From Candidatus Woesearchaeota archaeon (GTDB lineage Archaea; Nanobdellota; Nanobdellia; Pacearchaeales; GW2011-AR1), in contig CAYPLY010000001.1 of NCBI GenBank assembly GCA_964412025.1, forward strand, positions 4,797 to 68,796: a stretch of 64,000 nt of DNA. Reading direction: 5' to 3'. How positions within the stretch are numbered: the first letter of the stretch is position 1; each line of letters opens with the position of its first letter. A program made the position numbers and the translations under genes. Under the pieces are notes generated by a model. The model saw only the letters and a list, made by a program, of their open reading frames with translations. It had not been told where the DNA came from and did no database searches. Below, one piece after another: positions 1 through 64,000 of the stretch.

Positions 1-493
1 TTCTTCCAGCACAACTTTTTTTAATGTATTTTGGTAGGAGTATAGAAGCTTGAGGTCTATGGCATACAGAGAAGGCATCATTAACATAAATTTCAAAGTT
101 TTTAGAAAAGAAATTTGTAAGTGCGTTTGGTTTTGTATCAAATTCTTCTTTAAGATTTCTAACGTTTTCTAGGAGTATTGCTTCCCCTTCCTTCAATTCT
201 TTTATTTTCTTTTCTGCTTTTTCTCCAATAATGTCTTCAACAAACGTAACTTTAGAATATTTGTTTAATTGTTTGCAGTGTTGCTTTAATGAGATAAAAT
301 CCTCATCCCCCGGTCTTCCTTGGTGTGCAAGAATTACTAATTTTGCTTTCTTTTTCTTTAATTCATTTATTGTTATTGAGGCTTCTTTTATTCTTTCTGA
401 TTTTAGAAGTTTTTTATTCTGAACATCAGAATTTAAATCAGATCTAAGCAAGACCGTTTTTCCTTTGAAATCAAAATCATTTAGAGTTTTCAT
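1..493 (-). CDS. pgk: phosphoglycerate kinase, N-terminal part (gene runs off the window start)
   Basis: The minus-strand translation from an ATG (reverse complement of 491-493) reads MKTLNDFDFKGKTVLLRSDLN...LAHQGRPG. This matches the PGK N-terminal substrate-binding region. It lies immediately downstream of gap in the same orientation. It is not in the ORF track because it is truncated. Confidence 0.7.
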   Translation of the reverse strand, partial: MKTLNDFDFKGKTVLLRSDLNSDVQNKKLLKSERIKEASITINELKKKKAKLVILAHQGRPGDEDFISLKQHCKQLNKYSKVTFVEDIIGEKAEKKIKELKEGEAILLENVRNLKEEFDTKPNALTNFFSKNFEIYVNDAFSVCHRPQASILLPKYIKKSCAGR

Positions 494-526
494 TTTTGTT
501 TTATGCTTAGGGACTTTAATTAAGTC

Positions 527-1522
527 TTATCTTAAACGTTTGATGAGTTCAACTATTCTATTTGAATACCCGTACTCATTATCATACCAAGAGAGAACTT
601 TAACCAGGTTTCCATTGGCTTGGGTTAGGATAGAATCAACAATTGAAGAACTTGGATTTTTTATTATGTCTGATGAGACTAGTTCTTCTTCAGAGTATTC
701 TAATATTCCTTTTAATTCTTTTTCTGAAGCATTCTTTAAGGCTGTATTAACTTGCTCTTTTGTAACTTGAGCATTTAATACCGCTACAAAGTCGGTTATA
801 CTCCCGCAAGGAACTGGAGCTCTTATTGCTAATCCATCTAGTTTTCCTTTTAGTTCTGGAATTACTTCAACAACAGAAGTTGCTGCTCCAGAAGTTGTAG
901 GTATAAGGTTTACTGCTCCTGCTCTCCCCCTTCTTAATTTTTTATGGGGAACATCTAAAATAACCTGGTCATTGGTATATGCATGTACTGTCGTCATATA
1001 TCCTCTTTCAATTTTGAAATTATCATTAAGAACCTTAACAATTGGGGCTAGGCAATTAGTTGTACAGGATGCCATAGAGATTATTTTGTGTTCTTTTTTT
1101 AGTTGGTTTTCATTAACCCCTAAAACCACTGTGATATCCGGATTTTTTCCTGGAGCAGAAATTAAAACTTTCTTTGCTCCTCCCCAAAGGTGCTTGTTTG
1201 CCCCCTCTCTATCTGTAAATTTTCCTGTTGATTCAACAACCACATCTACTCCCAATTCTCCCCAGGGTAAATTTTCAGGTTCTTTTTCTGAGAAGACAAG
1301 TATCTTTTTCCTGTTTATTTTTATGAAATTCTCACCAAATTCTATTTTTCCTTCATAGTTCCCATATACAGAATCGTGTTTCATCAAGTATACAATTGAT
1401 TCAATGCTAGCTAAATCATTTATTGCTACAACATTTATTCCCTTTTCAATTGCTATTTTCAAAACAGCTCTACCAATTCTTCCTAAACCATTAATTGCTA
1501 TTTTTACCATCTTTTTATACAA
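527..1522 (-). CDS. gap: glyceraldehyde-3-phosphate dehydrogenase, type I (bacterial/eukaryotic-like)
   Basis: N-terminal NAD-binding motif INGLGRIGR and the active-site signature ASCTTNCLAP. The ORF is 331 aa. Confidence 0.9.
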   Translation of the reverse strand: MYKKMVKIAINGLGRIGRAVLKIAIEKGINVVAINDLASIESIVYLMKHDSVYGNYEGKIEFGENFIKINRKKILVFSEKEPENLPWGELGVDVVVESTGKFTDREGANKHLWGGAKKVLISAPGKNPDITVVLGVNENQLKKEHKIISMASCTTNCLAPIVKVLNDNFKIERGYMTTVHAYTNDQVILDVPHKKLRRGRAGAVNLIPTTSGAATSVVEVIPELKGKLDGLAIRAPVPCGSITDFVAVLNAQVTKEQVNTALKNASEKELKGILEYSEEELVSSDIIKNPSSSIVDSILTQANGNLVKVLSWYDNEYGYSNRIVELIKRLR

Positions 1523-1594
1523 TGAAAAGAAGAATTGATTTAATAAATCTTACTAATCAAAAATTAAAAAATAAAGAAATAGAAAAAAAGAGAT

Positions 1595-1672
1595 TTACTT
1601 TCTCTTTTTCTTCGCAGCTTTTTTCTTAGCTGGTTTTTTAGCTACTTTTTTTGCAGCTTTTTTCTTAGCCAT
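1595..1672 (-). CDS. possible 25-aa lysine/alanine-rich small basic protein
   Basis: Reading the reverse complement gives MAKKKAAKKVAKKPAKKKAAKKKRK followed by a stop. It sits in the gap-glyS intergenic region. It is too short to validate from sequence alone. Confidence 0.2.
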   Translation of the reverse strand: MAKKKAAKKVAKKPAKKKAAKKKRK

Positions 1673-1771
1673 TCTTATCACCTCATGTTTAATTGGTATT
1701 GTAAATCCTTAAAACTTTATAAGTGTTTTGCAAATTAATTAAATATTAATATTTATCCTCGATAAAATTAA

Positions 1772-3493
1772 TTATATTTCTTTAAAAGAAATCTTTTCGT
1801 TTACCAAATTTCTTAAAATCTCTCTTAGTTTTTCAATTTTAACTCTTTTTTGAACTCTTGAATTTCTATCTCGAATTGTTATATCTTTGTTTTTCAAAGA
1901 ATCATCGTCTATTGTTATACAAAAAGGGGTTCCTATCTCATCATTTCTAGCATACCTTCTACCAATGCTTCCAGATTTATCATATGCAATATTAAATTCT
2001 TCTCTTAAATCTTTTACAATTTCATCTGCAATCTTTTCAAAGTCCTCTCTTTTAACTAAGGGAAAGACCGCTGCTTTTACTGGAGAGATTCTTGGAGGAA
2101 ATTTAAACATGCTTCCCTCTTTTCCTAAAGAATAGAAAATATCAAGTAAAGTCCAGACATTTCTATCCACACCAAAACTTAATTCTAAAATATGTGGAAG
2201 AATCTTTTTATCTTCGTAGGAAACAGTTAAATCTTTTCCAGAAATCTTGCTATGTCCTAGTAAATCATGATCTGTTCTATAGTGTATTCCTCCAACTTCT
2301 TTAAATCCTCCCAGAGTGTCTAAAAGAACTTCTACATCAAAATGTAACTTATTATAAAATGCTCTTTCTTCTTTGTTTAATTCTCTTAACCTGAATTTTT
2401 CTTTAGGAATCTTAAGAATTTTCAAATAAAAATTTTGGACTTTTAAAGCGTGGAATAAATAGAATTTAGGAATCTCAAATTTTTTGTTTAATTCTTCACA
2501 TTCAACTTCCTCAACAGATTCTTTATCTGCAAATTTAATTCTTAATTTACCCTTTTTAACTTCTTCCCATTGTTCATGTTCATTTATTTTATCTGGATCA
2601 AAGAATATTTGTAATTCTGCTTGTGAGAATTCTCTTAATCTGAAGAACATTTGTCTTGGGGATATTTCATTTCTGTATGCTTTATCTATAATTGCTAACC
2701 CCAGAGGAAGTTTATTCCTTGTTGCCTGGAATTCTTCTTTAAATGCAAGATAAGCTGCCTGTGCAGTTTCTGGGCTAAGATATGCTTTTTCTTCATTGAA
2801 TCCTATATTTACCGGAAACATCATGTTAAACTGTTTTATTGGAATTAATTCTCCACCGCATTTTGGGCATTTAAGCTTTAATTCATCCATTTTCTCATTC
2901 ATTTTCTCGATTGAAATAGATCCTGCATTTTCAACTCCATTATCTTCTAAGAAAGTATCTGCTCTGAATCTAAAATGGCATTTTTTACATTCAGTCATTG
3001 GATCATTAAAGTTTTCTATATGTCCAGATGCCTTAAATACTGGCTCTGGAAGAATATTATTTCCTTGTATTTCATAAAAATTATCGTTTAGTGCCAAGAT
3101 ATTTTTTCTCCAAAGATTCTCCCAATTCATTTTTAAAATTTTTCCAAGATGCCCATAAGTGAAAAATCCCGCTTTTCCTCCATAAATATTTGCTGTTTGA
3201 AAAAAGATTCCTCTTTTGCTTGCAATTGAATTTATTTCATTTAATTTTTCTTCTGGTTTTACTTCTCTTTCTTCAACAATTTCTTCTGAGTTTTTTTCTT
3301 CATTTTCCATTTTAATTTCTTTTTTATTCAAATCAATGTTTTTAATCATTTCTGCATATTTTTTCTCAGCCTCTTCTCTGTTTGTCCCTAAATATGCAAC
3401 GTGTTTGCTCGTTACTTTATTTCCGCTTCTGACACTTTTTCTTAGATAAAAATAATCCTTTCCATTTATTTTTTGCTTAACAATATAAGCCAT
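1772..3493 (-). CDS. glyS: glycyl-tRNA synthetase, archaeal/eukaryotic type, with an N-terminal extension of about 85 aa
   Basis: The core begins RGIFFQTANIYGGKAGFFTYGHLG and contains the zinc-knuckle insertion CKKCHFRFRAD...CPKCGG. The class II catalytic core follows. The first roughly 85 residues are extra. Confidence 0.85.
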   Translation of the reverse strand: MAYIVKQKINGKDYFYLRKSVRSGNKVTSKHVAYLGTNREEAEKKYAEMIKNIDLNKKEIKMENEEKNSEEIVEEREVKPEEKLNEINSIASKRGIFFQTANIYGGKAGFFTYGHLGKILKMNWENLWRKNILALNDNFYEIQGNNILPEPVFKASGHIENFNDPMTECKKCHFRFRADTFLEDNGVENAGSISIEKMNEKMDELKLKCPKCGGELIPIKQFNMMFPVNIGFNEEKAYLSPETAQAAYLAFKEEFQATRNKLPLGLAIIDKAYRNEISPRQMFFRLREFSQAELQIFFDPDKINEHEQWEEVKKGKLRIKFADKESVEEVECEELNKKFEIPKFYLFHALKVQNFYLKILKIPKEKFRLRELNKEERAFYNKLHFDVEVLLDTLGGFKEVGGIHYRTDHDLLGHSKISGKDLTVSYEDKKILPHILELSFGVDRNVWTLLDIFYSLGKEGSMFKFPPRISPVKAAVFPLVKREDFEKIADEIVKDLREEFNIAYDKSGSIGRRYARNDEIGTPFCITIDDDSLKNKDITIRDRNSRVQKRVKIEKLREILRNLVNEKISFKEI

Positions 3494-3557
3494 GTTTTGA
3501 TAACTACATTTTGTTTTATAAATGTTATTATAACTACAAATTTCTGTTTATTATTTA

Positions 3558-3602
3558 TACATATATAATAAGTATTTTTAACAAATAATAGATATATTTA
3601 TA
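3558..3602 (+). promoter_or_regulatory. AT-rich TATA-like promoter region upstream of the giant surface-protein gene
   Basis: TTTATACATATATAATAAG and TATATTTATAAGG motifs lie 25-70 nt upstream of the ATG at 3628. Confidence 0.3.
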
Positions 3603-3627
3603 AGGTATATTACATAAATAATAAGTA

Positions 3628-6600
3628 ATGGGAAGGACTCGATTAGCAAAGGCACTAGTTAGTAGTTTACAAAGAAATAAAGAGGCTTCTCAAAGCAGAA
3701 AAAATGAGCTTGTTGATTATTTAAAAAGATTAAATCAAGCACATGCAAATAAACAGATTTCTGGGGCAAAATATGTAGAGACGCTCACGAAAAAAACCAA
3801 TGGAAGAAACATAAAAGAGTGGGTTGATTATTATGAAAATTATTCTAAGAACTGCGAAAAGGCGATCGAGAGACAAAAGGCAAAGGTAATAAGGAACAGA
3901 GTTTTAGCTTTATTTTTTGGAGTTCTATTTTTAGGAGGGTTTATTTTTGCTGCTCTTTCTTTAGATTATTCTAGTATTGGGTTAACAGGATTTTTTGTGG
4001 GTGAAGGATTTCAGGAACAAGAGTATTCACAGATAATTGGACTGATAACTAATGAATCTACAAATTATGAATTGAACTTAGAAAATCCTGGACAATTAAG
4101 TTCAGTTAAAATTAATGGTGAGATAAAAGGAGAGGGAGAGATTAAAGTTTATCTCAATGATTTGTTAATATTGGATAGTTCAAAGATTAAATCGAAATCA
4201 AGTTCTCCAAAATATAATTCTCCTTTAACCGGAATGATTATTGAAGAAACAGAAACAATAACAACAGATTCTCAGACAACTACTTCAGAAGATTCATATT
4301 CAGAAACAGAGACTCCTTCAAAAGAAGATTCGAGTCCTTCCCAGGAGGAGTCTCTAACTGAAACTACAAATTCTCAAACAATTTCATCAGAAGTATCATA
4401 TTCAGAAGAGAAGATAGAGAGCGAGGTTCCTTTGCAAGAAGAGTCGAGTCCTTCCCAGGAGGAACCTCAAGCTTCTGAAAGTTTAGATAAGACTTTGGAT
4501 GATACGCCTCAAACAGAAAACGAATCGATTTCATATTCAGAAACAGAGACTCCTTCAAAAGAAGAGTCGAGTCCTTCCCAGGAGGAGTCTCTAACTGAAA
4601 CAAATCAATCATACCCCCAGAGAAATCAAACAGAAGATATTGAAACTAATGAGAGAGAAGTTCAAACAAATGTTACTTATGAACAGGAAAGCAATGAAAC
4701 ACAATCCAATATATCATATTCAGAAACAGAGACTCCTCTAAAAGAAGAGTCGAGTCCTTCCCAAGGGGAGTCTCTAACTGAAAATATTTTTAATGAGTTT
4801 TGTGAAGATACATGCAATCTCGAAAAATTGAATTTAACAAATTCTTCTTATACTTTAAGAGTAGAGATAGAAGGAAATGTTACACTAAGGTTGGGGAGTA
4901 TTGATTATTCTATTATTCTGGAAGAAGTTCCTCTTATCTCGGAGAATATTACAGTAAATACTGTCCAGTATGATGCAGTTCTTGGAAAACCAGTAAAATG
5001 GAAAAAGCAAATCGAACTTCCTGAAAAAGGAAATGTTAAGGTTGAACTTCCAAAGGGTTCTGAGAAAATTGTTGTTAGCAAGATTATTGATAGAGAATCA
5101 TATTCAGAAAAAGAAGCTTCTCAAAAAGAAGAGTCGAGTCCTTCCCAAGGGAAGCTTCTTACTGAAAATAGGAAAGTTAAAGAAAAATCAAACTCAATAG
5201 AAGTATTAATTGAAGATAATTCTGACTTATATGAAATTGAATATGAAACTCCTGCACCATACTCTTCTGAAGAAGAAACTGAAAAAGGAAAGAAAGTAAT
5301 AATTGCAGGTTCTGAAGAGGTTCATTATGAAAATGTTTTAGCATTTACAAATTTAAGTGAAAGTTTGGATATAAGAAGTCCTTCTGAACTGAAAATATAC
5401 TGGATTGAAGAAGAAGTTTACCTTCCTGCAGAGAGGGTTGAAGACAAAGATAATAACGGATTTTATGATTATGTTGAATGGATTGTTCCTCATTTATCCA
5501 ATCAGACATTTTTGATAACTATCCAATCAGGGACAGAAGGAAAAGATGCTCATATTGATAGTTCAACTCCAAACAGAAATTTTGGCGCATCTACTTCTAT
5601 GATAATAAGTAACACAGAAAGAATGTTGCTAGAATTTGATTTATCCGATGTAACAGAAACAGCAAATATTGTTAATGCAAATCTTACTTTATATTTATCT
5701 TCTGCAGGAACAGGAACTAATCCCATAAGTGTTTATAGGATAAATAACAGCTGGATTGAGGGTACAGGGGATAGCCAGAATACTTATGATGGAGTAACCT
5801 GGACTAACAGAAGCGGAACAGAAAGTTGGGATATCCCTGGAGGGGATTTTGATTCAAGAGTATGGGCAATTAGAAATTTAACAACAGCAGGAACTTATTA
5901 TACATTGGATATAACTCAGTTAGTACAGAACTGGGTTAATGGAACTTACGAAAATTATGGGATTATACTTTATGGTGAAAACGGACATGGACAATGGCAT
6001 TTCCCTTCAAGTGATAATATTAACGCTACAATCAGACCTCAGTTAAACATAACTTATAATGAATCTCAAGTTCCTGTAATAAATTCAGTGAGTATTCCGT
6101 CAACAATTAGAGAAGGAGAAAACCTAAGTTTAACAGCAAATATTACAGATAATTTGGAAGTTGAGGGAGCAATAATTGAGATAGATAATTTAAATTATTC
6201 ATTAGGACAAAATCCTCAAACAATCTCAAATGTTGCAATAATAAGGCCTGCTGCAAAAGGTACAATTGAAACTAACAGGGTGGTTAATTATCTTAACTCT
6301 TATGATAATAATAATGATACTTCTTCAGGAATAAATGCAGTTAATCCTCTCTTAACAATAAAAACTTCTGGAGTGAGCGTAGCAGGTATAATAAATTCAG
6401 TAAAGGTAAAAGTTATTCATTCTAAATTAAGTTATGACACAATAGGGTATTTACATTGGGCAAGCTCTAATGGAGGAGAAGAGCAAGGTTTAACCCATGA
6501 ATTTAATTCAACAAGTGAAACACCAGAGATAACAGAATTTGATGTTACATCAGAGAGGGACTGGAGTTTTGCAGATTTCAATCTTCTTACAGAAATACAT

Positions 6601-9600
6601 CTTAATAATTCAGATTCAACATTAAAGATATATGAAGTTTGGTTTGAAGTAAATTACACAACTCCTGCAAGCAACGACTTGTGGAACGGAACAATTGATA
6701 CTTCCAGATTATCTGCAGGAAATTACACTTATACTATTTTTGCAAATGATAGCTCAGATAATCTTGCAAATTATCAAAATAATTTTACAATATTACCTCA
6801 ACTTGTCCTGGTGAATGTTTCAATGAATGATGCGCAAGGGAATTTTCAGGAAGCTGAAGTTATAATTTATAATACTGAGAGTCAGGAAGTGGAGATGAAC
6901 TCAACTATGACTGAATCAGAATTAATATCTGTTGAAGAAGGAGAGAAGAATATTTTGATAAATCCTGTTGGAACTCCTGTATTCCAAATTGAATATGAAA
7001 ATACTTTAATTGAAAACTACACTGAAGGAATAATTGATATCGATCAGCCTTCTGAAGTAGAAAATTTTACCAAGGTATATGCATTAAATCCTCATTTAAA
7101 TACAAATGCTACAGTAACTGCATTTGCAACGGGTAATGAATTATACAAATGTAAAGACTGGAACTTTACAAATCAATCTTGTTATGGGGAATGGATTAAA
7201 GTTATGGATATCACTCCAGGAGAAGAATATAACTTCACACTCTCTCCAGAAGATCCTGCTTTTGCTGAAGTTATTGTAATAATATTTGCACATCATCTTA
7301 ACTCAACTAGAGACTTTATTTCGGATATCTACCAAGAGGTTGTTCTATTAGATGATATTTGGAGCGAGGAAATTCCTGATGGAGATTATGTTAGAGTTAC
7401 TTTTGAGAGTAATTTGACAAGTGATAGAGATATAACAATATATCCAAGGATAGTTTCAGGAACACCAAGGATTGAGATTTATGAAGTGAATGAAAGTACA
7501 TTGATTGCCGAATTTAATCCAATTATTAATAATTCTTATAACAAAAGATTCTTGACAAGTCTGATTGGAGAGCAAGATACATTTGATTTGAGAATTATTG
7601 GAGGAAGTGTTGAGTTTGATTATATTGTTGATCCTCCAGATTACTTAAGTTGCGTTTCAGGAACATGTATAGCAGTATTTAATATTACAACTGGTGCAAA
7701 CACATGGCAGGTTCCTACCGAAGTTACTGAAATAATGATTGAAGCTTGGGGAGGAGGCGGAGCAGGTGGAGGTTCTATATCGAATGGTTATGGTGGAGGA
7801 GGCGGAGCAGGTGGCCAGTATGCTAAACGTAATTTAACTGTAACTCCTTCGACTACTTTTAACATTTTTATTGCTTCATCAATAACGGGGGGTACAGGTG
7901 ATGGTTCACAAGGATATAATACAAGTTTCTTCAATTCTACAGGAAATTATGTTGTTGCAATGGGTGGTGAAGGAGGTAAAGGAGGAATTAATAAAGCTGC
8001 AGGGGCTGGAGGCTTAGGTTCTATTTCTGGAGGTGTGGGTACCACAATTTATGGGGGCGGAAATGGATACACTGGGAGTTCATCAGGAGGAGGAGGAGGA
8101 GGAGGTTCTGGAACAACTGGTTGGGGTGGAAATAGTACAAGTGCTACAGGAGGAACAGGAACTTCAATTGGGGGAGGAGATGGAGGTGCAGGTAACACAG
8201 ACGCAAGTGGAGACGCTGGACTTAATTATGGTGGAGCTGGAGGGGGAGGAGAAAGAGCAGGAGGAACTAATGGAGTGGGAGGAACAGGAGCACAAGGGAT
8301 GTTAAAAATAACATATGCAGAACCTGTTGATTTAACTTCTCCTCAGTATAATTCTGTTTCAGTTAATAATACTCTTGCAGGGCAAATAACTAATTTTGCA
8401 ATAAATGTGACTGATAATATCGCATTGCATCCAAATGGGCAATATATTTTCTCAACTAATAATACTGGAGTTTGGATAAATGATAGCTTTTGGCAAAAAG
8501 ATTTAACTATAAATGCAAGTTTGCCAGATATTGGAACTAATTCAAAACCTTCTGTATTTTATAAAGATTCTTCATGGTACCTAATAAGCGGTATTCAATC
8601 AGGGGAGTTTTTTGGTTTTGCTTATAATGGAACTAATTGGTTGCCAAATTCAACAATAAATGCAAGTTTGCCCGATATTGGATCTAATACAAACCCTTAT
8701 GTATTCTATAAAGATTCTTCATGGTATCTAATAAGCGGAGAAGCTGGGGGAAATTTTTATGGCTTTGCTTGGGATGGTACTCAATGGTTGCCAAATTCAA
8801 CAATAAATGCAAGTTTGCCCGGTATTGGAATTAGTTCAGTACCTTCTGTATTTTATAAAGATTCTTCATGGTATCTAATAAGCGGAGAAAGAGATGGAAA
8901 TTTTTATGGCTTTGCTTGGGATGGTACTCAATGGTTACCTAATTCAACAATAAATACAAGCTTGCCTAATCTTGGAGAAACTTCTTTCATATCTCCTTAT
9001 GTATTCTATAAAGATTCTTCATGGTACCTAATAAGCGGAGAAAATACTGGAAATTTTTATGGCTTTGCTTGGGATGGTACTCAATGGTTACCTAATTCAA
9101 TAATAAATGCAAGCTTGTCTAAAACAATTTCTAAATCATCTCCTTCTGTATTTTATAAAGATTCCTCTTGGTATTTAATCTCTGGAGATACAAATGGAAT
9201 ATTTTTTGGTTACAAATATTCTGATGCTACAAATTTCACCTCAACTCCTTCCTGGGCAAATGTTACAAAAACATTGAATTCAACTAGTGGGATGGTTGTA
9301 GGTTATAGGTGGTATTTCAAAGATTCTTATTCAACACCAAATTATAATTCAACACCTGTTTATACTTTGACAACGACTCCTTATTATGGTATCTTAAATG
9401 TTAGCATAATTCTTCCTGAAAATTATTCTGGATACTTCACTGGAAATACTAATTTAACAATAAATGCAAGTGTTACTTGTGTGGGTGGAGCATATTGCGG
9501 AACAGTAAGTGCGACAGCGAGATATAATCTTTCAAGTGCTTCTCCTGATACAAATATTAATATTAGTGAAGGAGGATCTCCTTTTTATAACCTTGGAAGT

Positions 9601-12600
9601 GGCGGAGAGGATATATATGTCTATAATTTTAGTGGGATAACTAATCCTTCTTCAACACATAAAGCTACTAATGGCTCATGTTCTTCATTTGTCTCATTTC
9701 AACCTAATAATCAATATGAGTTTTATAATGAAGGTTATTCTAATCTAGTTTTTATTGATGGATTTGTTACAAAAACTTCCCTTCCATCTGGATTTGGATC
9801 GAATAAACCTTATGAGAAATTTGATTTTAAAATTTTAGAGTCAAAAGATTCCATAAATGAGATAAATCTCTCAATATATGGAAGATCATATTCTAGTTCA
9901 GATTATCAATTTACTGTTTTTGTATATAATTATAGCGGAGGCATCATGGGTGATCCATGGAAGCAAGTATCTTCAATTAATTTAGAGGGTTTTCAATATC
10001 ATAATCTAACCTTTAACAAAACTACCTCCCCAAACATAGATGAGATAATTGGTTCTGATGGAATAATTCAGATTCTTGTAAAAGGTTATTCTGATATTGT
10101 TAGTACTTCTATTGAAGTTGATTTTATTGAAATCAAAGTCAATGGTTCCAGAGGAGCCTCAAATCCACAAACCTCCTCAGTAATTCTTAATGAGGGAGAA
10201 TCTTTCTATCCAAATTGGACAATAAACGTTACATCAACAACCCCCAATCAAGAATACTTGTTGGATGTTTTATTTAATTCAAGCTATGGAAATTCCAATG
10301 TTCTTGATAATAATACAGAAGACAGAAGAATAATATTGAATCCTGGTGCTGGAAGTTCTGAATGTGGTTCTCTAGATATTGAAAATAAATCATGTACCTT
10401 AACAGGAAATATTTCTTCCTTGGAAAATGGTTTTAATATAACAGCTCAAAATATAACTTTAGATTGTGGAGGAAATTACATAATAGGCAGTAATGTTCCA
10501 AATTCAAAAGGTATATTGATAAATAGCTCAAATGTAACAATTACGAATTGTAAGTTTTCTAATTTTCCAATAGATATTTACACTTTAAATGGAAATAATA
10601 TAACTTTGTATAACATAACTGGTGGTAGCGAATATGGTTTGATTGTAAATGGAACAACTAATAGCAATTTCACTAATATTTCTTTTAATAATGTTACAAT
10701 TGCAGGTATTTTAGTTACTAATAATTCACATAATAATACTTTCACAGATATAAACATAAACAGTAGTGCTCATGGAATATATGTTGAAGGGGGTCAGAGT
10801 AATACATTTGATTGTGCTAATGGTTTGATTAATTATTCCCAGGGAGGAGGAGGGTGGTATTTTGGTATTACAAGTAACCAGTTTAATACTACAATAAAGA
10901 ATTGTAATATTTTTAATTCTAATAGAACAACTACGTATTCATATAGCATGGGTATCCAATTAACTGGAAGTTCTAACTCTTCTTTATATAATAATTATGT
11001 TGATTCCGGAAGTTCTGCTGGGATATATGTTACAAACTCTCATTTTAATCTTTTGGTTAATAATTTTGGATCTTCTGTTAATAATCAGGGGTTAAGACTT
11101 GAATCCTCTTATAATAATCTTTTAATCAACAATACGGGGAGTAGTTCTTCAAATGGAGGTATTGGTATTACTGGAAGCACTTCTCATTCAAATACTTTAA
11201 TTAATTGTACAGCTAGAGGAGGCAATACAGGAGGAATGTATTTTACAACCTCTTCTCATGATAATGAGATAATTAATTTAAATGCTTCAGGTTCAAGGGC
11301 TGTACGTATTACAGGTTCTTCTAATAATACTATAAGAGATTGTTTATCTATTTCTGGAACGTCTGCTGATGTATATATATCAAATGATGCGGGAGGAATT
11401 AATAGTTCGTTTGTTAATTGTTCATATGACCTCAGTAAAGAAATATTTGAAGATGCTGTTAATGAGTTGACAAGGAAATGGTATTATATGGCATATGTTA
11501 ACGATAGTTCTGGAAATCCAGTTGAGAACGCAAACATAACTGCTTATAACTCAACAGGAGATTTACAATTTACGGCATTAACAAATTCAACAGGACATAT
11601 TTCAAGACAGGAAGTTATAGAATATTTTAATGATGCAGGAACAAGAAGTTATTATAACAATTATACAATAAACGCAAATAAATCTGGTTATATTAATGAT
11701 AGTAATGAGTTTAATTTTACAATAACGCAGAATAAGGTTGACGATTGGTTTACTTTAACGGAGGAAGCAGCAGGTCCTGCAGATTGTAATACAATTGGTA
11801 ACTCTGGGATTTTAGATACGGATAATGGGGTTTATACTTTAACAGAGAATATCTCATCACAGGGAACATGTTTGACTGTTGCTGCAGCAAATGTAACAAT
11901 TGATTGTAATGGATATTGGATAACTTTTTCAACTGATGGAGCAACAGGCACCAGAGGTATTTACTCCAATCAATTTAATACAACTATAAAAGATTGTAAT
12001 ATAATTGATGGGAACTGGACAACTCCAGATAGTTGGAGAGCAGGAGTTTTCTTTACTATTGGGGCAGATTATGGATTAATACAGAATGTTTCTACTAATG
12101 TCAGTAATTGTCACGGTATTGATATTAATGGGGGTTCTGGTATAAGAGTATATAATTCTACAGGAAGGACAAAAGATTATCATGGAATAATAATATGGAC
12201 TGATGCTTCTAATATTACTCTATTAAACTCTACAGGAATATCGAATACAAGTGTAGGTATTGGAATATATGGTAACAATAATTCTATTTATAATTCTACA
12301 GGGCAGTCTACATATAATAGTTATGGTATCTATTTACCTTCAGTTTCTAATAATCTAATCTCTGGGTGTAATGCTAGTTCTGATTCAAATCATGGAATAT
12401 TTGCCCAGAACAGTACAAATAATACTTTAATTAATAATAATATAACAAGTAATTCTGGGGGCGGGATTGTTATTTATTCTTATTCAACAAATAATACTCT
12501 CATAAATAATAATGTATCAACAAATTCTGGAAGTGCAATTTACATTCTGGCGCTTTCCAATAACAATACTTTACTTAGAAACAATGCTACAACTAATTCA

Positions 12601-15600
12601 GCGAGTGGTCAGGCAATTTATATTTACAATTCTTCATATATGAATTTAACTGAAAACAAAGCAACAAGTACTTCCTCAAGCGGTATTTACATAGAAGAAT
12701 CTTCAGATAATAACACTTTAACATCAAATAACGGAACTAGTTATGCTGCTGATAATTTTGGAATTGTATTGGGAACTTCCAGCAACAACATCCTTACAAA
12801 CAATACTGGTATGAATGTAAATAATGGAATTGGAATCTATATTGCAGTTTCTTCAAATAACAATACTTTGATTAATAATACGGCAATTTCAAATACAGGA
12901 CAGGGGGTTTATATTTATTCTAATTACAATAACACTCTTATTAATCAAAAAGCATACGGTGGTCTGGGGGTCTTTATAATAAATGCAAATTCTACAACTT
13001 TCAGAGATTGTGTTGAGATATCCGGGACAACTTTTGATGTAAATTTATTTTCAACTCCTTTAAGCAAGAACAACACTTTCATAAACTGTTCTTATGATAC
13101 GGAAACTGTTGGAGGGACAGATAACGAGCTAATAAGAAAATGGTATTATCAAGCATATGTTAATGATACTTCAGGAAGTTCAGTTTCAGATGCAAATGTA
13201 ACTTCATACAATGCAACAGGAGTTCTTCAATCTACAGCTCAAACTAATTCTTCTGGTTGGATTTCAAGACAGGAAGTTACAGAATATGTAAATACAGGAG
13301 GAACAAGAAGTTTCTATAATAATTATTCCATATTTGCGAATAAATCAGGATATATTAATGATAGTAATGAGTTTAATTTTACAATAACGCAGAATAAGGT
13401 TAATGACTGGTTTACTTTGGAGGGAGGAGGTCCAGCAGACTGTACAACAATTGGTAACTCAGGAATATTAGATACTGATAATGCATTTTATACCTTGACA
13501 GAGAATATCTCATCGCAGGGAACATGTCTTGATGTTGTAGCTGATAATGTTACAATTGATTGTAATGGATATTGGATAAATTATTCAATAAATGGACAAA
13601 GCGGGGATCATGGTATCTACACTAATCAGTTTAATACTACTATAAGGAACTGTAATATTGTTGATGGGAATTGGACAACTTCAAATACAGGAAGGTCTGG
13701 AATATATTTTAGTGGAGTTATAAACGGAACTATACAAAACAATTCTATTAATATAAGCAACACTCTAGGTATTCTTTTAAATTATAAGTCTTCAAATAAT
13801 ATCTTAATCAACAATAATGTTTACAGTTTTTCTGGAACTGCAATAAGCATTTACAATTCTACTAATAATTTATTGGAAAATAATACCGGGATAAGTAATT
13901 CAAGCTACGGAATCTCTTTACAATATTATGATGAGGGCAATATCTTAATAAATAATACTGGGATAAGTAATACAAGTAATGGAATTTATGTTTATTACTC
14001 GCATACAAATAATCTAACTAATAATAATGCAACAAGCACTTCTAATCATGGGATGCTTCTTGATCATTCAGACAATAATACCTTAACTAATAATAATGGA
14101 ACCAGTTTAGAAGATAGCAATGGAATTTATATATATCCTTATTCAGAGAATAATACCTTAATAGGTAATATTGGAACTTCTTTAGAAGGAGGAGTTGGAA
14201 TATCTCTTTGGTCTTCAGCAAATAATACTTTAATAAATAATACTGGTTTAAGTAATAGTAGCCGTGGAATCTTGCTTGCGTATTCAAATAATGTTACTCT
14301 AACAAATAATACTGGAAGAAGTAATTTTGCCCGTGGAATAGATATTCAATCCTCAAATGAGAGTGCTTTAATAGATAACGAAGGAATAAGTTTAGCAGGA
14401 AGTTACGGAATTATTGTTTATACGTCAAAGGACAATACTTTAATAGATAATATAGGAACAAGTAATACAAGCAACGGAATCTCTATACAATATTCTTCAA
14501 ATATCAATTTAATAAATAATACGGGTATAAACAACTATCAAAGCCAAGGATTCCTTATATATTACTCTAATAATAATACTCTTATAAATAATACTGGAAG
14601 AAATCTTGATTATGGTAATAGAGGACTTTATATTAGTAATTGTTTAAATAACACTGTAATAAATCAAATAGGAACAGGAACCAGAGGTATTGCAATATCT
14701 GGTTCAAATCATACTTTGATTCGAGATTGTATTAATGTTACTGGAAGAACCAACGATGTTTATATTAGTGATGCAAGTACTAATGTAACTTTCATAAATT
14801 GTTCTTATAATTACACTCCGGAATATGTTGGGGCTGGTAGCGAACTAATCAGAAAATGGTATTATCAAGCTTATGTAAATGACAGTTCTGGGGCTGCAGT
14901 TGAAGACGCGAATGTAACTGCATATAATATAACAGCGCAAATTCAATTCACAGAACAGACTAATGGAAGCGGGTGGATCGGAAGGCAGGAAGTTATTGAG
15001 TATATTAATACAGCTGGAACAAGGAGTTATTACAATAATTACACTATAAATGCAACAAATACCACTTTTACAGAAGATCACATATTCAACTTTACAATAA
15101 CACAGAATAAGGTTGACGACGTGTTTACATTGGACGATTCAGGTACAGCAGATTGTAATACAATTGGAAACTCCGGAAAATTGGATGTCGAGGGGCAAAC
15201 ATATACTTTAACAGAAAATATTTCCTCTCAGGGAACATGTTTAACCGTCTCTGCTGAAAATGTTACAATCGATTGTAATGGGTATTGGATAAATCATTCT
15301 ATAAATGGAACAGATGCAATGTATGGGATATATTCAAACCAATTTAATACAACAATAAAGAATTGTAATATTATTGATGGGAATTGGTCAATAGGTACTC
15401 AAAGCAGAAGAGGGATTTATTTGGTTTCGAGTCATAATTCTACTCTATTTAGAAATTTCATAAACGAAAGTAATTCTCAGGGGGTTTATACTAGCGGTTC
15501 GAATTATATGAATATTACCAACAATACGATTTCTTCTTCTTCTAGCCAGGCAATAAGGTTGTCTTCTTCTCATTATAATATTTTGGTTGGAAATAATATT

Positions 15601-17565
15601 AGGGCTTACTCCTTATATGGTACTGCTTTAACAAGCGGTTCAAGTAATAACACATTTATTAATCACACCTCTAAAAGTAATACTGATTCTATACGCTTTG
15701 AATCAAGCGCCAATGGTAATTTATTCATAAATACAAACTCTTCGGGTAAATATGCATTTCATTTTGAAGATAGTAGTTACAATAACATCACAGATTGTAT
15801 TTATGCGAGCGGGACTCTCGAGGATGTGTATGCCGAGTTTGAGACAATAGGTTCTGCTGGAAATATTTTCTTAAATTGTTCTTATGACACTGAAAATACT
15901 ACAGGCGAGGTAAATCAGATTATAAGAAAATGGTACTATCAAGCTTATGTAAATGATACCTCGGGAAGTGCGGTTGAAAGTGCAAATATCACGGCTTATA
16001 ACACAACCGGAGATTTGCAGTTTACAGCTTTAACAAATTCAACAGGGCATATTTCAAGACAGGAAGTTATTGAATATGTGAATGCTTCTGGGACGGTAAG
16101 TTACTACAATAATTACACAATTTTTGCAAATAAGACAGGTTATGTTGGAGATATAAATGTCTTCAACTTTACAATAACTCAGAATAAGGTTGATGACTGG
16201 TTTACATTAGATGAAAATACTCCTCCACAGATAATCTCGGTTTATAATTCAACTGAAATGACAGATATTTCATCTGGACCTAATGAAGGACCTGTTGTAA
16301 CGTATGTTTTATTGAACTTTACAGCATATGATGAACAGGGATTTGATAATTTGGATGATAGCTCGGTACAGGTAAATTTCTCACTAGCGGGTGAAAGTTC
16401 AAGGGTTAATTCAAGCTGTGCATTGTTGGGAGACTATGATACAAACTATGCAAATTATACTTGTAATGTAACAATGTGGTGGTGGGATGCTCCTGGAACA
16501 TGGTCTATAAATGCTTCTATAGAAGATGTTGATGGAAACTCTGGATTTAATGATTCAACAACTTTTGCAGTTGGTTCAACAACTGGTTTTTTAGCTAATT
16601 CTACAAATGTTAACTGGCCAGATATTCCTCCGGGTGCAACTAATATAGAGGCATTATCTCCTATGTTGTTAAACAATACGGGAAATGAAGAAATAAATGT
16701 TGAAGTTAATGCAACTAATCTTACTGGAGAAAGCTATTCAAATTATGCTTTGGGAGCAAGTAACTTTAGTGTTCATACTTCTCCTGGTTGCGGAGGAACT
16801 CAAATGTTCTGGTATCAGTACACAACTGTTGTTGGAGCTGTAATTCCTAAGGGAAATTATAGTTTAAATGATGGAACTGCTCAGGAAACAATTTATTTCT
16901 GTTTAGAAGAATCAAATGCCAATTTAATCTCGCAGGCATATTCAACAACACAACAGGGTAGTTGGACAATAAGAATATTCCTTGTTGCAGTTACATTTGG
17001 AAGGAGAAGAAAGAAGAAAGGAAAAACAGGGACAATTGAAAAAGATAAACTTCTGAAAGCAATAAATCTTGTTTCAGAAGAGATGAAGGAAGAATATTCT
17101 CCTGAAAAAGAACAGGTAATTAATATCTTGGTTAAGGAAGTCAAGAAAAAATACAGAGTGAACAACAAGGAAATATCTGAATTTATAATCTCAAAGAAGG
17201 AAATAGAAGTATCTATAGATGTATTCAGTAAAAATCTTGGAGCATTAGAAGCTCTTGTCAAATATATGAAAGAAAACTTGAATATGAATTATGTTGAAAT
17301 CGCGAGAAGACTTGGAAGGGATGAAAGGACAATATGGACAGCTTATAAGAAAGCAAGTGATAAACATAAAGAACCTCTTAAGATAAAAGAGAGTGGATTT
17401 ACCATTCCAATTGAGAGATTAGGAAATGAGAAACTAACAGTGTTAGAAGCTATTATAATATATTTAAAAGAAAAAGGAAAGAAATATTCTGAAATTGGTA
17501 AATTGTTAAATAGAGATCAGAGAAATATCTGGACAATATATTCGAAAGCGATTAACAAGAGATAA
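3628..17565 (+). CDS. giant (4645 aa) cell-surface beta-helix repeat protein
   Basis: A single uninterrupted ORF. It opens with a cytoplasmic segment of about 95 aa followed by one TM helix (LALFFGVLFLGGFIFAALSL). It contains at least six copies of an acidic S/T/E-rich repeat (core SYSETETP[SL]KEESSPSQ[EG]ESLTE), a Gly-rich tract, five tandem units of about 62 aa (VFYKDSSWYLISGE..GNFYGFAWDGTQWLPNSTINASLP), and four mega-repeats of about 570 aa made of PbH1-like NNTLINNTG beta-helix turns plus RKWYYQAYVND..ISRQEV modules. N-x-S/T sequons are extremely dense. A C-terminal domain is paralogous to ORF 17616-18539. It ends with a hydrophobic/RRRKKK segment and a tandem HTH tail. Confidence 0.85.
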   Translation: MGRTRLAKALVSSLQRNKEASQSRKNELVDYLKRLNQAHANKQISGAKYVETLTKKTNGRNIKEWVDYYENYSKNCEKAIERQKAKVIRNRVLALFFGVLFLGGFIFAALSLDYSSIGLTGFFVGEGFQEQEYSQIIGLITNESTNYELNLENPGQLSSVKINGEIKGEGEIKVYLNDLLILDSSKIKSKSSSPKYNSPLTGMIIEETETITTDSQTTTSEDSYSETETPSKEDSSPSQEESLTETTNSQTISSEVSYSEEKIESEVPLQEESSPSQEEPQASESLDKTLDDTPQTENESISYSETETPSKEESSPSQEESLTETNQSYPQRNQTEDIETNEREVQTNVTYEQESNETQSNISYSETETPLKEESSPSQGESLTENIFNEFCEDTCNLEKLNLTNSSYTLRVEIEGNVTLRLGSIDYSIILEEVPLISENITVNTVQYDAVLGKPVKWKKQIELPEKGNVKVELPKGSEKIVVSKIIDRESYSEKEASQKEESSPSQGKLLTENRKVKEKSNSIEVLIEDNSDLYEIEYETPAPYSSEEETEKGKKVIIAGSEEVHYENVLAFTNLSESLDIRSPSELKIYWIEEEVYLPAERVEDKDNNGFYDYVEWIVPHLSNQTFLITIQSGTEGKDAHIDSSTPNRNFGASTSMIISNTERMLLEFDLSDVTETANIVNANLTLYLSSAGTGTNPISVYRINNSWIEGTGDSQNTYDGVTWTNRSGTESWDIPGGDFDSRVWAIRNLTTAGTYYTLDITQLVQNWVNGTYENYGIILYGENGHGQWHFPSSDNINATIRPQLNITYNESQVPVINSVSIPSTIREGENLSLTANITDNLEVEGAIIEIDNLNYSLGQNPQTISNVAIIRPAAKGTIETNRVVNYLNSYDNNNDTSSGINAVNPLLTIKTSGVSVAGIINSVKVKVIHSKLSYDTIGYLHWASSNGGEEQGLTHEFNSTSETPEITEFDVTSERDWSFADFNLLTEIHLNNSDSTLKIYEVWFEVNYTTPASNDLWNGTIDTSRLSAGNYTYTIFANDSSDNLANYQNNFTILPQLVLVNVSMNDAQGNFQEAEVIIYNTESQEVEMNSTMTESELISVEEGEKNILINPVGTPVFQIEYENTLIENYTEGIIDIDQPSEVENFTKVYALNPHLNTNATVTAFATGNELYKCKDWNFTNQSCYGEWIKVMDITPGEEYNFTLSPEDPAFAEVIVIIFAHHLNSTRDFISDIYQEVVLLDDIWSEEIPDGDYVRVTFESNLTSDRDITIYPRIVSGTPRIEIYEVNESTLIAEFNPIINNSYNKRFLTSLIGEQDTFDLRIIGGSVEFDYIVDPPDYLSCVSGTCIAVFNITTGANTWQVPTEVTEIMIEAWGGGGAGGGSISNGYGGGGGAGGQYAKRNLTVTPSTTFNIFIASSITGGTGDGSQGYNTSFFNSTGNYVVAMGGEGGKGGINKAAGAGGLGSISGGVGTTIYGGGNGYTGSSSGGGGGGGSGTTGWGGNSTSATGGTGTSIGGGDGGAGNTDASGDAGLNYGGAGGGGERAGGTNGVGGTGAQGMLKITYAEPVDLTSPQYNSVSVNNTLAGQITNFAINVTDNIALHPNGQYIFSTNNTGVWINDSFWQKDLTINASLPDIGTNSKPSVFYKDSSWYLISGIQSGEFFGFAYNGTNWLPNSTINASLPDIGSNTNPYVFYKDSSWYLISGEAGGNFYGFAWDGTQWLPNSTINASLPGIGISSVPSVFYKDSSWYLISGERDGNFYGFAWDGTQWLPNSTINTSLPNLGETSFISPYVFYKDSSWYLISGENTGNFYGFAWDGTQWLPNSIINASLSKTISKSSPSVFYKDSSWYLISGDTNGIFFGYKYSDATNFTSTPSWANVTKTLNSTSGMVVGYRWYFKDSYSTPNYNSTPVYTLTTTPYYGILNVSIILPENYSGYFTGNTNLTINASVTCVGGAYCGTVSATARYNLSSASPDTNINISEGGSPFYNLGSGGEDIYVYNFSGITNPSSTHKATNGSCSSFVSFQPNNQYEFYNEGYSNLVFIDGFVTKTSLPSGFGSNKPYEKFDFKILESKDSINEINLSIYGRSYSSSDYQFTVFVYNYSGGIMGDPWKQVSSINLEGFQYHNLTFNKTTSPNIDEIIGSDGIIQILVKGYSDIVSTSIEVDFIEIKVNGSRGASNPQTSSVILNEGESFYPNWTINVTSTTPNQEYLLDVLFNSSYGNSNVLDNNTEDRRIILNPGAGSSECGSLDIENKSCTLTGNISSLENGFNITAQNITLDCGGNYIIGSNVPNSKGILINSSNVTITNCKFSNFPIDIYTLNGNNITLYNITGGSEYGLIVNGTTNSNFTNISFNNVTIAGILVTNNSHNNTFTDININSSAHGIYVEGGQSNTFDCANGLINYSQGGGGWYFGITSNQFNTTIKNCNIFNSNRTTTYSYSMGIQLTGSSNSSLYNNYVDSGSSAGIYVTNSHFNLLVNNFGSSVNNQGLRLESSYNNLLINNTGSSSSNGGIGITGSTSHSNTLINCTARGGNTGGMYFTTSSHDNEIINLNASGSRAVRITGSSNNTIRDCLSISGTSADVYISNDAGGINSSFVNCSYDLSKEIFEDAVNELTRKWYYMAYVNDSSGNPVENANITAYNSTGDLQFTALTNSTGHISRQEVIEYFNDAGTRSYYNNYTINANKSGYINDSNEFNFTITQNKVDDWFTLTEEAAGPADCNTIGNSGILDTDNGVYTLTENISSQGTCLTVAAANVTIDCNGYWITFSTDGATGTRGIYSNQFNTTIKDCNIIDGNWTTPDSWRAGVFFTIGADYGLIQNVSTNVSNCHGIDINGGSGIRVYNSTGRTKDYHGIIIWTDASNITLLNSTGISNTSVGIGIYGNNNSIYNSTGQSTYNSYGIYLPSVSNNLISGCNASSDSNHGIFAQNSTNNTLINNNITSNSGGGIVIYSYSTNNTLINNNVSTNSGSAIYILALSNNNTLLRNNATTNSASGQAIYIYNSSYMNLTENKATSTSSSGIYIEESSDNNTLTSNNGTSYAADNFGIVLGTSSNNILTNNTGMNVNNGIGIYIAVSSNNNTLINNTAISNTGQGVYIYSNYNNTLINQKAYGGLGVFIINANSTTFRDCVEISGTTFDVNLFSTPLSKNNTFINCSYDTETVGGTDNELIRKWYYQAYVNDTSGSSVSDANVTSYNATGVLQSTAQTNSSGWISRQEVTEYVNTGGTRSFYNNYSIFANKSGYINDSNEFNFTITQNKVNDWFTLEGGGPADCTTIGNSGILDTDNAFYTLTENISSQGTCLDVVADNVTIDCNGYWINYSINGQSGDHGIYTNQFNTTIRNCNIVDGNWTTSNTGRSGIYFSGVINGTIQNNSINISNTLGILLNYKSSNNILINNNVYSFSGTAISIYNSTNNLLENNTGISNSSYGISLQYYDEGNILINNTGISNTSNGIYVYYSHTNNLTNNNATSTSNHGMLLDHSDNNTLTNNNGTSLEDSNGIYIYPYSENNTLIGNIGTSLEGGVGISLWSSANNTLINNTGLSNSSRGILLAYSNNVTLTNNTGRSNFARGIDIQSSNESALIDNEGISLAGSYGIIVYTSKDNTLIDNIGTSNTSNGISIQYSSNINLINNTGINNYQSQGFLIYYSNNNTLINNTGRNLDYGNRGLYISNCLNNTVINQIGTGTRGIAISGSNHTLIRDCINVTGRTNDVYISDASTNVTFINCSYNYTPEYVGAGSELIRKWYYQAYVNDSSGAAVEDANVTAYNITAQIQFTEQTNGSGWIGRQEVIEYINTAGTRSYYNNYTINATNTTFTEDHIFNFTITQNKVDDVFTLDDSGTADCNTIGNSGKLDVEGQTYTLTENISSQGTCLTVSAENVTIDCNGYWINHSINGTDAMYGIYSNQFNTTIKNCNIIDGNWSIGTQSRRGIYLVSSHNSTLFRNFINESNSQGVYTSGSNYMNITNNTISSSSSQAIRLSSSHYNILVGNNIRAYSLYGTALTSGSSNNTFINHTSKSNTDSIRFESSANGNLFINTNSSGKYAFHFEDSSYNNITDCIYASGTLEDVYAEFETIGSAGNIFLNCSYDTENTTGEVNQIIRKWYYQAYVNDTSGSAVESANITAYNTTGDLQFTALTNSTGHISRQEVIEYVNASGTVSYYNNYTIFANKTGYVGDINVFNFTITQNKVDDWFTLDENTPPQIISVYNSTEMTDISSGPNEGPVVTYVLLNFTAYDEQGFDNLDDSSVQVNFSLAGESSRVNSSCALLGDYDTNYANYTCNVTMWWWDAPGTWSINASIEDVDGNSGFNDSTTFAVGSTTGFLANSTNVNWPDIPPGATNIEALSPMLLNNTGNEEINVEVNATNLTGESYSNYALGASNFSVHTSPGCGGTQMFWYQYTTVVGAVIPKGNYSLNDGTAQETIYFCLEESNANLISQAYSTTQQGSWTIRIFLVAVTFGRRRKKKGKTGTIEKDKLLKAINLVSEEMKEEYSPEKEQVINILVKEVKKKYRVNNKEISEFIISKKEIEVSIDVFSKNLGALEALVKYMKENLNMNYVEIARRLGRDERTIWTAYKKASDKHKEPLKIKESGFTIPIERLGNEKLTVLEAIIIYLKEKGKKYSEIGKLLNRDQRNIWTIYSKAINKR

Positions 17566-17615
17566 TAATATTTATAAAGCTAAATAATTTAAATAATTGA
17601 TAGGTTAGTAAAAAG

Positions 17616-18539
17616 ATGAAAAGAGGAATTTATGTTTTTGTTCTGTTTTTTGCAATTTTATTAACTTTGTCCATGGTTTCTGCTGGAGGCTTTGATGAAT
17701 TTTGGGATAAGATTACTGGAAGAGCTACTACTCAGGATGTTAGTTTAAGCGTAACAGTAACTGGTGGAAGTGTACCTGTTGTAGTCGCAGTGTATAACGA
17801 GACCGCAACAAGTATGCAAAGTGGTCCAAATGAGGGTCCTGCTCCAACTCATGTTATTGCCGTTTTTAGAGTAAATGATCCTGATGGAATAGGAAATTTA
17901 GATAATTCATCTGCAGTTATGAATTTTTCTTTGGCAGGTGAAACTACAAGGCAGGCAACGTGCACTTTTGTTGCTGGGCAAAGTACTTCAACCCAAGCAA
18001 ATTATACTTGCAACGTTACAATGTGGTGGTATGATGCACCCGGACAATGGACTATTAATACCTATATAGAAGATTTAAGTGGAAATTCTGGATATAATAG
18101 CACTTCAAAAAATGTTTATGTTGGAACAACTGATGGACTTTTGGCAAATCAGACTTCTTTGACTTGGCCTTCTATAAATCCGGGGGCAGCAAATACAGAA
18201 GCGAATGAATTTATGGGATTAAACAATACTGGAAATAGACCTAGATCATTATATGTTAATCCTTCAGATCTTCTTGGAGATGTTAATGAGAATTATGCTT
18301 TGGGTGCAAATAATTTTAGCGTTAAGAATGCAACAGGATGTGAAGGTACTCTTATGGTGAATAGAACCGATACAAATATAACCTCTGTTGCTGTATTTAA
18401 TAGAGGTAATTATACTTTGAATGATGGAACTGCACAGGCAAATCTATATTATTGTCTTGAGACTTCAAACTCAAACTTAATTGCACAGTCATATTCAACC
18501 GGTGCTCTTGGAGCATGGATAATAAAGACAGGAAATTAA
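17616..18539 (+). CDS. secreted protein paralogous to the C-terminal domain of the giant protein
   Basis: Signal peptide MKRGIYVFVLFFAILLTLSMVSAGG. The block SGPNEGPAPTHV...NFSLAGETTR...ANYTCNVTMWWYDAPGQWTIN...LNDGTAQANLYYCLE aligns with giant-protein residues near its C-terminus (SGPNEGPVVTYV...NVTMWWWDAPGTWSIN...LNDGTAQETIYFCLE). Confidence 0.7.
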   Translation: MKRGIYVFVLFFAILLTLSMVSAGGFDEFWDKITGRATTQDVSLSVTVTGGSVPVVVAVYNETATSMQSGPNEGPAPTHVIAVFRVNDPDGIGNLDNSSAVMNFSLAGETTRQATCTFVAGQSTSTQANYTCNVTMWWYDAPGQWTINTYIEDLSGNSGYNSTSKNVYVGTTDGLLANQTSLTWPSINPGAANTEANEFMGLNNTGNRPRSLYVNPSDLLGDVNENYALGANNFSVKNATGCEGTLMVNRTDTNITSVAVFNRGNYTLNDGTAQANLYYCLETSNSNLIAQSYSTGALGAWIIKTGN

Positions 18540-18540
18540 A

Positions 18541-19071
18541 ATGAAAACAATTAAAAAAGTATATCTTAGTATGATAGTTCTCCTAGCAGGAGTTCTTGTC
18601 ATGGGGAATGTTTTAGCTTTTGCAGTTTCTTCAATGTATTGGGAAGAGAATCCGTTATCTATTAATCCAGGAGAGACTCAACAGGCATACATTGTTCTGC
18701 AGAATATGGCAGGAACAGAGAGTGTTAGTGCTAGAGTGGGTATTTTAGAGGGATCTGAGATAGCAACCTTAGATGAACCTGGAAAGATTTACGAGGTTCC
18801 TGTTGGACAGAGGGTCGAGGTTTATTTTACTGTTAATGTTCCAGAAGAAAGTGAGATTGGAGGAGTACAGAACGTTGTTTTTGATGTTTCTACGATTGCT
18901 AGTCAAGAAGAAGGGCCGATGACTTTTGGTTCTGGTGCTCAGAAATTAGTTCCAGTTTTGGTCTCTGCTGAGCCGAGAGAAAAAATCTCTCCTTGGTTAT
19001 ATTATGTTATTGCAGGGATAGTATTGTTTGGGATAGTGGCTTTGGTGGTTCTTAAAAGTAAGAGAAAATAA
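18541..19071 (+). CDS. small membrane-anchored surface protein (N-terminal signal/TM, C-terminal TM with KSKRK tail)
   Basis: Its start lies 2 nt after the stop of the previous gene. Hydrophobic N-terminus; C-terminal segment ISPWLYYVIAGIVLFGIVALVVLKSKRK. Confidence 0.55.
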   Translation: MKTIKKVYLSMIVLLAGVLVMGNVLAFAVSSMYWEENPLSINPGETQQAYIVLQNMAGTESVSARVGILEGSEIATLDEPGKIYEVPVGQRVEVYFTVNVPEESEIGGVQNVVFDVSTIASQEEGPMTFGSGAQKLVPVLVSAEPREKISPWLYYVIAGIVLFGIVALVVLKSKRK

Positions 19072-19108
19072 ATAGAATAACTTTTTAATACTGCTTTGCT
19101 TTATCTAA

Positions 19109-20815
19109 TTGATGAAAAAGGGATTGATGTTTTGGGGTATTTTTTTATCTCTATTTATATTATTTATAGGATTTGTATTGGCTGATGCAGATATAACCGG
19201 ACAAACCATAACGGGGGAAGCTGTTACAGGAAAGGCATTGCAATCTTCTTTGGCATTAAATATCACTGTTACCCTCCCTATTCCAGTTATAACCATATTA
19301 AGTCCTAAAAATGGAACTTATTTAACTAATGAATCAATTTTAATAAATTATTCTTCGGTTAATGCAGATAATGTTTGGTATAGTTTGGATTCGGGAAGCA
19401 ATATAACTTTGAATTCTCCCGTTTATATTAATGTTTCTCAAGGCCAACACACATTGTATATTTATGGAAACAATAGTTATGATTCTGTAACAGAAATGGT
19501 TTCTTTTGTTTCAAATTCAAGTTTATTCATAATTTTATATAGTGAGTATAATGGTTCCACAAGAGGAAATTCTACAGGTTTTATCAAATATACCTATGAG
19601 GATTTACAAGGTTTAAGTAGTATTGTCTTGGAGAACACACTCTATGGAAAAATAAGGTTTAATCAGGCAATAAATATAACTAATGATAGGATTAATTCAG
19701 ATAATTTATTGGATTTAGATTCCAATTCACAGGTTTCTTCAAATAGAATAGAGTTAAATGTTACAGAACTTCCTAATTTTAACACTTCTGCAACTTTATG
19801 GTTATATGGATTGTCTTTTACAAACCCCAGGATATTAAGAGAGGGGGTAATTTGTCCTACAGATGAATGTATTAAGGAGAGTTATTCTGGAGGGATATTA
19901 AGGTTTTATGTAAATCATCTTGGTATTTATTCTGCTGAAGAGACTCCTTATACTCCTCCTTCAACTGGGGGGGGAGGAGGTGGTGGAGGTTCTTCTTCTA
20001 CAGAAGTGTATGATGATACTCCTATTATCGATATAGTTGAGGATAACATTACTTTAATTTCTGATGAAATAAAAGTATCTTTAAATCCAGGGGAAACTAT
20101 TTTCCAGGATTTTTATTTGATGAATGCTTATGATGGAATTGTTGAGGCAGATATAAGTTTTGTAGGTATTGAAAATTTTGTTAGCGTAAGTGAAACAAAT
20201 ATTATTCTTCCTTACCAGGAGATAAAAGCATTAAAACTTAATTTTTCAATTCCAAAAGATACACCTCCAGATAATTATGTTGGGAAGATATTGGTAAAAT
20301 CAAATGGAGTTATTTATGAATCTGTCATTTCTATAGATGTTCAATCTGTTGAGTCTCTCTTTGATGTTCGTTTAGAGATGGACGAGGAGAAACTTCCTGC
20401 AACTCCTGGAAGTTATATTTGGTTTAAGACCTTAATTTATAATTTGGGTGGTGATGAGGACGTTGAGGCATATTTAGAATATTCTATTAAGGATAGTTCG
20501 GGAGGGGTAATCTTTGAGGGAGAGGATCTTGTGTTGGTAGGAGATTATCTTGAAAAGGAGGGAAAAATTAAGCTTCCAAGGGATATTTCAGATGGAAAAT
20601 ACGTTCTCTCAACAAAGATAGGTTATGAAGGAAAGACTGCTGTTACAAGCGTTAGCTTTGATATTCAAAGAAGAAAATTACCCAAAATATGGAAGATTTT
20701 AATCCCTATACTTGTAATATTTTTATTATTGTTTATATTATGGTTTATTGGTAAGAAGGATGAGAAAAAGAGAAAAAGAGAACAAGAGAAAAAGCACGAG
20801 TCTTTGAATTATTAA
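19109..20815 (+). CDS. surface glycoprotein-like protein with C-terminal TM anchor
   Basis: Signal peptide MMKKGLMFWGIFLSLFILFIGFVLA. Many N-x-S/T sequons. A poly-Gly/Ser linker PPSTGGGGGGGGSSS. C-terminal TM (ILIPILVIFLLLFILWFIG) followed by a K/R/E-rich tail. Confidence 0.65.
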   Translation: MMKKGLMFWGIFLSLFILFIGFVLADADITGQTITGEAVTGKALQSSLALNITVTLPIPVITILSPKNGTYLTNESILINYSSVNADNVWYSLDSGSNITLNSPVYINVSQGQHTLYIYGNNSYDSVTEMVSFVSNSSLFIILYSEYNGSTRGNSTGFIKYTYEDLQGLSSIVLENTLYGKIRFNQAINITNDRINSDNLLDLDSNSQVSSNRIELNVTELPNFNTSATLWLYGLSFTNPRILREGVICPTDECIKESYSGGILRFYVNHLGIYSAEETPYTPPSTGGGGGGGGSSSTEVYDDTPIIDIVEDNITLISDEIKVSLNPGETIFQDFYLMNAYDGIVEADISFVGIENFVSVSETNIILPYQEIKALKLNFSIPKDTPPDNYVGKILVKSNGVIYESVISIDVQSVESLFDVRLEMDEEKLPATPGSYIWFKTLIYNLGGDEDVEAYLEYSIKDSSGGVIFEGEDLVLVGDYLEKEGKIKLPRDISDGKYVLSTKIGYEGKTAVTSVSFDIQRRKLPKIWKILIPILVIFLLLFILWFIGKKDEKKRKREQEKKHESLNY

Positions 20816-20834
20816 TAATTCTTTGGAAATTAAA

Positions 20835-20906
20835 AGCACGGGGTGGGAGTCGAACCCACGAAAATTCGCTCTGCAGGCGAACGCAGTACCGTTGTGCCAC
20901 CCGTGC
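20835..20906 (-). tRNA. tRNA-Cys (GCA)
   Basis: The reverse complement folds as a cloverleaf. Acceptor GCACGGG/CCCGTGC; anticodon stem TTCGC/GCGAA; loop CTGCAGA; T-arm GTGGG-TTCGACT-CCCAC. The discriminator is U73, as expected for Cys. Confidence 0.65.
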
Positions 20907-20909
20907 GTA

Positions 20910-20999
20910 TGCCCCGGACAGGATTTGAACCTGCGACCCCTAACTTTCTTCTCTATTTATTAGAAGGCTAGTGCTCTATCCAGGCTGAGCTACCAGGGC
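20910..20999 (-). tRNA. tRNA-Arg (TCT) with an intron of about 15 nt in the anticodon loop
   Basis: Acceptor GCCCTGG/CCGGGGC; D-arm GCTC-AGCCTGGATA-GAGC; anticodon stem CTAGC...GTTAG. The 22 nt between the stem halves are CTTCTA[ATAAATAGAGAAGAA]A. T-arm GCAGG-TTCAAAT-CCTGT. The intron position is assumed to be the canonical 37/38 site. Confidence 0.55.
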
Positions 21000-21027
21000 T
21001 TGTTGTTTTGCCAAGAGTCAGATTGGA

Positions 21028-21066
21028 TTGTGCGTTAACACTTTATCCAGGCTGAACTACAGAGGC
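21028..21066 (-). pseudogene. degenerate 5'-half tRNA-like fragment (acceptor plus D-arm only) upstream of tRNA-Arg
   Basis: The reverse complement GCCTCTGTAGTTCAGCCTGGATAAAGTG resembles the first roughly 28 nt of the adjacent tRNA-Arg (GCCCTGGTAGCTCAGCCTGGATAGAGCA). The D-stem cannot pair and no T-arm follows. Confidence 0.35.
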
Positions 21067-21123
21067 ATAGATTATAAATAAATTATTCATCCGACTATTT
21101 AAAAGGTTTTGTTTTAAAGATAA

Positions 21124-22026
21124 TTAAATCTCAAACTCATCGAGGTCTTCTGCAATAGAAACATTTTTGAAAGAGGTTTTTGCATCATATAAAAGCTCTT
21201 TTAATCTGTTATCATATCTTTGAGAGATATGGGTAAGTATCAGCTTTTTTGCTTTTGCATATTGGGCTATTTCTCCATCTTGTTTTGCAGTTAAATGCAT
21301 GTGTTCTTTAGCTTCTTTTTCATTTTCTGAACTAAAACTTGAATCGCATACTAAAAAATCTGCATTTTCCACAAATTTCTTAATTTTGAGGTTAAATAAT
21401 GTATCCAAGACAAATGAAACCTTTTTTCCTTCCTCTTTGTAAGTTAAGTCTTTTGCCTTGTATTTCTTATTATTATAGATAATATCTTTTCCTTCTTTTA
21501 TATTCTTTAAAAGCGGTCCTTCAGGTATCTTGTATTTTTTTAATTTAGATTTGTCTATTCTTATTTTCGATTTAATAACAAAATTATATGCATTTGTAGG
21601 TATCCCATGTTGCATGCTCTCTGCCTCTAAATAAAATTCTTCATTTTCATAAAACTTGCCCGAGACTTCTTCTATTCCTATTTTGAAATTATTTTTTAAA
21701 TTCTTTAGATCAATAAAATTTTCAATTATTTTTTTAGCTCCTTTTGGACAGTATATGTTCAGTTTTTTGTTATATCCACTGAAATTTAAAGTAGACAATA
21801 ATCCTGGGAGTCCAAAAGTATGATCTCCGTGGATATGTGTGATAAGTATCTTTGTAAGCTTGCATGGGTTTAATTTGGCTTTTCTGAATTGTCTTTGTGT
21901 TCCTTCTCCACAATCCACAAGAATATTTTCTTCTTTGTAACTTAAAAGGATTGAAGTATGATTTCTCTTAGCAGTAGGTATTTGTGCCGATGTTCCTAAG
22001 AAAATTATTTTTATCTTCGATGCCAT
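21124..22026 (-). CDS. rnz: ribonuclease Z (tRNA 3'-processing endonuclease, metallo-beta-lactamase fold)
   Basis: HxHxDH zinc motif in LITHIHGDHTFGLPGLL. N-terminal IIFLGTSAQIPT. 300 aa. Confidence 0.85.
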   Translation of the reverse strand: MASKIKIIFLGTSAQIPTAKRNHTSILLSYKEENILVDCGEGTQRQFRKAKLNPCKLTKILITHIHGDHTFGLPGLLSTLNFSGYNKKLNIYCPKGAKKIIENFIDLKNLKNNFKIGIEEVSGKFYENEEFYLEAESMQHGIPTNAYNFVIKSKIRIDKSKLKKYKIPEGPLLKNIKEGKDIIYNNKKYKAKDLTYKEEGKKVSFVLDTLFNLKIKKFVENADFLVCDSSFSSENEKEAKEHMHLTAKQDGEIAQYAKAKKLILTHISQRYDNRLKELLYDAKTSFKNVSIAEDLDEFEI

Positions 22027-22260
22027 AAAATATAGAATGAAATAGGATTTTTATAGTTAGTGATTTGTTTCATTTAGCATAATTGAGTAATAAGTTATCT
22101 GTAATTTAACATTGTAATTGCTGAACAAGATTATAAGGATTAGCTGTTAATAGAAGATTTATTTTTTCTAAAGCTCACGCTAAGTTTAATACGCCGAGAA
22201 AAAGCCCAGCGAAAAATAAAGCAACGCTTAATTCTTTAATTTTTGAAGTTATTGAGGGAT

Positions 22261-22518
22261 TTATTCCTTCTTAAGTGCAGTTGAAGCAGGAGAGATATAT
22301 ATTATTGTATCTCCTCTAAGGAAAGTCAAACCAAGACTTTTTTTAAGTTCGCCTTCGTGCATTTCCTTAACGTTATCCAATACCAAATTGATATGGATAT
22401 CGAAAGCCAATAATGTACCCACAAAGTACTTATCGCCCTTCAAATGTACTAAAACTTCTTTACCTTTTGATGTGTTCAACAAATCCAAAGGTCTTTCAAT
22501 TCCATTAGCCATATTCAC
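22261..22518 (-). CDS. Sm-like archaeal protein (SmAP/LSm)
   Basis: Sm1/Sm2 fold pattern: RPLDLLNTSKGKEVLVHLKGDKYFVGTLLAFDIHINLVLDNVKEM. 85 aa. Confidence 0.8.
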   Translation of the reverse strand: MNMANGIERPLDLLNTSKGKEVLVHLKGDKYFVGTLLAFDIHINLVLDNVKEMHEGELKKSLGLTFLRGDTIIYISPASTALKKE

Positions 22519-22609
22519 AATATATTAAATTCGTTTTTAAACTTTTCTTATATTTTTTACAATAAATTTTTATAAAAAGGTTTATAAACAAAAAATCAAC
22601 TATGATAGT

Positions 22610-22975
22610 ATGAGATTAGGAAGAAAGATTACTGGAGGAAGGTATATTAAGAGTAGGAAGAAAAAGAAACATTCTCTTTCTGGTCAGAAGAAAACAGTGA
22701 AACTTTCTCCGATTGAAAAGAGAAAATCAACAAGAGTCAGAGGGGGAGATAAAAAAAATTATCTTCTTAGGGCTAAGTTTGTAAATATACAAGAAAAAGG
22801 AAAAAAATCTAAAAAAGTTGAGATAAAAAATGTTCTTGAAACCCCTTCAAATAAATTCTTGGCTAGGCAGAATGTTCTTACAAAAGGAACAATAGTTCAG
22901 ACTGAGGTGGGCAGAGTTAAGATAACCAACAGACCTTCTCAGGAAGGGATGATTAATGGGGTTTTGGTTGAATAA
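22610..22975 (+). CDS. rps8e: 30S ribosomal protein S8e
   Basis: N-terminal GRKITGGRY motif. 121 aa, basic. Confidence 0.85.
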   Translation: MRLGRKITGGRYIKSRKKKKHSLSGQKKTVKLSPIEKRKSTRVRGGDKKNYLLRAKFVNIQEKGKKSKKVEIKNVLETPSNKFLARQNVLTKGTIVQTEVGRVKITNRPSQEGMINGVLVE

Positions 22976-23096
22976 TTCTTCCAAAACGCTTAAAAACCCA
23001 GATATTTCTTCCTTGTAAAGTATACGAAAGCTTTATAAAGGGGAAAACTTTATAAACCATATTATTAAACCTTGAAATAGTAAAATATAATTCATT

Positions 23097-24032
23097 ATGG
23101 CCGGAATAAGAAAATGTCCTGAATGTGGGAGTATCAATTTAACTTACGATTCTCATCTTGGAGAGGTAATTTGTAATGATTGTGGTCTTGTTGTAGAAGA
23201 AAAGATGGTTGATACAGGGATGGACCTGTCTGGAAAGTTTGATAAAAGTGAAAAAAAGGGAAGAGGTGGAGCTCCAATTTCCATACAAAAATTTGATAAG
23301 GGTTTAACTACAAATGTTGGGGAGATTTCTGATATTTATAGGCTTGAGCCAAAGCAAACAAGAAAGTTTTTGAGATTGAAAAAATGGCAGGAGAGGGTTT
23401 CAACTTCAATTGAAAGAAATTTAAGACTTGCAATGGCAGAGTTAAGGGTTATTGCCTCTTATCTTAATTTGCCCAATGTTGTAAGAGATGAAGCTTCAAG
23501 GATATACAATTATGTTCTTCAAAGAGGGTTGGTAAGAGGACGAAGTATGGAATCTGTCATTGCTGCCTGTCTTTATGCTGCCTGTCGTTCTTATAATATT
23601 CCAAGAACGCTTGATGAGATGGCAACAGCTTCCGATGTTGAAAGAAAAGAAATAGGAAGGACTTATAGATTTATTATAAGGAAATTAGGAATAAAAGTAA
23701 ATCAATCTTCTCCAAAAGATTATGTATCAAGATTTTCTTCAGTGTTAAAATTAAGTCCAAAGACACAGAATGATGCTTTAAAGGTATTAAAACAAGCAGA
23801 AGATGTTGAGCTTACTTCCGGAAGAGGTCCCGCAGGAATTGCTGCAGCAGCACTCTACGTCGCTGCTTTGATGAATGATGAAAAGAAAACTCAGAGAGAG
23901 GTTGCAGATATTGCGGGGATAACTGAAGTTACAATAAGAAACAGATATAAAGAATTAATAGAAAAACTTAAACTTGAAGAAAAGATAAAACAGAAAGAAT
24001 CTGAATCTAAGAAAAAGAAACAACAGGATTAA
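23097..24032 (+). CDS. tfb: transcription initiation factor TFB (TFIIB homologue)
   Basis: N-terminal zinc ribbon CPECGS...CNDCG followed by two cyclin-fold repeats (RGRSMESVIAACLYAACR...). 311 aa. Confidence 0.9.
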   Translation: MAGIRKCPECGSINLTYDSHLGEVICNDCGLVVEEKMVDTGMDLSGKFDKSEKKGRGGAPISIQKFDKGLTTNVGEISDIYRLEPKQTRKFLRLKKWQERVSTSIERNLRLAMAELRVIASYLNLPNVVRDEASRIYNYVLQRGLVRGRSMESVIAACLYAACRSYNIPRTLDEMATASDVERKEIGRTYRFIIRKLGIKVNQSSPKDYVSRFSSVLKLSPKTQNDALKVLKQAEDVELTSGRGPAGIAAAALYVAALMNDEKKTQREVADIAGITEVTIRNRYKELIEKLKLEEKIKQKESESKKKKQQD

Positions 24033-24139
24033 ATTTATTCTTTAAATAAAAATATTATTGTTCTATCCACCCTTAAATTTTGTTTGAATTATAAATTAAT
24101 AAATGGATGATTAATAACAAAATTTCTAAACCCTAAACC

Positions 24140-24149
24140 TTTTTATATG
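24140..24149 (+). promoter_or_regulatory. TATA-like box upstream of tRNA-Leu
   Basis: TTTTTATATG lies about 25-30 nt upstream of tRNA position +1. Confidence 0.3.
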
Positions 24150-24170
24150 CATGATTTTTAAATTCCATAT

Positions 24171-24254
24171 GCGGGGGTGCCGGAGTGGTCAAACGGGTCA
24201 GATTTAGGCTCTGATAGCTCAGTGCTTACCTAGGTTCGAATCCTAGCCCTCGCA
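24171..24254 (+). tRNA. tRNA-Leu (TAG), type II with long variable arm
   Basis: Acceptor GCGGGGG/CCCTCGC with discriminator A; anticodon stem TCAGA/TCTGA; loop TTTAGGC; long variable arm TAGCTCAGTGCTTACC; T-arm TAGG-TTCGAAT-CCTA. Confidence 0.8.
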
Positions 24255-24258
24255 TTTC

Positions 24259-27200
24259 TTAAATACACTTTGCTCTCCAAACATGAGTTATATACCAAGT
24301 AGTTCCAAATGGATTTGTGTATGTCTTTGAACTAATATCTACAGACTGCCCTCCATCATGAATAATTGTTATCCCTGGACTTGTTGATGCATAATTAGAG
24401 AAGATAGTTATGTGCTGATATTCTCTGTCATAACTTCCACTTCCCCCCCATATAATTAAATCCCCCTCTTTCAATCCGGTTTTCCATTCTGATTCTGGTA
24501 TCTCGGTGAAATCCGCTTTATCAAAAATATCTATTAGTTCCATTATAGCATCTCTATAAGGTATTGTATCGGATGTGCAGCTTTGAAATTGTGGGAGGGT
24601 ATCTGCTTCGATTAATACATTAGATACAAAAGTAGCGCAAACATTATCATAAACAATTGCTCCGTTTTCAACACGGGTTGTATCTTCTCCAAGCTTATTT
24701 TTTGCTATTGATAGTATTCTTTTGCCCGTTTGTGAATTATCACAACTTGAAGGAGCCTCCCCATTGTATAATCTAACTAATTCAAAATATTTCTCTTTAA
24801 CATTTCTAACATAGTTTGAGTCTCCGGTTGAACAGTCAGTATTCCATCCATTATATCCTCTTAAAGCATATTCCCATCCACTATACCTTTCAATAGGGTT
24901 AACACAAGTATAAATTTTACTTGAGGAACTATATGCTTCCTTTAATACTTGTGCTCCTATATTGATATTTAATTGTTCATTGGATAATAAAATAGATTTG
25001 CATTGGGTAATATCTGAGGGTAAACCTTTAGTTCCACAATGTATTGTGTTGATTTGCATTAATCCATTATCTCCCCCAGAAGTTACTGATCTACAAGATG
25101 ATTCTTGGACCATTATTGCAAGCAATAACAATTCATCCGGGATATTGCTACTGGCTGAACTAGCAGCACTTGTAATCCATTTAGCGTACTCATCACAATT
25201 TTCTCCACAAGAACATCTTAAATTAGTGTTTAAAACTCCCAGAGTAGACAATGCTTTCATTAAATTAGTCAGTTTTGTTAAATCTCTTCTTTGAAGCTGA
25301 GAATCAAGTGTATTTGTGTATGTTGTGGGAGTTTCTCCTTCTCCAAATGCTTCCGACATTTCTTGTATTTCTTCTGAGGAGTAATCAAACAGAATAGCAG
25401 CCCCCTTATATAAATCACTTTCTTTTAACATCGTTATAATATTTTTTTGCTCTTCGTTAAATCCAGGAGCAACATTTGACATACTTTGCCAAACACCTCC
25501 TCCCTCGAACATATCATCAATTTGCCAGAACCAATCTCCATTCTCATATTTGTAGTAAAGTTTTTTCATTGGTTCATAATCAACATCCTTAAATTTAACA
25601 GTGAATAGTCCTTCTTCATCTAGAGTCGTTGTTTCTAAAGTTTCATCCGAAAGTTCGGCGTTTTTATCTCCAATTATCTTGTTTATAAGTATTTTTAGTC
25701 CTCCAAGATAATCTCCATCTTTATCTTGTAGTGCAATTATAAGTTCTTCATTTTCTTCAGAAACATGATTTGTATATTCGGTTCCTAAACTATCTACATC
25801 ATACCATGGCACTGTTGTGCTACATGTAAATGCAAATTGCCATTTAGAGTTATAATATCTATAACACCTGTCATCTAACGTTAAAGGATTTTTATCATTG
25901 AAATGGAAATAGGGTGAAATATATTTTGCATTAAATTGTGCTTGAAGATTTTCGGGAGTGGAGGTTGTTGTCCCTCCTGTACTTGTTCCTGTAGATGTTC
26001 CTCCTGTTGTGGTTCCACTAACAATTGCTGCTTCCATTAAATTAACCGAATATTCTCCAATTGCAAGAGCAGAATATAACTGTCCTCTCATTAAAAATAA
26101 CTTTGCTTTTTGGTTGTTAAAGAATATTTTATCCCATAGTTCATCTATCATTTCTATTTTCTTTTTAACATATGTCTCATCTTTTATATCTTCTATAGCT
26201 TCCTTGAATTCTTTGGTTGTAAGATAATCTCCTTCATTGAACAGGACATTTTCATAGTTTGTTGCAGTTTGGCTTAGTATGTTATCTTCTATATTCAATG
26301 AGTGGACTATTTCTTTAACCTTATCTCTATCAAGCCAACACTTTACTTTTGTATCTCCACATACTCCCACAGGAGTCCATCTTGCTTCTTCTGGATCTTC
26401 CCATGATTCATCTGTTCCTTTTCCAGGATTGTCTGTTGCACACACTCTTATTATTCCGTTTTCGTATATCTTTGGGTCTAAAATTTCCTCTGCTGCGTTT
26501 TGAATATTAGGGTTTAACAAACTGTATAAACTTGCTGTTCCAGAAATACATTCCTCTTCTGTTTTTACCTGGGTTGTCGTTTGTTCTTGTATATATAATT
26601 CGCTCATGTAATTAACTGCAAAAGATGTTGAAACCTGCTCGAAATCACAGTTTTCTCTTCCGTTTACTGTAATGCATAAATATTTGAATCCGGATGGTGC
26701 TGTAAAGTCTGTACTGTTTGTTGCATATTCTCCTGCAGGAATATATCCTGATGCAACCTTTCTATCAAACATAGTATCTTGATAGTAAGAGCTTCCTGTT
26801 CCTTGTTTTAATGCAACCTGATAATAAACTCCAGTGTCCTTTCCTGCATATATATGGTATGAAACTTTATAATGGGAAGTAGGAGGGTTTGTTGCTGTGG
26901 TGTAGGGTATCTCCTGGAATTTTCCTGTGTATTGTGTTGGAGAGTCTGGGTCGGTTAAGCTATCAAGGAAATCTCCGCTTCCAGGGAAGATTACTGAAGG
27001 GAAGCTTTTGCAAACTTCAGCACCTACTTCATCTGTTGAACGTAGTTTGAATGCTTTCCAGGAGTTTTCAGCATAGAATCCTTTGAAAAATTCTATTGAA
27101 TCCTGGGCTTTTGAAAGTGCATCCTTTACCCCCAGATATTCTCCTCCTCCACGAGGGTTTTCTTTGAATATTGCACTTAATATCTTGGGTATGGTCAATT

Positions 27201-30200
27201 TTGCAAGAGGAAGGGCCTGTCTCCAGAAGAAATCACAAATATATATGCTATATACTTCATCACAAATTCCTACCGTTTCTCCAGTTTCTATATTTTGTTG
27301 AAGACAATCTCTGTAAGATTTTTGTACGCTTAAAAATCCATCCAATCCTGTTTGTACTCCTGATACACATATTGGAACAACTATTCCTTCTTTTGCATTA
27401 GGAAGACATAAAGCTATACTTCCTATTACTCCTGATTGTATAACATCCTGAACTGGATATGTTCCTCCCAAGTCGCATCTTGAGCTTGGACATACAACAG
27501 GATCACATACATTGAATAGTATTTGACATTCTTTAGGGGACATGAAATCCTGACATTGTACTGCAGGGGTTTGTACTGCAGGACTTCCAACATCATAGGA
27601 CACTCCTCCTATTCTAACTCTTCTTGCTCCACTTGCATATGCTCTTTGTGCTTCTTCAATTGATTGTCTTGCTTTTTCAACCATTGCAGAAGCTTCGTTT
27701 TCACTTAATCCTAAAACCTGATTTAATGCCTGTCCCGTTCTCAGGTTAATCATTTCACATTTATCATCTCTTGCCTCACTGAAAAAATCTTCCAACCCGT
27801 CCTGTCCAACATTACAAATCCAGAAAACTTCTATTCTTCCAGAATCGTCATAAGCCTTTAGAGTTTCAGAAGTAAGCATTGGTTTTGTTGCTGCATACCA
27901 TCCAGTTGCTTTATCAAGAGGAACTATTGCGGGATTTCCCTTATTTGGTTCTTCTTCATAGTATTTTAATTCAGCATTTTTATAGGTGTTTTTCAAGGAG
28001 TTTTTATCGTATCTTTGGAAGACTATATTGAAAGGGTTTTCCTGGACAACCCCCTCTTCTTTACCATTTTCTCGATACAAGGAAATTGTTTTTGTTGTTT
28101 CATCAATCTTGTAAGTTTGTTCCACTACCCCTTTATCTCCATCAAGTTTGTAAGTTAATAAGAATGTTCCAAATCCTCTTTCATCTTTTACAACATAAAC
28201 TGGTTTGTTTCTGTCTATTGAGGCACCAGTATAACCATTCTTAACATATTCTGTGTTTGCAAAAGTCTCTATATAGTAAACTGGAATTTCTGTTGTTTTT
28301 ATCCCTTTTAGGTTCCATACTCCGCTACTGGATAACCCACTTGTTTCTTTTAGAGAGATTTGAGAAGAATAAGTTTGGGAGTTAACCTGAACATCTCTTA
28401 GAACAGTATATAGTCTTTTTGTTGCTGTTTCTTTTAATTCATCACTGGAACTAGGATCGTTTAATATTTCAGAGTATAACCCTATTTCTTTAAGTTGGTC
28501 TGTGCTGTATACTCCTTCCTTAAATCCCCCCTCTGTAAGGATGTTGTTTATGTTTTGGAATTCAATTTTTTTTGTTTCTGATATTTCTTCGTTGTTTATT
28601 GCTTGTTGAATTGAACTTTCACTCAAAGTTTCTCGTGTTTTTTCAGAATAATCATTTATCCATCCTTCTTGGGTATTTGTTCCTTCTTCTGCTTTTTTTA
28701 TTCTTTGATTTTCAAATTGAATGTATTTGTAAGTTTCTTCAACTTGGGAATCTATTTCATCTGCATTTTTGTAAAAACAAGAATCTAGAGAAGGATATTC
28801 TCTCGGATTATCTCTGACTAGATTTTCACATTTTTCAGTCCATCCATTTTCTCCCTGCATTACTTTTTGCCTTGCAATGGATTTTCCTCCCATATTTGAG
28901 AGCATATTTTTGAATGTCAAGAAACCAGCTGTTCCAGTACATGCATATTTCCATACTTTAACAACTCCTGCTAAAGTGTTGGAGACTTTTTCTATGCTTT
29001 CTATTTGTTTGTTTAAGGTTTCAATTTTGCTTGCAGCTTTTTCAGGAGTTAGAGGGAAACTTCTTTTTTCAATTCCTACTTTGAAATTAAAATCTACCTC
29101 GCTATATTCAAAGTTCGTGTTTCCTCTTATTGCGACCTTTGCAGATTTTTCTAAGTTTATTTTCTTTAATGTGAAAACATATCCCCCGTATGGGAATGCT
29201 TTATCTATTTCAAGTTTCTTTGTGTCGCTTGCAAATCCTTTTTGCCAGGTGCTTTCATCAGCCACATAAATGTATACATCTGCAGATTCTGTTTCTAGAG
29301 AACTTAACATAATATATTCTTCTCTTTCAAGTTCATTTTCTCTAAATCCTTCCAGGTTTATCTTTTTGTCTTTTTCAAGTTCAAATGTTCTTGTTACCCC
29401 ATTTGGTCCTCTAACATAAAGCTCTACTCCATAATCTTCAAACTGAGGGTCATCTATTCCCAGAAGAGAAATTTCCTTAACTCTTCCATTAATTGAGACT
29501 TCCATTGTTGAAAGTGTATCGCTTGAGATTCTATAATCGTCCTCACAAATTGATAAAACAGTTGGATAAAGAGTAGACTCTTCATATCTTTCTTTAAATT
29601 CCTCACATAATTCCAATGCTGTTCTTTTTTTGTTTAATTTTATTGACAACGCAATTGCTTCATATAATGCTCTTTCTCCATACGTTTCAATAGAGCTCTC
29701 GGAATCTTTTTCTCCGGAGAAACTTGATCTAACAGTTTGGAAGTCATTCATTGCATTTTCGTAATATTGATTAAAAAGCTCATCAGGAGAATCGGTGTAT
29801 GTTGCTCTCTCAACAATAAGCTTGTTTTCTTTAGGGATTATTCTTGCTCCTATAATATGTTCGAAGAAATCGTCTAAGTTGGAAGGAGGATCGAAATTGC
29901 TATTTGTTGATAGAGTATAATTAGAAGGACAATTTAGATAATTATTGCATCCTGTTTCTGAATAAAAAGCTCCGTATTTTTTTAGAAGACTTGTTTTTGC
30001 AACTATATCGTCTGCACCCAATATAAGTATTGATTGTCCAAGGTCTGATTTTAATTCTTCAACAATTAAACCTGTCTTTTCATTTCCTTGTTTTATGGTG
30101 TATATAGTTCTTCCAAATAGTGAGAATATGGAAGTATCTCTTTCTAAGCTATATTCGTTTTCTTCTATTTTTAAAATCCCCTGGTCTGCTCCTTCTCCAA

Positions 30201-31686
30201 ATCCAACTATTGAGACTTCTTTTCCTTTAACGTCTTTGGGTAGGGAAACCCCTCCTGTTTTTGGATGCTCAAAAGGTATGAAGTAGAAATCTTCTCCAAC
30301 GACCGCCCACTTTCCTATAGTCATAGTAGCATGAGTAAATCCAGTTACTCCAGATACAATTGCATCATAAACTCCTGCTCCTGTTTTACCAGATTGTAAG
30401 GTGTTTGCGTATGAGTTTACAGAAGCAAGGTCGTTTGCATCGAGTCTTTCTTTGTGTTCCGGAGCAGCGAATAAATATACATATAAATCCTTGGATAATT
30501 CACTTCCGTCCCAAGAACCCACATATCCCAAATAAACTGATTTTTGCCCATCGGGAGTTTTGTATAACCAATCTCCCACCTCATACTCTCCTACTTCTCC
30601 ATCTATCTTCAGTTTAACTCTTGGAGATATTCCAAGAGATACTGTCTGAGGTTTATCTCCATTGCAATGTACTTTTACGCTTTGATAAAGTCCTTCTTTA
30701 TTTATGTCTTTTACATAACATTTATTATCAAGGAATTTTTCATTTTTTGCAACTTCAATGTAATCAGAACCTACCTTTAATTTTACTCTCGTATCTGGAT
30801 TAACTAAATCTTGTAATGTTACAGATAGTGTTGCAAGACAGGGGCTAAATCCGGGGAGATACAATTCATCGGATTTTTCTCCTTCATTTAAATGGAAGCT
30901 TGCATATTTTGATTTGCTGTAGGTTCTTCCTTCTCTTGAAAAAGTCCCAGAGCTTACTATTGTATCGTCGGAGTACATTACAATTTGGGCTCCTTCATTA
31001 TCTACAGATAATGCTCTTAGGTATCCTCTTCCTTCCCAAAAGCTGTATTGGATATACTTTTCATTCCATTCTTCATCACTCATTTCTTTAAGGTAAAAAT
31101 CTGTGTTTCCAACTCCAAATGCATTTTTTATGTCATATCTTACTTTTGCTGTAAGATTTCCCTGGACATATTCTGGCATTTGAGATTCGTTTGGTTGTTT
31201 TTTTATGGTTATTACAACATAACCTAAATCACTTAATATTGGGGAAGTTAACACCCCTTCTTGATTTGAAGTTCCAAGTGCAGCTTTAGAAGGGAAATAT
31301 CCAACACTTCTAACTTGCTCGGAAAGTTCTTGTTGTGAGGGAGCAAAGCTCAGATAATCTATTGCTTCTATTTCTATTAAGGGATTAATTTGAGTTGCTC
31401 CTAATTGGCAATAAACCTGAACATCTTGTTCTTCCAACAAATCGCTTCTTACAACGGCAGGAGTGCATCCAAAAGGAACTATTTGTATTAATAAGTCAGT
31501 TCCTCCTTCTTCACACATAGATTTATCAAACTGTAGGCTACTTCCACTTCCAAATGCTCCTATTCCTATTGTGTTTGAATATTGCATTCCGCTTGTTACT
31601 GCACGAGTATATGCTGAAACAGATGAAATTAGTATTAATCCTACAAGTAGTATTAGCATTCCAATTAAGTGTCTTTTATTTATCAT
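24259..31686 (-). CDS. giant (2475 aa) secreted Cys-rich protein with C-terminal lytic transglycosylase (SLT/GH23-like) and CHAP amidase/peptidase domains
   Basis: Sec-type signal MINKRHLIGMLILLVGLILISSVSA. C-terminal region LLLAIMVQESSCRSV...GLMQIN...YALRGYNGW (SLT catalytic Glu, GLMQ and Y-x-GW motifs). It is followed by NVCATFVSNV ... GDLIIWGG ... YQHITIF (CHAP Cys/His). A Thr/Gly linker TTGGTSTGTSTGGTTTSTP precedes the C-terminal module. Confidence 0.8.
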   Translation of the reverse strand: MINKRHLIGMLILLVGLILISSVSAYTRAVTSGMQYSNTIGIGAFGSGSSLQFDKSMCEEGGTDLLIQIVPFGCTPAVVRSDLLEEQDVQVYCQLGATQINPLIEIEAIDYLSFAPSQQELSEQVRSVGYFPSKAALGTSNQEGVLTSPILSDLGYVVITIKKQPNESQMPEYVQGNLTAKVRYDIKNAFGVGNTDFYLKEMSDEEWNEKYIQYSFWEGRGYLRALSVDNEGAQIVMYSDDTIVSSGTFSREGRTYSKSKYASFHLNEGEKSDELYLPGFSPCLATLSVTLQDLVNPDTRVKLKVGSDYIEVAKNEKFLDNKCYVKDINKEGLYQSVKVHCNGDKPQTVSLGISPRVKLKIDGEVGEYEVGDWLYKTPDGQKSVYLGYVGSWDGSELSKDLYVYLFAAPEHKERLDANDLASVNSYANTLQSGKTGAGVYDAIVSGVTGFTHATMTIGKWAVVGEDFYFIPFEHPKTGGVSLPKDVKGKEVSIVGFGEGADQGILKIEENEYSLERDTSIFSLFGRTIYTIKQGNEKTGLIVEELKSDLGQSILILGADDIVAKTSLLKKYGAFYSETGCNNYLNCPSNYTLSTNSNFDPPSNLDDFFEHIIGARIIPKENKLIVERATYTDSPDELFNQYYENAMNDFQTVRSSFSGEKDSESSIETYGERALYEAIALSIKLNKKRTALELCEEFKERYEESTLYPTVLSICEDDYRISSDTLSTMEVSINGRVKEISLLGIDDPQFEDYGVELYVRGPNGVTRTFELEKDKKINLEGFRENELEREEYIMLSSLETESADVYIYVADESTWQKGFASDTKKLEIDKAFPYGGYVFTLKKINLEKSAKVAIRGNTNFEYSEVDFNFKVGIEKRSFPLTPEKAASKIETLNKQIESIEKVSNTLAGVVKVWKYACTGTAGFLTFKNMLSNMGGKSIARQKVMQGENGWTEKCENLVRDNPREYPSLDSCFYKNADEIDSQVEETYKYIQFENQRIKKAEEGTNTQEGWINDYSEKTRETLSESSIQQAINNEEISETKKIEFQNINNILTEGGFKEGVYSTDQLKEIGLYSEILNDPSSSDELKETATKRLYTVLRDVQVNSQTYSSQISLKETSGLSSSGVWNLKGIKTTEIPVYYIETFANTEYVKNGYTGASIDRNKPVYVVKDERGFGTFLLTYKLDGDKGVVEQTYKIDETTKTISLYRENGKEEGVVQENPFNIVFQRYDKNSLKNTYKNAELKYYEEEPNKGNPAIVPLDKATGWYAATKPMLTSETLKAYDDSGRIEVFWICNVGQDGLEDFFSEARDDKCEMINLRTGQALNQVLGLSENEASAMVEKARQSIEEAQRAYASGARRVRIGGVSYDVGSPAVQTPAVQCQDFMSPKECQILFNVCDPVVCPSSRCDLGGTYPVQDVIQSGVIGSIALCLPNAKEGIVVPICVSGVQTGLDGFLSVQKSYRDCLQQNIETGETVGICDEVYSIYICDFFWRQALPLAKLTIPKILSAIFKENPRGGGEYLGVKDALSKAQDSIEFFKGFYAENSWKAFKLRSTDEVGAEVCKSFPSVIFPGSGDFLDSLTDPDSPTQYTGKFQEIPYTTATNPPTSHYKVSYHIYAGKDTGVYYQVALKQGTGSSYYQDTMFDRKVASGYIPAGEYATNSTDFTAPSGFKYLCITVNGRENCDFEQVSTSFAVNYMSELYIQEQTTTQVKTEEECISGTASLYSLLNPNIQNAAEEILDPKIYENGIIRVCATDNPGKGTDESWEDPEEARWTPVGVCGDTKVKCWLDRDKVKEIVHSLNIEDNILSQTATNYENVLFNEGDYLTTKEFKEAIEDIKDETYVKKKIEMIDELWDKIFFNNQKAKLFLMRGQLYSALAIGEYSVNLMEAAIVSGTTTGGTSTGTSTGGTTTSTPENLQAQFNAKYISPYFHFNDKNPLTLDDRCYRYYNSKWQFAFTCSTTVPWYDVDSLGTEYTNHVSEENEELIIALQDKDGDYLGGLKILINKIIGDKNAELSDETLETTTLDEEGLFTVKFKDVDYEPMKKLYYKYENGDWFWQIDDMFEGGGVWQSMSNVAPGFNEEQKNIITMLKESDLYKGAAILFDYSSEEIQEMSEAFGEGETPTTYTNTLDSQLQRRDLTKLTNLMKALSTLGVLNTNLRCSCGENCDEYAKWITSAASSASSNIPDELLLLAIMVQESSCRSVTSGGDNGLMQINTIHCGTKGLPSDITQCKSILLSNEQLNINIGAQVLKEAYSSSSKIYTCVNPIERYSGWEYALRGYNGWNTDCSTGDSNYVRNVKEKYFELVRLYNGEAPSSCDNSQTGKRILSIAKNKLGEDTTRVENGAIVYDNVCATFVSNVLIEADTLPQFQSCTSDTIPYRDAIMELIDIFDKADFTEIPESEWKTGLKEGDLIIWGGSGSYDREYQHITIFSNYASTSPGITIIHDGGQSVDISSKTYTNPFGTTWYITHVWRAKCI

Positions 31687-33521
31687 CTAAGGTCTACGTC
31701 TAGTGTTTTAGTTTCAAATAAAATATAATTTGCTTGTATCTGTTCGAATGATGAAGGATTTGGCATACTTTCTGCATTAATATAAATTGTTTTTGAGTTT
31801 TGTAATTCATATTCGGATATGGAGTAATTTTGTTTTCCTCCTCCTGCAAGTGCACTTGAAATCATTTGTTGAGGGTAATCTACATTGAAGCATTGTTTCT
31901 CTGTTAAGCCTAATAATGAACCCAGCCCTCCTCTTGGGACATCTATACATTGTTCCATTGTTGTTTCTCCAAGACTTAATGAGGAATTTTTATATATTTG
32001 AACCTCTATCTCATAATCTCCTTCACTTAATTCTACCTTCTTCTCCTCAGGATACATTATCGTCTTTGAGAAATCGTCCGATATAAATGTGATTGATGCC
32101 TGCCCGTTATATTCCCTTCTATCAACATATAGATTTATTCCTATTTCATGTATTTTATTAAGGATTATCGATACACTTGTTTTATCAAGGGTGGTTGTGT
32201 GCATTAATTTCTCATCTCTATATCCCTCTGATCTTACATAAATATATCCATTAACACACTCAGGGAATCTGTCGTATAGTACCCCTCCTTCAGATTCTCC
32301 TATTAGACAACTTGTTCCAAGACATTGGTAAGATACGTTTCCATCTATCTTTTTTAAGTCATTTCCATATATACTTACAGTTACTAAAGAAGTTTTATCG
32401 TCGCAAAGTTCAGAGAATTCTCCTCCAATTGCCGAACCTTCTAGAGGCTTTCTTGGTTTATTTCCCAGTATTACTATTGCCAATGGGAATTGGAAAGTTT
32501 CTTCTCCAGACATAACTTGTACTAAAACAGGGTGTTTTAGATTATATACAAAGTGGTATGTAACGTAACAGAATCCTAATACTCCCAATCCGGCTTGAGT
32601 TCCTACCGGCTTAGCTATAAGCATGTTTCCTTCAGACGGAAGTACCTCAAAGCTATAAGGCCAATCTTTGGAATTTAGGAACTTTACATTATGGTCTGAG
32701 GGGATATCTTCAATTTCAACCTCAAAATAATCATTTTTATTTGAGCTTCCTTTTAATGCCATAGTATTTATTTCAATTGCTTCCTGTAAATCATTAAATA
32801 TGCTATTTGCTTCCCAAACTTTTGGAGAGCAAGTTAACTCAACTCCATCTACAGGAGCATACATTCTTAAAATATCAATGGTGTAATTTTCTAAAAATAG
32901 ATTTTCTTGCTCCTCTTCGTATACTTTAAGGGCAGATTCATAGAGAGAACCTAATTTGGAATCAATTATAATTTTATGCTCTCTTACAATATAGGTTTCA
33001 TCTTCTTTGGTTATAGAAAAATCCATTTTCAAGTTAAGAGTTATTTGTTTATCGTTTATTACTATTTCTACATCGGGTTCTTCCATAGTTATTTCATATC
33101 CCTGATTGTAATAATCTTCAAAATAACATCCTCTTGATTTGGATTCTATGAATTTTGATAAATCTTTTTCCATATCATTTATAGAAGGTACTTGTTCTTT
33201 GGGTACATTGTTTGCGGATACATAATACCAATAAGGAATTGAACTTCCTACGAAGTCAAGTTGAGAAGAGAAAGGCATATATTCGGAGCCTTCTTCGTAT
33301 TCAGGAAGATAAATATATCCTCCCTGACTTTCTAATAATTGAATTCCAACTTTAGCATCTTCTTCAATACAGGAAGTAAACGTTTTGTAAATCGGGTTCA
33401 TTTCTGAAGGTATTCTCCCCGGGAAAATGTCCTTCCAAAAAACAATAAACAACACAGCCATTGCAACTATTACAATTGCAAGAATAATAAAAATAGTAAC
33501 CTGCCCTCTTTTAAACCTCAT
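31683..33521 (-). CDS. 612-aa protein with class III (archaeal type IV pilin-like) signal peptide
   Basis: N-terminus MRFKRGQVTIFIILAIVIVAMAVLFIVFW. That is basic residues, then G, then Q, then a roughly 21-residue hydrophobic helix, which is the prepilin-peptidase substrate pattern. Its stop overlaps the start of the downstream giant gene by 4 nt (operon). Confidence 0.6.
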   Translation of the reverse strand: MRFKRGQVTIFIILAIVIVAMAVLFIVFWKDIFPGRIPSEMNPIYKTFTSCIEEDAKVGIQLLESQGGYIYLPEYEEGSEYMPFSSQLDFVGSSIPYWYYVSANNVPKEQVPSINDMEKDLSKFIESKSRGCYFEDYYNQGYEITMEEPDVEIVINDKQITLNLKMDFSITKEDETYIVREHKIIIDSKLGSLYESALKVYEEEQENLFLENYTIDILRMYAPVDGVELTCSPKVWEANSIFNDLQEAIEINTMALKGSSNKNDYFEVEIEDIPSDHNVKFLNSKDWPYSFEVLPSEGNMLIAKPVGTQAGLGVLGFCYVTYHFVYNLKHPVLVQVMSGEETFQFPLAIVILGNKPRKPLEGSAIGGEFSELCDDKTSLVTVSIYGNDLKKIDGNVSYQCLGTSCLIGESEGGVLYDRFPECVNGYIYVRSEGYRDEKLMHTTTLDKTSVSIILNKIHEIGINLYVDRREYNGQASITFISDDFSKTIMYPEEKKVELSEGDYEIEVQIYKNSSLSLGETTMEQCIDVPRGGLGSLLGLTEKQCFNVDYPQQMISSALAGGGKQNYSISEYELQNSKTIYINAESMPNPSSFEQIQANYILFETKTLDVDLR

Positions 33522-33580
33522 CTAGATTTAATGAAAATTACATATATAAAGTTTATTGAAATTTCAAAAAGAAATAAATT

Positions 33581-33796
33581 TTAGTATCTTTTTCTTATTG
33601 TGTTATATCTGTTAACCTTGAGGAAATTTATTCCTCCAAAAATTAAAAGAATTCCTCCGGCAAAAATTATCCATCTGTTTATATCAGAAGAGAATCCCGT
33701 AAATTTAGGTATAAATGTTATCCCAAAATTAAGAAAATATATACCTAAAAGTAAGTATAATATGAAAAAAATCATTCCTCCACCACTTCTTACCAT
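33581..33796 (-). CDS. small two-TM membrane protein (71 aa), first gene of the minus-strand surface operon
   Basis: Hydrophobic segments FFILYLLLGIYFLNFGITFI and WIIFAGGILLIFGGINFL. It has the same orientation as the pilin-like gene, 59 nt upstream of it. Confidence 0.4.
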   Translation of the reverse strand: MVRSGGGMIFFILYLLLGIYFLNFGITFIPKFTGFSSDINRWIIFAGGILLIFGGINFLKVNRYNTIRKRY

Positions 33797-33851
33797 GGTT
33801 AAAATAGAAAAGAAGTATATTTAAATATTTTTATTATGAATATTTTATATT

Positions 33852-34053
33852 GGTCCCATAGTTTAATGGTAGAACATGTCCTTGACGATGGGGTTCTTTA
33901 GAAAAGAACCTACAATGGTAGAAAGTGGGTTTTTCTTTTAGAAAAAGAAAATCTACAATGTAAAAGAAAAACTGCAAGAGTAGAAAAAAAGAAATTACAA
34001 TTGTAGAAAAAACTACCCTTGAGAATACAACATCAAAATGGACAGGGCTGCAG
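33852..34053 (+). tRNA. intron-containing tRNA (tentatively Val, anticodon GAC) with an intron of about 130 nt built from hairpin/direct repeats
   Basis: 5' exon GGTCCCA-TA-GTTT-AATGGTA-GAAC-A-TGTCC-TTGACG. 3' exon GGACA-GGGC-TGCAG-TCCGATT-CTGCA-TGGGACC-A. The acceptor and anticodon stems pair perfectly across the interruption. The interruption contains perfect hairpins GGTTCTTT-AGA-AAAGAACC and TTTTCTTTT-AGA-AAAAGAAAA, and repeated TACAAT(G)GTAGAAAA motifs. Confidence 0.5.
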
Positions 34054-34077
34054 TCCGATTCTGCATGGGACCATTTT

Positions 34078-34356
34078 CTAATTTCTTTTACTAATTTTCC
34101 CCCCCTTAACTTGTCCCCAATTATCTTTTAAGATTTGTATGTTCAATTCTTCTTTATTTATCTTTGAAATATAACATAAATCATTAAAAAGATTTTCAGG
34201 CAAAAGTCTTTCTTCGGCAAGATAGTTTTTCAGGGTAGAATAATTAATGCTTAATCTGTTCCCTAATTCCCTTAAGGATGGTGAATTTATTTTTTTCATT
34301 ACTTCTTTAATAAATTTCTTTTGTTCTCCTTTCTTGAATTCTACTCTATTATTCAT
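34078..34356 (-). CDS. possible small HTH DNA-binding protein (93 aa, from the internal Met)
   Basis: The translation ...INSPSLRELGNRLSINYSTLKNYLAEERLLP... looks like a helix-turn-helix. The longer version of this ORF overlaps rpl44e on the opposite strand, so the start at 34356 is preferred. Confidence 0.3.
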   Translation of the reverse strand: MNNRVEFKKGEQKKFIKEVMKKINSPSLRELGNRLSINYSTLKNYLAEERLLPENLFNDLCYISKINKEELNIQILKDNWGQVKGGKISKRN

Positions 34357-34372
34357 TAAATAACTGCGGGAC

Positions 34373-34382
34373 CAATATATAA
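34373..34382 (+). promoter_or_regulatory. TATA-like box for rpl44e
   Basis: ATATATAAAA lies about 35-45 nt upstream of the ATG at 34417. Confidence 0.3.
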
Positions 34383-34416
34383 AAAACTTTTTAAACCCTC
34401 TAAAATAAAGAGTTCT

Positions 34417-34728
34417 ATGAAAATTCCAAAAGTGACGAAAAGATTTTGTCCTTATTGTAAGAAAAAGACAGAACAAAAAATAAAATTAGTTGGAACGGGA
34501 TTCCAGAGAGGAACACTTACTAGAGGTTCAAAGTATAGGGCTAAATTAAGAGGGTTAGCAAGAGGAATAGGAAATAAAGGAAAATGGGGTTCAAAACCTG
34601 CCGCTTCTAAGTTTAAACGAAAATCTAAAACAACTAAAAAAACAAATATAATGTACACGTGCAAAGTCTGCAATAAATCTAAATACCAGAAGAAAGGTAT
34701 CAGACTAAGCAAACAAGTACAGGAGTAA
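34417..34728 (+). CDS. rpl44e: 50S ribosomal protein L44e
   Basis: C4 zinc ribbon CPYC...CKVC. Basic, 103 aa, with a typical L44e N-terminus MKIPKVTKRFCPYCKKKT. Confidence 0.85.
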   Translation: MKIPKVTKRFCPYCKKKTEQKIKLVGTGFQRGTLTRGSKYRAKLRGLARGIGNKGKWGSKPAASKFKRKSKTTKKTNIMYTCKVCNKSKYQKKGIRLSKQVQE

Positions 34729-34744
34729 ATAAAAATTAATTAAA

Positions 34745-35407
34745 ATGGCACAGGCAAAAAAGAAAAAAAGGTTTTTCGATGTAGAAATGCCTTTAATAAA
34801 CAAACAAACTCAAATCTTTGCTTATGAACTTTCAGAACTTGAAGGAAAATTCATAAAATACGATTTAACAAGAATATTAAGAGGTAAAAGCATACTTATG
34901 CAATTTAAGATTTCTATAAAGGAGCATCAGGCTATTGCTTATCCAAGAGGAATTCTTCTTATGCCTTATTTTTTAAGAAGGATGATAAGGAAAGGAACAG
35001 ATTATGTTGAAGATTCATTTACTGCAGATTGTAGGGATGCAACTCTTAAAATAAAGCCATTCTTAATAACCAGAAGAAAGGTTTCTAAGAGAGTAAGAAG
35101 AGGATTAAGAGATAAAGCTAGAGAAGAGATAAAGAGATATATTAAAGATAAACCTTCTCAGAGGATATTTGAAGATATACTTAAGAATAAACTTCAAAAG
35201 GAGTTAAGTTTGTTGTTGAAGAAGATTTATCCTCTTTCATTGTGTGAAATCAAATTTGTAGATATTGATAAGGATTTAGAAGTGAAGGAAAAATCAAAAG
35301 AAGAGAAAGAAAATAAAGAAGAAAACCCTGAAAAAGACAATAAAGAAAAGAAAGAGAAAAAATCAAAAAAGAAAGAAGAAAAAGAAGTGGATTCTGAAGA
35401 AAACTAA
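34745..35407 (+). CDS. rps3ae: 30S ribosomal protein S3Ae (S1e) with a K/E-rich C-terminal tail
   Basis: The pattern DLTRILRGKSILMQFKI...YFLRRMIRKGTDYVED...ATLKIKPFLIT matches conserved S3Ae blocks (..LGDLTG.F....KL.FK.. / Y.RS.VRR). Confidence 0.65.
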   Translation: MAQAKKKKRFFDVEMPLINKQTQIFAYELSELEGKFIKYDLTRILRGKSILMQFKISIKEHQAIAYPRGILLMPYFLRRMIRKGTDYVEDSFTADCRDATLKIKPFLITRRKVSKRVRRGLRDKAREEIKRYIKDKPSQRIFEDILKNKLQKELSLLLKKIYPLSLCEIKFVDIDKDLEVKEKSKEEKENKEENPEKDNKEKKEKKSKKKEEKEVDSEEN

Positions 35408-35451
35408 AGACAATCTATAAAATACGAAATCTTTTAAAGCACTTATATATT

Positions 35452-35475
35452 TGTTTTATCATACCTGTATAGCTC
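35452..35475 (+). pseudogene. partial 5' duplicate of the tRNA-Thr gene (acceptor plus D-arm fragment)
   Basis: CCTGTATAGCTCAGCGATAG is identical to nt 2-21 of the tRNA-Thr 55 nt downstream. It then diverges and has no anticodon or T arm. Confidence 0.35.
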
Positions 35476-35530
35476 AGCGATAGGCTCAGATTAACATCTG
35501 GCCAAATCACTTTGCTTAGGGTATTAATAA

Positions 35531-35602
<72 letters not shown>

Positions 35603-35659
35603 TTTGGACTTCTGTTGTATTCCAATAATATTTATAAATAATTATTCCCATTTTATAAT

Positions 35660-36289
35660 ATGGTAGAAAGAGGGGAAATTGCCTTCAATAAAAAGGTTAT
35701 ACGTGAAGCAAAAAAAAGACATGGAGATGAAATTGAGTCTTGGAAAAAGGATTTAGAAGAAGCAATAATTACTAGCTATAATTTCATAAAAAAATATCCA
35801 AAAAAATCTGAAAAGAAATTCGAATCTGTTAAATTATTATTAGAAGATGGTCTGGCTTTATTGGAAGATAGAACCTATAAAGAAAATTTCTCGGAGGGAA
35901 GAGAAATATTTTATTATATGAAGGAAGCTATATCCAAAAAAGAAAGCAAAGTTGTTTTATCTAAAGAGATAGATAAATATAGAAAAAACCTTGCATTGAG
36001 GGGAGGGGTGTTAGTTGAGAAGTCTCATTTAAAACAAGATTATGGAAATAAGGATTCAGATATTGTGCGTTATTATGATAAACATGTTGGAAATATAGCT
36101 GTAGGATTAGAGAAATCAATAACTGCTGTTTCAGCCTTATCAATGGCTTTGGGAATTGCATTGGGTTATCCTGCTTTGACCGGAAATGCCATAGCGAATA
36201 CTTTTGCAGGTTCTTTTAGTTACGGGGCCATACTTTTTATGGTTGGACTTCTTGGAGTATTTTTATCTAATAGGAATAAGTTTAAGTGA
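35660..36289 (+). CDS. hypothetical protein with C-terminal transmembrane helices
   Basis: 209-aa ORF. The C-terminus AVSALSMALGIALGYPALTGNAIANTFAGSFSYGAILFMVGLLGVFL is hydrophobic. No recognisable family. Confidence 0.5.
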   Translation: MVERGEIAFNKKVIREAKKRHGDEIESWKKDLEEAIITSYNFIKKYPKKSEKKFESVKLLLEDGLALLEDRTYKENFSEGREIFYYMKEAISKKESKVVLSKEIDKYRKNLALRGGVLVEKSHLKQDYGNKDSDIVRYYDKHVGNIAVGLEKSITAVSALSMALGIALGYPALTGNAIANTFAGSFSYGAILFMVGLLGVFLSNRNKFK

Positions 36290-36335
36290 TAAAAATTATT
36301 TTCTATTTTATTTGAGGAAAGTTATATTAAAAGAA

Positions 36336-36665
36336 TTATCTTAATTTCACAGCAGTGCCGTATGCAAGCATCTCTGAAGCACCCTGCATGACCATTGATG
36401 TTGAAAAATTAAAACCTATAATTGCATCTGCTCCCATTTTTATTGCGTCATTAATCATTCTATTAAATGCTTCATCTCTTGATTGTGCTGTCATCTCCGT
36501 GTAAGTTTGTATTTCTCCCCCCACTAAGTTTTTTAGACCTGCCCCAATATCTCTGCCAATATTTCTTGCTCTTACAGTATTTCCTCTTGCTATTCCGATT
36601 ACTTTAGAAATTGCTCTTCCAGGTATCTCAAATGCTGTTGTAACAATTATTTCTTTATTTGCCAT
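36336..36665 (-). CDS. YbjQ/UPF0145 family protein (DUF74)
   Basis: 109 aa. IVTTAFEIPGRAISKVIGIARGNTVRARNIGRDIGAGLKNLVGGEIQTYTEMT...AIIGFNF is the characteristic UPF0145 pattern. Confidence 0.75.
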   Translation of the reverse strand: MANKEIIVTTAFEIPGRAISKVIGIARGNTVRARNIGRDIGAGLKNLVGGEIQTYTEMTAQSRDEAFNRMINDAIKMGADAIIGFNFSTSMVMQGASEMLAYGTAVKLR

Positions 36666-36666
36666 A

Positions 36667-36873
36667 TTATTTTTTATATTCTTTTTCTTTTAAATCCTTT
36701 CTTTTTTCTATTTGGTCTTCTTTTTTATTGAAGATTATAACGATTCCAATTATTATCAGAGGTATTCCATATATTAGCATAAATAATGTTACTAACATCG
36801 AGATTATTGTTAATATTACTCCGAGTGTTATTAGTGCTATTCCAACAATAATTCTGCTTGTACTGATTGTCAT
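36667..36873 (-). CDS. small membrane protein (68 aa) translationally coupled to the YbjQ-like gene
   Basis: Two hydrophobic helices followed by a K/E-rich tail. Its stop abuts the YbjQ start. Confidence 0.4.
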   Translation of the reverse strand: MTISTSRIIVGIALITLGVILTIISMLVTLFMLIYGIPLIIIGIVIIFNKKEDQIEKRKDLKEKEYKK

Positions 36874-36905
36874 GATATTATTTAGGGAATGGTGTTTAAT
36901 AAATA

Positions 36906-37463
36906 TTACTTATCAATTATCTCAACTTTTCTTCCATCAGAGAGTATTTTTGCAATTTCTCTTGGAAGATTAGCAATATCTCCTTTTTGATAGGGCCCCA
37001 TTTTTGTTTCATCTGCTCCAAGAAATTCTTCAACATCATCAAGGAAAACTACTAGATCATTATTTTTTGTTACCTCTCCTTTAATCCCACTTAAAAGTTC
37101 ATTTAGTTTCTTTTCTGAAGAATCCATGCAACTCATTAGTCCTTCAAACAGCTCTTTTTCTATTGCAAGCATATTTTCAAAGTCTTGTTTTGAGATTCCG
37201 GTTTCTGTTGCTATTAATACCAGATTAAGTATCTTCTTCCTTCTTCTTATTATCAATTCTTTAAACAGGGTTGTTGCATTTTCTAATTGTTTTTTTGTTT
37301 TAATTATAACATCTGAAAAATCCTCGCTATCTTTTGCAGCAATCTCTTTTTTATCTTTTATATATTTAGCAACCTCAGATATGAAATTCTTAGGTATTTG
37401 CTGGAGTTGTTCCGAATATCTCTCTTTTCTTGCAGCCTCATATATATCATTGTATGTTATCAT
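36906..37463 (-). CDS. probable GINS complex subunit (Gins51/Gins15-like)
   Basis: The N-terminal helical pattern YNDIYEAARKERYSEQLQQIPKNFISEVAKYIKD resembles the archaeal GINS A-domain (..ER.s.eLq.ip.dFy.ev..Y..). 185 aa. Confidence 0.45.
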   Translation of the reverse strand: MITYNDIYEAARKERYSEQLQQIPKNFISEVAKYIKDKKEIAAKDSEDFSDVIIKTKKQLENATTLFKELIIRRRKKILNLVLIATETGISKQDFENMLAIEKELFEGLMSCMDSSEKKLNELLSGIKGEVTKNNDLVVFLDDVEEFLGADETKMGPYQKGDIANLPREIAKILSDGRKVEIIDK

Positions 37464-37533
37464 CTAAAAAAAGAAGAACCAACGTTTTTAATAATTGTTG
37501 TATTATATAAAAAGGGTTACAGATGATTATCTT

Positions 37534-37872
37534 TTATTTATAACTGAATTTCTCTTTAAACCCAAAGTAGTATATGTTCATCTTATGCATTTTCATATCC
37601 TCAGTGTTTCTTGAATTAAATTTTCCTCCTCTTTTCATCCAGTAATCTAGGATCTGTTCTGAGGTAAATATTTCTCCATTTGGGGAGACTACAGAAAGAC
37701 TTTTGTCCACATTTCCAGGGTAATCTTTGTCTTCAAGCATACCAAATCCTTCTTCTTCTAATTTTGTACAACTATGAATAATCTGTTTGTTTAAGTGGCT
37801 TGAATTATTCCTCTCATCAAAACTATATGCCCATAGAATTTTTTTCCTTAATGTATTCTCACTTTCTTTCAT
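37534..37872 (-). CDS. hypothetical protein (112 aa)
   Basis: Last gene of a tightly packed three-gene minus-strand unit (38535 to 37534). No recognisable motif. Confidence 0.45.
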   Translation of the reverse strand: MKESENTLRKKILWAYSFDERNNSSHLNKQIIHSCTKLEEEGFGMLEDKDYPGNVDKSLSVVSPNGEIFTSEQILDYWMKRGGKFNSRNTEDMKMHKMNIYYFGFKEKFSYK

Positions 37873-37874
37873 CT

Positions 37875-38225
37875 TTACAAATCTATAACACCTTCTTTTG
37901 TCAGAGCTGCAAATCTTATTCCAACTGGAAGGTTAATTAATGCAGATATAAGTGCCATATGTTCTTTTCCTTCCCCACTTGCTATTGAAAGTGCCACTTC
38001 AGTTCCATCTATTTTATTTTTAAGTTTTTTAAGAAATTCTTCTCTTAGGTCTTTTATTTTTGCCTTTAAATCTACTTTTATGAATTCAAATTTTTTTTCG
38101 TGTGTAAAACCTGTTCCAAACTCATCCCCTATAACAATTATTTTGTCCCATTCTCCATGCTTCATAAGTCCAGAAACCTGTCCCCAGCTTCCTTTCCCAG
38201 TAGATAATAATGCTACTAATTCCAT
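37875..38225 (-). CDS. hypothetical protein (116 aa)
   Basis: ORF with 2-nt spacing to its neighbours. Sequence ...ALSIASGEGKEHMALISALINLPVGIRFAAL; family not recognised. Confidence 0.5.
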   Translation of the reverse strand: MELVALLSTGKGSWGQVSGLMKHGEWDKIIVIGDEFGTGFTHEKKFEFIKVDLKAKIKDLREEFLKKLKNKIDGTEVALSIASGEGKEHMALISALINLPVGIRFAALTKEGVIDL

Positions 38226-38226
38226 T

Positions 38227-38535
38227 TTAAAGTTTCTCCACTAATTTCTCAATATTTGAAACATTATTTTTGGAGATAATTTCAATTGCAGAAGTTTTAC
38301 TTATTTTAACAGGAGGTAAAAGATATCTTGGTACAGATAATTCCCCTTTATCATTCAACTTGATTCCCATTTTCTTAGGGGAAATCGAACTTCCAATTAT
38401 ATCAAGCTTATTGTTTGATTTAAGTAATACGTAAGAAACCTTCTCAGGAGAGGATTTATATCTTAAACCATAATATTCGTCCATGTTAGAAAAGTGAAAT
38501 TCCTTGTTTTTAAGGATTATTGTAATTTTGGGCAT
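38227..38535 (-). CDS. hypothetical protein (102 aa)
   Basis: First gene of the three-gene unit. No recognisable motif. Confidence 0.45.
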   Translation of the reverse strand: MPKITIILKNKEFHFSNMDEYYGLRYKSSPEKVSYVLLKSNNKLDIIGSSISPKKMGIKLNDKGELSVPRYLLPPVKISKTSAIEIISKNNVSNIEKLVEKL

Positions 38536-38647
38536 AACCTAACATTTAAAAACCCAAAAAAACATAGAAAAATAGCCGTTTGAACCATATCGTGCTGGAT
38601 TACATTCTATATCCAGGGCGCATAATTTGGGAGGCTAAAACAGTAAG

Positions 38648-39280
38648 ATGGCAGAATTAGAAGAAGAACTAAAGAAAGCATTGACTGAGCTAAGAAAGTC
38701 TAAGGAAAGAAAGTTTGACCAGACGGTCGATTTAATTGTAAATCTTCAAAAATTTGATATTAAAAAAAGTAATGTAAACCTTTTTGTTAGCGTTCCGCAT
38801 AAAATTAAGGATAAGAAAATAGCTGGATTTTTAGAGGTTAAAAATTCAAGTATAGATACTATAACTCCTGACGAATTCAAGAAATATAATGATAAAGCTA
38901 AGATGAAAGGTCTTGTTAATCATTACGATTTCTTTATAGCTCAAGCTAGTCTTATGCCAAGCGTTGCTACAAATTTTGGTAGGGCTTTGGGACCAACAGG
39001 AAAGATGCCCTCTCCACAGCTTGGGATTATAATGAATGCTGATGAGAAGACGTTAAAGGAGCTCACATCTAAGATAAATACAAGCATTAAGATAAAGGTA
39101 AAAGAATCAAGTATAAAAATTCCGATAGGAAAGCAAACAATGAAAGATGAGGATATAATTGAGAATATTCTTGCAGTTTATAATCTGCTTCTTAAGACTC
39201 TCCCAAGAAATAAAGAGAACATAAAAAATGTTGAAATAAAATTCACAATGACTAAACCTTACAAAATATCAATTAAATGA
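38648..39280 (+). CDS. rpl1: 50S ribosomal protein L1
   Basis: FIAQASLMP...GRALGPTGKMPSP core. 210 aa. Confidence 0.9.
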   Translation: MAELEEELKKALTELRKSKERKFDQTVDLIVNLQKFDIKKSNVNLFVSVPHKIKDKKIAGFLEVKNSSIDTITPDEFKKYNDKAKMKGLVNHYDFFIAQASLMPSVATNFGRALGPTGKMPSPQLGIIMNADEKTLKELTSKINTSIKIKVKESSIKIPIGKQTMKDEDIIENILAVYNLLLKTLPRNKENIKNVEIKFTMTKPYKISIK

Positions 39281-39281
39281 A

Positions 39282-40127
39282 ATGAAAACTAAAAAAACTG
39301 ATAAATCTGTCAAGACAACGCATGTTTCTGAAAGGAAAAAGAATGCTGTTGCAGAGTTATCTAAACTTTTGAAAGAGAATAAGACATTGCTTATAGCTTC
39401 AATAAAGAATATACCCGGTTCTCAGTTTCAAGAGATTGTTAAGAAGATGAGGGGGAAAGCTGTTGTTAAGGTTCCTAAGAAGAATTTAATAATAAAAGCT
39501 ATAGATTCTTCAAAGGATGAAGATATAAAGAAAGTAAAAGAAAGCATAACTAATGATTTTGCTTTGTTATTTTCAAATGTTGACTCTTTTGAATTAGCTA
39601 TTGAATTAATAAGAAAGAAGAGTCCTTCTAAAGCAAAGGCTGGACAAATAGCTCCGGAAGATATCGAGATACCTGCAGGTCCAACAGATTTGGTTCCTGG
39701 ACCGGCAATAAGCGAATTAGGTGCTTTAGGAATACAAATTCAAATTGAAGGGGGAAAAATAACAATCAAAACCCCTAAAGTTGTTGCAAAGAAGGGAGAA
39801 AAGATAAGTCAGGGTGCTGCTGATATGATGGGTAAACTGGATATTAAACCATTTACAATAGGATTTATTCCAGTTGCAGCATTTGATAATGAGAAGAAGT
39901 TATTTTATCCTGAGATAAATTTGAATCCAGAAAAGACTCTTGAAGATTTCAAAGAAGCTTATGGAAGAGCACTCCCTTTCGCAGTAAATGTAGGGTATGC
40001 TACTCCTGAAACAATTACATTCTTAATTGGAAAAGCAGGGATGCATGAAAAAGCAATTGAAAGATTACAGGAAAATAAATCAGATACTCAAACTCCTGAA
40101 TTAAATTCTACAGGAGAAGGAAATTAA
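39282..40127 (+). CDS. rplP0: 50S ribosomal stalk protein P0 (L10)
   Basis: Position and length (281 aa) are typical of archaeal P0 between L1 and P1. The acidic/Ala-rich tail and conserved body fit P0. Confidence 0.85.
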
Positions 40128-40128
40128 A

Positions 40129-40416
40129 ATGGAATACATATATGCGGCACTTTTGTTGCACAAACTTGGAAAAGAAGTTAGTGAAGCAAACATAAAAAGT
40201 GTTGTTGTAGCTGCTGGCGCACATGCAGATGATTCAAAAATCAAATCGCTTGTCGCTAGTTTAAATGGTGTTGATATAGCAAGTGAATTGGCTAATGCTA
40301 GTTTAGTTGCTGCTGCTCCTTCTAGCTCAGCTCCTGCTGAAGCAAAGAAAGAAGAAGCTCCAAAAGAAGAGAAACACGAAGCTGCAGCAGAGGGACTTAG
40401 TGCACTTTTCGGTTAA
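40129..40416 (+). CDS. rpl12: 50S ribosomal stalk protein P1 (L12)
   Basis: [25 protein letters not shown]... with an Ala-rich hinge and a conserved C-terminus [16 protein letters not shown]. Confidence 0.85.
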
Positions 40417-40438
40417 TTTTAAATTTTTTTAAAAGTAA
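40417..40438 (+). terminator. oligo-T tract, putative archaeal terminator after the L1-P0-P1 operon
   Basis: TTTTAAATTTTTTTTAAAAG lies immediately after the rpl12 stop, in a convergent intergenic region. Confidence 0.35.
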
Positions 40439-40594
40439 CTAAGCCCTTTACACTTTCATAGTTTGTACGCAAACTCTGAACTGACGACAAGCCCTAAATG
40501 TATTTTCAATGATAAGAATTTTTAAAAATAAATAGCCTCAGAAATATACTTAATGAAAAATAAAGCATAAATTAATTTATCTAAATAATAACTC

Positions 40595-41842
40595 TTATCT
40601 CACAAACCCAACTTTCTTTAGAATTTCCGGACCCATAATTCTTCCCAATTCTCCCTTTCTGCATTCTTTTTCACAGAATTTCTTTGCAACTGGGAGATGC
40701 CTGCAATCATAAAATAAAACTGGAACCGGGTCTGCAGAATGTGATTTAAGTTTACAGGGAGTTGAATGGTCTCCTGTAACAACAATTTTTATTTTGTATT
40801 GGGGAGCAATGCTCCTCAAATATTTGAATAGAGTAATATCAATATACTCAATCATTAATTTTTTTTCAACAGGTTTGTTATCATGTCCTGGCAAATCTGT
40901 TTCTTTTATATGAATATACGCGTAGTCTGCCCTTTTGATATTTTTTTTAATTACATTCGCAGCATGCTTGCAAGCTTTGCGGAGGCCTTTCCACAAGTTT
41001 TCATATGCGTCTATCCCTGTAAGTTCAGGGTAATCAAAGGAATAATTTTTCATTCCGCAGGTATTTGCAAAACCTATTTCTAACGGCATATAGTTTGAAG
41101 AGACCCATTTTTTGTATTGTTTTAATTTAGGAGGTTCAATTCCGGCTCCTCTTACCAGCAAAAAATTTGCAGGAAGTAATCCTCTTCTTACTCTTTCAAC
41201 ATTTACTGGATGTGAATTAAGTATAAAGTATGCCTTTTCAATAAATTCATTTACAATGTTTGCACTATATTGGGAGTTTTCATCCTCATCTAATGCCCTG
41301 CATTTCATAATTTTGTTTGAAATTAAGGTCATACCTTCCATATAAGTAGTATCATTTCCGGATACGTTATCTGAAAATCCTCCTCTGAATACAAGTGCTG
41401 CTCTGTGCTGAACAGTTGGTTTGAAGGTAAATTCACATGGAAGTTTTATTTTATTAATCGCCTTTGCAAGGAGATTCGCTTCATTGGTTGTTAGAGTTCT
41501 TCCAGCTCTTCTATCAATGATGTTTCCATTTTCTAAAGAATCTATTGTACCAAAATTTACTCTAAATGCCAAGTCTCCTCTTGTTATCTTTAAATCACTC
41601 CCTCTTGCTTCTAATTGCCCTCTTGTGCTTGATATTAATTCATTTCCAAATAATGAGACTATTGCCTCATCTGATTCAGGAATGAATCCTGGTTTTACTG
41701 TATACACATATCCAAGTTGTCCTCTGGCGGCCAAGAAATCCAGATTTGGAGTTTGTGCAGCCTCTAAAGGGGTTTGTTCATTTAGGAGTTTATGTGGCAA
41801 ATCTCCTAATCCATCAAGTATTACAAATATGCCTTTCATCAT
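40595..41842 (-). CDS. apgM: 2,3-bisphosphoglycerate-independent phosphoglycerate mutase, archaeal type
   Basis: MMKGIFVILDGLGD N-terminus and 415-aa length are typical of the ApgM family. Confidence 0.85.
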   Translation of the reverse strand: MMKGIFVILDGLGDLPHKLLNEQTPLEAAQTPNLDFLAARGQLGYVYTVKPGFIPESDEAIVSLFGNELISSTRGQLEARGSDLKITRGDLAFRVNFGTIDSLENGNIIDRRAGRTLTTNEANLLAKAINKIKLPCEFTFKPTVQHRAALVFRGGFSDNVSGNDTTYMEGMTLISNKIMKCRALDEDENSQYSANIVNEFIEKAYFILNSHPVNVERVRRGLLPANFLLVRGAGIEPPKLKQYKKWVSSNYMPLEIGFANTCGMKNYSFDYPELTGIDAYENLWKGLRKACKHAANVIKKNIKRADYAYIHIKETDLPGHDNKPVEKKLMIEYIDITLFKYLRSIAPQYKIKIVVTGDHSTPCKLKSHSADPVPVLFYDCRHLPVAKKFCEKECRKGELGRIMGPEILKKVGFVR

Positions 41843-41938
41843 AATATAATAGAGCGCCCTTTCTTTATAAAAATTTAGATTAGAAGCTTAAACCTGTTAA
41901 ACCAAAACCTTAATAACTAATTATTTGCTTTAAAAAAC

Positions 41939-43189
41939 ATGTTTGGAAAACTTAAGGAAAAGTTAAAAAGTTGGACACAGGGAATAATAAAAAAGGCAGT
42001 TGTAGAAGAAGTTGAGGAAGTTGCAAAGAAGGAAAAGTCCAAAAAGAGTGAAAAATCTGTTAAGGAAAAGAAGGAAACTAAGGTTAAGGAAATATCTAAA
42101 AAAGAGAAGAAAGATAGCAAGATAAAGAATAAAGGAGCTGAAGAGATAATTCAAGAGATTGAAAAAAAAGAGAAAGCTAAGGAAGAGATAAAGCCAATAG
42201 AGGAACACGAATATATTGAACCTGCTCCAAAAGTTTTTGATAAGGAAGAAAGAGAGATAAGTGAGAAGGTAATAAAAGATATAAAAGTAGAAGAAGAGGA
42301 GAAAAAAGGATTCTTCAAAAAAATATTTTCAGGTATAAATAAAGTACAAATATCAGATGAGGATTTCGACTCATATTCTGGTGATTTAGAAATGATTTTG
42401 CTTGAGAATAATGTTGCACTTGAAGTTTCAGATAAGATAATTAATCAGCTTAGAAAGAATTTGGTTGGTAAAGAATTTCTAAAAAAAGAGATAGAGGGAC
42501 AGATAAGAGAATCTCTTAAGGATATAATTTATAATATACTCATAGAGCCCTTTGATGTTATTGAGAAGATAAAAGACAAAAAGTTGTCAGAAAAAAAGCC
42601 TTTTGTTATTCTTTTTTGTGGCATTAATGGTACTGGAAAGACAACCAGTATTGCTAAGCTTGGAAATATGCTTAAAGATAAAAAACTATCCTGTGTGTTT
42701 GCTGCAGGAGATACGTTCAGGGCAGCTTCAATAGAACAATTAAAAAAACACGGTTCTAAACTGAATATAGAAGTTATAGCTCACGAGTATGGTTCTGATC
42801 CAGCTTCTGTTGGTTTTGATGCAATAAAATATGCTGAAAAAAATCATATAGATGTTGTTTTAATTGATACTGCTGGAAGGATGCATACTGAAAAAAATCT
42901 GATGGCGCAGATTGAAAAGGTCGCAAAAGTTTGTAATCCTGATTTGAAGATCTTTGTAGGAGAGAGTATAACGGGTAATGATATAATTGAACAGATTAAA
43001 TCGTTTAATCAATCCGTTAAAATAGACGGAATAATCTTAAGCAAGGCAGATATTGATGAAAAGGGAGGAACTGCTTTGAGTGTAGGATATACAACAGAGA
43101 AACCTATTTTGTATCTTGGAGTGGGTCAGGAATATAAAGATTTACAGAAATTTGATAAGAATAAGTTTGTCGAGAGTTTGGGTTTGTAA
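41939..43189 (+). CDS. ftsY: signal recognition particle receptor FtsY
   Basis: K/E-rich N-terminal A domain followed by an NG domain with GINGTGKTTSIAKL, DTAGRMHT and a TKLD-type motif. Confidence 0.9.
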   Translation: MFGKLKEKLKSWTQGIIKKAVVEEVEEVAKKEKSKKSEKSVKEKKETKVKEISKKEKKDSKIKNKGAEEIIQEIEKKEKAKEEIKPIEEHEYIEPAPKVFDKEEREISEKVIKDIKVEEEEKKGFFKKIFSGINKVQISDEDFDSYSGDLEMILLENNVALEVSDKIINQLRKNLVGKEFLKKEIEGQIRESLKDIIYNILIEPFDVIEKIKDKKLSEKKPFVILFCGINGTGKTTSIAKLGNMLKDKKLSCVFAAGDTFRAASIEQLKKHGSKLNIEVIAHEYGSDPASVGFDAIKYAEKNHIDVVLIDTAGRMHTEKNLMAQIEKVAKVCNPDLKIFVGESITGNDIIEQIKSFNQSVKIDGIILSKADIDEKGGTALSVGYTTEKPILYLGVGQEYKDLQKFDKNKFVESLGL

Positions 43190-43191
43190 AA

Positions 43192-43554
43192 TTAGTTTTC
43201 AGTGAGTTTACCTAGAGATTCTGCTTTAATGTTATTTATTTTTCCTTCAAGGTTTCTATCATAAAAATTTCTGAAATTGTCTTCGCTAAAATTTACTTCT
43301 TTTCTTGATAAATAATTTATATAAAAAATGGGATATGAACTTATGAATGTTTCTGTGCCAACATCGTCAACTCCTTCCGGAGGAGATATTTTCTCTGAAT
43401 AAATATCAGGTATTACCTGGAGGGATAAAATATTCCCTCTTGACCTGTAAACTTTTTTATAAAATGCATGGATTAATTCCTGATTATATATTGAATCATT
43501 GCTATCCGATTTAATTACCTTTGTCCAAATCCTCTTTTTATCGAAAACACGCAT
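43192..43554 (-). CDS. hypothetical protein (120 aa)
   Basis: ORF convergent with ftsY. No recognisable motif. Confidence 0.4.
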   Translation of the reverse strand: MRVFDKKRIWTKVIKSDSNDSIYNQELIHAFYKKVYRSRGNILSLQVIPDIYSEKISPPEGVDDVGTETFISSYPIFYINYLSRKEVNFSEDNFRNFYDRNLEGKINNIKAESLGKLTEN

Positions 43555-43610
43555 AGAATAATATTATAATTTTAACTTAAATATATTTATATTCTAGATT
43601 TTATTAATTA

Positions 43611-43691
43611 CGCCGGAACCAGGAATCGAACCTGGAAATCCTTGCGGATCACGATTTCCAATCGTGTGGAGTACCATTGTCCCATTCCGGC
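43611..43691 (-). tRNA. tRNA-Ser (GGA), type II
   Basis: Reverse-complement cloverleaf. Acceptor GCCGGAA/TTCCGGC with discriminator G; anticodon stem CACGA/TCGTG; loop TTGGAAA; long variable arm ATCCGCAAGGATTT; T-arm CCAGG-TTCGATT-CCTGG. Confidence 0.75.
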
Positions 43692-43775
43692 ATATAAGAC
43701 TCTAGGGGAGAGTATTTTAAAATGTATTTCTAATTTGCTAAATTGTTATAAACAAACCCTTTTTCTAGTGATTTA

Positions 43776-44246
43776 ATGGATAATCTTGAGATAATAGAGG
43801 ATATCTTTAATAGAACTAGATCAATTACTAAGTTAATTATTCCAAATCAAGAAAACCTCCAGATTGTTTCTATAATGAATTATTTTCTTGTAACATCTCT
43901 TTATTTAAATGGGCGCAGGGAAGTTAGTAAATTTAAGAAAAATTGGACAGAAATTAGTAACCAGCTTAAACAGGGTATAGATAAAAATATTTGGAGAGAG
44001 TATTACAATTCAATTCATAATAATGTTAATAGCAGATTGACTCATGAGGAGGTTTCTTATAATGAACTTGCTAACTTTTATCAGAATATCTTTTTGAGAA
44101 TGTATGGAGAGGCCAAGATGAAGTATGATTCTTATTATAAGAATTTTGGAGATAGAAGAAGGGAACATTATGAGTATATCTTTAGTACAAACGCAAGGTT
44201 TGAAGAAGCATTAAGTAATGGAGATCCGGCTGCTTTTTGTGATTAA
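43776..44246 (+). CDS. hypothetical protein (156 aa)
   Basis: ORF directly upstream of srp54 in the same orientation. No recognisable motif. Confidence 0.45.
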   Translation: MDNLEIIEDIFNRTRSITKLIIPNQENLQIVSIMNYFLVTSLYLNGRREVSKFKKNWTEISNQLKQGIDKNIWREYYNSIHNNVNSRLTHEEVSYNELANFYQNIFLRMYGEAKMKYDSYYKNFGDRRREHYEYIFSTNARFEEALSNGDPAAFCD

Positions 44247-44304
44247 ATTTTTAATATATTTACTAAACCACAAATTTATTAACCCTAAATAAACTCGTTT
44301 TAGT

Positions 44305-45687
44305 ATGTTAGAGAAGTTAGGAGATGCATTAAGGAAAGCAAGAGATAAACTAGCTAATGCTCTTTTTCTAGATAAGAATGTTGTTGAGAGTGTAGTTAAA
44401 GATTTGCAAAGGGCTTTAATTGAAGCAGATGTAAATATACTTCTTGTAAAAGAGATATCTGATAAAATAAAGAAAGCGGCTTATGATGAAAGAATAAAAG
44501 AAATCGATAAAAAAGAACATGTAATTAAACTTCTTCATGACGAATTAGTAAAAATTCTTGGAGAGCATAAAACTTTGGAATTGCCTTCAGGGAAGCAGTC
44601 TAGAATAATGTTTTTGGGACTGTATGGAGCGGGAAAGACAACTACTATTGCAAAGATTGGTAACTGGTATGCAAAGAGAGGAAAAAAAGTAATTCTTGTC
44701 GGTTTAGATGTCCATAGGCCAGCTGCAAAAGAACAGCTGGAACAGCTTGCTAAGAAAAATAATATTCCCTATTTTGTAGATTTTGATGAAGCAGATGCAG
44801 TTAAGACTTGGAAAAAGTTTGAGAAAAAACAGGATTTAAAAAAATATGATTTAATACTTGTAGATACTGCAGGGAGACATACTTTAGATAAGGATTTAAT
44901 AAAGGAGATAAAGGAGTTAAATAAAGAGATAAAACCCACAGAAACAATTTTGGTTATGCCCGCAGATATTGGACAGGCTGCAAAGAAACAAGCGAGTGAA
45001 TTTCAAGAGGCATTAAAGATTTCTGGAGTAATAATTACTAGAATGGATTCTACAGCTAAAGGAGGGGGAGCTTTAACCGCCTGTGCAGAAACAAAAGCAG
45101 GAGTATATTATATAACTACAGGAGAGAAGATAAATGATATAGAAGAGTTTAATCCTGAAAGTTTTCTTTCTAGACTTTTAGGGATGGGAGATTTACAGGC
45201 GCTTATAGATAAAATTCGCTCAGTTACAGATGAGAAAAATCAGGAAAAAATGCAGAAGAAGCTTGAAGAGGGAAAACTTTCTCTGGAAGATGTAATTGAA
45301 CAGGTAAAATCTATGAATCAACTTGGAGGATTTGATAAGATAAAGGGGATGATTCCTGGGTTTGGTAAAGCAAAGATTCCTGAAGGGATGTTGGATAGTC
45401 AACAGGAGAAGATTGCTAAGTGGGAACATATTTTGAAATCTATGACTTTAGAGGAAAGAGAAAACCCAGAATTGTTTGATAAACAAACCTCAAGAATAGG
45501 GAGAGTTGCAAAGGGTGCAGGAGTCAATAACAGCGATATTAGGGCTTTGCTCAAACAATATAAGATGCTTCAGGATTTGATTAAGGGAGGAGTTGAGAAT
45601 ATGGATATGTCCAAGGGTTTCTCTCAAAAACAAATGCAAAAAATGATGAAGAATTTTGGAAAGAAAAAGATGATGAAATTTAGATAA
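44305..45687 (+). CDS. srp54: signal recognition particle protein SRP54
   Basis: NG domain with GLYGAGKTTTIAKI and DTAGRH. Met-rich M domain at the C-terminus (KQMQKMMKNFGKKKMMKF). Confidence 0.9.
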   Translation: MLEKLGDALRKARDKLANALFLDKNVVESVVKDLQRALIEADVNILLVKEISDKIKKAAYDERIKEIDKKEHVIKLLHDELVKILGEHKTLELPSGKQSRIMFLGLYGAGKTTTIAKIGNWYAKRGKKVILVGLDVHRPAAKEQLEQLAKKNNIPYFVDFDEADAVKTWKKFEKKQDLKKYDLILVDTAGRHTLDKDLIKEIKELNKEIKPTETILVMPADIGQAAKKQASEFQEALKISGVIITRMDSTAKGGGALTACAETKAGVYYITTGEKINDIEEFNPESFLSRLLGMGDLQALIDKIRSVTDEKNQEKMQKKLEEGKLSLEDVIEQVKSMNQLGGFDKIKGMIPGFGKAKIPEGMLDSQQEKIAKWEHILKSMTLEERENPELFDKQTSRIGRVAKGAGVNNSDIRALLKQYKMLQDLIKGGVENMDMSKGFSQKQMQKMMKNFGKKKMMKFR

Positions 45688-45864
45688 ATTTTTAATATTA
45701 TTTTCTTTCATTAAATTTAATAATTATCTGCCACAGCATATTTATAATTAAGTGCAATAAGTTAAACCCTGTTTGATTTTACCTTGATAAATATAATATT
45801 ATAATTGTAATAATTTCTCCTGAAATCTTTTTTAAAGAATACAAAATATTTATTAATATTTTTC

Positions 45865-47016
45865 TTACTTCTCAATCTTTTCAATCTTATCCAAGTTTTG
45901 AGAAGCTTCGATTAAATTTGAGAGCTTTTTTGAAGGTTCTCCCATACTTAAGATTACGTATTTTAAGCCTAGTTGGGAGGCTTTCTTGTTTGCATTTATT
46001 ATGTCTGTATCCAATATTTTTCTTTTGTTATATGCAACAAGGAGTTTTTCTGAACCCTCTGATTTTATTTTTAGATGTATTTCGTTTTTATTGAAACTCT
46101 CTATATTAATTATCTCAATAGTTTCTTTTGATAGGAACTCTTTTATTTTATTGAAAAATTTATCGTCTTGCTTTTGCGTTGCTGAAGGTTTCTTTTTTGT
46201 TGCTTTTTCTTGTTTGTATTTTGTTTTAGATTTGTTTTTTTCTGTTTTTTCTTTGGATATTTTTTCTTTCTTTCTTTCTTGAGAGAGTTCTTCTTTTTTT
46301 TCTACATCTTTAGGCTTTTCTTTAACTGGTATCTGTAATAATGCTTCTTCTTTATTTTCTTTTTCATATTCAGTTACTTCTTGTTTTATTTCTTCTTTTT
46401 CTTGAATTTCTTCTTCCTTGATTTCTTCTTCAATTTCTTTTTCCTTCTCGAGATCTTCTTTTTCTTTTCTTATTTTTTCTATTTCTTTTATATCAATATC
46501 TTTAATCATCTTTTCCCCTATCTTTCTTTCTTCTTCACTGAATGCTTTTGGTTTTGCCTGTACAAACTCATGTTCTTCTATGGGTTTGAAGTCATTTTTG
46601 TATTCAGACTCTTTTGAAGTAAAGTATCTCCATATTATTTGGTTATCTTTTCTGAAAGGCACCGCAAAATCTTTTATCTCTCTTAGAGCAACTCTTATCG
46701 CGGGAGGTTGTTCAAAATCTCTAAGGAATCTTTTTTCCTGGAGTAAAATGAATGCTTCTTTTTCTTTACTTTTTAGGTAGTTTCCGAATTTTTCTAATTG
46801 TGGTTCTTGTCCTGGGATATAATATATTGGAGAATTTCCAACTCTCATATGGCTTAATTTTATTTGTCTATCTGAAAGGAGTTCAGATAAGAAAGCAGAA
46901 GCAAAAAGCATGCTTATTCCGGTATCCTGAGAGATGTAAACAGGTAAAGTTGGACCTTTTATTCTAAGTATTGAAAGAATCTTCTCTTTTATTTTTGAGG
47001 CGTCTTGAGTGGGCAT
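45865..47016 (-). CDS. winged-helix-like DNA-binding protein with a long K/E-rich low-complexity region
   Basis: N-terminus KILSILRIKGPTLPVYISQDTGISMLFASAFLSELLSDRQI is wHTH-like. The central region shares a roughly 30-aa module, KPIEEHEF..PKAF.EEER.I.EK.IKDI, with the FtsY A-domain. Confidence 0.55.
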   Translation of the reverse strand: MPTQDASKIKEKILSILRIKGPTLPVYISQDTGISMLFASAFLSELLSDRQIKLSHMRVGNSPIYYIPGQEPQLEKFGNYLKSKEKEAFILLQEKRFLRDFEQPPAIRVALREIKDFAVPFRKDNQIIWRYFTSKESEYKNDFKPIEEHEFVQAKPKAFSEEERKIGEKMIKDIDIKEIEKIRKEKEDLEKEKEIEEEIKEEEIQEKEEIKQEVTEYEKENKEEALLQIPVKEKPKDVEKKEELSQERKKEKISKEKTEKNKSKTKYKQEKATKKKPSATQKQDDKFFNKIKEFLSKETIEIINIESFNKNEIHLKIKSEGSEKLLVAYNKRKILDTDIINANKKASQLGLKYVILSMGEPSKKLSNLIEASQNLDKIEKIEK

Positions 47017-47064
47017 TATTTTAGAAAAGTCTTACGGATTATAAACATTTATGTTTGTATCTTT

Positions 47065-47589
47065 TTATGTTTTAACCCAACTTACTTCGTAATAAGAAAC
47101 ATCTGATTCTTCATCAATTATTGCTAAAAGTAGATTCTTTTTTGTAGAATGCGCTACCCTATTTTTTGCAGCAAACTCGTGCCAGGAGAATTTTTTTGAT
47201 TCATGTTCACAGAAAACAATCCATTTAGCATGTTCTTCATCCGGGGTTGTTCCTTTTTCATATACTCTGAAATCAGCTCCAAATTTAAGTGCAGTTTTTA
47301 GTACATATCCTTTGTCACGTAAATCTCTAAAAACGGGATATTTTAATTGAATTCTGCTGTCTATCTTTTTGAATATCCTTAAAATCTCTTCAAAATTAAG
47401 TATCTTGTTTGATTTTTTTATTTGTATTTTGTTTTTCTCAAGAAGATAAAGAGCTTCAACCAGAGAATATTGTATTTTTTGTCCCACTGGCTGTCCAAAA
47501 TTGGACTTTTTGTAGAGTGTAAATGCCTCAGATTCGTTTGTTGAGACAATTTCTCCTATTAAATAGGTATTTATTTTCTCCATGTTCAT
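47065..47589 (-). CDS. endA: tRNA-splicing endonuclease
   Basis: ...RDLRDKGYVLKTALKFGADFRVYEKG...HAKWIVFCEHE is the EndA catalytic C-terminal domain pattern. 174 aa. Confidence 0.8.
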   Translation of the reverse strand: MNMEKINTYLIGEIVSTNESEAFTLYKKSNFGQPVGQKIQYSLVEALYLLEKNKIQIKKSNKILNFEEILRIFKKIDSRIQLKYPVFRDLRDKGYVLKTALKFGADFRVYEKGTTPDEEHAKWIVFCEHESKKFSWHEFAAKNRVAHSTKKNLLLAIIDEESDVSYYEVSWVKT

Positions 47590-47635
47590 GTTATGTTAGG
47601 AGAATATTTAAAAGTTCCTGATTAATTACTTAATT

Positions 47636-50131
47636 ATGGTCAAACCGGTTGAAACTGTGGAGAATAAGGAATTTAACTTTCATGTAATAGAGCAGAAATG
47701 GCAGAAGAAATGGGAAAAAGAAAAAATATTTCAGGTTAGTGAGAAATCAAAAAAACCGAAATATTATGTTTTAGAGATGTTTCCTTATCCATCTGCTGCA
47801 GGATTGCATATGGGTCATGCTTTGAATTATACGATAGGAGATATTCATGCAAGATTTAAGAGAATGAATGGATTTAATGTTCTTTATCCTATGGGATATG
47901 ATGCATTAGGGTTGCCTGCAGAGAATGCTGCAATTAAAGAAAAAACCCATCCTGAAGATTACACAAATAAATCTGCTGCTAACTTTATGAACCAGCAGAA
48001 AACTCTGGGATTTAGTTATGATTGGTCAAGGATGGTTAATACTTCTTATCCCGATTTTTATAAGTGGGATCAGTGGATATTTCTGAAGATGTTAGAGAAA
48101 GGAATTGCATACCGAAAGAAATCTCCGGTTAATTGGTGTAATAAATGTCAGACTGTTCTTGCAAATGAGCAAGTTCACAATGGAAAATGCTGGAGACACG
48201 AAGATACAGAGGTTGAGATAAAACATCTTGAACAATGGTTCTTTAAGATTACAGATTATGTTGAAGAGATTTTAGATAATATTGATGGTTTAGATTGGCC
48301 ATCAAAAACAAAACTTATGCAAAAGAATTGGATAGGTAAATCTTATGGTACTGAAATTGATTTTGAAATAAATGGCAGGAAATGGCCTGTATTTACAACG
48401 CGCCCAGATACTTTATTTGGGGTTACTTTTATGGTTATTTCTGCACAACATTCCAAATTGTTTGATTTAGTTACAGATAAACAAAAGAAAGAGGTGGAGA
48501 AATTTTTGAAGAGATTAAAATCTGTTAGTGAGAAGGAATTGGAAGATATGGAAAAGGAGGGAGTTTTTACAGGAAGCTATGCAACCAATCCTATTACTAA
48601 GGAAAAGATTCCTGTTTATGCTGGAAATTTCGTTATTTCGGATTATGGTTCAGGAATGGTTATGGCTGTTCCGGCTCATGATCAGAGGGATTTCGAATTT
48701 GCAAGGAAGTATAATATTCCAATTAAAGTTGTTATTGATCCTGTTGGTCAAGAGATAGAAGTTCCTAAAAAAATGACTCACGCTTACACAGAAAAAGGAA
48801 ACTTGATAAATTCAGGAGATTTTAATGGGATAATTAATGAAGACGCGAAAGAAAAGATTACAGAATTTTTAATGAAAAAGAAGTTGGGAAAGAAGGTTGT
48901 TCAATTTAAGTTGAGAGATTGGTTAGTCTCAAGGCAAAGATATTGGGGAACTCCAATACCTGTTGTTTATTGTGAAAAGTGTGGGATAGTTCCTGTAAAT
49001 GAAAAGGATCTTCCTGTTAAGTTGCCTAGAGAGGTTAAGTTTGGAGAAGGTAATCCTTTATTAACAAATGAGAAATGGATAAATACTAAATGTCCAAAAT
49101 GTAATTGTAAGGCAAAAAGAGAAACAGATACTATGGATACTTTTGTTAACTCTTCCTGGTATTTTTTAAGATATTGCGACCCAAATAATACTAAAGAAAT
49201 ATTTGATAAAAATAAGGTTAAATCCTGGATGCCCGTTGATCAATATATCGGTGGTGCAGAGCATGCTTGTATGCATTTAATTTATTGTAGATTTTATACT
49301 AAATTTTTAAGGGATTTAGGACTTTTGAATTTTGATGAACCAGTTAAAAAATTATTTCATCAGGGGATGCTTCATGGGGCAGATGGTAATAAAATGTCTA
49401 AAAGTCTAGGGAATGTTATTGATCCTTTAGATATAACTAAGAATTATAGCGCAGATTCTTTGAGATTAGCTTTAATGAGTTTTGCGTCTCCAGATTCAGA
49501 TACTAATTGGGATGAGAAAGTTTTGATTGGCAGTCATAGGTTTTTATCTAAATTATATGAATATTTTGGCAAAGTTAAGATTATTAAAACTTCCAATCCC
49601 AAGATAGAAAACAAAATTAATAAAATAATTAAGGAAGTAACAAATCAAATTGAGAATTTCAAATATAATCTAGCTATAATTAAAATTAGGGAATTATTCA
49701 ACTCGTTACCTGAAGAGTGTCCAAAAGATATTTTGGAAAAGAGTTTGAAGTTATTACATCCATTTTGTCCGCACATTACGGAGGAGTTATGGGAGAAGAT
49801 AGGAAATAAAATTTTTATAAGTCTTGCGAGTTGGCCTGAAGTTGATGAGAAAAAGATTGACGATAAGTTTGATAAACAGGAAGAGGCTATGGAGAAAATT
49901 GTTTCTGATATATTGAATATATACAAAATAGTAGAATCAAGAGGAGAGAGGAAAAATAAAGTTTATGTTTATGTTCTTCCAAATGAAAAAGAGTTTTATG
50001 ATGTATCTGAGATAAGTACAAGAGTAGGTAAGGAAGTAAATATTTTTGCTGTAAATGATTCAAAAAAATATGATCCTAATGGTATTTCAAAGAAATCTAA
50101 GCCAGGGAAACCTGGGATATATATGGAATAA
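47636..50131 (+). CDS. leuS: leucyl-tRNA synthetase, bacterial-type
   Basis: MFPYPSAAGLHMGHALNYTIGD (HMGH) ... NKMSKSLGNVIDP (KMSKS). The 831-aa architecture and N-terminal block resemble bacterial LeuS rather than the longer archaeal form. Confidence 0.9.
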   Translation: MVKPVETVENKEFNFHVIEQKWQKKWEKEKIFQVSEKSKKPKYYVLEMFPYPSAAGLHMGHALNYTIGDIHARFKRMNGFNVLYPMGYDALGLPAENAAIKEKTHPEDYTNKSAANFMNQQKTLGFSYDWSRMVNTSYPDFYKWDQWIFLKMLEKGIAYRKKSPVNWCNKCQTVLANEQVHNGKCWRHEDTEVEIKHLEQWFFKITDYVEEILDNIDGLDWPSKTKLMQKNWIGKSYGTEIDFEINGRKWPVFTTRPDTLFGVTFMVISAQHSKLFDLVTDKQKKEVEKFLKRLKSVSEKELEDMEKEGVFTGSYATNPITKEKIPVYAGNFVISDYGSGMVMAVPAHDQRDFEFARKYNIPIKVVIDPVGQEIEVPKKMTHAYTEKGNLINSGDFNGIINEDAKEKITEFLMKKKLGKKVVQFKLRDWLVSRQRYWGTPIPVVYCEKCGIVPVNEKDLPVKLPREVKFGEGNPLLTNEKWINTKCPKCNCKAKRETDTMDTFVNSSWYFLRYCDPNNTKEIFDKNKVKSWMPVDQYIGGAEHACMHLIYCRFYTKFLRDLGLLNFDEPVKKLFHQGMLHGADGNKMSKSLGNVIDPLDITKNYSADSLRLALMSFASPDSDTNWDEKVLIGSHRFLSKLYEYFGKVKIIKTSNPKIENKINKIIKEVTNQIENFKYNLAIIKIRELFNSLPEECPKDILEKSLKLLHPFCPHITEELWEKIGNKIFISLASWPEVDEKKIDDKFDKQEEAMEKIVSDILNIYKIVESRGERKNKVYVYVLPNEKEFYDVSEISTRVGKEVNIFAVNDSKKYDPNGISKKSKPGKPGIYME

Positions 50132-50165
50132 TCAGGTTTTTATATCCTGATTTTCTATTTAATTT

Positions 50166-51266
50166 ATGGATGATAATAGAGGTGCGTCTCCTGGTTTTTA
50201 TAGGAAGATAAGATTTTCTCCCTATAAGAAATATCTCATATTGACTATTCTTGTTTTATTCTTGTTTTTTCTTTTCTCTGGGGGCTTTGGTTTTGTTCAG
50301 TCTCCGGAGGAGGAGATTTCTTTTTTGGATGATGGTTTATGTGGGGACGATACCCCTGAGAATACCTGTTCTGACGTTAAGCCATATTTTTGTAAGGAAG
50401 GTATATTAATTGAGATGGCTTCTGTTTGTGGATGTCCAGAAGGATTTGGAACAAATAAAAATATTTGTTTTTCAAATTATAATACTGGATATAAAAATAT
50501 CAGATTAAATTATACTCTTAAGGGAGAGAATGGCTTTATTGATTTTGCAGTATATGATGGTTTTAGAAATTATATCTCTTCTATCCCTCGCTCAATAGTT
50601 TATTTCTCTAATGGAAATTCTTCTAGGGCAGATTTTACTTTAAAGGCAATAAATGAGGAAGAACAAAGGAAATTCCTTATGCCTCTTGTAATTATAATAC
50701 AAAATATAACGGATAATAAAGATGATCAGATGAGAATTGCAATAAGTATTGTTCAAAATATTCCTTTTGGGGCATCAAATAAGACAGCTTATTTTGGGGT
50801 TAACAAAATTAACTATTCTAGATATCCTTATGAGGTTCTTTATGATATGCAGGGAGTTTGTGGGGAGAAGACTGATTTATTGGCATTTTTCCTGAGGGAG
50901 TTAGGATATGGAACTTCATTTTTTTACTATGCAGATGAAAATCACGAAGCATTGGGTTTAAAATGTCCTATAGAAGAGAGTTTAAGTAAAAGCGGGTATT
51001 GTTTTGTTGAGACAACCGGACCTTCTATAATAACAGATAACAAAATATCTTATGTAGGAGTTGGAAAACTATTCTCTGAACCAGAGATTTATTTTATAAA
51101 TTATGGAGAGTCAATTAGTTTTAATCTTGATGAATATGAAGATGCGGATAAATTAATTCAGATAAGAAATTCTGCTGAGAAAACAGGGTTTATAGGTCCT
51201 ATAAATAAGATGAATTTGGAAAAGATTAAGAAAAAGTACGGCCTGGCAGAAAGGTATTACGGATAG
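50166..51266 (+). CDS. membrane-anchored transglutaminase-like (Cys-His) domain protein
   Basis: N-terminal TM (LILTILVLFLFFLFSGGFGFV) and a Cys-rich ectodomain. GVCGEKTDLLAFFLRELGYGTSFFYYADENH resembles the transglutaminase-like G.C.d.A.lf.allRalGIPAR...H core. It uses a TAG stop. Confidence 0.45.
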   Translation: MDDNRGASPGFYRKIRFSPYKKYLILTILVLFLFFLFSGGFGFVQSPEEEISFLDDGLCGDDTPENTCSDVKPYFCKEGILIEMASVCGCPEGFGTNKNICFSNYNTGYKNIRLNYTLKGENGFIDFAVYDGFRNYISSIPRSIVYFSNGNSSRADFTLKAINEEEQRKFLMPLVIIIQNITDNKDDQMRIAISIVQNIPFGASNKTAYFGVNKINYSRYPYEVLYDMQGVCGEKTDLLAFFLRELGYGTSFFYYADENHEALGLKCPIEESLSKSGYCFVETTGPSIITDNKISYVGVGKLFSEPEIYFINYGESISFNLDEYEDADKLIQIRNSAEKTGFIGPINKMNLEKIKKKYGLAERYYG

Positions 51267-51269
51267 TGT

Positions 51270-53018
51270 TTACTCAAGTATTGCCTTAATTCTTCTTACT
51301 CCACTAGATGAGGATTCTTCTTTTGTTATCTTGAATTTTCCAAGTTCACAGGTGTTTTTTACATGGGGTCCAGTACATATTTCTTTAGAACATTCTCCTA
51401 TAGCGTAAACAGATACAATTTCTCCATACTTATGCTCAAATACTCCAGATATCCCTCTTTTTTTTGCTTCATCCAGGGTCATTTCCTCTCTTATAACCTC
51501 ACATCCTTTTTGTATGTTTAAATTTACTTCTTTTTCTATCTCTTTTATTTCTTCATCAGTTAATTTTCTTGGAAAATTGAAATCAAATCTCAATCTTTCA
51601 GCATTTATATTAGAGCCCTTTTGGTGTATTGAATTATCATTGAGTATTTTTCTTATTGCTGCTAAAAGCAGGTGAGATGCGGTATGTAAGCGAGTTGTTT
51701 CTCTGCTATTATCTGCAAGTCCAGATTTGAATTTTCCTTCTGCAGCAGTTCTTGATAGTTCTTGATGTACTTTACATTCTTCATCAAATTCTTTTCTTGA
51801 GAATCTTATTTTTCTTGTTTTACATTCTTCTTCAATCATTTCTACAGGGAAACCATATGATTGGTACAAAAGGAAGGAATCTTTGCAGGAAATTTCTTTT
51901 TTATCTCTGGTTATTTTATCAAAAATGTTTATCCCTCTTTCAAGAGTTTGTCTGAACTTATTTTCTTCTCTCTCTAGTTCTGTTATTATATTATTTCTCC
52001 TCTTTTTTAGTTCAGGATAATCCGGATATATCTCTATGAGAGTATCTACAAATTTTGAACTGAAATTTTCCTTTATTCCAATTGATTGACCATATCTTAC
52101 TGCTCTTCTTATTAGTCTTCTTAGAATATATCCTTGTTCTGTGTTACCAGGTACAACTCCATCGGATATTATAAATATAGCTGCCTTAAGGTGGTCTGCT
52201 ATTACCCTCATCTCTCTTTTGTTTTTATTATAATCTTTTTTGGACATTTTTTCAATCTCTTTTATGATTGGAAAAAATGATTCTGTTAGATAGTTATCTT
52301 TTAAATTATTTAAAACTGCAATTGTTCTTTCAACCCCTCCTCCATAATCTATATTTCTTTGTTTTGCAGGTATAAATTTACCTTCTTCATTTTTTGTGAA
52401 CTCCATTAAAACATTATTTCCTATCTCTACCCAATTATTATCATGAGGATTAAATTTTTCTGGGGCTTTATTTTTCCCTGACCAGTAAAATATCTCTGTA
52501 TCAGGACCACAAGGTCCCGTTTTACCTGCAGGTCCCCACCAGTTATCTTGTATTTTTGCTATTCTTTCTTTTTTTATTCCCAGAGATTTCCAGACTTCTA
52601 TTGCTGTTTTGTCTTCATTTATATTTTGTTTTTTATCTCCTGAAAAGACTGATACTGCTAGATTTTCTTTTGGTATCTCTAGTATCCTTGTCAGAAATTC
52701 ATATGTAAACTTTATTGCTTCTTCTTTCCAGTAATCTCCTAAGCTCCAATTTCCCATCATTTCAAAAAAAGTATGATGTATTTCATCTCCTACTTCTTCA
52801 ATATCTCCTGTTCTTATGCATTTTTGAATACTCACAAGTCTTTTTCCAAGAGGATGTGATTGTCCTAGAAGAAAAGGAACTAGAGGATGCATACCTGCTG
52901 TAGTAAATAATACTGTTGGGTCATTTTCTGGAATTAAGGAAGAGTTTGGAACCTCTTTATGGTTTTTTGATTTAAAAAATTCTACATACTTTTTAATCAG
53001 TTCTTTTCTATATATCAT
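51270..53018 (-). CDS. alaS: alanyl-tRNA synthetase, short (582 aa) bacterial-type form lacking the C-Ala domain
   Basis: N-terminus FFKSKNHKEVPNSSLIPENDPTVLFTTAGMHPLVPFLLG. Editing-domain Zn motif HTASHLL...C.GPHV. Confidence 0.85.
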   Translation of the reverse strand: MIYRKELIKKYVEFFKSKNHKEVPNSSLIPENDPTVLFTTAGMHPLVPFLLGQSHPLGKRLVSIQKCIRTGDIEEVGDEIHHTFFEMMGNWSLGDYWKEEAIKFTYEFLTRILEIPKENLAVSVFSGDKKQNINEDKTAIEVWKSLGIKKERIAKIQDNWWGPAGKTGPCGPDTEIFYWSGKNKAPEKFNPHDNNWVEIGNNVLMEFTKNEEGKFIPAKQRNIDYGGGVERTIAVLNNLKDNYLTESFFPIIKEIEKMSKKDYNKNKREMRVIADHLKAAIFIISDGVVPGNTEQGYILRRLIRRAVRYGQSIGIKENFSSKFVDTLIEIYPDYPELKKRRNNIITELEREENKFRQTLERGINIFDKITRDKKEISCKDSFLLYQSYGFPVEMIEEECKTRKIRFSRKEFDEECKVHQELSRTAAEGKFKSGLADNSRETTRLHTASHLLLAAIRKILNDNSIHQKGSNINAERLRFDFNFPRKLTDEEIKEIEKEVNLNIQKGCEVIREEMTLDEAKKRGISGVFEHKYGEIVSVYAIGECSKEICTGPHVKNTCELGKFKITKEESSSSGVRRIKAILE

Positions 53019-53055
53019 ACTATGCAGAGAAGTAGTTTACTTTTAAAAATATTGT

Positions 53056-53439
53056 TTATCCAAGTTTTCTAAGTTTTTCTTGAATCTCTCTTAGTTGTCT
53101 TTCTAAATCATCTTCATCAGGAGATTGTTTTATCCTTGTTGGTATTTTTATAGGTTCTTCTTCTATCTCTTTTTTTTCAGTATCATTTTTCTTTTTTAAT
53201 ATATCTGGTAATTTTATTTTTGGAAGAATGTTGTTTATTTTTGTTAAATTAATTTTAAGGTCTCTTATCTTATTTTGCATTCTTAATTTATTTGTTAATT
53301 CTTCTCTTCTCAATAATTCGTATCTTTTTATTATCTTAAGAATCCTTAAAAAATCCCTTTCTGCTGAAAGCACATCTTTTTTTGATTGAATCGCTTCGTT
53401 ATAATTCACCTTTATGTGGAAAATACTTTCTTCTTTCAT
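53056..53439 (-). CDS. coiled-coil protein (127 aa)
   Basis: Heptad-rich K/E/L sequence. Overlaps the upstream ORF by 4 nt (ATGA). Confidence 0.4.
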   Translation of the reverse strand: MKEESIFHIKVNYNEAIQSKKDVLSAERDFLRILKIIKRYELLRREELTNKLRMQNKIRDLKINLTKINNILPKIKLPDILKKKNDTEKKEIEEEPIKIPTRIKQSPDEDDLERQLREIQEKLRKLG

Positions 53440-54191
53440 TCTACTCTTGAGAAGATTTCATTATCTACTTTTTCTATCTCATTTTTTATTTTTTGTATTT
53501 CCTTTTCCCAAGAAATAAGCTCTTGTTCTTCTTTGGCTTTTATCTCCTTTGTATCTTTAATGAGACTTTCTATTTCTGATATCTGGGATTTTATAGTATG
53601 AAATATTTTCATACTTTCTTCGAACTTATCTATTCTTATGAATACTGGTTCTGCTTTCTTAGTCATATAATTTCTTACTGCGAACTCTTGAGTTATCTCT
53701 TTTGTCTTTACAGGCTTTGGAGGAGGCAATCTTTTTACTTCTTCCTCTTCTTCTTCCTCAACTATTATCTCTTCTCCATCTTCTTCCTCTGCAAATGATT
53801 TCTGTGGAACTCCATTCTCATCATAATTTTGTGTAAATGTTTTTTTTACAGTTTTAGCTTGTGGTCTGTCCTGGTAGTTCTCATATTCTTGGCTGAAAGA
53901 TCTTTTCAGAGGTTTTTGCATCATTCCGTGTTGTTCAGGGAAGTCCTCTGCATCAAAAACCTCTTTCTCCTCTTTTTTCCCAGCTACAGCTTCTTTAATA
54001 GTATTTTGAGAAAATTTGTTTCCCAATTGATTATTTGGAAATGTTGGTAATTGAGGAAGAGTATTCTCTTCGTGAGAAACATTATGCATTGCAGGCAACT
54101 CTGGAAGCTTAGGAAGCTCTGGTAATTCTGGAGCACTCATTAGACTTCTCTTCATCTCCTCTTTTTTATCTTTTTTGTTGAATAAACCCAT
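53436..54191 (-). CDS. hypothetical protein with PELP repeats, acidic stretch and C-terminal coiled coil (251 aa)
   Basis: PELPELPKLPELP repeat, an EEEEEEE run, and a C-terminal helical region. Transcribed divergently from tfe. Confidence 0.45.
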   Translation of the reverse strand: MGLFNKKDKKEEMKRSLMSAPELPELPKLPELPAMHNVSHEENTLPQLPTFPNNQLGNKFSQNTIKEAVAGKKEEKEVFDAEDFPEQHGMMQKPLKRSFSQEYENYQDRPQAKTVKKTFTQNYDENGVPQKSFAEEEDGEEIIVEEEEEEEVKRLPPPKPVKTKEITQEFAVRNYMTKKAEPVFIRIDKFEESMKIFHTIKSQISEIESLIKDTKEIKAKEEQELISWEKEIQKIKNEIEKVDNEIFSRVE

Positions 54192-54314
54192 TTTTAGTTT
54201 GTTCTTGATATACTCTTTTTGATATATATAAGAGATAATATAGGTTTAAAAACTTTTATCTTTCTTTATTTTTTAAACAGAAAACTATTTAATGGGATTG
54301 TTTTTATTATTTCA

Positions 54315-55085
54315 ATGCTGAAAAATTTTTTAAATGAGGTGATATCCATTGTTGTTGGGAAACCTGCAGATTCAATTGTTAATCTTCTCGAGGGAGATAA
54401 ATATGTTAATGAATTTATAATTGCTAAGAAACTAGATTTGACTATAAATCAGGCTAGAAATATTTTATACAAAATATCCGATAATGGTCTCGTTTCCTCT
54501 ATAAGAAAAAAGGATAAAAAGAAAGGATGGTATACTTATTTTTGGAAGATTGAAGTTTTGAAATCTTTGGAATTCTTAAGAGAACTTGTATTAAAGAATC
54601 TCACACAGATGAAAAACCAGATAAAAAGCAGAGAAACAAAGAGATTTTATGTTTGTGAGAGATGTAATATAGAATTTAATGAGGAGAATGCGATGCTTCA
54701 TGATTTTACTTGTAATGAGTGTGGAGAGGTTTTTTCAGTTAAGGATAATGAAAAGGTTCTTAAGGAATTTAAGAAAAATGAGGAAAAGCTCGAGAATAAA
54801 TTGAAGATGATTGATGAACAGATAGAGATAGAGAAAGCTAAATTAGAAAAGATAAAGATGAAAGAGATTAAGAAAATTCAAAATGAAAAGATAAAACAGA
54901 GAGAAGAGACTAGGAGATTACAGAAGGAAGCAAGAGAGAGAGAAAAAGGTAAAAAGGTACCGGTTAAGAATAAAAAAGATATTAAGAAAGTTGTTAAAAA
55001 ATCTGGTTTGAAAAAAAATTTAGATAAGAAATCCAAGAAAGTATCTGTAAAAGATAAAAGTAAGAAAGCTTCCAAGAAGAAATAA
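54315..55085 (+). CDS. tfe: transcription factor E alpha subunit (TFIIE-alpha homologue) with a K-rich C-terminal extension
   Basis: Winged helix NEFIIAKKLDLTINQARNILYKISDNGLVSSIRKKDKKKGWYTYFWKI plus zinc ribbon CERCNIEF...CNECGEVF. The start is moved to the internal Met (MLKNFLNEV) because the upstream 32 codons look like AT-rich non-coding sequence. Confidence 0.7.
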   Translation: MLKNFLNEVISIVVGKPADSIVNLLEGDKYVNEFIIAKKLDLTINQARNILYKISDNGLVSSIRKKDKKKGWYTYFWKIEVLKSLEFLRELVLKNLTQMKNQIKSRETKRFYVCERCNIEFNEENAMLHDFTCNECGEVFSVKDNEKVLKEFKKNEEKLENKLKMIDEQIEIEKAKLEKIKMKEIKKIQNEKIKQREETRRLQKEAREREKGKKVPVKNKKDIKKVVKKSGLKKNLDKKSKKVSVKDKSKKASKKK

Positions 55086-55093
55086 ACTTAATT

Positions 55094-55954
55094 TTGTTTA
55101 AAATGACGTATGTTTATCAAGTTCATCCGAATAGAAAAAGGAGTATTTTTGATTCTTTAAGTTTGAACACTATTTTGATTATTTTAAATGTAGCCTTTTT
55201 TATTATATTCACTATCCTGATGAAATTGGGGTATTTATCTGTTGATTTTGTTGCTATAAAACCCTCAAATATTGTTGAAGGAAAATATCTTTGGACATTT
55301 TTGACCAGCATGTTTATGCACGCAGGTTTTTTTCATCTTTTTGTAAATATGTTTTCGCTTTTTTTTATTGGGTCTATTGTTGAAAAAATTGTTGGACGTA
55401 AAAGATATCTTTGGTTTTACCTTTTATCGGGAGTATTTGCTGGATTATTTTATGTTCTATTTGCTTACTTTTTAGGGGGAAGTGCGATAGGTGGAAGGAT
55501 TTTTGGAGGGCCGGACACTCTTGCTTTAGGAGCTAGTGGTGCAATCTTTGGTTTGGCAGGTTTATTAACCGTTATGATCCCCCACAAGAAAGTTTATTTA
55601 ATTGTAGGCCCTATGATCGCGATAGTCCTACAGGCAATATTTAATCATGTTTCTCCTTTATCTTCTTTTACAGGAATTATAGACTTTTTAGTGACTGTAT
55701 ACATCTTCGTAGCAATATTTTCAATGTTATCTTTTAATGAAAGGTCTAGACGAATAAGCGTTCCTATAGAAATGTCTTTCTGGTTGCTTCCCGTAATTGC
55801 AATAGTTCCTCTTGTAATAATTGGGCTATTTGTTGAACTACCAATAGGAAACACTGCACATCTTGGGGGTTTAGTTGCTGGTCTTATATATGGGGCTTTT
55901 TTGAGAAGCAAGTATAAAAATAAAACAATGTATATTCGGAAGCATTTTAGTTAG
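55094..55954 (+). CDS. rhomboid family intramembrane serine protease
   Basis: GASGAIFGLAGLL (GxSG) and the His in AHLGGLVAGLIYG. Multiple TM helices. Uses a TAG stop. Confidence 0.8.
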   Translation: MFKMTYVYQVHPNRKRSIFDSLSLNTILIILNVAFFIIFTILMKLGYLSVDFVAIKPSNIVEGKYLWTFLTSMFMHAGFFHLFVNMFSLFFIGSIVEKIVGRKRYLWFYLLSGVFAGLFYVLFAYFLGGSAIGGRIFGGPDTLALGASGAIFGLAGLLTVMIPHKKVYLIVGPMIAIVLQAIFNHVSPLSSFTGIIDFLVTVYIFVAIFSMLSFNERSRRISVPIEMSFWLLPVIAIVPLVIIGLFVELPIGNTAHLGGLVAGLIYGAFLRSKYKNKTMYIRKHFS

Positions 55955-55969
55955 ATTTATATATAATTC

Positions 55970-56611
55970 TTGGATATTTTAATTATGAAACGGGTGAAAA
56001 AAGGAAAGAGAAGTTATGAGAAGAATGTAAATGAGGAAAATTTTTTCAAAGAAAATTATTTAAGGAGTTGGAGATATATCAAACAATCAAAGAAATTTAT
56101 ATTTGCCATAGCAATTCTTTTTTTCTTTTTTTCTTTTATAGGTTTTGTTTTTCAACCTTCTGATTTAGTTAACCTTATATTGGAATACATTCAGGAGATA
56201 TTAACAAAAACCGAATCTATGTCTTCTTCTGAGATGATTTTGTTTATCTTTTTTAATAATCTCAGAATAGCATTTATGGGGATAATTTACGGTTTTGCAT
56301 TTGGGTTATTTCCTGTTTTATCTATAATAGTTAATGGATATGTTGTTGGATATGTCTCTTCTTCTGCCGTTTCTTCCTCAGGAGTTGCTTCTTTGTTGAG
56401 TCTTCTTCCTCATGGAATATTTGAGTTGCCGGCAATTTTTATTTCATTTGGCTTGGGATTAAAATTTGGAACTTTTTTATTGTATAAAGAAAAGATGAAA
56501 AAGTTCAAAGAGTTTTTTACAAATTCTTTAAGAGTATTTGTATTTGTAGTTATTCCTCTTTTGGCGGTTGCAGCTATAATAGAGGGGGGTTTAATTTTTC
56601 TTTTTAATTAA
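55970..56611 (+). CDS. SpoIIM-like / DUF95 family membrane protein
   Basis: LLSLLPHGIFELPAIFISFGLGLKFG motif and multiple TM helices. Confidence 0.6.
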   Translation: MDILIMKRVKKGKRSYEKNVNEENFFKENYLRSWRYIKQSKKFIFAIAILFFFFSFIGFVFQPSDLVNLILEYIQEILTKTESMSSSEMILFIFFNNLRIAFMGIIYGFAFGLFPVLSIIVNGYVVGYVSSSAVSSSGVASLLSLLPHGIFELPAIFISFGLGLKFGTFLLYKEKMKKFKEFFTNSLRVFVFVVIPLLAVAAIIEGGLIFLFN

Positions 56612-56620
56612 GTTTGATAC

Positions 56621-56812
56621 TTATCCTTTTATCTCACTTATTCCAAGAATTATAAGAATCAACCCTATTAGTGCAACAATCCAAGTTAATGCTCCTTTTA
56701 GGACAATCCAGGCAGCAAGTCCCCAAGAACCTAAGGGCATTCCCGGAAATACTAGTGCTATAACTCCTACAAGAAGAATCACTCCTAGAATTAACTCTAA
56801 CCATTTGTTCAT
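56621..56812 (-). CDS. small membrane protein (63 aa)
   Basis: Two hydrophobic helices rich in Trp and Gly. Convergent with the DUF95 gene. Confidence 0.4.
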   Translation of the reverse strand: MNKWLELILGVILLVGVIALVFPGMPLGSWGLAAWIVLKGALTWIVALIGLILIILGISEIKG

Positions 56813-56895
56813 TGTAGATTTATAGAGTATATTTTGTTTAAAAAGATTTTGATAGTCAAAGATAGATTTTTAAGTAGATTTAATTAATTTATTTA

Positions 56896-57900
56896 ATGAA
56901 AAAGTTAAAAATGTCTGGGAATAACTCGGCTGTAGAGAATATTCTAAAAAAATCTGGAAAAGTGAATGGAGAGGTTATTGAGGGTTATGAATTTAATAAT
57001 GGAGTTGATTATGAAAAAATAATTGATAGCTTTGGCTCAACCGGTTTTCAGGCTTCAAATCTTAGCCAGGCAATAGGTATTGTTAATGAGATGATTAAGG
57101 TTAAATCTAAAATTTATATAGGTTATACCTCAAATATGGTTAGTTCAGGTTTAAGAGAAGTAATAAGATATTTAGTTGAGCATAAAAAAGTGGATGTTTG
57201 TGTTACAAGCGGGGGAGGTTTTGAAGAAGATATAATTAAATGCTTAGGAGATACTGTTTTGGGGGATTTCAGGCTTCCGGGAAAAGAACTTAGAGAGAAG
57301 GCAATAAACAGAATAGGGAATTTACTTGTCCCAAATAATAATTATATCTCTTTTGAGGAGTTTTCAATGCCTATCCTTGAAGAAATTTATAATGAACAAA
57401 AGACAACTGGAAAGGTTTATACTCCTTATGAGATAATCTGGAAATTTGGAGAAAAAATAAACAATGAAAAGAGCATTTGTTATTGGGCATGGAAGAACAA
57501 AATACCTATATATTGCCCGGCAATTCTTGATGGGAGTTTTGGGGATATGGTTTATTTCTTTAAATATAAACATGAGGATTTTAAGGTAGATATTGCTGAA
57601 GAAACAAGGATGTTAAACGAATCCACTACCGGACTAAAAAAATCAGGAGTTTTGATTCTTGGGGCCGGAATTGTTAAACATGCCATATTAAATGCTCATC
57701 TTTATAGGAATGGGGCAGATTATGCCGTTTATATAAACAATGCTCAGGAATTTGATGGAAGTGATGCAGGGGCTCTTCCAGAAGAGGCAGTATCTTGGGG
57801 AAAGTTAACTCCCGAATCAAAAAGAGTTAAGGTTTATGGAGACGCAACAATCTTATTTCCATTGTTGGTTGCAAAGACATTTGCAAAAAACTCTATATAA
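56896..57900 (+). CDS. dys: deoxyhypusine synthase
   Basis: VTSGGGFEEDIIKCLG and KIPIYCPAILDGSFGDM blocks characteristic of DHS. 334 aa. Confidence 0.85.
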   Translation: MKKLKMSGNNSAVENILKKSGKVNGEVIEGYEFNNGVDYEKIIDSFGSTGFQASNLSQAIGIVNEMIKVKSKIYIGYTSNMVSSGLREVIRYLVEHKKVDVCVTSGGGFEEDIIKCLGDTVLGDFRLPGKELREKAINRIGNLLVPNNNYISFEEFSMPILEEIYNEQKTTGKVYTPYEIIWKFGEKINNEKSICYWAWKNKIPIYCPAILDGSFGDMVYFFKYKHEDFKVDIAEETRMLNESTTGLKKSGVLILGAGIVKHAILNAHLYRNGADYAVYINNAQEFDGSDAGALPEEAVSWGKLTPESKRVKVYGDATILFPLLVAKTFAKNSI

Positions 57901-57933
57901 AAGTTTATATATATCTTCTTAATACATTTTTTT

Positions 57934-59025
57934 ATGGACGAAAATGAAGAAATAGGTGATTTGTTCGTTCCCCATAATGAACAAGAGAAGATAATCATTG
58001 AAAAAGATTTTATGGATGTTCTTAAGATGGTTGCACCCGGAACATCTATACGTGTTGCAATGGATGATTTGCTTAATGCAGGGATGGGAGCATTGATAGT
58101 TATTGATAATGGGAATTTGTCTTCCGCGTATCAAAAGGGTTTTTCAATTCATTCTAAGTTTAGCCCTCAAAAACTTGTTGAACTTGCTAAGATGGATGGG
58201 GCGATTATTCTTTCAGGAAATGTTAAAAAGATATTGTATGCGAACTCTTTTCTTTCTCCCAATTCCGAGATAAATACTCGTGAAACAGGGACAAGACATA
58301 AATCTGCAGAAAGGACAGCAAAACAGACAGGAGCGATAGTCATTGCAATCTCTGAGAGAAAAAAGAAAATTACAATTTATCAGGGAGATAAAAGGCATGA
58401 ACTTAAGGAAAGTTCAGAGATATTGAGGAGAGCTGCAGAAACTTTACAGATTTTGGAGAAACAAAAAGAGAGTTTCAATGAAGCTATAACTCACCTTAAC
58501 CTTATGGAATTACAAAGAATAGTTACTGTTAAAGATGTTTGTGGAGTTATACAGAGATTTGAGATAATAAAAAGAATCTCAGAGATTGTTAAAAGGTATT
58601 TGATTGAGCTTGGAAGGGAAGGAGCAATAGTTAGTATGAGTTTAAAGGATTTAATAAGGGGGTTAGATAAAGAGGAAGAATTGCTTCTTAGAGATTATTT
58701 TGGATCCAATTCTGCTTATGCTGAGAAAGTTCTTGAGAAGATGGATTTTGATTTTCTTTTAGAACCTCTTAATATATCAAGGATGCTTTTTGAAGAGTTG
58801 CACGATAAACAAATATCTCCTAAGGGATTAAGGATATTAAGCAAGACGAATATTCTAGAGAGATATATTAGTTCTTTGATAGCACATTTTCAATTTTTAG
58901 ATAAGATTCTTCTTGCTAATGATGAAGAATTGCTTAGAGTATTTCAAAACGAGGGAATGCTAGCATTTTTTAAGGAAGAAATATATAGTCTTAGAGAGAA
59001 ACTTGTTGTTGGAAAGTCGATATAA
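57934..59025 (+). CDS. disA: DisA-like diadenylate cyclase (DAC domain followed by a helical/HhH-like C-terminal region)
   Basis: DAC hallmark motifs are present: DGA in KMDGAIILSG and RHR-type in GTRHKSAERTAKQTGAIVIAISE. The 363-aa length equals that of bacterial DisA. Confidence 0.75.
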   Translation: MDENEEIGDLFVPHNEQEKIIIEKDFMDVLKMVAPGTSIRVAMDDLLNAGMGALIVIDNGNLSSAYQKGFSIHSKFSPQKLVELAKMDGAIILSGNVKKILYANSFLSPNSEINTRETGTRHKSAERTAKQTGAIVIAISERKKKITIYQGDKRHELKESSEILRRAAETLQILEKQKESFNEAITHLNLMELQRIVTVKDVCGVIQRFEIIKRISEIVKRYLIELGREGAIVSMSLKDLIRGLDKEEELLLRDYFGSNSAYAEKVLEKMDFDFLLEPLNISRMLFEELHDKQISPKGLRILSKTNILERYISSLIAHFQFLDKILLANDEELLRVFQNEGMLAFFKEEIYSLREKLVVGKSI

Positions 59026-59026
59026 A

Positions 59027-60067
59027 ATGTTAACGGAAAAACAGATAGAAGAGATAAAAAATCATCTTGATAAGGCTCAAAATCCAGTTTTCTTTTTTGA
59101 TAATGATCAGGATGGACTTTGTAGTTTTTTGTTGTTGCAAAAGTATCTGGGCAGGGGTAAGGGTTTTCCAATTAAAACCTCTCCAGCTTTGACTAAAGAT
59201 TATCTTAGAAAAGTTGAGGAGTTTAATGCAGATTATATATTCATATTAGATAAGCCAGAAGTTTCTGGAGAATTTATATCTGAAATTGAGAAAGTTAATA
59301 TACCTATAGTTTGGATTGATCATCATACTACAGATAGGGATAAGATATCTAAATATGTGAATTATTACAACCCATTATTTAACAAGGATAAGAGTAATGA
59401 ACCTGTAACTTATCTTTGTCAAAAGATAACAAATAAAAAAGAAAATTTGTGGATTGCGGTTGTTGGATGCATATCCGATAATCTAGTCCCAGATTTTTAT
59501 CAAGATTTTATGAAAAACTATCCTGATTTATGTAAGGACAAGAAAGATGCGTTTGAGATATTTTATGGTTCGGATATTGGAAAGATTGCAAGAATTATTG
59601 GTTTTGGATTAAAAGACAAAATAAGCAATGTTATTAGCATGGTTAAATTTCTAATATCGTGCAATAGTCCTTATGATTTTTTGGAAGAGAACAATAAAAA
59701 TAAATCAATACATAAGAGGTTTCAGGAGGTTGATAAAAAATATCAAAAGATTTTGAATAAAGCTAAAAGAATTTCAACATCCAAAAAACTTTTATTTTTC
59801 AAATATGAGGGGGATACAAGTATGAGCTCAGATATTGCAAATGGTTTAAAATATCTTTTTCCAGATAAATTTATTGTTGTTGTTTATACAAAGGGCTATA
59901 AGGCGAATGTTTCTGCAAGAGGAGAGGACATTAAAACGATTATTTTGTCTGCAATAGAAGGTCTTGAGGGTTCAACAGGAGGAGGACATGAAAATGCTGT
60001 TGGTGCCCAAATTAATAAAGAGGATGTCGGAGAGTTTGAGAAGAGAGTTAGAAGGTTAATTTTGTAA
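59027..60067 (+). CDS. DHH/DHHA1 family phosphoesterase (candidate c-di-AMP/nanoRNA phosphodiesterase)
   Basis: DHH motif in VWIDHHTTD and the DHHA1 motif GGGHENAVGA. The frame is open from 59003 and overlaps disA by 23 nt. The ATG at 59027 lies 1 nt after the disA stop. Confidence 0.75.
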   Translation: MLTEKQIEEIKNHLDKAQNPVFFFDNDQDGLCSFLLLQKYLGRGKGFPIKTSPALTKDYLRKVEEFNADYIFILDKPEVSGEFISEIEKVNIPIVWIDHHTTDRDKISKYVNYYNPLFNKDKSNEPVTYLCQKITNKKENLWIAVVGCISDNLVPDFYQDFMKNYPDLCKDKKDAFEIFYGSDIGKIARIIGFGLKDKISNVISMVKFLISCNSPYDFLEENNKNKSIHKRFQEVDKKYQKILNKAKRISTSKKLLFFKYEGDTSMSSDIANGLKYLFPDKFIVVVYTKGYKANVSARGEDIKTIILSAIEGLEGSTGGGHENAVGAQINKEDVGEFEKRVRRLIL

Positions 60068-60300
60068 TTTATTGTTGCATATAAATATTTATAAACTTGT
60101 TTCTCTTAAAATGTTTATGAAGGATGGACTGAACAGAATAAATTGGATGATTGTTGATGGGTGTTCTTGTTTAGTCTACACTTTCAATATTAAACTAAAC
60201 TCAATTTAATTCAGCTTTCAAATCTGGGTTGAGTTGAGGCAGGAATTCTATCTAGATTTGTAAGGGAGATCGAATTAAATTATTTTTGTTTCCGTTAAGA

Positions 60301-60420
60301 TGGAAAAAGAAAAGCTAAAGATGGAAAAAAAGACAGTTGAGCAGGAGTTAAGCAAGTTAATAGCCTTTACTATACAGCTTGAAGATGAACTTAACAATTG
60401 CATAAAATGTGAACAATGAT
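60301..60420 (+). CDS. possible 39-aa small ORF in the convergent intergenic region
   Basis: Translates to MEKEKLKMEKKTVEQELSKLIAFTIQLEDELNNCIKCEQ. No support beyond an open frame. Confidence 0.15.
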
Positions 60421-60470
60421 ATATTTTTTAGAGGTTAATATCCTCTAGTTGTTACTATGCTTTTTATTAG

Positions 60471-61952
60471 TCAGTAACTTCTACCGATATAAACAATTTT
60501 TGTTGCTGGTTTCCCACAGAATAAACACTTTCCTGAAGCCTTTTCATTTTTGTTTGCAAGAGTTCCTCTGACATCTCCTGAGAATTCTTTTTCTATTATC
60601 TCTGCGCAATGTATTCCATTTTTGTCTGTTGAACAAAAATTTATTCTTGCCATCTTTCCTGAGGAGAGGGCATCCTTTATCTCCTTTTTTGTTGAGCATG
60701 ATTGTATTCTATTATTCATAAATTTGTCTGCTTTTTCTCTTAATCTTTTATCAAAATCTATTCCTAAAGAGTTTATCTTCTTTATATCTGATATTTTCAT
60801 TTTTTCTTTATTTTTTGTATCTCTTGTAAAGATAATTATCTCATTATTCTTCAATTCTTTTTCACCCAGCTCAATTCTAAACGGAACTCCCTTTAACTCC
60901 CAAATATGATATTTTTCTCCAGGACGTTTATATTCTCTTTCATCTATTTCTGCTTTAATATTTTCTTTTTCTAATTTATCTAAGATTTCTTTTGATTTAT
61001 TCATTATTTTTTCTTTATTTTCTGTGTTGAATATAGGGATTATAATTACTTGTATAGGCGATAGGGAGTAAGGCAAAATCATCCCAGAATCGTCTCCATG
61101 AGTTGCAATAACTGATGCTAATATCCTAGATACAGCAGGACCATAAGCCGTTGTCCAAAGATACTCTTCTTTTTCTTCTTTATTTTTGAATGTTGCATCA
61201 AACGCTTTTGAGAATTTTTGTCCCATTAAATGTGTTGAAGGTTGTTGAATTAATTTTCCATCTGGCATAAAACAATCTGAACCTACAGTATATTCTGCCC
61301 CGGCGAATTTATCCCACTCGGGTCTTTTCATTGGTAAAAAAGGTATTCCGTAAATTTGATGCATTACTTTTTCTGTTGTGTCTATATCCTCTTGAACCTG
61401 AGCTTCTGCTTCTTCTTTTGTTGCAAAAGCATCATGGCATTCAATCCATATAAATTCTCTCCCTCTTATTAATGGGCGGGTCGCTTTAGTATCCATTCTG
61501 AAGACTGAACCTCTTTGGTATAGTTTCATTGGCAAGTCTCTATGACCTCTTATCCAAAGTTTAAACATTGGAGTATATAGTGTTTCGGAAGTCGGTCTTA
61601 AAGCAAGTTCTTTATTATCCCCTATATCTTTTAACCAAAATACTTCTGGAGTAAATCCCTGAACATGTTCTGACTCCTTCATAAGATTTTCTTTAGGTAT
61701 TACAGAAGGCATAAATGTTGGTAAGTGATGTTTTTTTTGAAGTTCTTTTTCAAGATGTTCAAACATATTCTCTATAGTTAATGCAGCCCAGGGGCGTATT
61801 ATTGTGAATCCTTTAACGTCTAACCTTAAATCTACCAGTTCTGCTTTTTCAATAACTTGTGTAAACCATTCAGAAAAATTCTCTTGTTTTTTTACAGTTA
61901 TTCCCTCTCGGGATTTTTCCTGATTTTCTTCTTTAAACTTCTTTTCTTTCAT
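60471..61952 (-). CDS. proS: prolyl-tRNA synthetase, archaeal/eukaryotic type
   Basis: Class II core and a C-terminal zinc-binding tail CLFCGKPATKIVYIGRSY typical of archaeal ProRS. 493 aa. Confidence 0.9.
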   Translation of the reverse strand: MKEKKFKEENQEKSREGITVKKQENFSEWFTQVIEKAELVDLRLDVKGFTIIRPWAALTIENMFEHLEKELQKKHHLPTFMPSVIPKENLMKESEHVQGFTPEVFWLKDIGDNKELALRPTSETLYTPMFKLWIRGHRDLPMKLYQRGSVFRMDTKATRPLIRGREFIWIECHDAFATKEEAEAQVQEDIDTTEKVMHQIYGIPFLPMKRPEWDKFAGAEYTVGSDCFMPDGKLIQQPSTHLMGQKFSKAFDATFKNKEEKEEYLWTTAYGPAVSRILASVIATHGDDSGMILPYSLSPIQVIIIPIFNTENKEKIMNKSKEILDKLEKENIKAEIDEREYKRPGEKYHIWELKGVPFRIELGEKELKNNEIIIFTRDTKNKEKMKISDIKKINSLGIDFDKRLREKADKFMNNRIQSCSTKKEIKDALSSGKMARINFCSTDKNGIHCAEIIEKEFSGDVRGTLANKNEKASGKCLFCGKPATKIVYIGRSY

Positions 61953-62055
61953 GTTTGGATAAGTTAAGGAGCATATTTAAAATTATTTAATTATATAGTA
62001 GACGGTTAAATCTTAAAGTATAAAAAGGTTTTTGGACTTTATTTATTGTTGATTT

Positions 62056-62127
62056 GGGCCCATAGTTCAACGGATAGAATTTCGGGTTTCGGCCCCGGTG
62101 ATGGAGGTTCGATTCCTCCTGGGCTCA
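62056..62127 (+). tRNA. tRNA-Arg (TCG)
   Basis: Acceptor GGGCCCA/TGGGCTC with discriminator A; D-arm GTTC-AACGGATA-GAAT; anticodon stem TCGGG/CCCGG; loop TTTCGGC (G37); T-arm GGAGG-TTCGATT-CCTCC. Confidence 0.7.
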
Positions 62128-62188
62128 TTTTATATTAAAATAACACATATATCATTAAGTTTTTAATTGGTAGTTGGTTTTATTTGAA

Positions 62189-63523
62189 ATGGTAAAGAGT
62201 TTAAAGGAAAGAGCAAAACAAAGAGCAAATCAGTTAGAGGAAGTTTCAAAAAAAGAAATGCCTCAACCGGGAGATTTTGTAGAAGTGCATTTGGGGAAGG
62301 TTATCTATGAGGGGATATTTTTGGAAAGTCCTGAATCTGAGAAAGGAATTATTTTATTGAAATTAACTAATGGGTATAATATTGGTTTGAATAAGAAAGA
62401 TATTTTTAAGATTGATGTTTTAAAGAAAGCTAAGCATTTTAAGGAAGAGGTTGAATTTAAGAAACATCCTTCAAAACTTAATATTGCTATAATTATTACA
62501 GGAGGAACTATTTCTTCAAGGTATGATTCTAAGACAGGGGGAGTACATCCTCTGGACAGTCCTGAAAGCTTGTTCAGATTTTACCCAGAATTATTTGAGA
62601 GAGTAAATGTTTTGAAAGTTGAAGTTCCATTTATGAAATTTTCTGAAGAAATGAATTTTAAAGATTGGCAAAAGATTGCAAAAACCTGCGAGGATTTATT
62701 GAATAATCCCAATATACAGGGGGTTATTGTAACACATGGAACAGATTTTCTACATTATACTTCTGCAGCATTGAGTTTTATGCTTGGGAAATTAAATAAA
62801 CCGGTGGTTTTAACCTATTCTCAGAGGAGTATTGATAGGGCAAGCTCTGATGCTAATTTAAATTTAATTTGTTCTGCATTCGTCGCAGGAATGAGTGATA
62901 TTGCAGAAGTTGTTTTGGTGGGACATGCCGATTCAGAAGATAATTTTTGTTATGCTCTTCCTGGAACAAAAGTTAGAAAGATGCATACTTCTAGGAGAGA
63001 TGCATTTAAAGTTATAAATGGACAACCTCTAGCAAAGGTTTTTCCGGATGGAAGGGTGGAGGTTTTTAGAGAATTCAATAAAAGGAATAACGGCAAGAAG
63101 GTTAAAGTGGACAAGAAAATTGAAGAGAATGTAGCATTGGTTAAGTTTTATCCAGGACAATCTTCAGATATTTTAGATTATTATCATAAAAAAAATTACA
63201 AGGGAATTGTTTTAGAGTTAAGTGGAATAGGAAATGCTTCCCCCGAATTCATTAACAAGATTAAAGAGCTTTCATCTAAAGGAATGATATTTTGTGGAAC
63301 CTCTCAGTGTATAAATGGAAGGGTAGAAGGTTTAGTTTATTCTTCTGGAAGGAAATTAATAGAAGCAGGGGTTATTTATTTGGGAGATATGCTCTCTGAA
63401 ACTGCTCTTGTAAAGTTGGGGTGGGTTTTGGGACATCCGGATTGGGTAAAGTCAAAGGAAACTATCAAGCAAAAGATGCTTGAAAATATTGCTGGAGAGT
63501 TTAGTAATCGATTGGAGGATTAG
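62189..63523 (+). CDS. gatD: Glu-tRNA(Gln) amidotransferase subunit D
   Basis: N-terminal GatD-specific domain followed by an asparaginase-like domain with IAIIITGGTISS and THGTDFL. The track start at 62174 is a TTG; the first ATG is at 62189. It uses a TAG stop. Confidence 0.85.
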   Translation: MVKSLKERAKQRANQLEEVSKKEMPQPGDFVEVHLGKVIYEGIFLESPESEKGIILLKLTNGYNIGLNKKDIFKIDVLKKAKHFKEEVEFKKHPSKLNIAIIITGGTISSRYDSKTGGVHPLDSPESLFRFYPELFERVNVLKVEVPFMKFSEEMNFKDWQKIAKTCEDLLNNPNIQGVIVTHGTDFLHYTSAALSFMLGKLNKPVVLTYSQRSIDRASSDANLNLICSAFVAGMSDIAEVVLVGHADSEDNFCYALPGTKVRKMHTSRRDAFKVINGQPLAKVFPDGRVEVFREFNKRNNGKKVKVDKKIEENVALVKFYPGQSSDILDYYHKKNYKGIVLELSGIGNASPEFINKIKELSSKGMIFCGTSQCINGRVEGLVYSSGRKLIEAGVIYLGDMLSETALVKLGWVLGHPDWVKSKETIKQKMLENIAGEFSNRLED

Positions 63524-63524
63524 A

Positions 63525-64000
63525 ATGACTTTTAGTATCATCGCTGTTGATAGAAAAAATAAATAGTTGGGTGCGGCTTGTTTTAGTAAAGCTTTCGCAG
63601 TTGGAGGTATTGTTCCCGAAGTTAAACTAAAGATAGGGGCAGTATGTACTCAATCTTATCCAAATATTTCTTATAAGGAAGAAGGAATCGAATTAATGAA
63701 GAATTTATCTCCAAGTAATGTAATTGATAAATTGATTGATAATGATAAAGACAAAGAGATACGACAGGTAATTCTTATGAATAGTAAAGGAGAAAGTGCG
63801 GGATTTTCTGGAGAAAAAAATGTTGGATGGAAGGGACATTTGAAAGGCAGGAATCTTATTTGTGCTGGAAATATGCTTGTTGGAGAAAATGTTTTATTAG
63901 AAATGAAAAAAACATTTGAAAATTCTAAAGGGTGTTTAGCTGAGAGATTAATAGGCAGTCTAACTGCCGGAGAGAAGGTAGGGGGAGATAAGAGAAATAG
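63525..64000 (+). pseudogene. DUF1028 family (Ntn-hydrolase-like) gene interrupted by an in-frame TAG at 63564-63566; runs off the window end
   Basis: MTFSIIAVDRKNK*LGAACFSKAFAVGGIVPEVKLKIGAVCTQSYPNISYKEEGIELM... matches the DUF1028 consensus MTFSI.A.D..G.LGVAV.SK..AVGS.VP....G.GAVATQS.AN.S.G..GLELL. The match continues across the stop in the same frame. Confidence 0.5.

Follow-up and report, generated by a model that had tools for sequence, protein, structure and literature searches.

A modular protein with a class III-type N-terminal signal is paired with a giant secreted protein in DPANN archaea

A modular surface protein of 612 aa with a pilin-type N-terminal signal and a giant secreted protein of 2,475 aa form a conserved gene pair in the DPANN archaeon that is the source of the 64,000-nt window analysed here, and in its relatives. 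Our favoured explanation, which we judge about evenly poised between right and wrong, is that the 612-aa protein serves as a pilin-like, modular anchor or adaptor of a giant effector that acts on the host wall, and that the two form one host-contact device. Pacearchaeota and Woesearchaeota are abundant, uncultured and genome-reduced, and the chief pointer so far to a life on bacteria for some of them has come from their giant SLT proteins. To this our analysis adds that the giant is always accompanied by a dedicated partner with a pilin-type signal, that the pair rather than the hydrolase is the conserved unit, that the wall-cutting domains are swappable tips, and that the giant avoids N-glycosylation sites, unlike the other giant surface protein in the window. 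All three ORFs of the locus, on the minus strand, were recovered exactly as the initial annotation had placed them (Table 1). These include a 71-aa ORF 59 nt upstream of the 612-aa gene, in which we likewise found two hydrophobic segments, and the 4-nt overlap (ATGA, 31683-31686) between the 612-aa stop and the giant start is present in the sequence. The genes surrounding the pair encode ribosomal proteins and TFB.

Table 1. Features of the locus, in window coordinates.
Feature	Position	Strand	Remarks
TATA-like box TTTAAATA	33818..33825	-	29 nt upstream of the 71-aa start codon
71-aa protein, two hydrophobic helices	33581..33796	-	Conserved syntenic neighbour of the 612-aa gene
T-rich run (TTTATTTCTTTTT)	33566..33578	-	Just past the stop of the 71-aa gene
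TATA-like box TTTATATA	33543..33550	-	-29 to -22 relative to the 612-aa start codon
612-aa protein, modular surface protein with class III-type signal	31683..33521	-	Starts MRFKRGQVTIFIILAIVIVAMAVLFIVFW
Basic leader MRFKRG	33504..33521	-	Predicted prepilin-peptidase cleavage after Gly6; logo over 80 N-termini
Gln7-Trp29: +1 Gln, +5 Phe, then hydrophobic H-domain	33435..33503	-	Kyte-Doolittle 3.53
Alpha/beta N-domain, ~aa 42-260	32742..33398	-	Conserved Cys51, Cys132, Cys231; AF2 model
Beta-rich C-terminal half, aa 372-612, tandem beta-sandwich domains	31686..32408	-	AF2 model, pLDDT mostly 80-94
2475-aa giant secreted protein	24259..31686	-	Co-transcribed with, and probably translationally coupled to, the 612-aa gene
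Sec-type signal peptide of giant, aa 1-25 (...SSVSA/Y)	31612..31686	-	Family consensus SFxSAY; cleavage site inferred
Conserved trunk of giant, aa 26 to ~1880	26047..31611	-	Cys-rich, no TM segment
Thr/Gly/Ser-rich linker of giant, aa 1890-1911	25954..26019	-	Between trunk and variable tail
SLT (GH23-type lytic transglycosylase) domain of giant, aa 2184-2279	24850..25137	-	
C-terminal ~175 aa of giant	24262..24789	-	Conserved Cys...His pattern (VCATFVSN, YQHITIF)

The giant gene lies directly downstream of the 612-aa gene in all 83 related loci with downstream DNA, and the two genes overlap by 4 nt in 50 of these; judged by gene order, the pairing is therefore not due to chance. A TATA-like motif starts at -29 before the 612-aa gene in 39 of 82 loci. 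Other offsets were mostly found fewer than three times, with the exception of -79 (13), -27 and -25 (8) and -40 (6). A box at -29 points to a promoter of the gene's own and to an mRNA with little or no leader. Another 39 loci have, in place of the box, an ORF of 44-46 aa immediately before the 612-aa start; a ribbon-helix-helix identity guessed for this ORF found no support in Pfam and was dropped. Since a TATA-like box precedes the 612-aa gene and no such peak precedes the giant start (2 of 83 loci), the data support a single transcription and translation unit for the two genes across hundreds of species. The three-gene operon of the initial annotation holds for the pair but not demonstrably for the 71-aa gene. 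By tblastn, 60 of 84 loci carry a homologue of the latter, upstream and in the same orientation. The 71-aa protein has the conserved motifs YF(I/L)N, PE and WII..GG, and belongs to no family in Pfam and NCBIfam scans. The motif TTTAWATA before this gene peaks in the -30 bin (44 of 60 loci), and the T-rich run behind it is possibly an archaeal terminator. Because the 71-aa gene lies between a TATA-like box and a T-run, and the 612-aa gene has a box of its own, membership in the operon is not demonstrable, and the 71-aa gene is probably a conserved neighbour that is transcribed separately.

The most constrained feature of the 612-aa family is its N-terminus, as seen in a logo of 80 distinct N-termini from related loci. 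Position +1 is Gln and +5 is Phe in all 80, +3 is Thr in 77, -1 is always Gly, Ala or Ser (61, 13 and 6, respectively), and -2 is Lys or Arg in 71; the leader is most often 5-6 residues long and about 22 hydrophobic residues follow the motif. The window protein reads MRFKR-G up to the predicted site, with Q directly behind it. The motif is also retained in far more divergent members of the family (~315-415 bits, vs. 955 for the best profile match). Near-invariance across the 80 N-termini and retention in divergent members indicate that the motif is not a chance feature. The leader is short, with G/A/S at -1 and a charge at -2, and an H-domain of about 20 residues (Q7-W29) comes directly after the predicted site. 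This is how a class III (prepilin-type) signal is built, and the constraint falls exactly on positions that prepilin peptidases read. No Sec-type cleavage site (small-x-small) follows Q7-W29, the stretch continuing instead into KDIFPGR. The prepilin-type signature first noticed in the window protein is therefore supported at the level of the family.

EppA requires Gln at +1, and the FlaFind-predicted processing sites of its substrates in M. maripaludis are KGQV, KGQI, KGQL and RAQI (PMC4371748). The predicted site of the 612-aa protein, with its +1 Gln, matches the predicted EppA-type sites KGQV and KGQI of Methanococcus. However, while the invariant +1 Gln agrees with the EppA-type subclass, position +5 is Phe in 80/80 N-termini where Glu is usual. 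The whole 612-aa protein did not match the curated class III and pilin profiles (Pfam Class_IIIsignal and Pilin_N; NCBIfam archaeal flagellin/pilin N-terminal domain), nor did its N-terminal 50 aa match a pilin or class III model in Pfam or NCBIfam at E up to 10, although such failures are weak evidence because the models are short and lineage-biased. The lack of a curated match would suit a plain type II membrane protein with an uncleaved signal anchor, in which KRGQ is kept for topology or lipid contact, for example. Basic residues before a single very hydrophobic helix follow the positive-inside rule, and searches of the window and of 1.37 Mb of related loci found no pilus machinery. Nevertheless, we consider an uncleaved anchor unlikely: it does not need an invariant Gln and Phe, or G/A/S at fixed positions, yet these are kept in divergent members and in paralogues of unrelated length, and the pattern matches predicted EppA-type sites.

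The 612-aa family is very large and DPANN-only, being confined to Pacearchaeota, Woesearchaeota and Nanoarchaeota (355 stretches confirmed by tblastn in a collection of species genomes; 5,863 clusters at 50% identity), and neither Pfam nor NCBIfam has a model for it. In the AF2 model (pTM 0.50), the window protein consists of four or five domains, with a Pro-rich, low-confidence linker between the N-terminal helix and the body. Foldseek against the PDB returned generic tandem beta-sandwich surface proteins (TIE, SlaB, sortase pilins, cohesins) at TM-scores of at most 0.18 and no type IV pilin match, and the family profile found nothing below E 0.07 among PDB sequences. The initial annotation had taken the protein for a type-IV-pilus-like fibre subunit. 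If it formed the bulk of a thick pilus fibre as its major subunit, the class III-type signal and the position of its gene, first in the unit and behind its own promoter, would be accounted for. However, a protein of this size and domain number far exceeds known major pilins, its linker parts the helix from the body, Foldseek gave no type IV pilin match, and Pfam and NCBIfam gave none to a pilin or class III model. Translational coupling to the 2,475-aa giant also suggests a fixed stoichiometry, which counts against a major subunit, and we regard this role as highly improbable.

We searched for type IV pilus machinery that could serve such a signal. Genes for a prepilin peptidase, a PilB/FlaI-type ATPase or a platform protein were not found by Pfam among nearly all ORFs of at least 100 aa in the window, a motif search of 1.37 Mb of related loci found neither a T2SSE-type Walker A motif nor an A24 GxGD motif, and TFF machinery was absent within 10 kb at each of 84 loci. 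Reports on DPANN conflict: an Epd-type TFF system 1 has been reported (10.64898/2026.04.22.720090), and type IV pilus components have been stated to be missing from DPANN genomes (10.1101/2020.05.14.094862). If machinery encoded elsewhere in the genome extruded the 612-aa protein as a minor or tip pilin, the giant could be presented at the fibre tip, as PilY1 is by minor pilins in bacteria. The class III-type motif of the 80 N-termini agrees with this idea, as do the modular large pilins and large adhesins known from TFF loci (PMC8179133; 10.64898/2026.04.22.720090; PMC4858521) and three ORFs at one related locus (L085), which are 100-156 aa long, start with a K[KR]G-plus-hydrophobic N-terminus and lie beside paralogues of the 612-aa protein. 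Modular minor pilins such as PilB of S. sanguinis likewise fuse a pilin-type N-terminus to extra domains, and PilY1 of P. aeruginosa, which acts with PilVWX, is a large non-pilin contact partner that, like the giant, has an ordinary Sec signal and no anchor. However, the archaeal pair shares no sequence or fold match with these systems and lies among ribosomal-protein and TFB genes rather than near pilus genes. The giant is twice as large as PilY1, carries murein hydrolases, and has no match to the PilY1/PilC beta-propeller (Pfam Neisseria_PilC) or to DUF2341. A minor or tip pilin is an unlikely identity for the 612-aa protein.

The class III-type signal of the 612-aa protein has parallels in archaeal proteins other than classical pilins. 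The sugar-binding proteins of the Sulfolobus bindosome and the EppA-processed Epd pilins of Methanococcus share with the 612-aa protein a hydrophobic helix directly behind a short basic leader that has G/A/S at -1 and a charge at -2, and their genes also lie away from TFF machinery. EppA substrates (KGQV, KGQI) share the +1 Gln but have Glu rather than Phe at +5. Bindosome proteins carry a large globular body behind a pilin-like N-terminus, as the 612-aa protein does, although its body is not a solute-binding protein. In contrast to bindosome and Epd proteins, the 612-aa protein has no DUF361, Class_IIIsignal or Pilin_N match and is strictly paired with a giant, and its processing is predicted.

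The giant has a single strongly hydrophobic segment, its N-terminal signal, and the 612-aa protein has one very hydrophobic N-terminal helix. Many of the 46 Cys in the whole giant are invariant, and conservation is highest at aa 1370-1790. An AF2 model of aa 1240-1900 was of low confidence (pLDDT 63, pTM 0.29, with values below 50 across the Cys-rich helical core), and its Foldseek matches, all generic beta-sandwiches, were uninformative. Homology stops at about aa 1875-1915 in most relatives. The one Pfam match of the giant, SLT, which is also the only match that Pfam and NCBIfam scans gave for any of the three proteins, lies in the tail behind this point (E 1e-5; 25.5 bits vs. a cut-off of 21.3, or 27.6 bits for the tail alone), scores above gathering and has the catalytic Glu-Ser, GLMQ and YNG motifs of SLT/GH23 enzymes (QESS at aa 2194, GLMQI at 2208, GYNGW at 2277). 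The C-terminal ~175 aa, which have no Pfam match, show the Cys...His pattern and are possibly a second hydrolase of the NlpC/P60 or CHAP type. SLT was found in 17 of 51 giant tails, and Amidase_3, Amidase_2, VanY and Peptidase_M15_4 in one each. In total, about 40% of tails have a recognised PG-hydrolase domain and the remainder have no recognised domain at all. The murein hydrolase of the initial annotation is thus supported for the tail, but by domain content it is a variable accessory of the giant, and the trunk is the conserved core.

Large SLT proteins of Pacearchaeota and Woesearchaeota have already been described as fam00969 (PMC8204110), with earlier mentions by Rinke 2013 and Castelle 2015. 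That family occurs in the same lineages, reaches ~3,000 aa and has an SLT domain; the giant (2475 aa, Sec signal, SLT) fits it, membership being by description only, and its homologues of 1,874-3,064 aa are found in Pacearchaeota and Nanoarchaeota. The fam00969 paper (PMC8204110) does not mention an upstream partner, the overlap, the trunk/tail modularity or the absence of SLT from most members. No description of the 612/giant pair was found in the literature searched on Pacearchaeota pili or giant proteins. The earlier impression of an arrangement not known from described systems agrees with these searches as regards the pair, but the giant family itself was already in the literature. A long conserved trunk, a linker, enzymatic C-terminal modules exchanged between species and an adjacent partner gene are also traits of CdiA, Rhs and MafB-type polymorphic toxins. 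However, there is no sequence relationship to these toxins, the giant is tipped with murein hydrolases where they carry nucleases or deaminases, we saw no immunity gene, and the 612-aa partner is not a beta-barrel transporter.

The giant contains 4 N-glycosylation sequons where 20 are expected (z -4.3), and z lies below -2 in 43 of 46 homologues. This depletion bears on whether the pair is an S-layer, with the giant as a large canopy and the 612-aa protein as its membrane stalk, as in SlaA/SlaB of Sulfolobus. SlaA/SlaB of the Sulfolobales likewise combine, as a unit of two genes, a large outer protein with a beta-sandwich stalk anchored in the membrane, the 612/giant pair is universal in the lineage and sits in a housekeeping neighbourhood, and Foldseek matched the 612-aa model to SlaB (8qox_B, E 2.8e-5). 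That match, however, comes with a TM-score of 0.13, which is very low, and is explained by beta-sandwiches of a generic kind. The two anchors sit at opposite ends, N-terminal and pilin-like in the 612-aa protein vs. a C-terminal TM with coiled coil in SlaB. Furthermore, the SlaA canopy is heavily glycosylated whereas the giant avoids glycosylation sites throughout its family, and variable enzymatic tails are no S-layer trait. The other giant of the window (3628-17565) is a better envelope candidate because it is strongly enriched in sequons (236 vs. 117). Given the sequon depletion and the anchor topology, we rejected an S-layer identity for the pair as very improbable.

In the anchor or adaptor explanation, the 612-aa protein and the Sec-secreted giant would be made from one mRNA, probably in fixed proportion. 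The leader MRFKRG would be cut off by an EppA/PibD-type enzyme, the class III signal peptidase of archaea, so that the mature protein would start at Gln7. The hydrophobic helix would hold this protein in the membrane or dock it on a short pilus-like base, and its ectodomain would be the stalk or adaptor on which the giant sits. The giant, with a cleavable Sec signal, no membrane anchor, presumably many disulfides and almost no N-glycosylation sites, would be displayed there, its ~1,900-aa trunk bearing a swappable tail behind the Thr/Gly linker. In the window, this tail combines a lytic transglycosylase with a likely Cys-His hydrolase, both of which would cleave murein where the archaeon touches a bacterial host. 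In favour of this explanation are the conserved signal motif, the strict pairing, the promoter pattern, the modular tails, and the contrast between the hydrophobic N-terminal helix of the 612-aa protein and the giant, which has no such segment beyond its signal. The design also recurs. The alpha/beta N-domain of the 612-aa protein stands alone, behind the same N-terminus, in paralogues of ~238-273 aa. At L085, proteins of ~270 aa with the N-terminus KRGQVTIFIII twice lie directly before large Sec-signal proteins, and at another locus (L086) an 807-aa protein with PG_binding_1 and YkuD domains follows a KRGQVTIFIII-type protein. Against this explanation stand the lack of a curated pilin or class III match, Phe rather than Glu at +5, the failure to find machinery in the 64-kb window and the 1.37 Mb, the pTM of 0.50 for the 612-aa model and the low confidence of the giant core model. 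The pair offers a concrete two-protein target for antibodies, cryo-ET labelling, complex structure prediction and enzyme assays, and the N-terminus KRGQVTIF can serve as a sequence marker for other displayed proteins in these genomes.

A broader reading, which we consider quite unlikely, is that Pacearchaeota and Woesearchaeota share a lineage-wide new contact apparatus in which a pilin-like adaptor carries a glycan-free giant "lance" and the conserved trunk of this lance brings interchangeable murein-cutting tips into the wall of a bacterial host. The class III-type signal may then be a sorting and anchoring device, possibly working without classical type IV pilus machinery. If the "lance" reading were true, the recurrence at L085 and L086 of a KRGQVTIFIII-type protein before a large secreted one would make this pattern a common way of secreting or displaying proteins in these archaea.

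The three ORFs of the locus (see the table below) lie at exactly the positions, and on the minus strand, where the initial annotation had placed them. It had also assigned all three to one operon. Across the 84 related loci compared, the N-terminal, middle and core regions of the giant lie directly behind the 612-aa gene in all 83 that have downstream DNA; taking the first in-frame ATG as the start of the giant, 50 loci have a gap of −4 nt between the two genes, and most others a small one. Promoters were sought with the archaeal TATA-like motif TTTAWATA, allowing at most one mismatch. The motif peaks sharply at −29 from the ATG of the 612-aa gene (39 of 82 loci); for the small gene the peak falls in the −30 bin (44 of 60), and the giant has none ahead of it (2 of 83). 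A same-strand homologue of the 71-aa gene is found in 60 of the 84 loci, with clear motif conservation, and in the window a T-run follows its stop. From these comparisons, we conclude that the 612-aa gene and the giant are a predicted single transcription unit, probably translationally coupled, and that the 71-aa gene, a conserved neighbour, has a putative promoter of its own, from which some transcriptional read-through may occur. The operon is thus supported by comparative evidence for the first two genes, but not for inclusion of the third. An additional, highly conserved ORF of 44-46 aa (MKKYLLLIEDEKLWKKFK..DINTEIIELIKKK; 65-100% identity) directly adjoins the 612-aa gene at its start, or overlaps it there, in 39 of the 84 loci and is not present in the window, where a TATA-like box takes its place. 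No Pfam family was found for it, and a guess that it encodes a ribbon-helix-helix protein was not confirmed.

Features of the locus and of related loci (L003, L013, L085, L086); coordinates are those of the window unless a locus is named
Feature	Position	Strand	Remark
Second giant ORF, 4645 aa	3628-17565	+	Beta_helix, NosD, Disaggr_repeat and Gly_rich_2 domains
Three ORFs without any family	17616-18539, 18541-19071, 19109-20815		behind the second giant
tRNA-Cys	20835-20906		
90-nt tRNA	20910-20999	-	adjoins tRNA-Cys
2475-aa giant ORF	24259-31686	-	overlaps 612-aa ORF by ATGA
612-aa ORF	31683-33521	-	
TATA-like box TTTATATA	33543-33550		before 612-aa gene
71-aa ORF	33581-33796	-	59 nt upstream of 612-aa gene
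TATA-like box TTTAAATA	33818-33825		before 71-aa gene
tRNA-Val(GAC)	33852-34073	+	151-nt intron at canonical 37/38 position
tRNA-Val(GAC) exons	33852-33887, 34039-34073	+	
~90-aa ORF	34078-34354	-	L013 counterpart at 9041-9307
tRNA-splicing endonuclease gene	47065-47589		
DisA-type diadenylate cyclase and DHH/DHHA1 phosphoesterase genes	57934-60067	+	overlapping; cyclase with DAC + DisA-linker
44-46-aa ORF, examples	L003 9874-10008; L013 9862-10002		37 other loci likewise
L085 unit	2245-16009		
L086 unit	1279-13251		

The 612-aa protein matches no Pfam or NCBIfam family, and no sequence relative was found in the PDB. Its own family comprises more than 2,250 matches at 90% clustering (full-length members among the matches listed have 604-639 aa), 5,863 clusters at 50% identity (E < 1e-3; 645 of them with E < 1e-30) and 355 tblastn-confirmed stretches in a collection with one genome per species. 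Family alignments have a mean column identity of 63-65% and 10 conserved cysteines, as expected of an extracellular protein. Among 80 distinct N-termini, the leader is mostly 5-6 residues long, with Lys at −3 in 56, Arg or Lys at −2 in 71, and Gly, Ala or Ser at −1 (61, 13 and 6, respectively); behind the cut, Gln at +1 and Phe at +5 occur in 80/80, Thr at +3 in 77 and Ala at +9 in 75. Far more divergent members (~315-415 bits vs. 955 for the best profile match) retain the motif, for example as MRAQITLF, KKAQITIF, KKGQVTIF and MRRGQISMF. In the 612-aa protein the hydrophobic stretch (Kyte-Doolittle score 3.53) begins directly behind the motif and is followed by KDIFPGR, where no small-x-small Sec cleavage site was found. 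This corresponds to the architecture of a class III signal, with cleavage predicted ahead of the hydrophobic domain. According to a review of archaeal pili, Gly, Ala or Ser at −1 is needed in all prepilins, archaeal peptidases require a charge at −2, EppA of Methanococcus requires Gln at +1, and the FlaFind-predicted sites in its Table 1 include KGQV, KGQI, KGQL and RAQI (PMC4371748). The RGQV of the window agrees with the Methanococcus EppA sites, but the 612-aa protein has Phe at +5 where these usually have Glu. Pattern and conservation give good support to the class III-type signal proposed in the initial annotation, although curated class III and pilin N-terminal profiles did not match the protein, even when its N-terminus was searched alone, and the cleavage is a prediction.

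That signal had been taken to mark a pilus-like fibre subunit. An AlphaFold2 model of the 612-aa protein built from 105 sequences (pLDDT 77, pTM 0.50) has a helix at residues 4-32, a low-confidence Pro-rich break, a second helix at 42-65, an alpha/beta domain up to approximately residue 260 and several beta-sandwich domains in residues 372-612 (pLDDT mostly 80-94). Foldseek comparison of the model with the PDB returned tandem beta-sandwich surface proteins at very low TM-scores, including B. anthracis TIE, Sulfolobus SlaB, sortase pilins and cohesins; type IV pilins were absent from the matches, and the fold therefore speaks neither for nor against a pilin module. The length of the protein and the number of its domains argue against a major fibre subunit, and we consider a fibre subunit the least likely reading. 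No type IV pilus machinery is encoded within the 64-kb window, and neither a T2SSE-type Walker A motif nor an A24 GxGD motif occurs in ORFs of at least 150 aa in 1.37 Mb of related loci. The literature on such machinery in DPANN is in disagreement, as a census of type IV filament (TFF) systems reported an Epd-type system 1 and subsystem 4A (10.64898/2026.04.22.720090), whereas a groundwater study described DPANN genomes as being without type IV pilus components (10.1101/2020.05.14.094862). Class III signals also occur on large non-pilin (bindosome) proteins, whose genes often lie at a distance from the machinery; a peptidase without a TFF locus is found in many carrier genomes (10.64898/2026.04.22.720090; PMC4371748).

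The combination of a small pilin-like N-domain protein with a large secreted protein behind it occurs repeatedly. Proteins of 238-273 aa with a KRGQVTIFIII N-terminus are distant paralogues of the 612 N-domain, with 23-29% identity over ~210 residues. The unit in related locus L086 encodes, in order, a 612-type protein (624 aa), a giant (2286 aa) with no Pfam match, a 272-aa paralogue with the same N-terminus as the 612-type protein, and a protein of 807 aa that has PG_binding_1 and YkuD (L,D-transpeptidase fold) domains. The murein-targeting function is here located on a separate protein. In L085, two ~270-aa paralogues with KRGQVTIFIIIAV at the N-terminus each stand immediately ahead of large proteins that have a Sec signal (1,394 aa; then 701 and 847 aa), and three ORFs of 156, 148 and 100 aa with K[KR]G-plus-hydrophobic N-termini follow. 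Because the arrangement recurs at these two loci, an anchor or adaptor role is favoured for the 612-aa protein.

The giant begins with a Sec-type signal (SSVSA|Y; family consensus SFxSAY), beyond which it has no strongly hydrophobic segment. Its homologues range from 1,874 to 3,064 aa, with homology extending to ~aa 1880-1915 and ending in most relatives at a Thr/Gly-rich linker (aa 1890-1911). This trunk is most conserved at aa 1370-1790, a part with many invariant Cys, whose model was of low confidence and gave an uninformative fold search. The tails behind the linker vary: 17 of 51 have SLT, single tails have Amidase_3, Amidase_2, VanY, Peptidase_M15_4, LRR or CAP, and the remainder have no recognised domain, some being almost missing. 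Ankyrin and TPM domains were also seen in giant homologues. In the window, the tail has SLT with its catalytic motifs and a Cys...His region that matches no Pfam family and may be a second hydrolase. The giant family is already known, and a role in binding and degrading the cell walls of bacteria has been proposed for its large SLT-bearing proteins (fam00969; PMC8204110). Enrichment of Pacearchaeota in the largest size fraction has been reported and suggests that they attach strongly to hosts (10.1101/2020.05.14.094862).

The giant is also strongly depleted in N-X-S/T sequons (4 where 20.3 are expected, z −4.3). The 46 homologues compared have a median of 6 vs. 20.7, and z is below −2 in 43 of them. 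The second giant is strongly enriched (236 vs. 117, z +11.5), as are two of the three ORFs behind it (13 vs. 6.7 and 15 vs. 5.6 expected), and no bias is seen in cytoplasmic proteins of the window. The second giant and the ORFs that follow are likely a glycosylated envelope or adhesin cluster. These counts suggest that surface proteins are glycosylated in this organism and that the SLT giant avoids glycosylation, which weakens an S-layer reading of the latter. Overall, we see an even chance that the 612-aa protein is a modular pilin-like anchor or adaptor displaying a giant effector that is poor in glycans and has swappable murein-hydrolase tips. New, to judge from the literature searched, are the 612-aa partner, its coupling to the giant, the modular build of trunk and tail, and the depletion in sequons.

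The archaeal, AT-rich window (G+C ~32%) encodes, among others, TFB, ribosomal proteins S8e, S3Ae and L10, SRP54/FtsY, several aminoacyl-tRNA synthetases and a tRNA-splicing endonuclease. The pair itself has housekeeping surroundings, with S3Ae and L44e on one side and TFB and S8e on the other. The closest public locus, L005 (90% protein identity), is on a contig labelled Candidatus Woesearchaeota, and the remaining relatives are labelled Pacearchaeota, Woesearchaeota or Nanoarchaeota, with the exception of one contig, L054 (DATKUW010000047.1), binned as 'Bacillota bacterium'. It bears an archaeal 612 and giant pair, reflecting either mis-binning or an episymbiont co-binned with its bacterial host. 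Elsewhere in the window, the overlapping diadenylate cyclase and phosphoesterase genes are a possible pair for cyclic-di-AMP synthesis and degradation in a very reduced genome.

Finally, the intron-bearing tRNA-Val(GAC) gene was missed by ARAGORN, its intron mode included, and by Rfam. Within the intron, a CTACAATGGTAGAAA-like repeat occurs three times in imperfect copies. After splicing, the sequence parallels that of the syntenic tRNA-Val in L013, which has no intron. Rfam, and not ARAGORN, reported the 90-nt tRNA, which may be another intron-bearing or long-arm tRNA. The ~90-aa ORF (MNNRVEFKKGEQKKFIKEV...SLRELGNRLSINYSTLKNY...), whose start in the ORF list (TTG, 34476) is over-long, is helix-turn-helix-like by eye and keeps its synteny upstream of tRNA-Val and the small membrane protein.

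Follow-up and report, generated by a model that had tools for sequence, protein, structure and literature searches.

To our knowledge, work on archaeal c-di-AMP signalling has dealt only with the DacZ-type cyclases of Euryarchaeota. Its breakdown by phosphodiesterases was clarified only recently, through an enzyme of TrkA_N-DHH-DHHA1 type. That enzyme, PyaPDE (cited in PMC12699388), is the sole characterised archaeal c-di-AMP phosphodiesterase in the literature we searched, and the same literature held no description of DisA in DPANN archaea. Bacterial DisA, as in T. maritima (TM0200, PDB 3c1y), has an N-terminal DAC domain with a DGA motif, a spine (the DisA linker) and a C-terminal helical domain, and bacterial disA adjoins radA. 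Among the DHH proteins of D. radiodurans, an NrnA-like paralogue of RecJ cleaves c-di-AMP but true RecJ does not (PMC11229311), and archaeal RecJ genes are typically located among translation genes (PMC3307487).

The window, by which we mean the whole 64-kb stretch of DNA analysed here, comes from a DPANN archaeon. It carries a disA gene that adjoins genes for deoxyhypusine synthase and a RecJ-like protein, and so differs from bacterial disA in both host and neighbours. An earlier, sequence-only reading had proposed the disA and DHH genes as a pair that makes and breaks c-di-AMP, and both open reading frames lie where it had placed them. The features of the first gene are as follows.

57934 to 59025, forward strand: disA, a DisA-family diadenylate cyclase of 363 residues (NCBIfam NF010009, Pfam, PDB 3c1y)
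58057 to 58392, forward strand: DAC catalytic domain, residues 42-153 (Pfam PF02457, 91 bits)
58195 to 58203, forward strand: DGA motif, D88-G89-A90, aligned with the catalytic DGA
58294 to 58302, forward strand: RHK motif, R121-H122-K123, aligned at the position of RHR
58402 to 58785, forward strand: DisA linker (helical spine), residues 157-284 (Pfam PF10635, 108 bits)
58801 to 59022, forward strand: C-terminal helical domain, residues about 290-363, aligned to domain 3 of T. maritima DisA

All three parts of bacterial DisA are thus represented, in a protein of DisA-like length (363 residues, against 357 for bacterial DisA). The product scores 324.4 bits against NF010009, the NCBIfam DisA equivalog (cutoff 201, model positions 6-329 of 357), and T. 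maritima DisA aligns to its residues 19-353 with an E-value of 6.9e-57. These matches bear out the earlier call of a DisA-type cyclase with a C-terminal helical region. Judged by homology, the protein belongs to a divergent subfamily of DisA-type diadenylate cyclases, is at most 41% identical to canonical RHR-type DisA, and would most likely form c-di-AMP from two ATP. AlphaFold predicts long helices in the spine at residues 162-194, 199-241 and 244-269 (pLDDT 72-90). The model, built on a 17-sequence alignment, has a mean pLDDT of 66 and falls below 50 at residues 61-119, and was excluded from the fold search and from judgement of the C-terminal fold.

Of the two DAC motifs named earlier, DGA and RHR, the former aligns at the catalytic site, where the window DisA and T. 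maritima DisA both read MDGAI. At the position of the latter the residues are RHK: TRHRTAER in T. maritima corresponds to TRHKSAER in the window. This replacement of the bacterial RHR is invariant in the clade, as are DGA and the R-H pair, and K123 is unchanged in 17 of 17 close homologues. Among 150 representatives, the nearest clusters at 50% identity carry RHK, RHQ or RHM, and the farther clusters RHR.

The C-terminal domain also departs from the bacterial one. Bacterial DisA has both G-h-G hairpins of the HhH domain and the window DisA has neither, with NEGM replacing GIG; Pfam HhH found no match in the product, and the NF010009 match stops at model position 329. In the comparison of the 150 representatives the canonical G(I)G..RA was seen only in RHR-type DisA, while inside the clade the C-terminal region has its own conserved stretch, FFKEEIYxLREK. 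As far as the alignments tell, this is a DisA clade without the canonical helix-hairpin-helix DNA-binding signature. Because the hairpins are missing, DNA scanning by the clade is doubtful, and so is the idea that branched DNA regulates the window DisA as it does the bacterial protein. The locus points to a distinct DisA subfamily, with RHK for RHR and no HhH signature, in a large set of ultrasmall archaea of the DPANN group, and the two changes put the automatic label "DNA integrity scanning" in doubt.

The second gene starts just downstream.

59027 to 60067, forward strand: compact RecJ-clade DHH/DHHA1 phosphoesterase of 346 residues (Pfam DHH and DHHA1; start set by homologue alignment)
59099 to 59116, forward strand: motif I, D-N-D-Q-D-G, residues 25-30, a RecJ-like DxDxDG metal-binding motif
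59318 to 59326, forward strand: motif III, D98-H99-H100, within IDHHTTD, invariant in 78 of 78 sequences
59978 to 59989, forward strand: GGGH motif of the DHHA1 domain, residues 318-321 (Pfam DHHA1)

That this is a DHH/DHHA1 phosphoesterase was read correctly from the sequence. IDHHTTD and GGGH are intact, and the profile searches suggested at the time all matched, PF02457 in disA at 91 bits and PF01368 (DHH) and PF02272 (DHHA1) here at 32 and 35 bits, the last two both above their cutoffs. DHH and DHHA1 are the only Pfam domains in the 346 residues. D25, D27, D29 and G30 are invariant in all 78 DHH sequences (48 from loci with disA, 30 from loci without), as are G319, G320 and H321, and residue 318 is glycine in 75 of them. 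The DHH and GGGH motifs are common to the whole superfamily, RecJ included. Both disA and the DHH gene have thousands of homologues, far beyond chance.

The junction was described as an overlap of reading frames, with the first ATG one nucleotide past the disA stop. An in-frame TTG at 59003 would indeed give a 23-nt overlap. However, in 18 of 19 aligned homologues the protein starts with the methionine matching ATG 59027 (ML...), with one extension of one residue and one of seven, and since homologues begin there we place the start at this ATG. The genes then do not overlap, and the disA stop (TAA, 59023-59025) is followed by a single nucleotide and the ATG.

The DHH protein had been proposed as a candidate enzyme of the c-di-AMP phosphodiesterase or nanoRNase kind, an assignment that NCBIfam, PDB and Foldseek comparisons do not support. 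Its sequence and predicted fold place it among RecJ/GAN/Cdc45-type nucleases and away from NrnA and GdpP, an outcome that the earlier reading had itself named as a refutation. Each of 20 family members matches the NCBIfam models recJ (TIGR00644), RecJ_archaeal and RecJ_Meth, and no NrnA or GdpP-type NCBIfam model matched any of the 20 at E<=1. The significant PDB sequence matches are all archaeal RecJ/GAN-type (E 1e-7 to 0.025); the only NrnA-like chains among those listed were non-significant against the DHH profile (E 0.2-0.35), and no GdpP-type chain was significant. For the AlphaFold model (pLDDT 85) the best Foldseek match is M. thermautotrophicus RecJ-Cdc45 (E 7.6e-18), followed by MjaRecJ2, PfuRecJ and bacterial RecJ (E 1e-16 to 1e-9), and the top 12 matches are RecJ proteins. 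NrnA, Pde2, PggH and DrRecJ-like follow at E 1e-9 to 1e-7, the E-values of the NrnA group being 9-10 orders of magnitude weaker than those of RecJ. JGI labels the family 'single-stranded DNA-specific DHH superfamily exonuclease'. Because the scores against the RecJ, GAN and HAN models are far below the curated cutoffs (RecJ_archaeal 54 against 360 bits, recJ 45 against 397, RecJ_Meth 36 against 550, GAN 20 against 850), the protein falls outside every RecJ subfamily characterised so far, and we have filed it under the RecJ clade (COG0608; arCOG00427) as a compact, unclassified branch.

With the archaeal RecJ proteins compared (M. thermautotrophicus RecJ-Cdc45, 7bhi/7bjq; M. jannaschii RecJ2, 6tvv/7ykv; P. 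furiosus RecJ, 5x4h; T. kodakarensis GAN, 5ghr) it has in common the DxDxDG, D, DHH and D motifs, a DHHA1 domain with GGGH and a long interdomain helix, at residues 226-249 of the model. This family gives its best matches both by sequence (E 1e-9 to 1e-7) and by structure (E 1e-18 to 1e-13). Its gene, like those of archaeal RecJ (PMC3307487), is set among translation-related genes. The protein is about 100 residues shorter, however (346 against 430-470), and only 12-20% identical. With NrnA/DhhP/Pde2/CnpB and the GdpP-type enzymes it shares the two-domain DHH/DHHA1 core with DHH and GGGH. Its stand-alone size is near that of NrnA (about 310-340 residues), and its place beside a cyclase gene is what would be expected of a turnover enzyme. 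Unlike GdpP (TM-PAS-GGDEF) and the archaeal phosphodiesterase (TrkA_N), it has no TrkA_N, PAS or GGDEF domain by Pfam, and its gene is kept in relatives without an adjoining cyclase.

Another compact archaeal DHH/DHHA1 protein, the DHH-type PAP phosphatase of Methanothermococcus thermolithotrophicus (8a8k, 316 residues), matches the DHH model in Foldseek at E 2e-14 (TM 0.60/0.65, 18% identity), within the RecJ range, while phmmer and profile searches found no match between the two sequences. The phosphatase hydrolyses pAp in sulfate assimilation, a function without evident tie to the DHH gene neighbourhood. Given this likeness, a size like that of NrnA and pAp phosphatase, and the apparent lack of the extra domains of GAN (the CMG-interacting insertion) and bacterial RecJ (an OB fold), a small-substrate role for the DHH protein, maybe including pApA, is possible.

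The pair is flanked by the following features.

56896 to 57900, forward strand: deoxyhypusine synthase (dhs), the conserved upstream neighbour (Pfam PF01916, 377 bits; synteny)
57897 to 57911, forward strand: promoter-like element 5' of disA, ATAAAAG (BRE-like, overlapping the dhs stop) followed by TTTATATA (TATA box), from reading the sequence
60471 to 61952, reverse strand: prolyl-tRNA synthetase, the convergent downstream neighbour of DHH (Pfam tRNA-synt_2b, HGTP_anticodon, ProRS-C_1; synteny)

As the putative TATA box lies about 30 nt before the ATG, the disA transcript would be leaderless or have a very short leader, and ATAAAAG-[CT]TTA[TA]ATA recurs at the same distance from disA in most of 31 related loci. 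No promoter-like element of its own was seen for DHH in the window. With that and the 1-nt gap, DHH is probably co-transcribed from the putative disA promoter. Across relatives the arrangement varies: a TATA-like element stands 5' of DHH at none of 38 tight junctions and at 33 of 43 spaced ones (background 8.5%). About 60% of disA-bearing relatives have such an element for DHH itself.

In 80 related DPANN species, with loci centred on DHH, the conserved order is TFE-alpha, rhomboid, SpoIIM, dhs, a slot, DHH and convergent ProRS. The slot holds disA at 47 of the 77 evaluable loci and lacks it at 30, absence being scored at the locus only (up to 6 kb on each side, as the contig allows). At 13 of the loci without disA, dhs adjoins DHH directly with a gap of about 1-60 nt; others have a decarboxylase-like gene in the slot. 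Loci with and without disA are interleaved in the DHH tree. The DHH sequence is no more relaxed where disA is missing (mean column entropy 1.05 without disA, 1.17 with it), and no residue was convincingly conserved in disA-bearing lineages only. The DHH gene is present in more than 570 DPANN species genomes. It is an archaeal-type core gene of a housekeeping block that also takes in dhs, ProRS, TFE and two membrane proteins, with disA in a slot whose content varies. The idea that the pair was transferred as one unit is refuted by this arrangement.

Seen from disA, the genes are adjacent in 59 of 71 evaluable loci, separated or inverted in seven, and DHH is missing from the 1-5 kb examined downstream in five. 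The gap is -4 to +15 nt, most often 0-2 nt, at 38 of 93 non-redundant disA-bearing junctions. Tight spacing and adjacency would fit a functional link. Among the same disA-centred loci, however, the link of disA to dhs is roughly as consistent as its link to DHH, which argues that the adjacency is block synteny.

The explanation we favour, with moderate confidence, is that these are separable neighbour genes in a housekeeping block of a Pacearchaeota-like DPANN archaeon, one for a DisA cyclase and the other for a RecJ-clade DHH protein, in an operon by position. The single operon of maker and breaker proposed earlier holds as far as probable co-transcription in the window, but DHH is kept, without relaxation, in 30 of 77 species that lack disA at the locus, and the pair is probably not a dedicated signalling cassette. 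A dedicated operon, in which the DHH protein hydrolyses c-di-AMP and/or the pApA derived from the DisA product, could draw on the 1-nt spacer, the missing promoter-like element for DHH, the frequent adjacency, the intact catalytic motifs and the resemblance to the small-substrate enzyme 8a8k, as well as on bacterial stand-alone DHH/DHHA1 enzymes of similar size that degrade c-di-AMP or pApA (PMC11229311). We consider it unlikely. The RecJ affinity recurs in every sequence test and in the top structural matches, and true RecJ has no c-di-AMP activity (PMC11229311). DHH persists unchanged in position where disA is missing, the equal link to dhs accounts for the adjacency, and about 60% of disA-bearing junctions give DHH its own TATA-like element. 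The known archaeal phosphodiesterase also has a different architecture (PMC12699388). That the DHH protein hydrolyses c-di-AMP or pApA is conceivable but not supported, and we would give little credence to the bolder combination, in which the DPANN DisA without HhH signature signals by c-di-AMP and the RecJ-clade DHH protein, with its translation coupled to that of DisA in some 40% of lineages, hydrolyses c-di-AMP or pApA. If true, this would give the first RecJ-clade c-di-AMP phosphodiesterase, and archaea would have their first described c-di-AMP system built on DisA; a hydrolase of this kind would broaden the known enzyme repertoire for c-di-AMP turnover.

The RecJ-type nature of the DHH protein would also suit two other roles, both improbable in our judgement. 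It might be the lineage's equivalent of Cdc45/GAN, a structural component of the CMG helicase to which disA is adjacent only incidentally. Its top structural match is M. thermautotrophicus RecJ-Cdc45, its gene is widespread in DPANN genomes, a RecJ homologue typically found among translation genes has been proposed as essential in all archaea (PMC3307487), and the window holds a GINS51 homologue.

36906 to 37463: GINS51 homologue

But the protein is about 100 residues shorter than GAN/RecJ-Cdc45 (346 against 445-470) and so is probably missing the CMG-interacting insertion, the GAN model reaches just 20 bits, and five disA-centred loci lack DHH in the 1-5 kb examined downstream. No second RecJ paralogue was found within the 64-kb window. 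An unannotated ORF near GINS51 (35660-36289, 209 residues), adjoining a ribosomal protein gene that is presumably S3Ae, was considered as a degenerate RecJ/Cdc45 and rejected, with an hhalign probability of 0.2% and no PDB match. The other role is in a DNA-damage or fork module comparable to bacterial radA-disA: DisA would be the sensor of stalled forks or branched DNA, and the RecJ-like nuclease transcribed with it would resect or process them. The tight juxtaposition of the genes in the window agrees with this, bacterial DisA works with RadA and RecA at stalled forks (cited in PMC10249747), and archaeal RecJ paralogues function in fork repair (PMC5717133). The missing G-h-G hairpins speak against it, as does the occurrence of either gene without the other at the locus, and the conserved block holds no further repair gene.

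Under the favoured explanation of separable neighbours, the DHH protein would most likely be a Mn2+-dependent exonuclease acting on ssDNA/RNA or short oligonucleotides, with a housekeeping role independent of DisA. For annotation, the locus is a caution that a DHH/DHHA1 gene adjoining a cyclase need not encode its phosphodiesterase. Some relatives have inserts between disA and DHH. Judged by eye from their translations, none suggested a c-di-AMP receptor; they look like regulators of Lrp/TrmB type, a pair resembling toxin and antitoxin, and unknown ORFs.

The evidence points to a DisA-subfamily diadenylate cyclase and a compact RecJ-clade phosphoesterase that are neighbours in a conserved gene block, with the phosphoesterase (DHH) serving a housekeeping role independent of DisA and being co-transcribed with disA in this organism. 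We consider this the most likely reading, with moderate confidence.

Genes of the block in local order, and the GINS51 homologue (window coordinates)
54219, TFE-alpha
55094, rhomboid
55970, SpoIIM
56896, deoxyhypusine synthase (dhs)
57934-59025, + strand, disA, 363 aa
59027 (start), DHH, 346 aa
60471-61952, strand opposite to DHH, ProRS
36906-37463, - strand, GINS51 homologue (Pfam Gins51_C, E 1e-10)

The window has a G+C content of 32% and carries an archaeal TFE-alpha, dhs, an archaeal-type ProRS, GatD and the GINS51 homologue. For both proteins, the homologues with a named source belong to metagenome-assembled genomes of Pacearchaeota, Woesearchaeota and Nanoarchaeota, all DPANN archaea.

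Both ORFs lie where the sequence-only reading had placed them, with two corrections, to a DisA motif and to the DHH start. The first ORF is DisA-type, as had been proposed: Pfam places the diadenylate cyclase domain (DAC) at residues 42-153 (91 bits) and DisA-linker at residues 157-284 (108 bits), the NCBIfam DisA equivalog model scores 324 bits against a cutoff of 201, and residues 19-353 align to Thermotoga maritima DisA (PDB 3c1y; E 6.9e-57). D88-G89-A90 aligns to the catalytic DGA, whereas the supposed RHR is in fact R121-H122-K123 (GTRHKSAER in the window, GTRHRTAER in T. maritima), and K123 is invariant in all 17 close homologues compared. Because the DGA and the R-H are intact and the lysine is presumably a conservative replacement, cyclase activity is plausible on sequence grounds.

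The helix-hairpin-helix (HhH) DNA-binding domain of bacterial DisA is less well preserved. In the T. maritima alignment one hairpin reads 'TNILERYISSLIAHF' in place of 'ARIPLSIGYNVVRMF' and the other 'FQNEGMLAFF' in place of 'VEGIGEKRARAI', while the C-terminal segment (window 58801-59022, residues ~290-363) is strongly conserved in the clade, with the signature FFKEEIYxLREK. A library of 1.84 billion representatives gave 1229 matching clusters at E<=1e-3, of which 211 reach E<=1e-30. The ~25 nearest (40-64% identity) have RHK, RHQ or RHM and are missing the second hairpin, G(I)G..RA; that hairpin, together with the canonical RHR, appears in clusters from 41% identity downward. The library carries no taxonomy, so the RHK-type clusters may or may not all be archaeal. 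The DPANN DisA clade is missing both G-h-G hairpin signatures and has RHK, RHQ or RHM against the canonical RHR. From the motifs of the nearest clusters, the altered hairpins and the conserved C-terminus it follows that the window DisA belongs to a distinct, old subfamily and is no recent import. This subfamily, with its RHK and without the HhH signature, is the most interesting by-product of the analysis. The 'DNA integrity scanning' property is questionable here, and 'DNA integrity scanning protein', the name assigned automatically, may be ill-suited to the DPANN clade. NCBI already annotates the DPANN homologues as DisA; our literature search turned up no account of DisA from DPANN archaea, and c-di-AMP in archaea has so far been studied through DacZ-type cyclases (PMC10249747).

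The second ORF has the IDHHTTD and GGGH motifs expected of it and passes the Pfam cutoffs for both DHH and DHHA1. The 23-nt overlap with disA that had been described requires an in-frame TTG at 59003, and the homologues favour a later start without overlap: 18 of 19 begin at the methionine matching ATG 59027 (extensions were one of 1 residue and one of 7). The layout is thus TAA (59023-59025), 1 nt, ATG (59027).

DHH had been put forward as a candidate enzyme of c-di-AMP turnover, and it groups instead with RecJ/GAN-type exonucleases, an outcome that the sequence-only reading had itself named as one that would refute it. Its only NCBIfam matches at E<=0.01 are RecJ_archaeal (54 bits), bacterial recJ (45), RecJ_Meth (36) and GAN (20). 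The first three models match 20/20 aligned family members, and NrnA or GdpP-type models match none of the 20 at E<=1. Sequence searches of the PDB, with phmmer and with a family profile, gave significant matches to archaeal RecJ/GAN-type chains only: P. furiosus RecJ 5x4h, M. thermautotrophicus RecJ-Cdc45 7bhi and M. jannaschii RecJ2 at E 1e-9 to 1e-7, and T. kodakarensis GAN 5ghr at E 0.025, with NrnA-like chains (9r7o, PggH 7d62) at E 0.2-0.35. DHH gives a good AlphaFold model (pLDDT 85, pTM 0.79). In Foldseek against the PDB it finds RecJ-Cdc45 on top (7.6e-18), then MjaRecJ2, PfuRecJ, GAN and bacterial RecJ (1e-16 to 1e-9), and NrnA, Pde2, PggH and a D. radiodurans RecJ-like protein at 1e-9 to 1e-7. 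The model has a long interdomain helix (residues 226-249), a feature typical of the RecJ core. In JGI the family goes under the name 'single-stranded DNA-specific DHH superfamily exonuclease'. All the tests run agree in grouping DHH with RecJ-type enzymes and not with nanoRNases or c-di-AMP phosphodiesterases. As the RecJ scores are all far under curated cutoffs, archaeal RecJs are ~100 residues longer than this protein and an archaeal DHH-type PAP phosphatase (8a8k) matches the model at 2e-14 in Foldseek, we treat DHH as a compact branch of the RecJ clade that is not yet classified. It could act on long single strands or on short oligonucleotides.

Two alternatives take the RecJ likeness further. 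DHH might hold a Cdc45/GAN-equivalent role, to which the leading RecJ-Cdc45 structural match would correspond; the GAN matches by sequence are the weakest of the RecJ-type set, and we regard this as quite unlikely. Slightly less credible again is a fork or repair module. Archaeal RecJ homologues have been proposed as near-universal replication or repair factors, typically found among translation genes (PMC3307487), and the dhs and ProRS context of DHH resembles that setting, a weak parallel. The third alternative is the c-di-AMP make-and-break operon originally put forward. c-di-AMP is a substrate of the NrnA-like paralogue but not of the true RecJ in D. radiodurans (PMC11229311); a 2023 review gives the archaeal c-di-AMP degrading enzymes as unknown and names NrnA-like proteins of arCOG01566 as candidates (PMC10249747). 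The adjacency itself is frequent. In a disA-centred sample of 80 metagenome loci (71 evaluable, some near-identical to one another), DHH lies directly 3' of disA in 59/71, an inserted gene or inversion intervenes in 7, and DHH was not found in the 1-5 kb examined downstream in 5, two of which have the order dhs, disA, small ORF, ProRS. However frequent, the adjacency reflects a conserved block that has one variable slot and gives no independent evidence for a functional link, and we judge the make-and-break operon unlikely, though the likeliest of the three alternatives.

The block reading draws on a DHH-centred sample, the best 80 of the confirmed matches in at least 571 GTDB species genomes, in which disA was scored within up to 6 kb each side of DHH where the contig allowed. 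Most loci keep dhs upstream and a convergent ProRS downstream, and wherever it can be seen, the TFE-rhomboid-SpoIIM-dhs order is preserved too. Between dhs and DHH, disA is present in 47/80 (45 directly adjacent, 2 with intervening genes), is missing from the whole examined locus in 30, and could not be judged in 3. Where disA is missing, dhs adjoins DHH by about 1-60 nt in 13 loci, and in ~9 the slot holds a gene of ~350 aa with the signature M..KF(I/V)LSK..L.EQV..L..LGLK(I/V)SYSYKTN..., which by eye looks like a PLP-dependent decarboxylase of the ornithine/arginine/carboxynorspermidine type. If so, a polyamine-hypusine connection to dhs would make sense.

Slot genes of ~350 aa in loci without disA
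L012, 4890-5978
L013, 894-1946
L017, 3193-4230
L021, 1441-2568
L054, 4899-5978
L064, 1979-3016
L069, 4253-5314
L073, 4767-5807
L076, 4926-5978

In a rough neighbour-joining tree of DHH proteins, loci with and without disA are interleaved and several sister pairs differ in state, which means repeated loss or gain of disA beside a DHH that remained in place. The catalytic residues D25, D27, D29, G30, D75, D98, H99, H100, D151, R298 and G319-H321 are invariant in both groups, and mean column entropy is 1.05 without disA and 1.17 with it, so selection on DHH is not relaxed where disA is missing. disA follows dhs in the great majority of disA-centred loci and is therefore about as tightly tied to dhs as to DHH. 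Since DHH belongs to the block as an archaeal-type gene, transfer of the pair as one unit, as once suggested, is excluded.

Insertions between disA and DHH in some relatives (L103 1070-1878, -; L034 4550-5509, -; L068 5099-5818, +; L148 6204-7001, +) are miscellaneous by eye, judged from their translations: a HEPN/nucleotidyltransferase-like pair, regulators resembling Lrp/AsnC and TrmB, and an unknown protein of 265 aa. No c-di-AMP-related gene was recognisable among them. In the disA-centred loci L128 (6060-6515) and L139 (6206-6676) a conserved ~150-aa ORF with the signature MKPKFVYHGS.KK..G.KL.PK.AKD... replaces DHH between disA and ProRS.

Upstream of disA, ATAAAAG followed by TTTATATA (window 57897-57911) lies ~30 nt before the ATG, with an element of this type at equal distance in most related loci examined. 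It may be an archaeal BRE/TATA promoter of a leaderless or short-leader mRNA. A similar CAAAACCTTATATAA element, with a background frequency of 8.5%, precedes DHH at -40 to -24 in 33/43 disA-bearing loci with a spacer >40 nt, in 9/12 with a spacer of 16-40 nt, in 19/32 loci without disA and in 0/38 tight junctions (gap -4 to 15 nt, mode 0-2 nt). Family-wide, such an element for DHH is present in about 60% of disA-bearing loci. The window junction belongs to the tight class and has none, so DHH is probably co-transcribed with disA here. In some loci without disA, DHH stands close behind dhs with a Shine-Dalgarno-like GGAGG.

Over the related loci L001-L160 the BRE/TATA-like consensus, [AC]ATAAAAG[CT]TTATATA before disA and CAAAACCTTATATAA before DHH, is strongly conserved, and its fixed distance of ~30 nt from start codons implies leaderless or very short-leader mRNAs in the lineage. 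Elsewhere in the window, three small ORFs near the GINS51 homologue (35660-36289, 37534-37872, 37875-38225) gave zero Pfam matches, and the genes at 34417-35407 nearby are presumably ribosomal protein genes. Two giant ORFs, 3628-17565 (+, 4645 aa) and 24259-31686 (-, 2475 aa, with a signal or transmembrane-like segment at its N-terminus), probably encode surface proteins of giant size, which DPANN genomes commonly carry. A 582-aa ORF (51270-53018, -) has a putative alanyl-tRNA-synthetase-like N-terminus (..TTAGMHPLVPFLLG..) and is far shorter than a typical AlaRS, so that a truncated or split form of that enzyme is possible.
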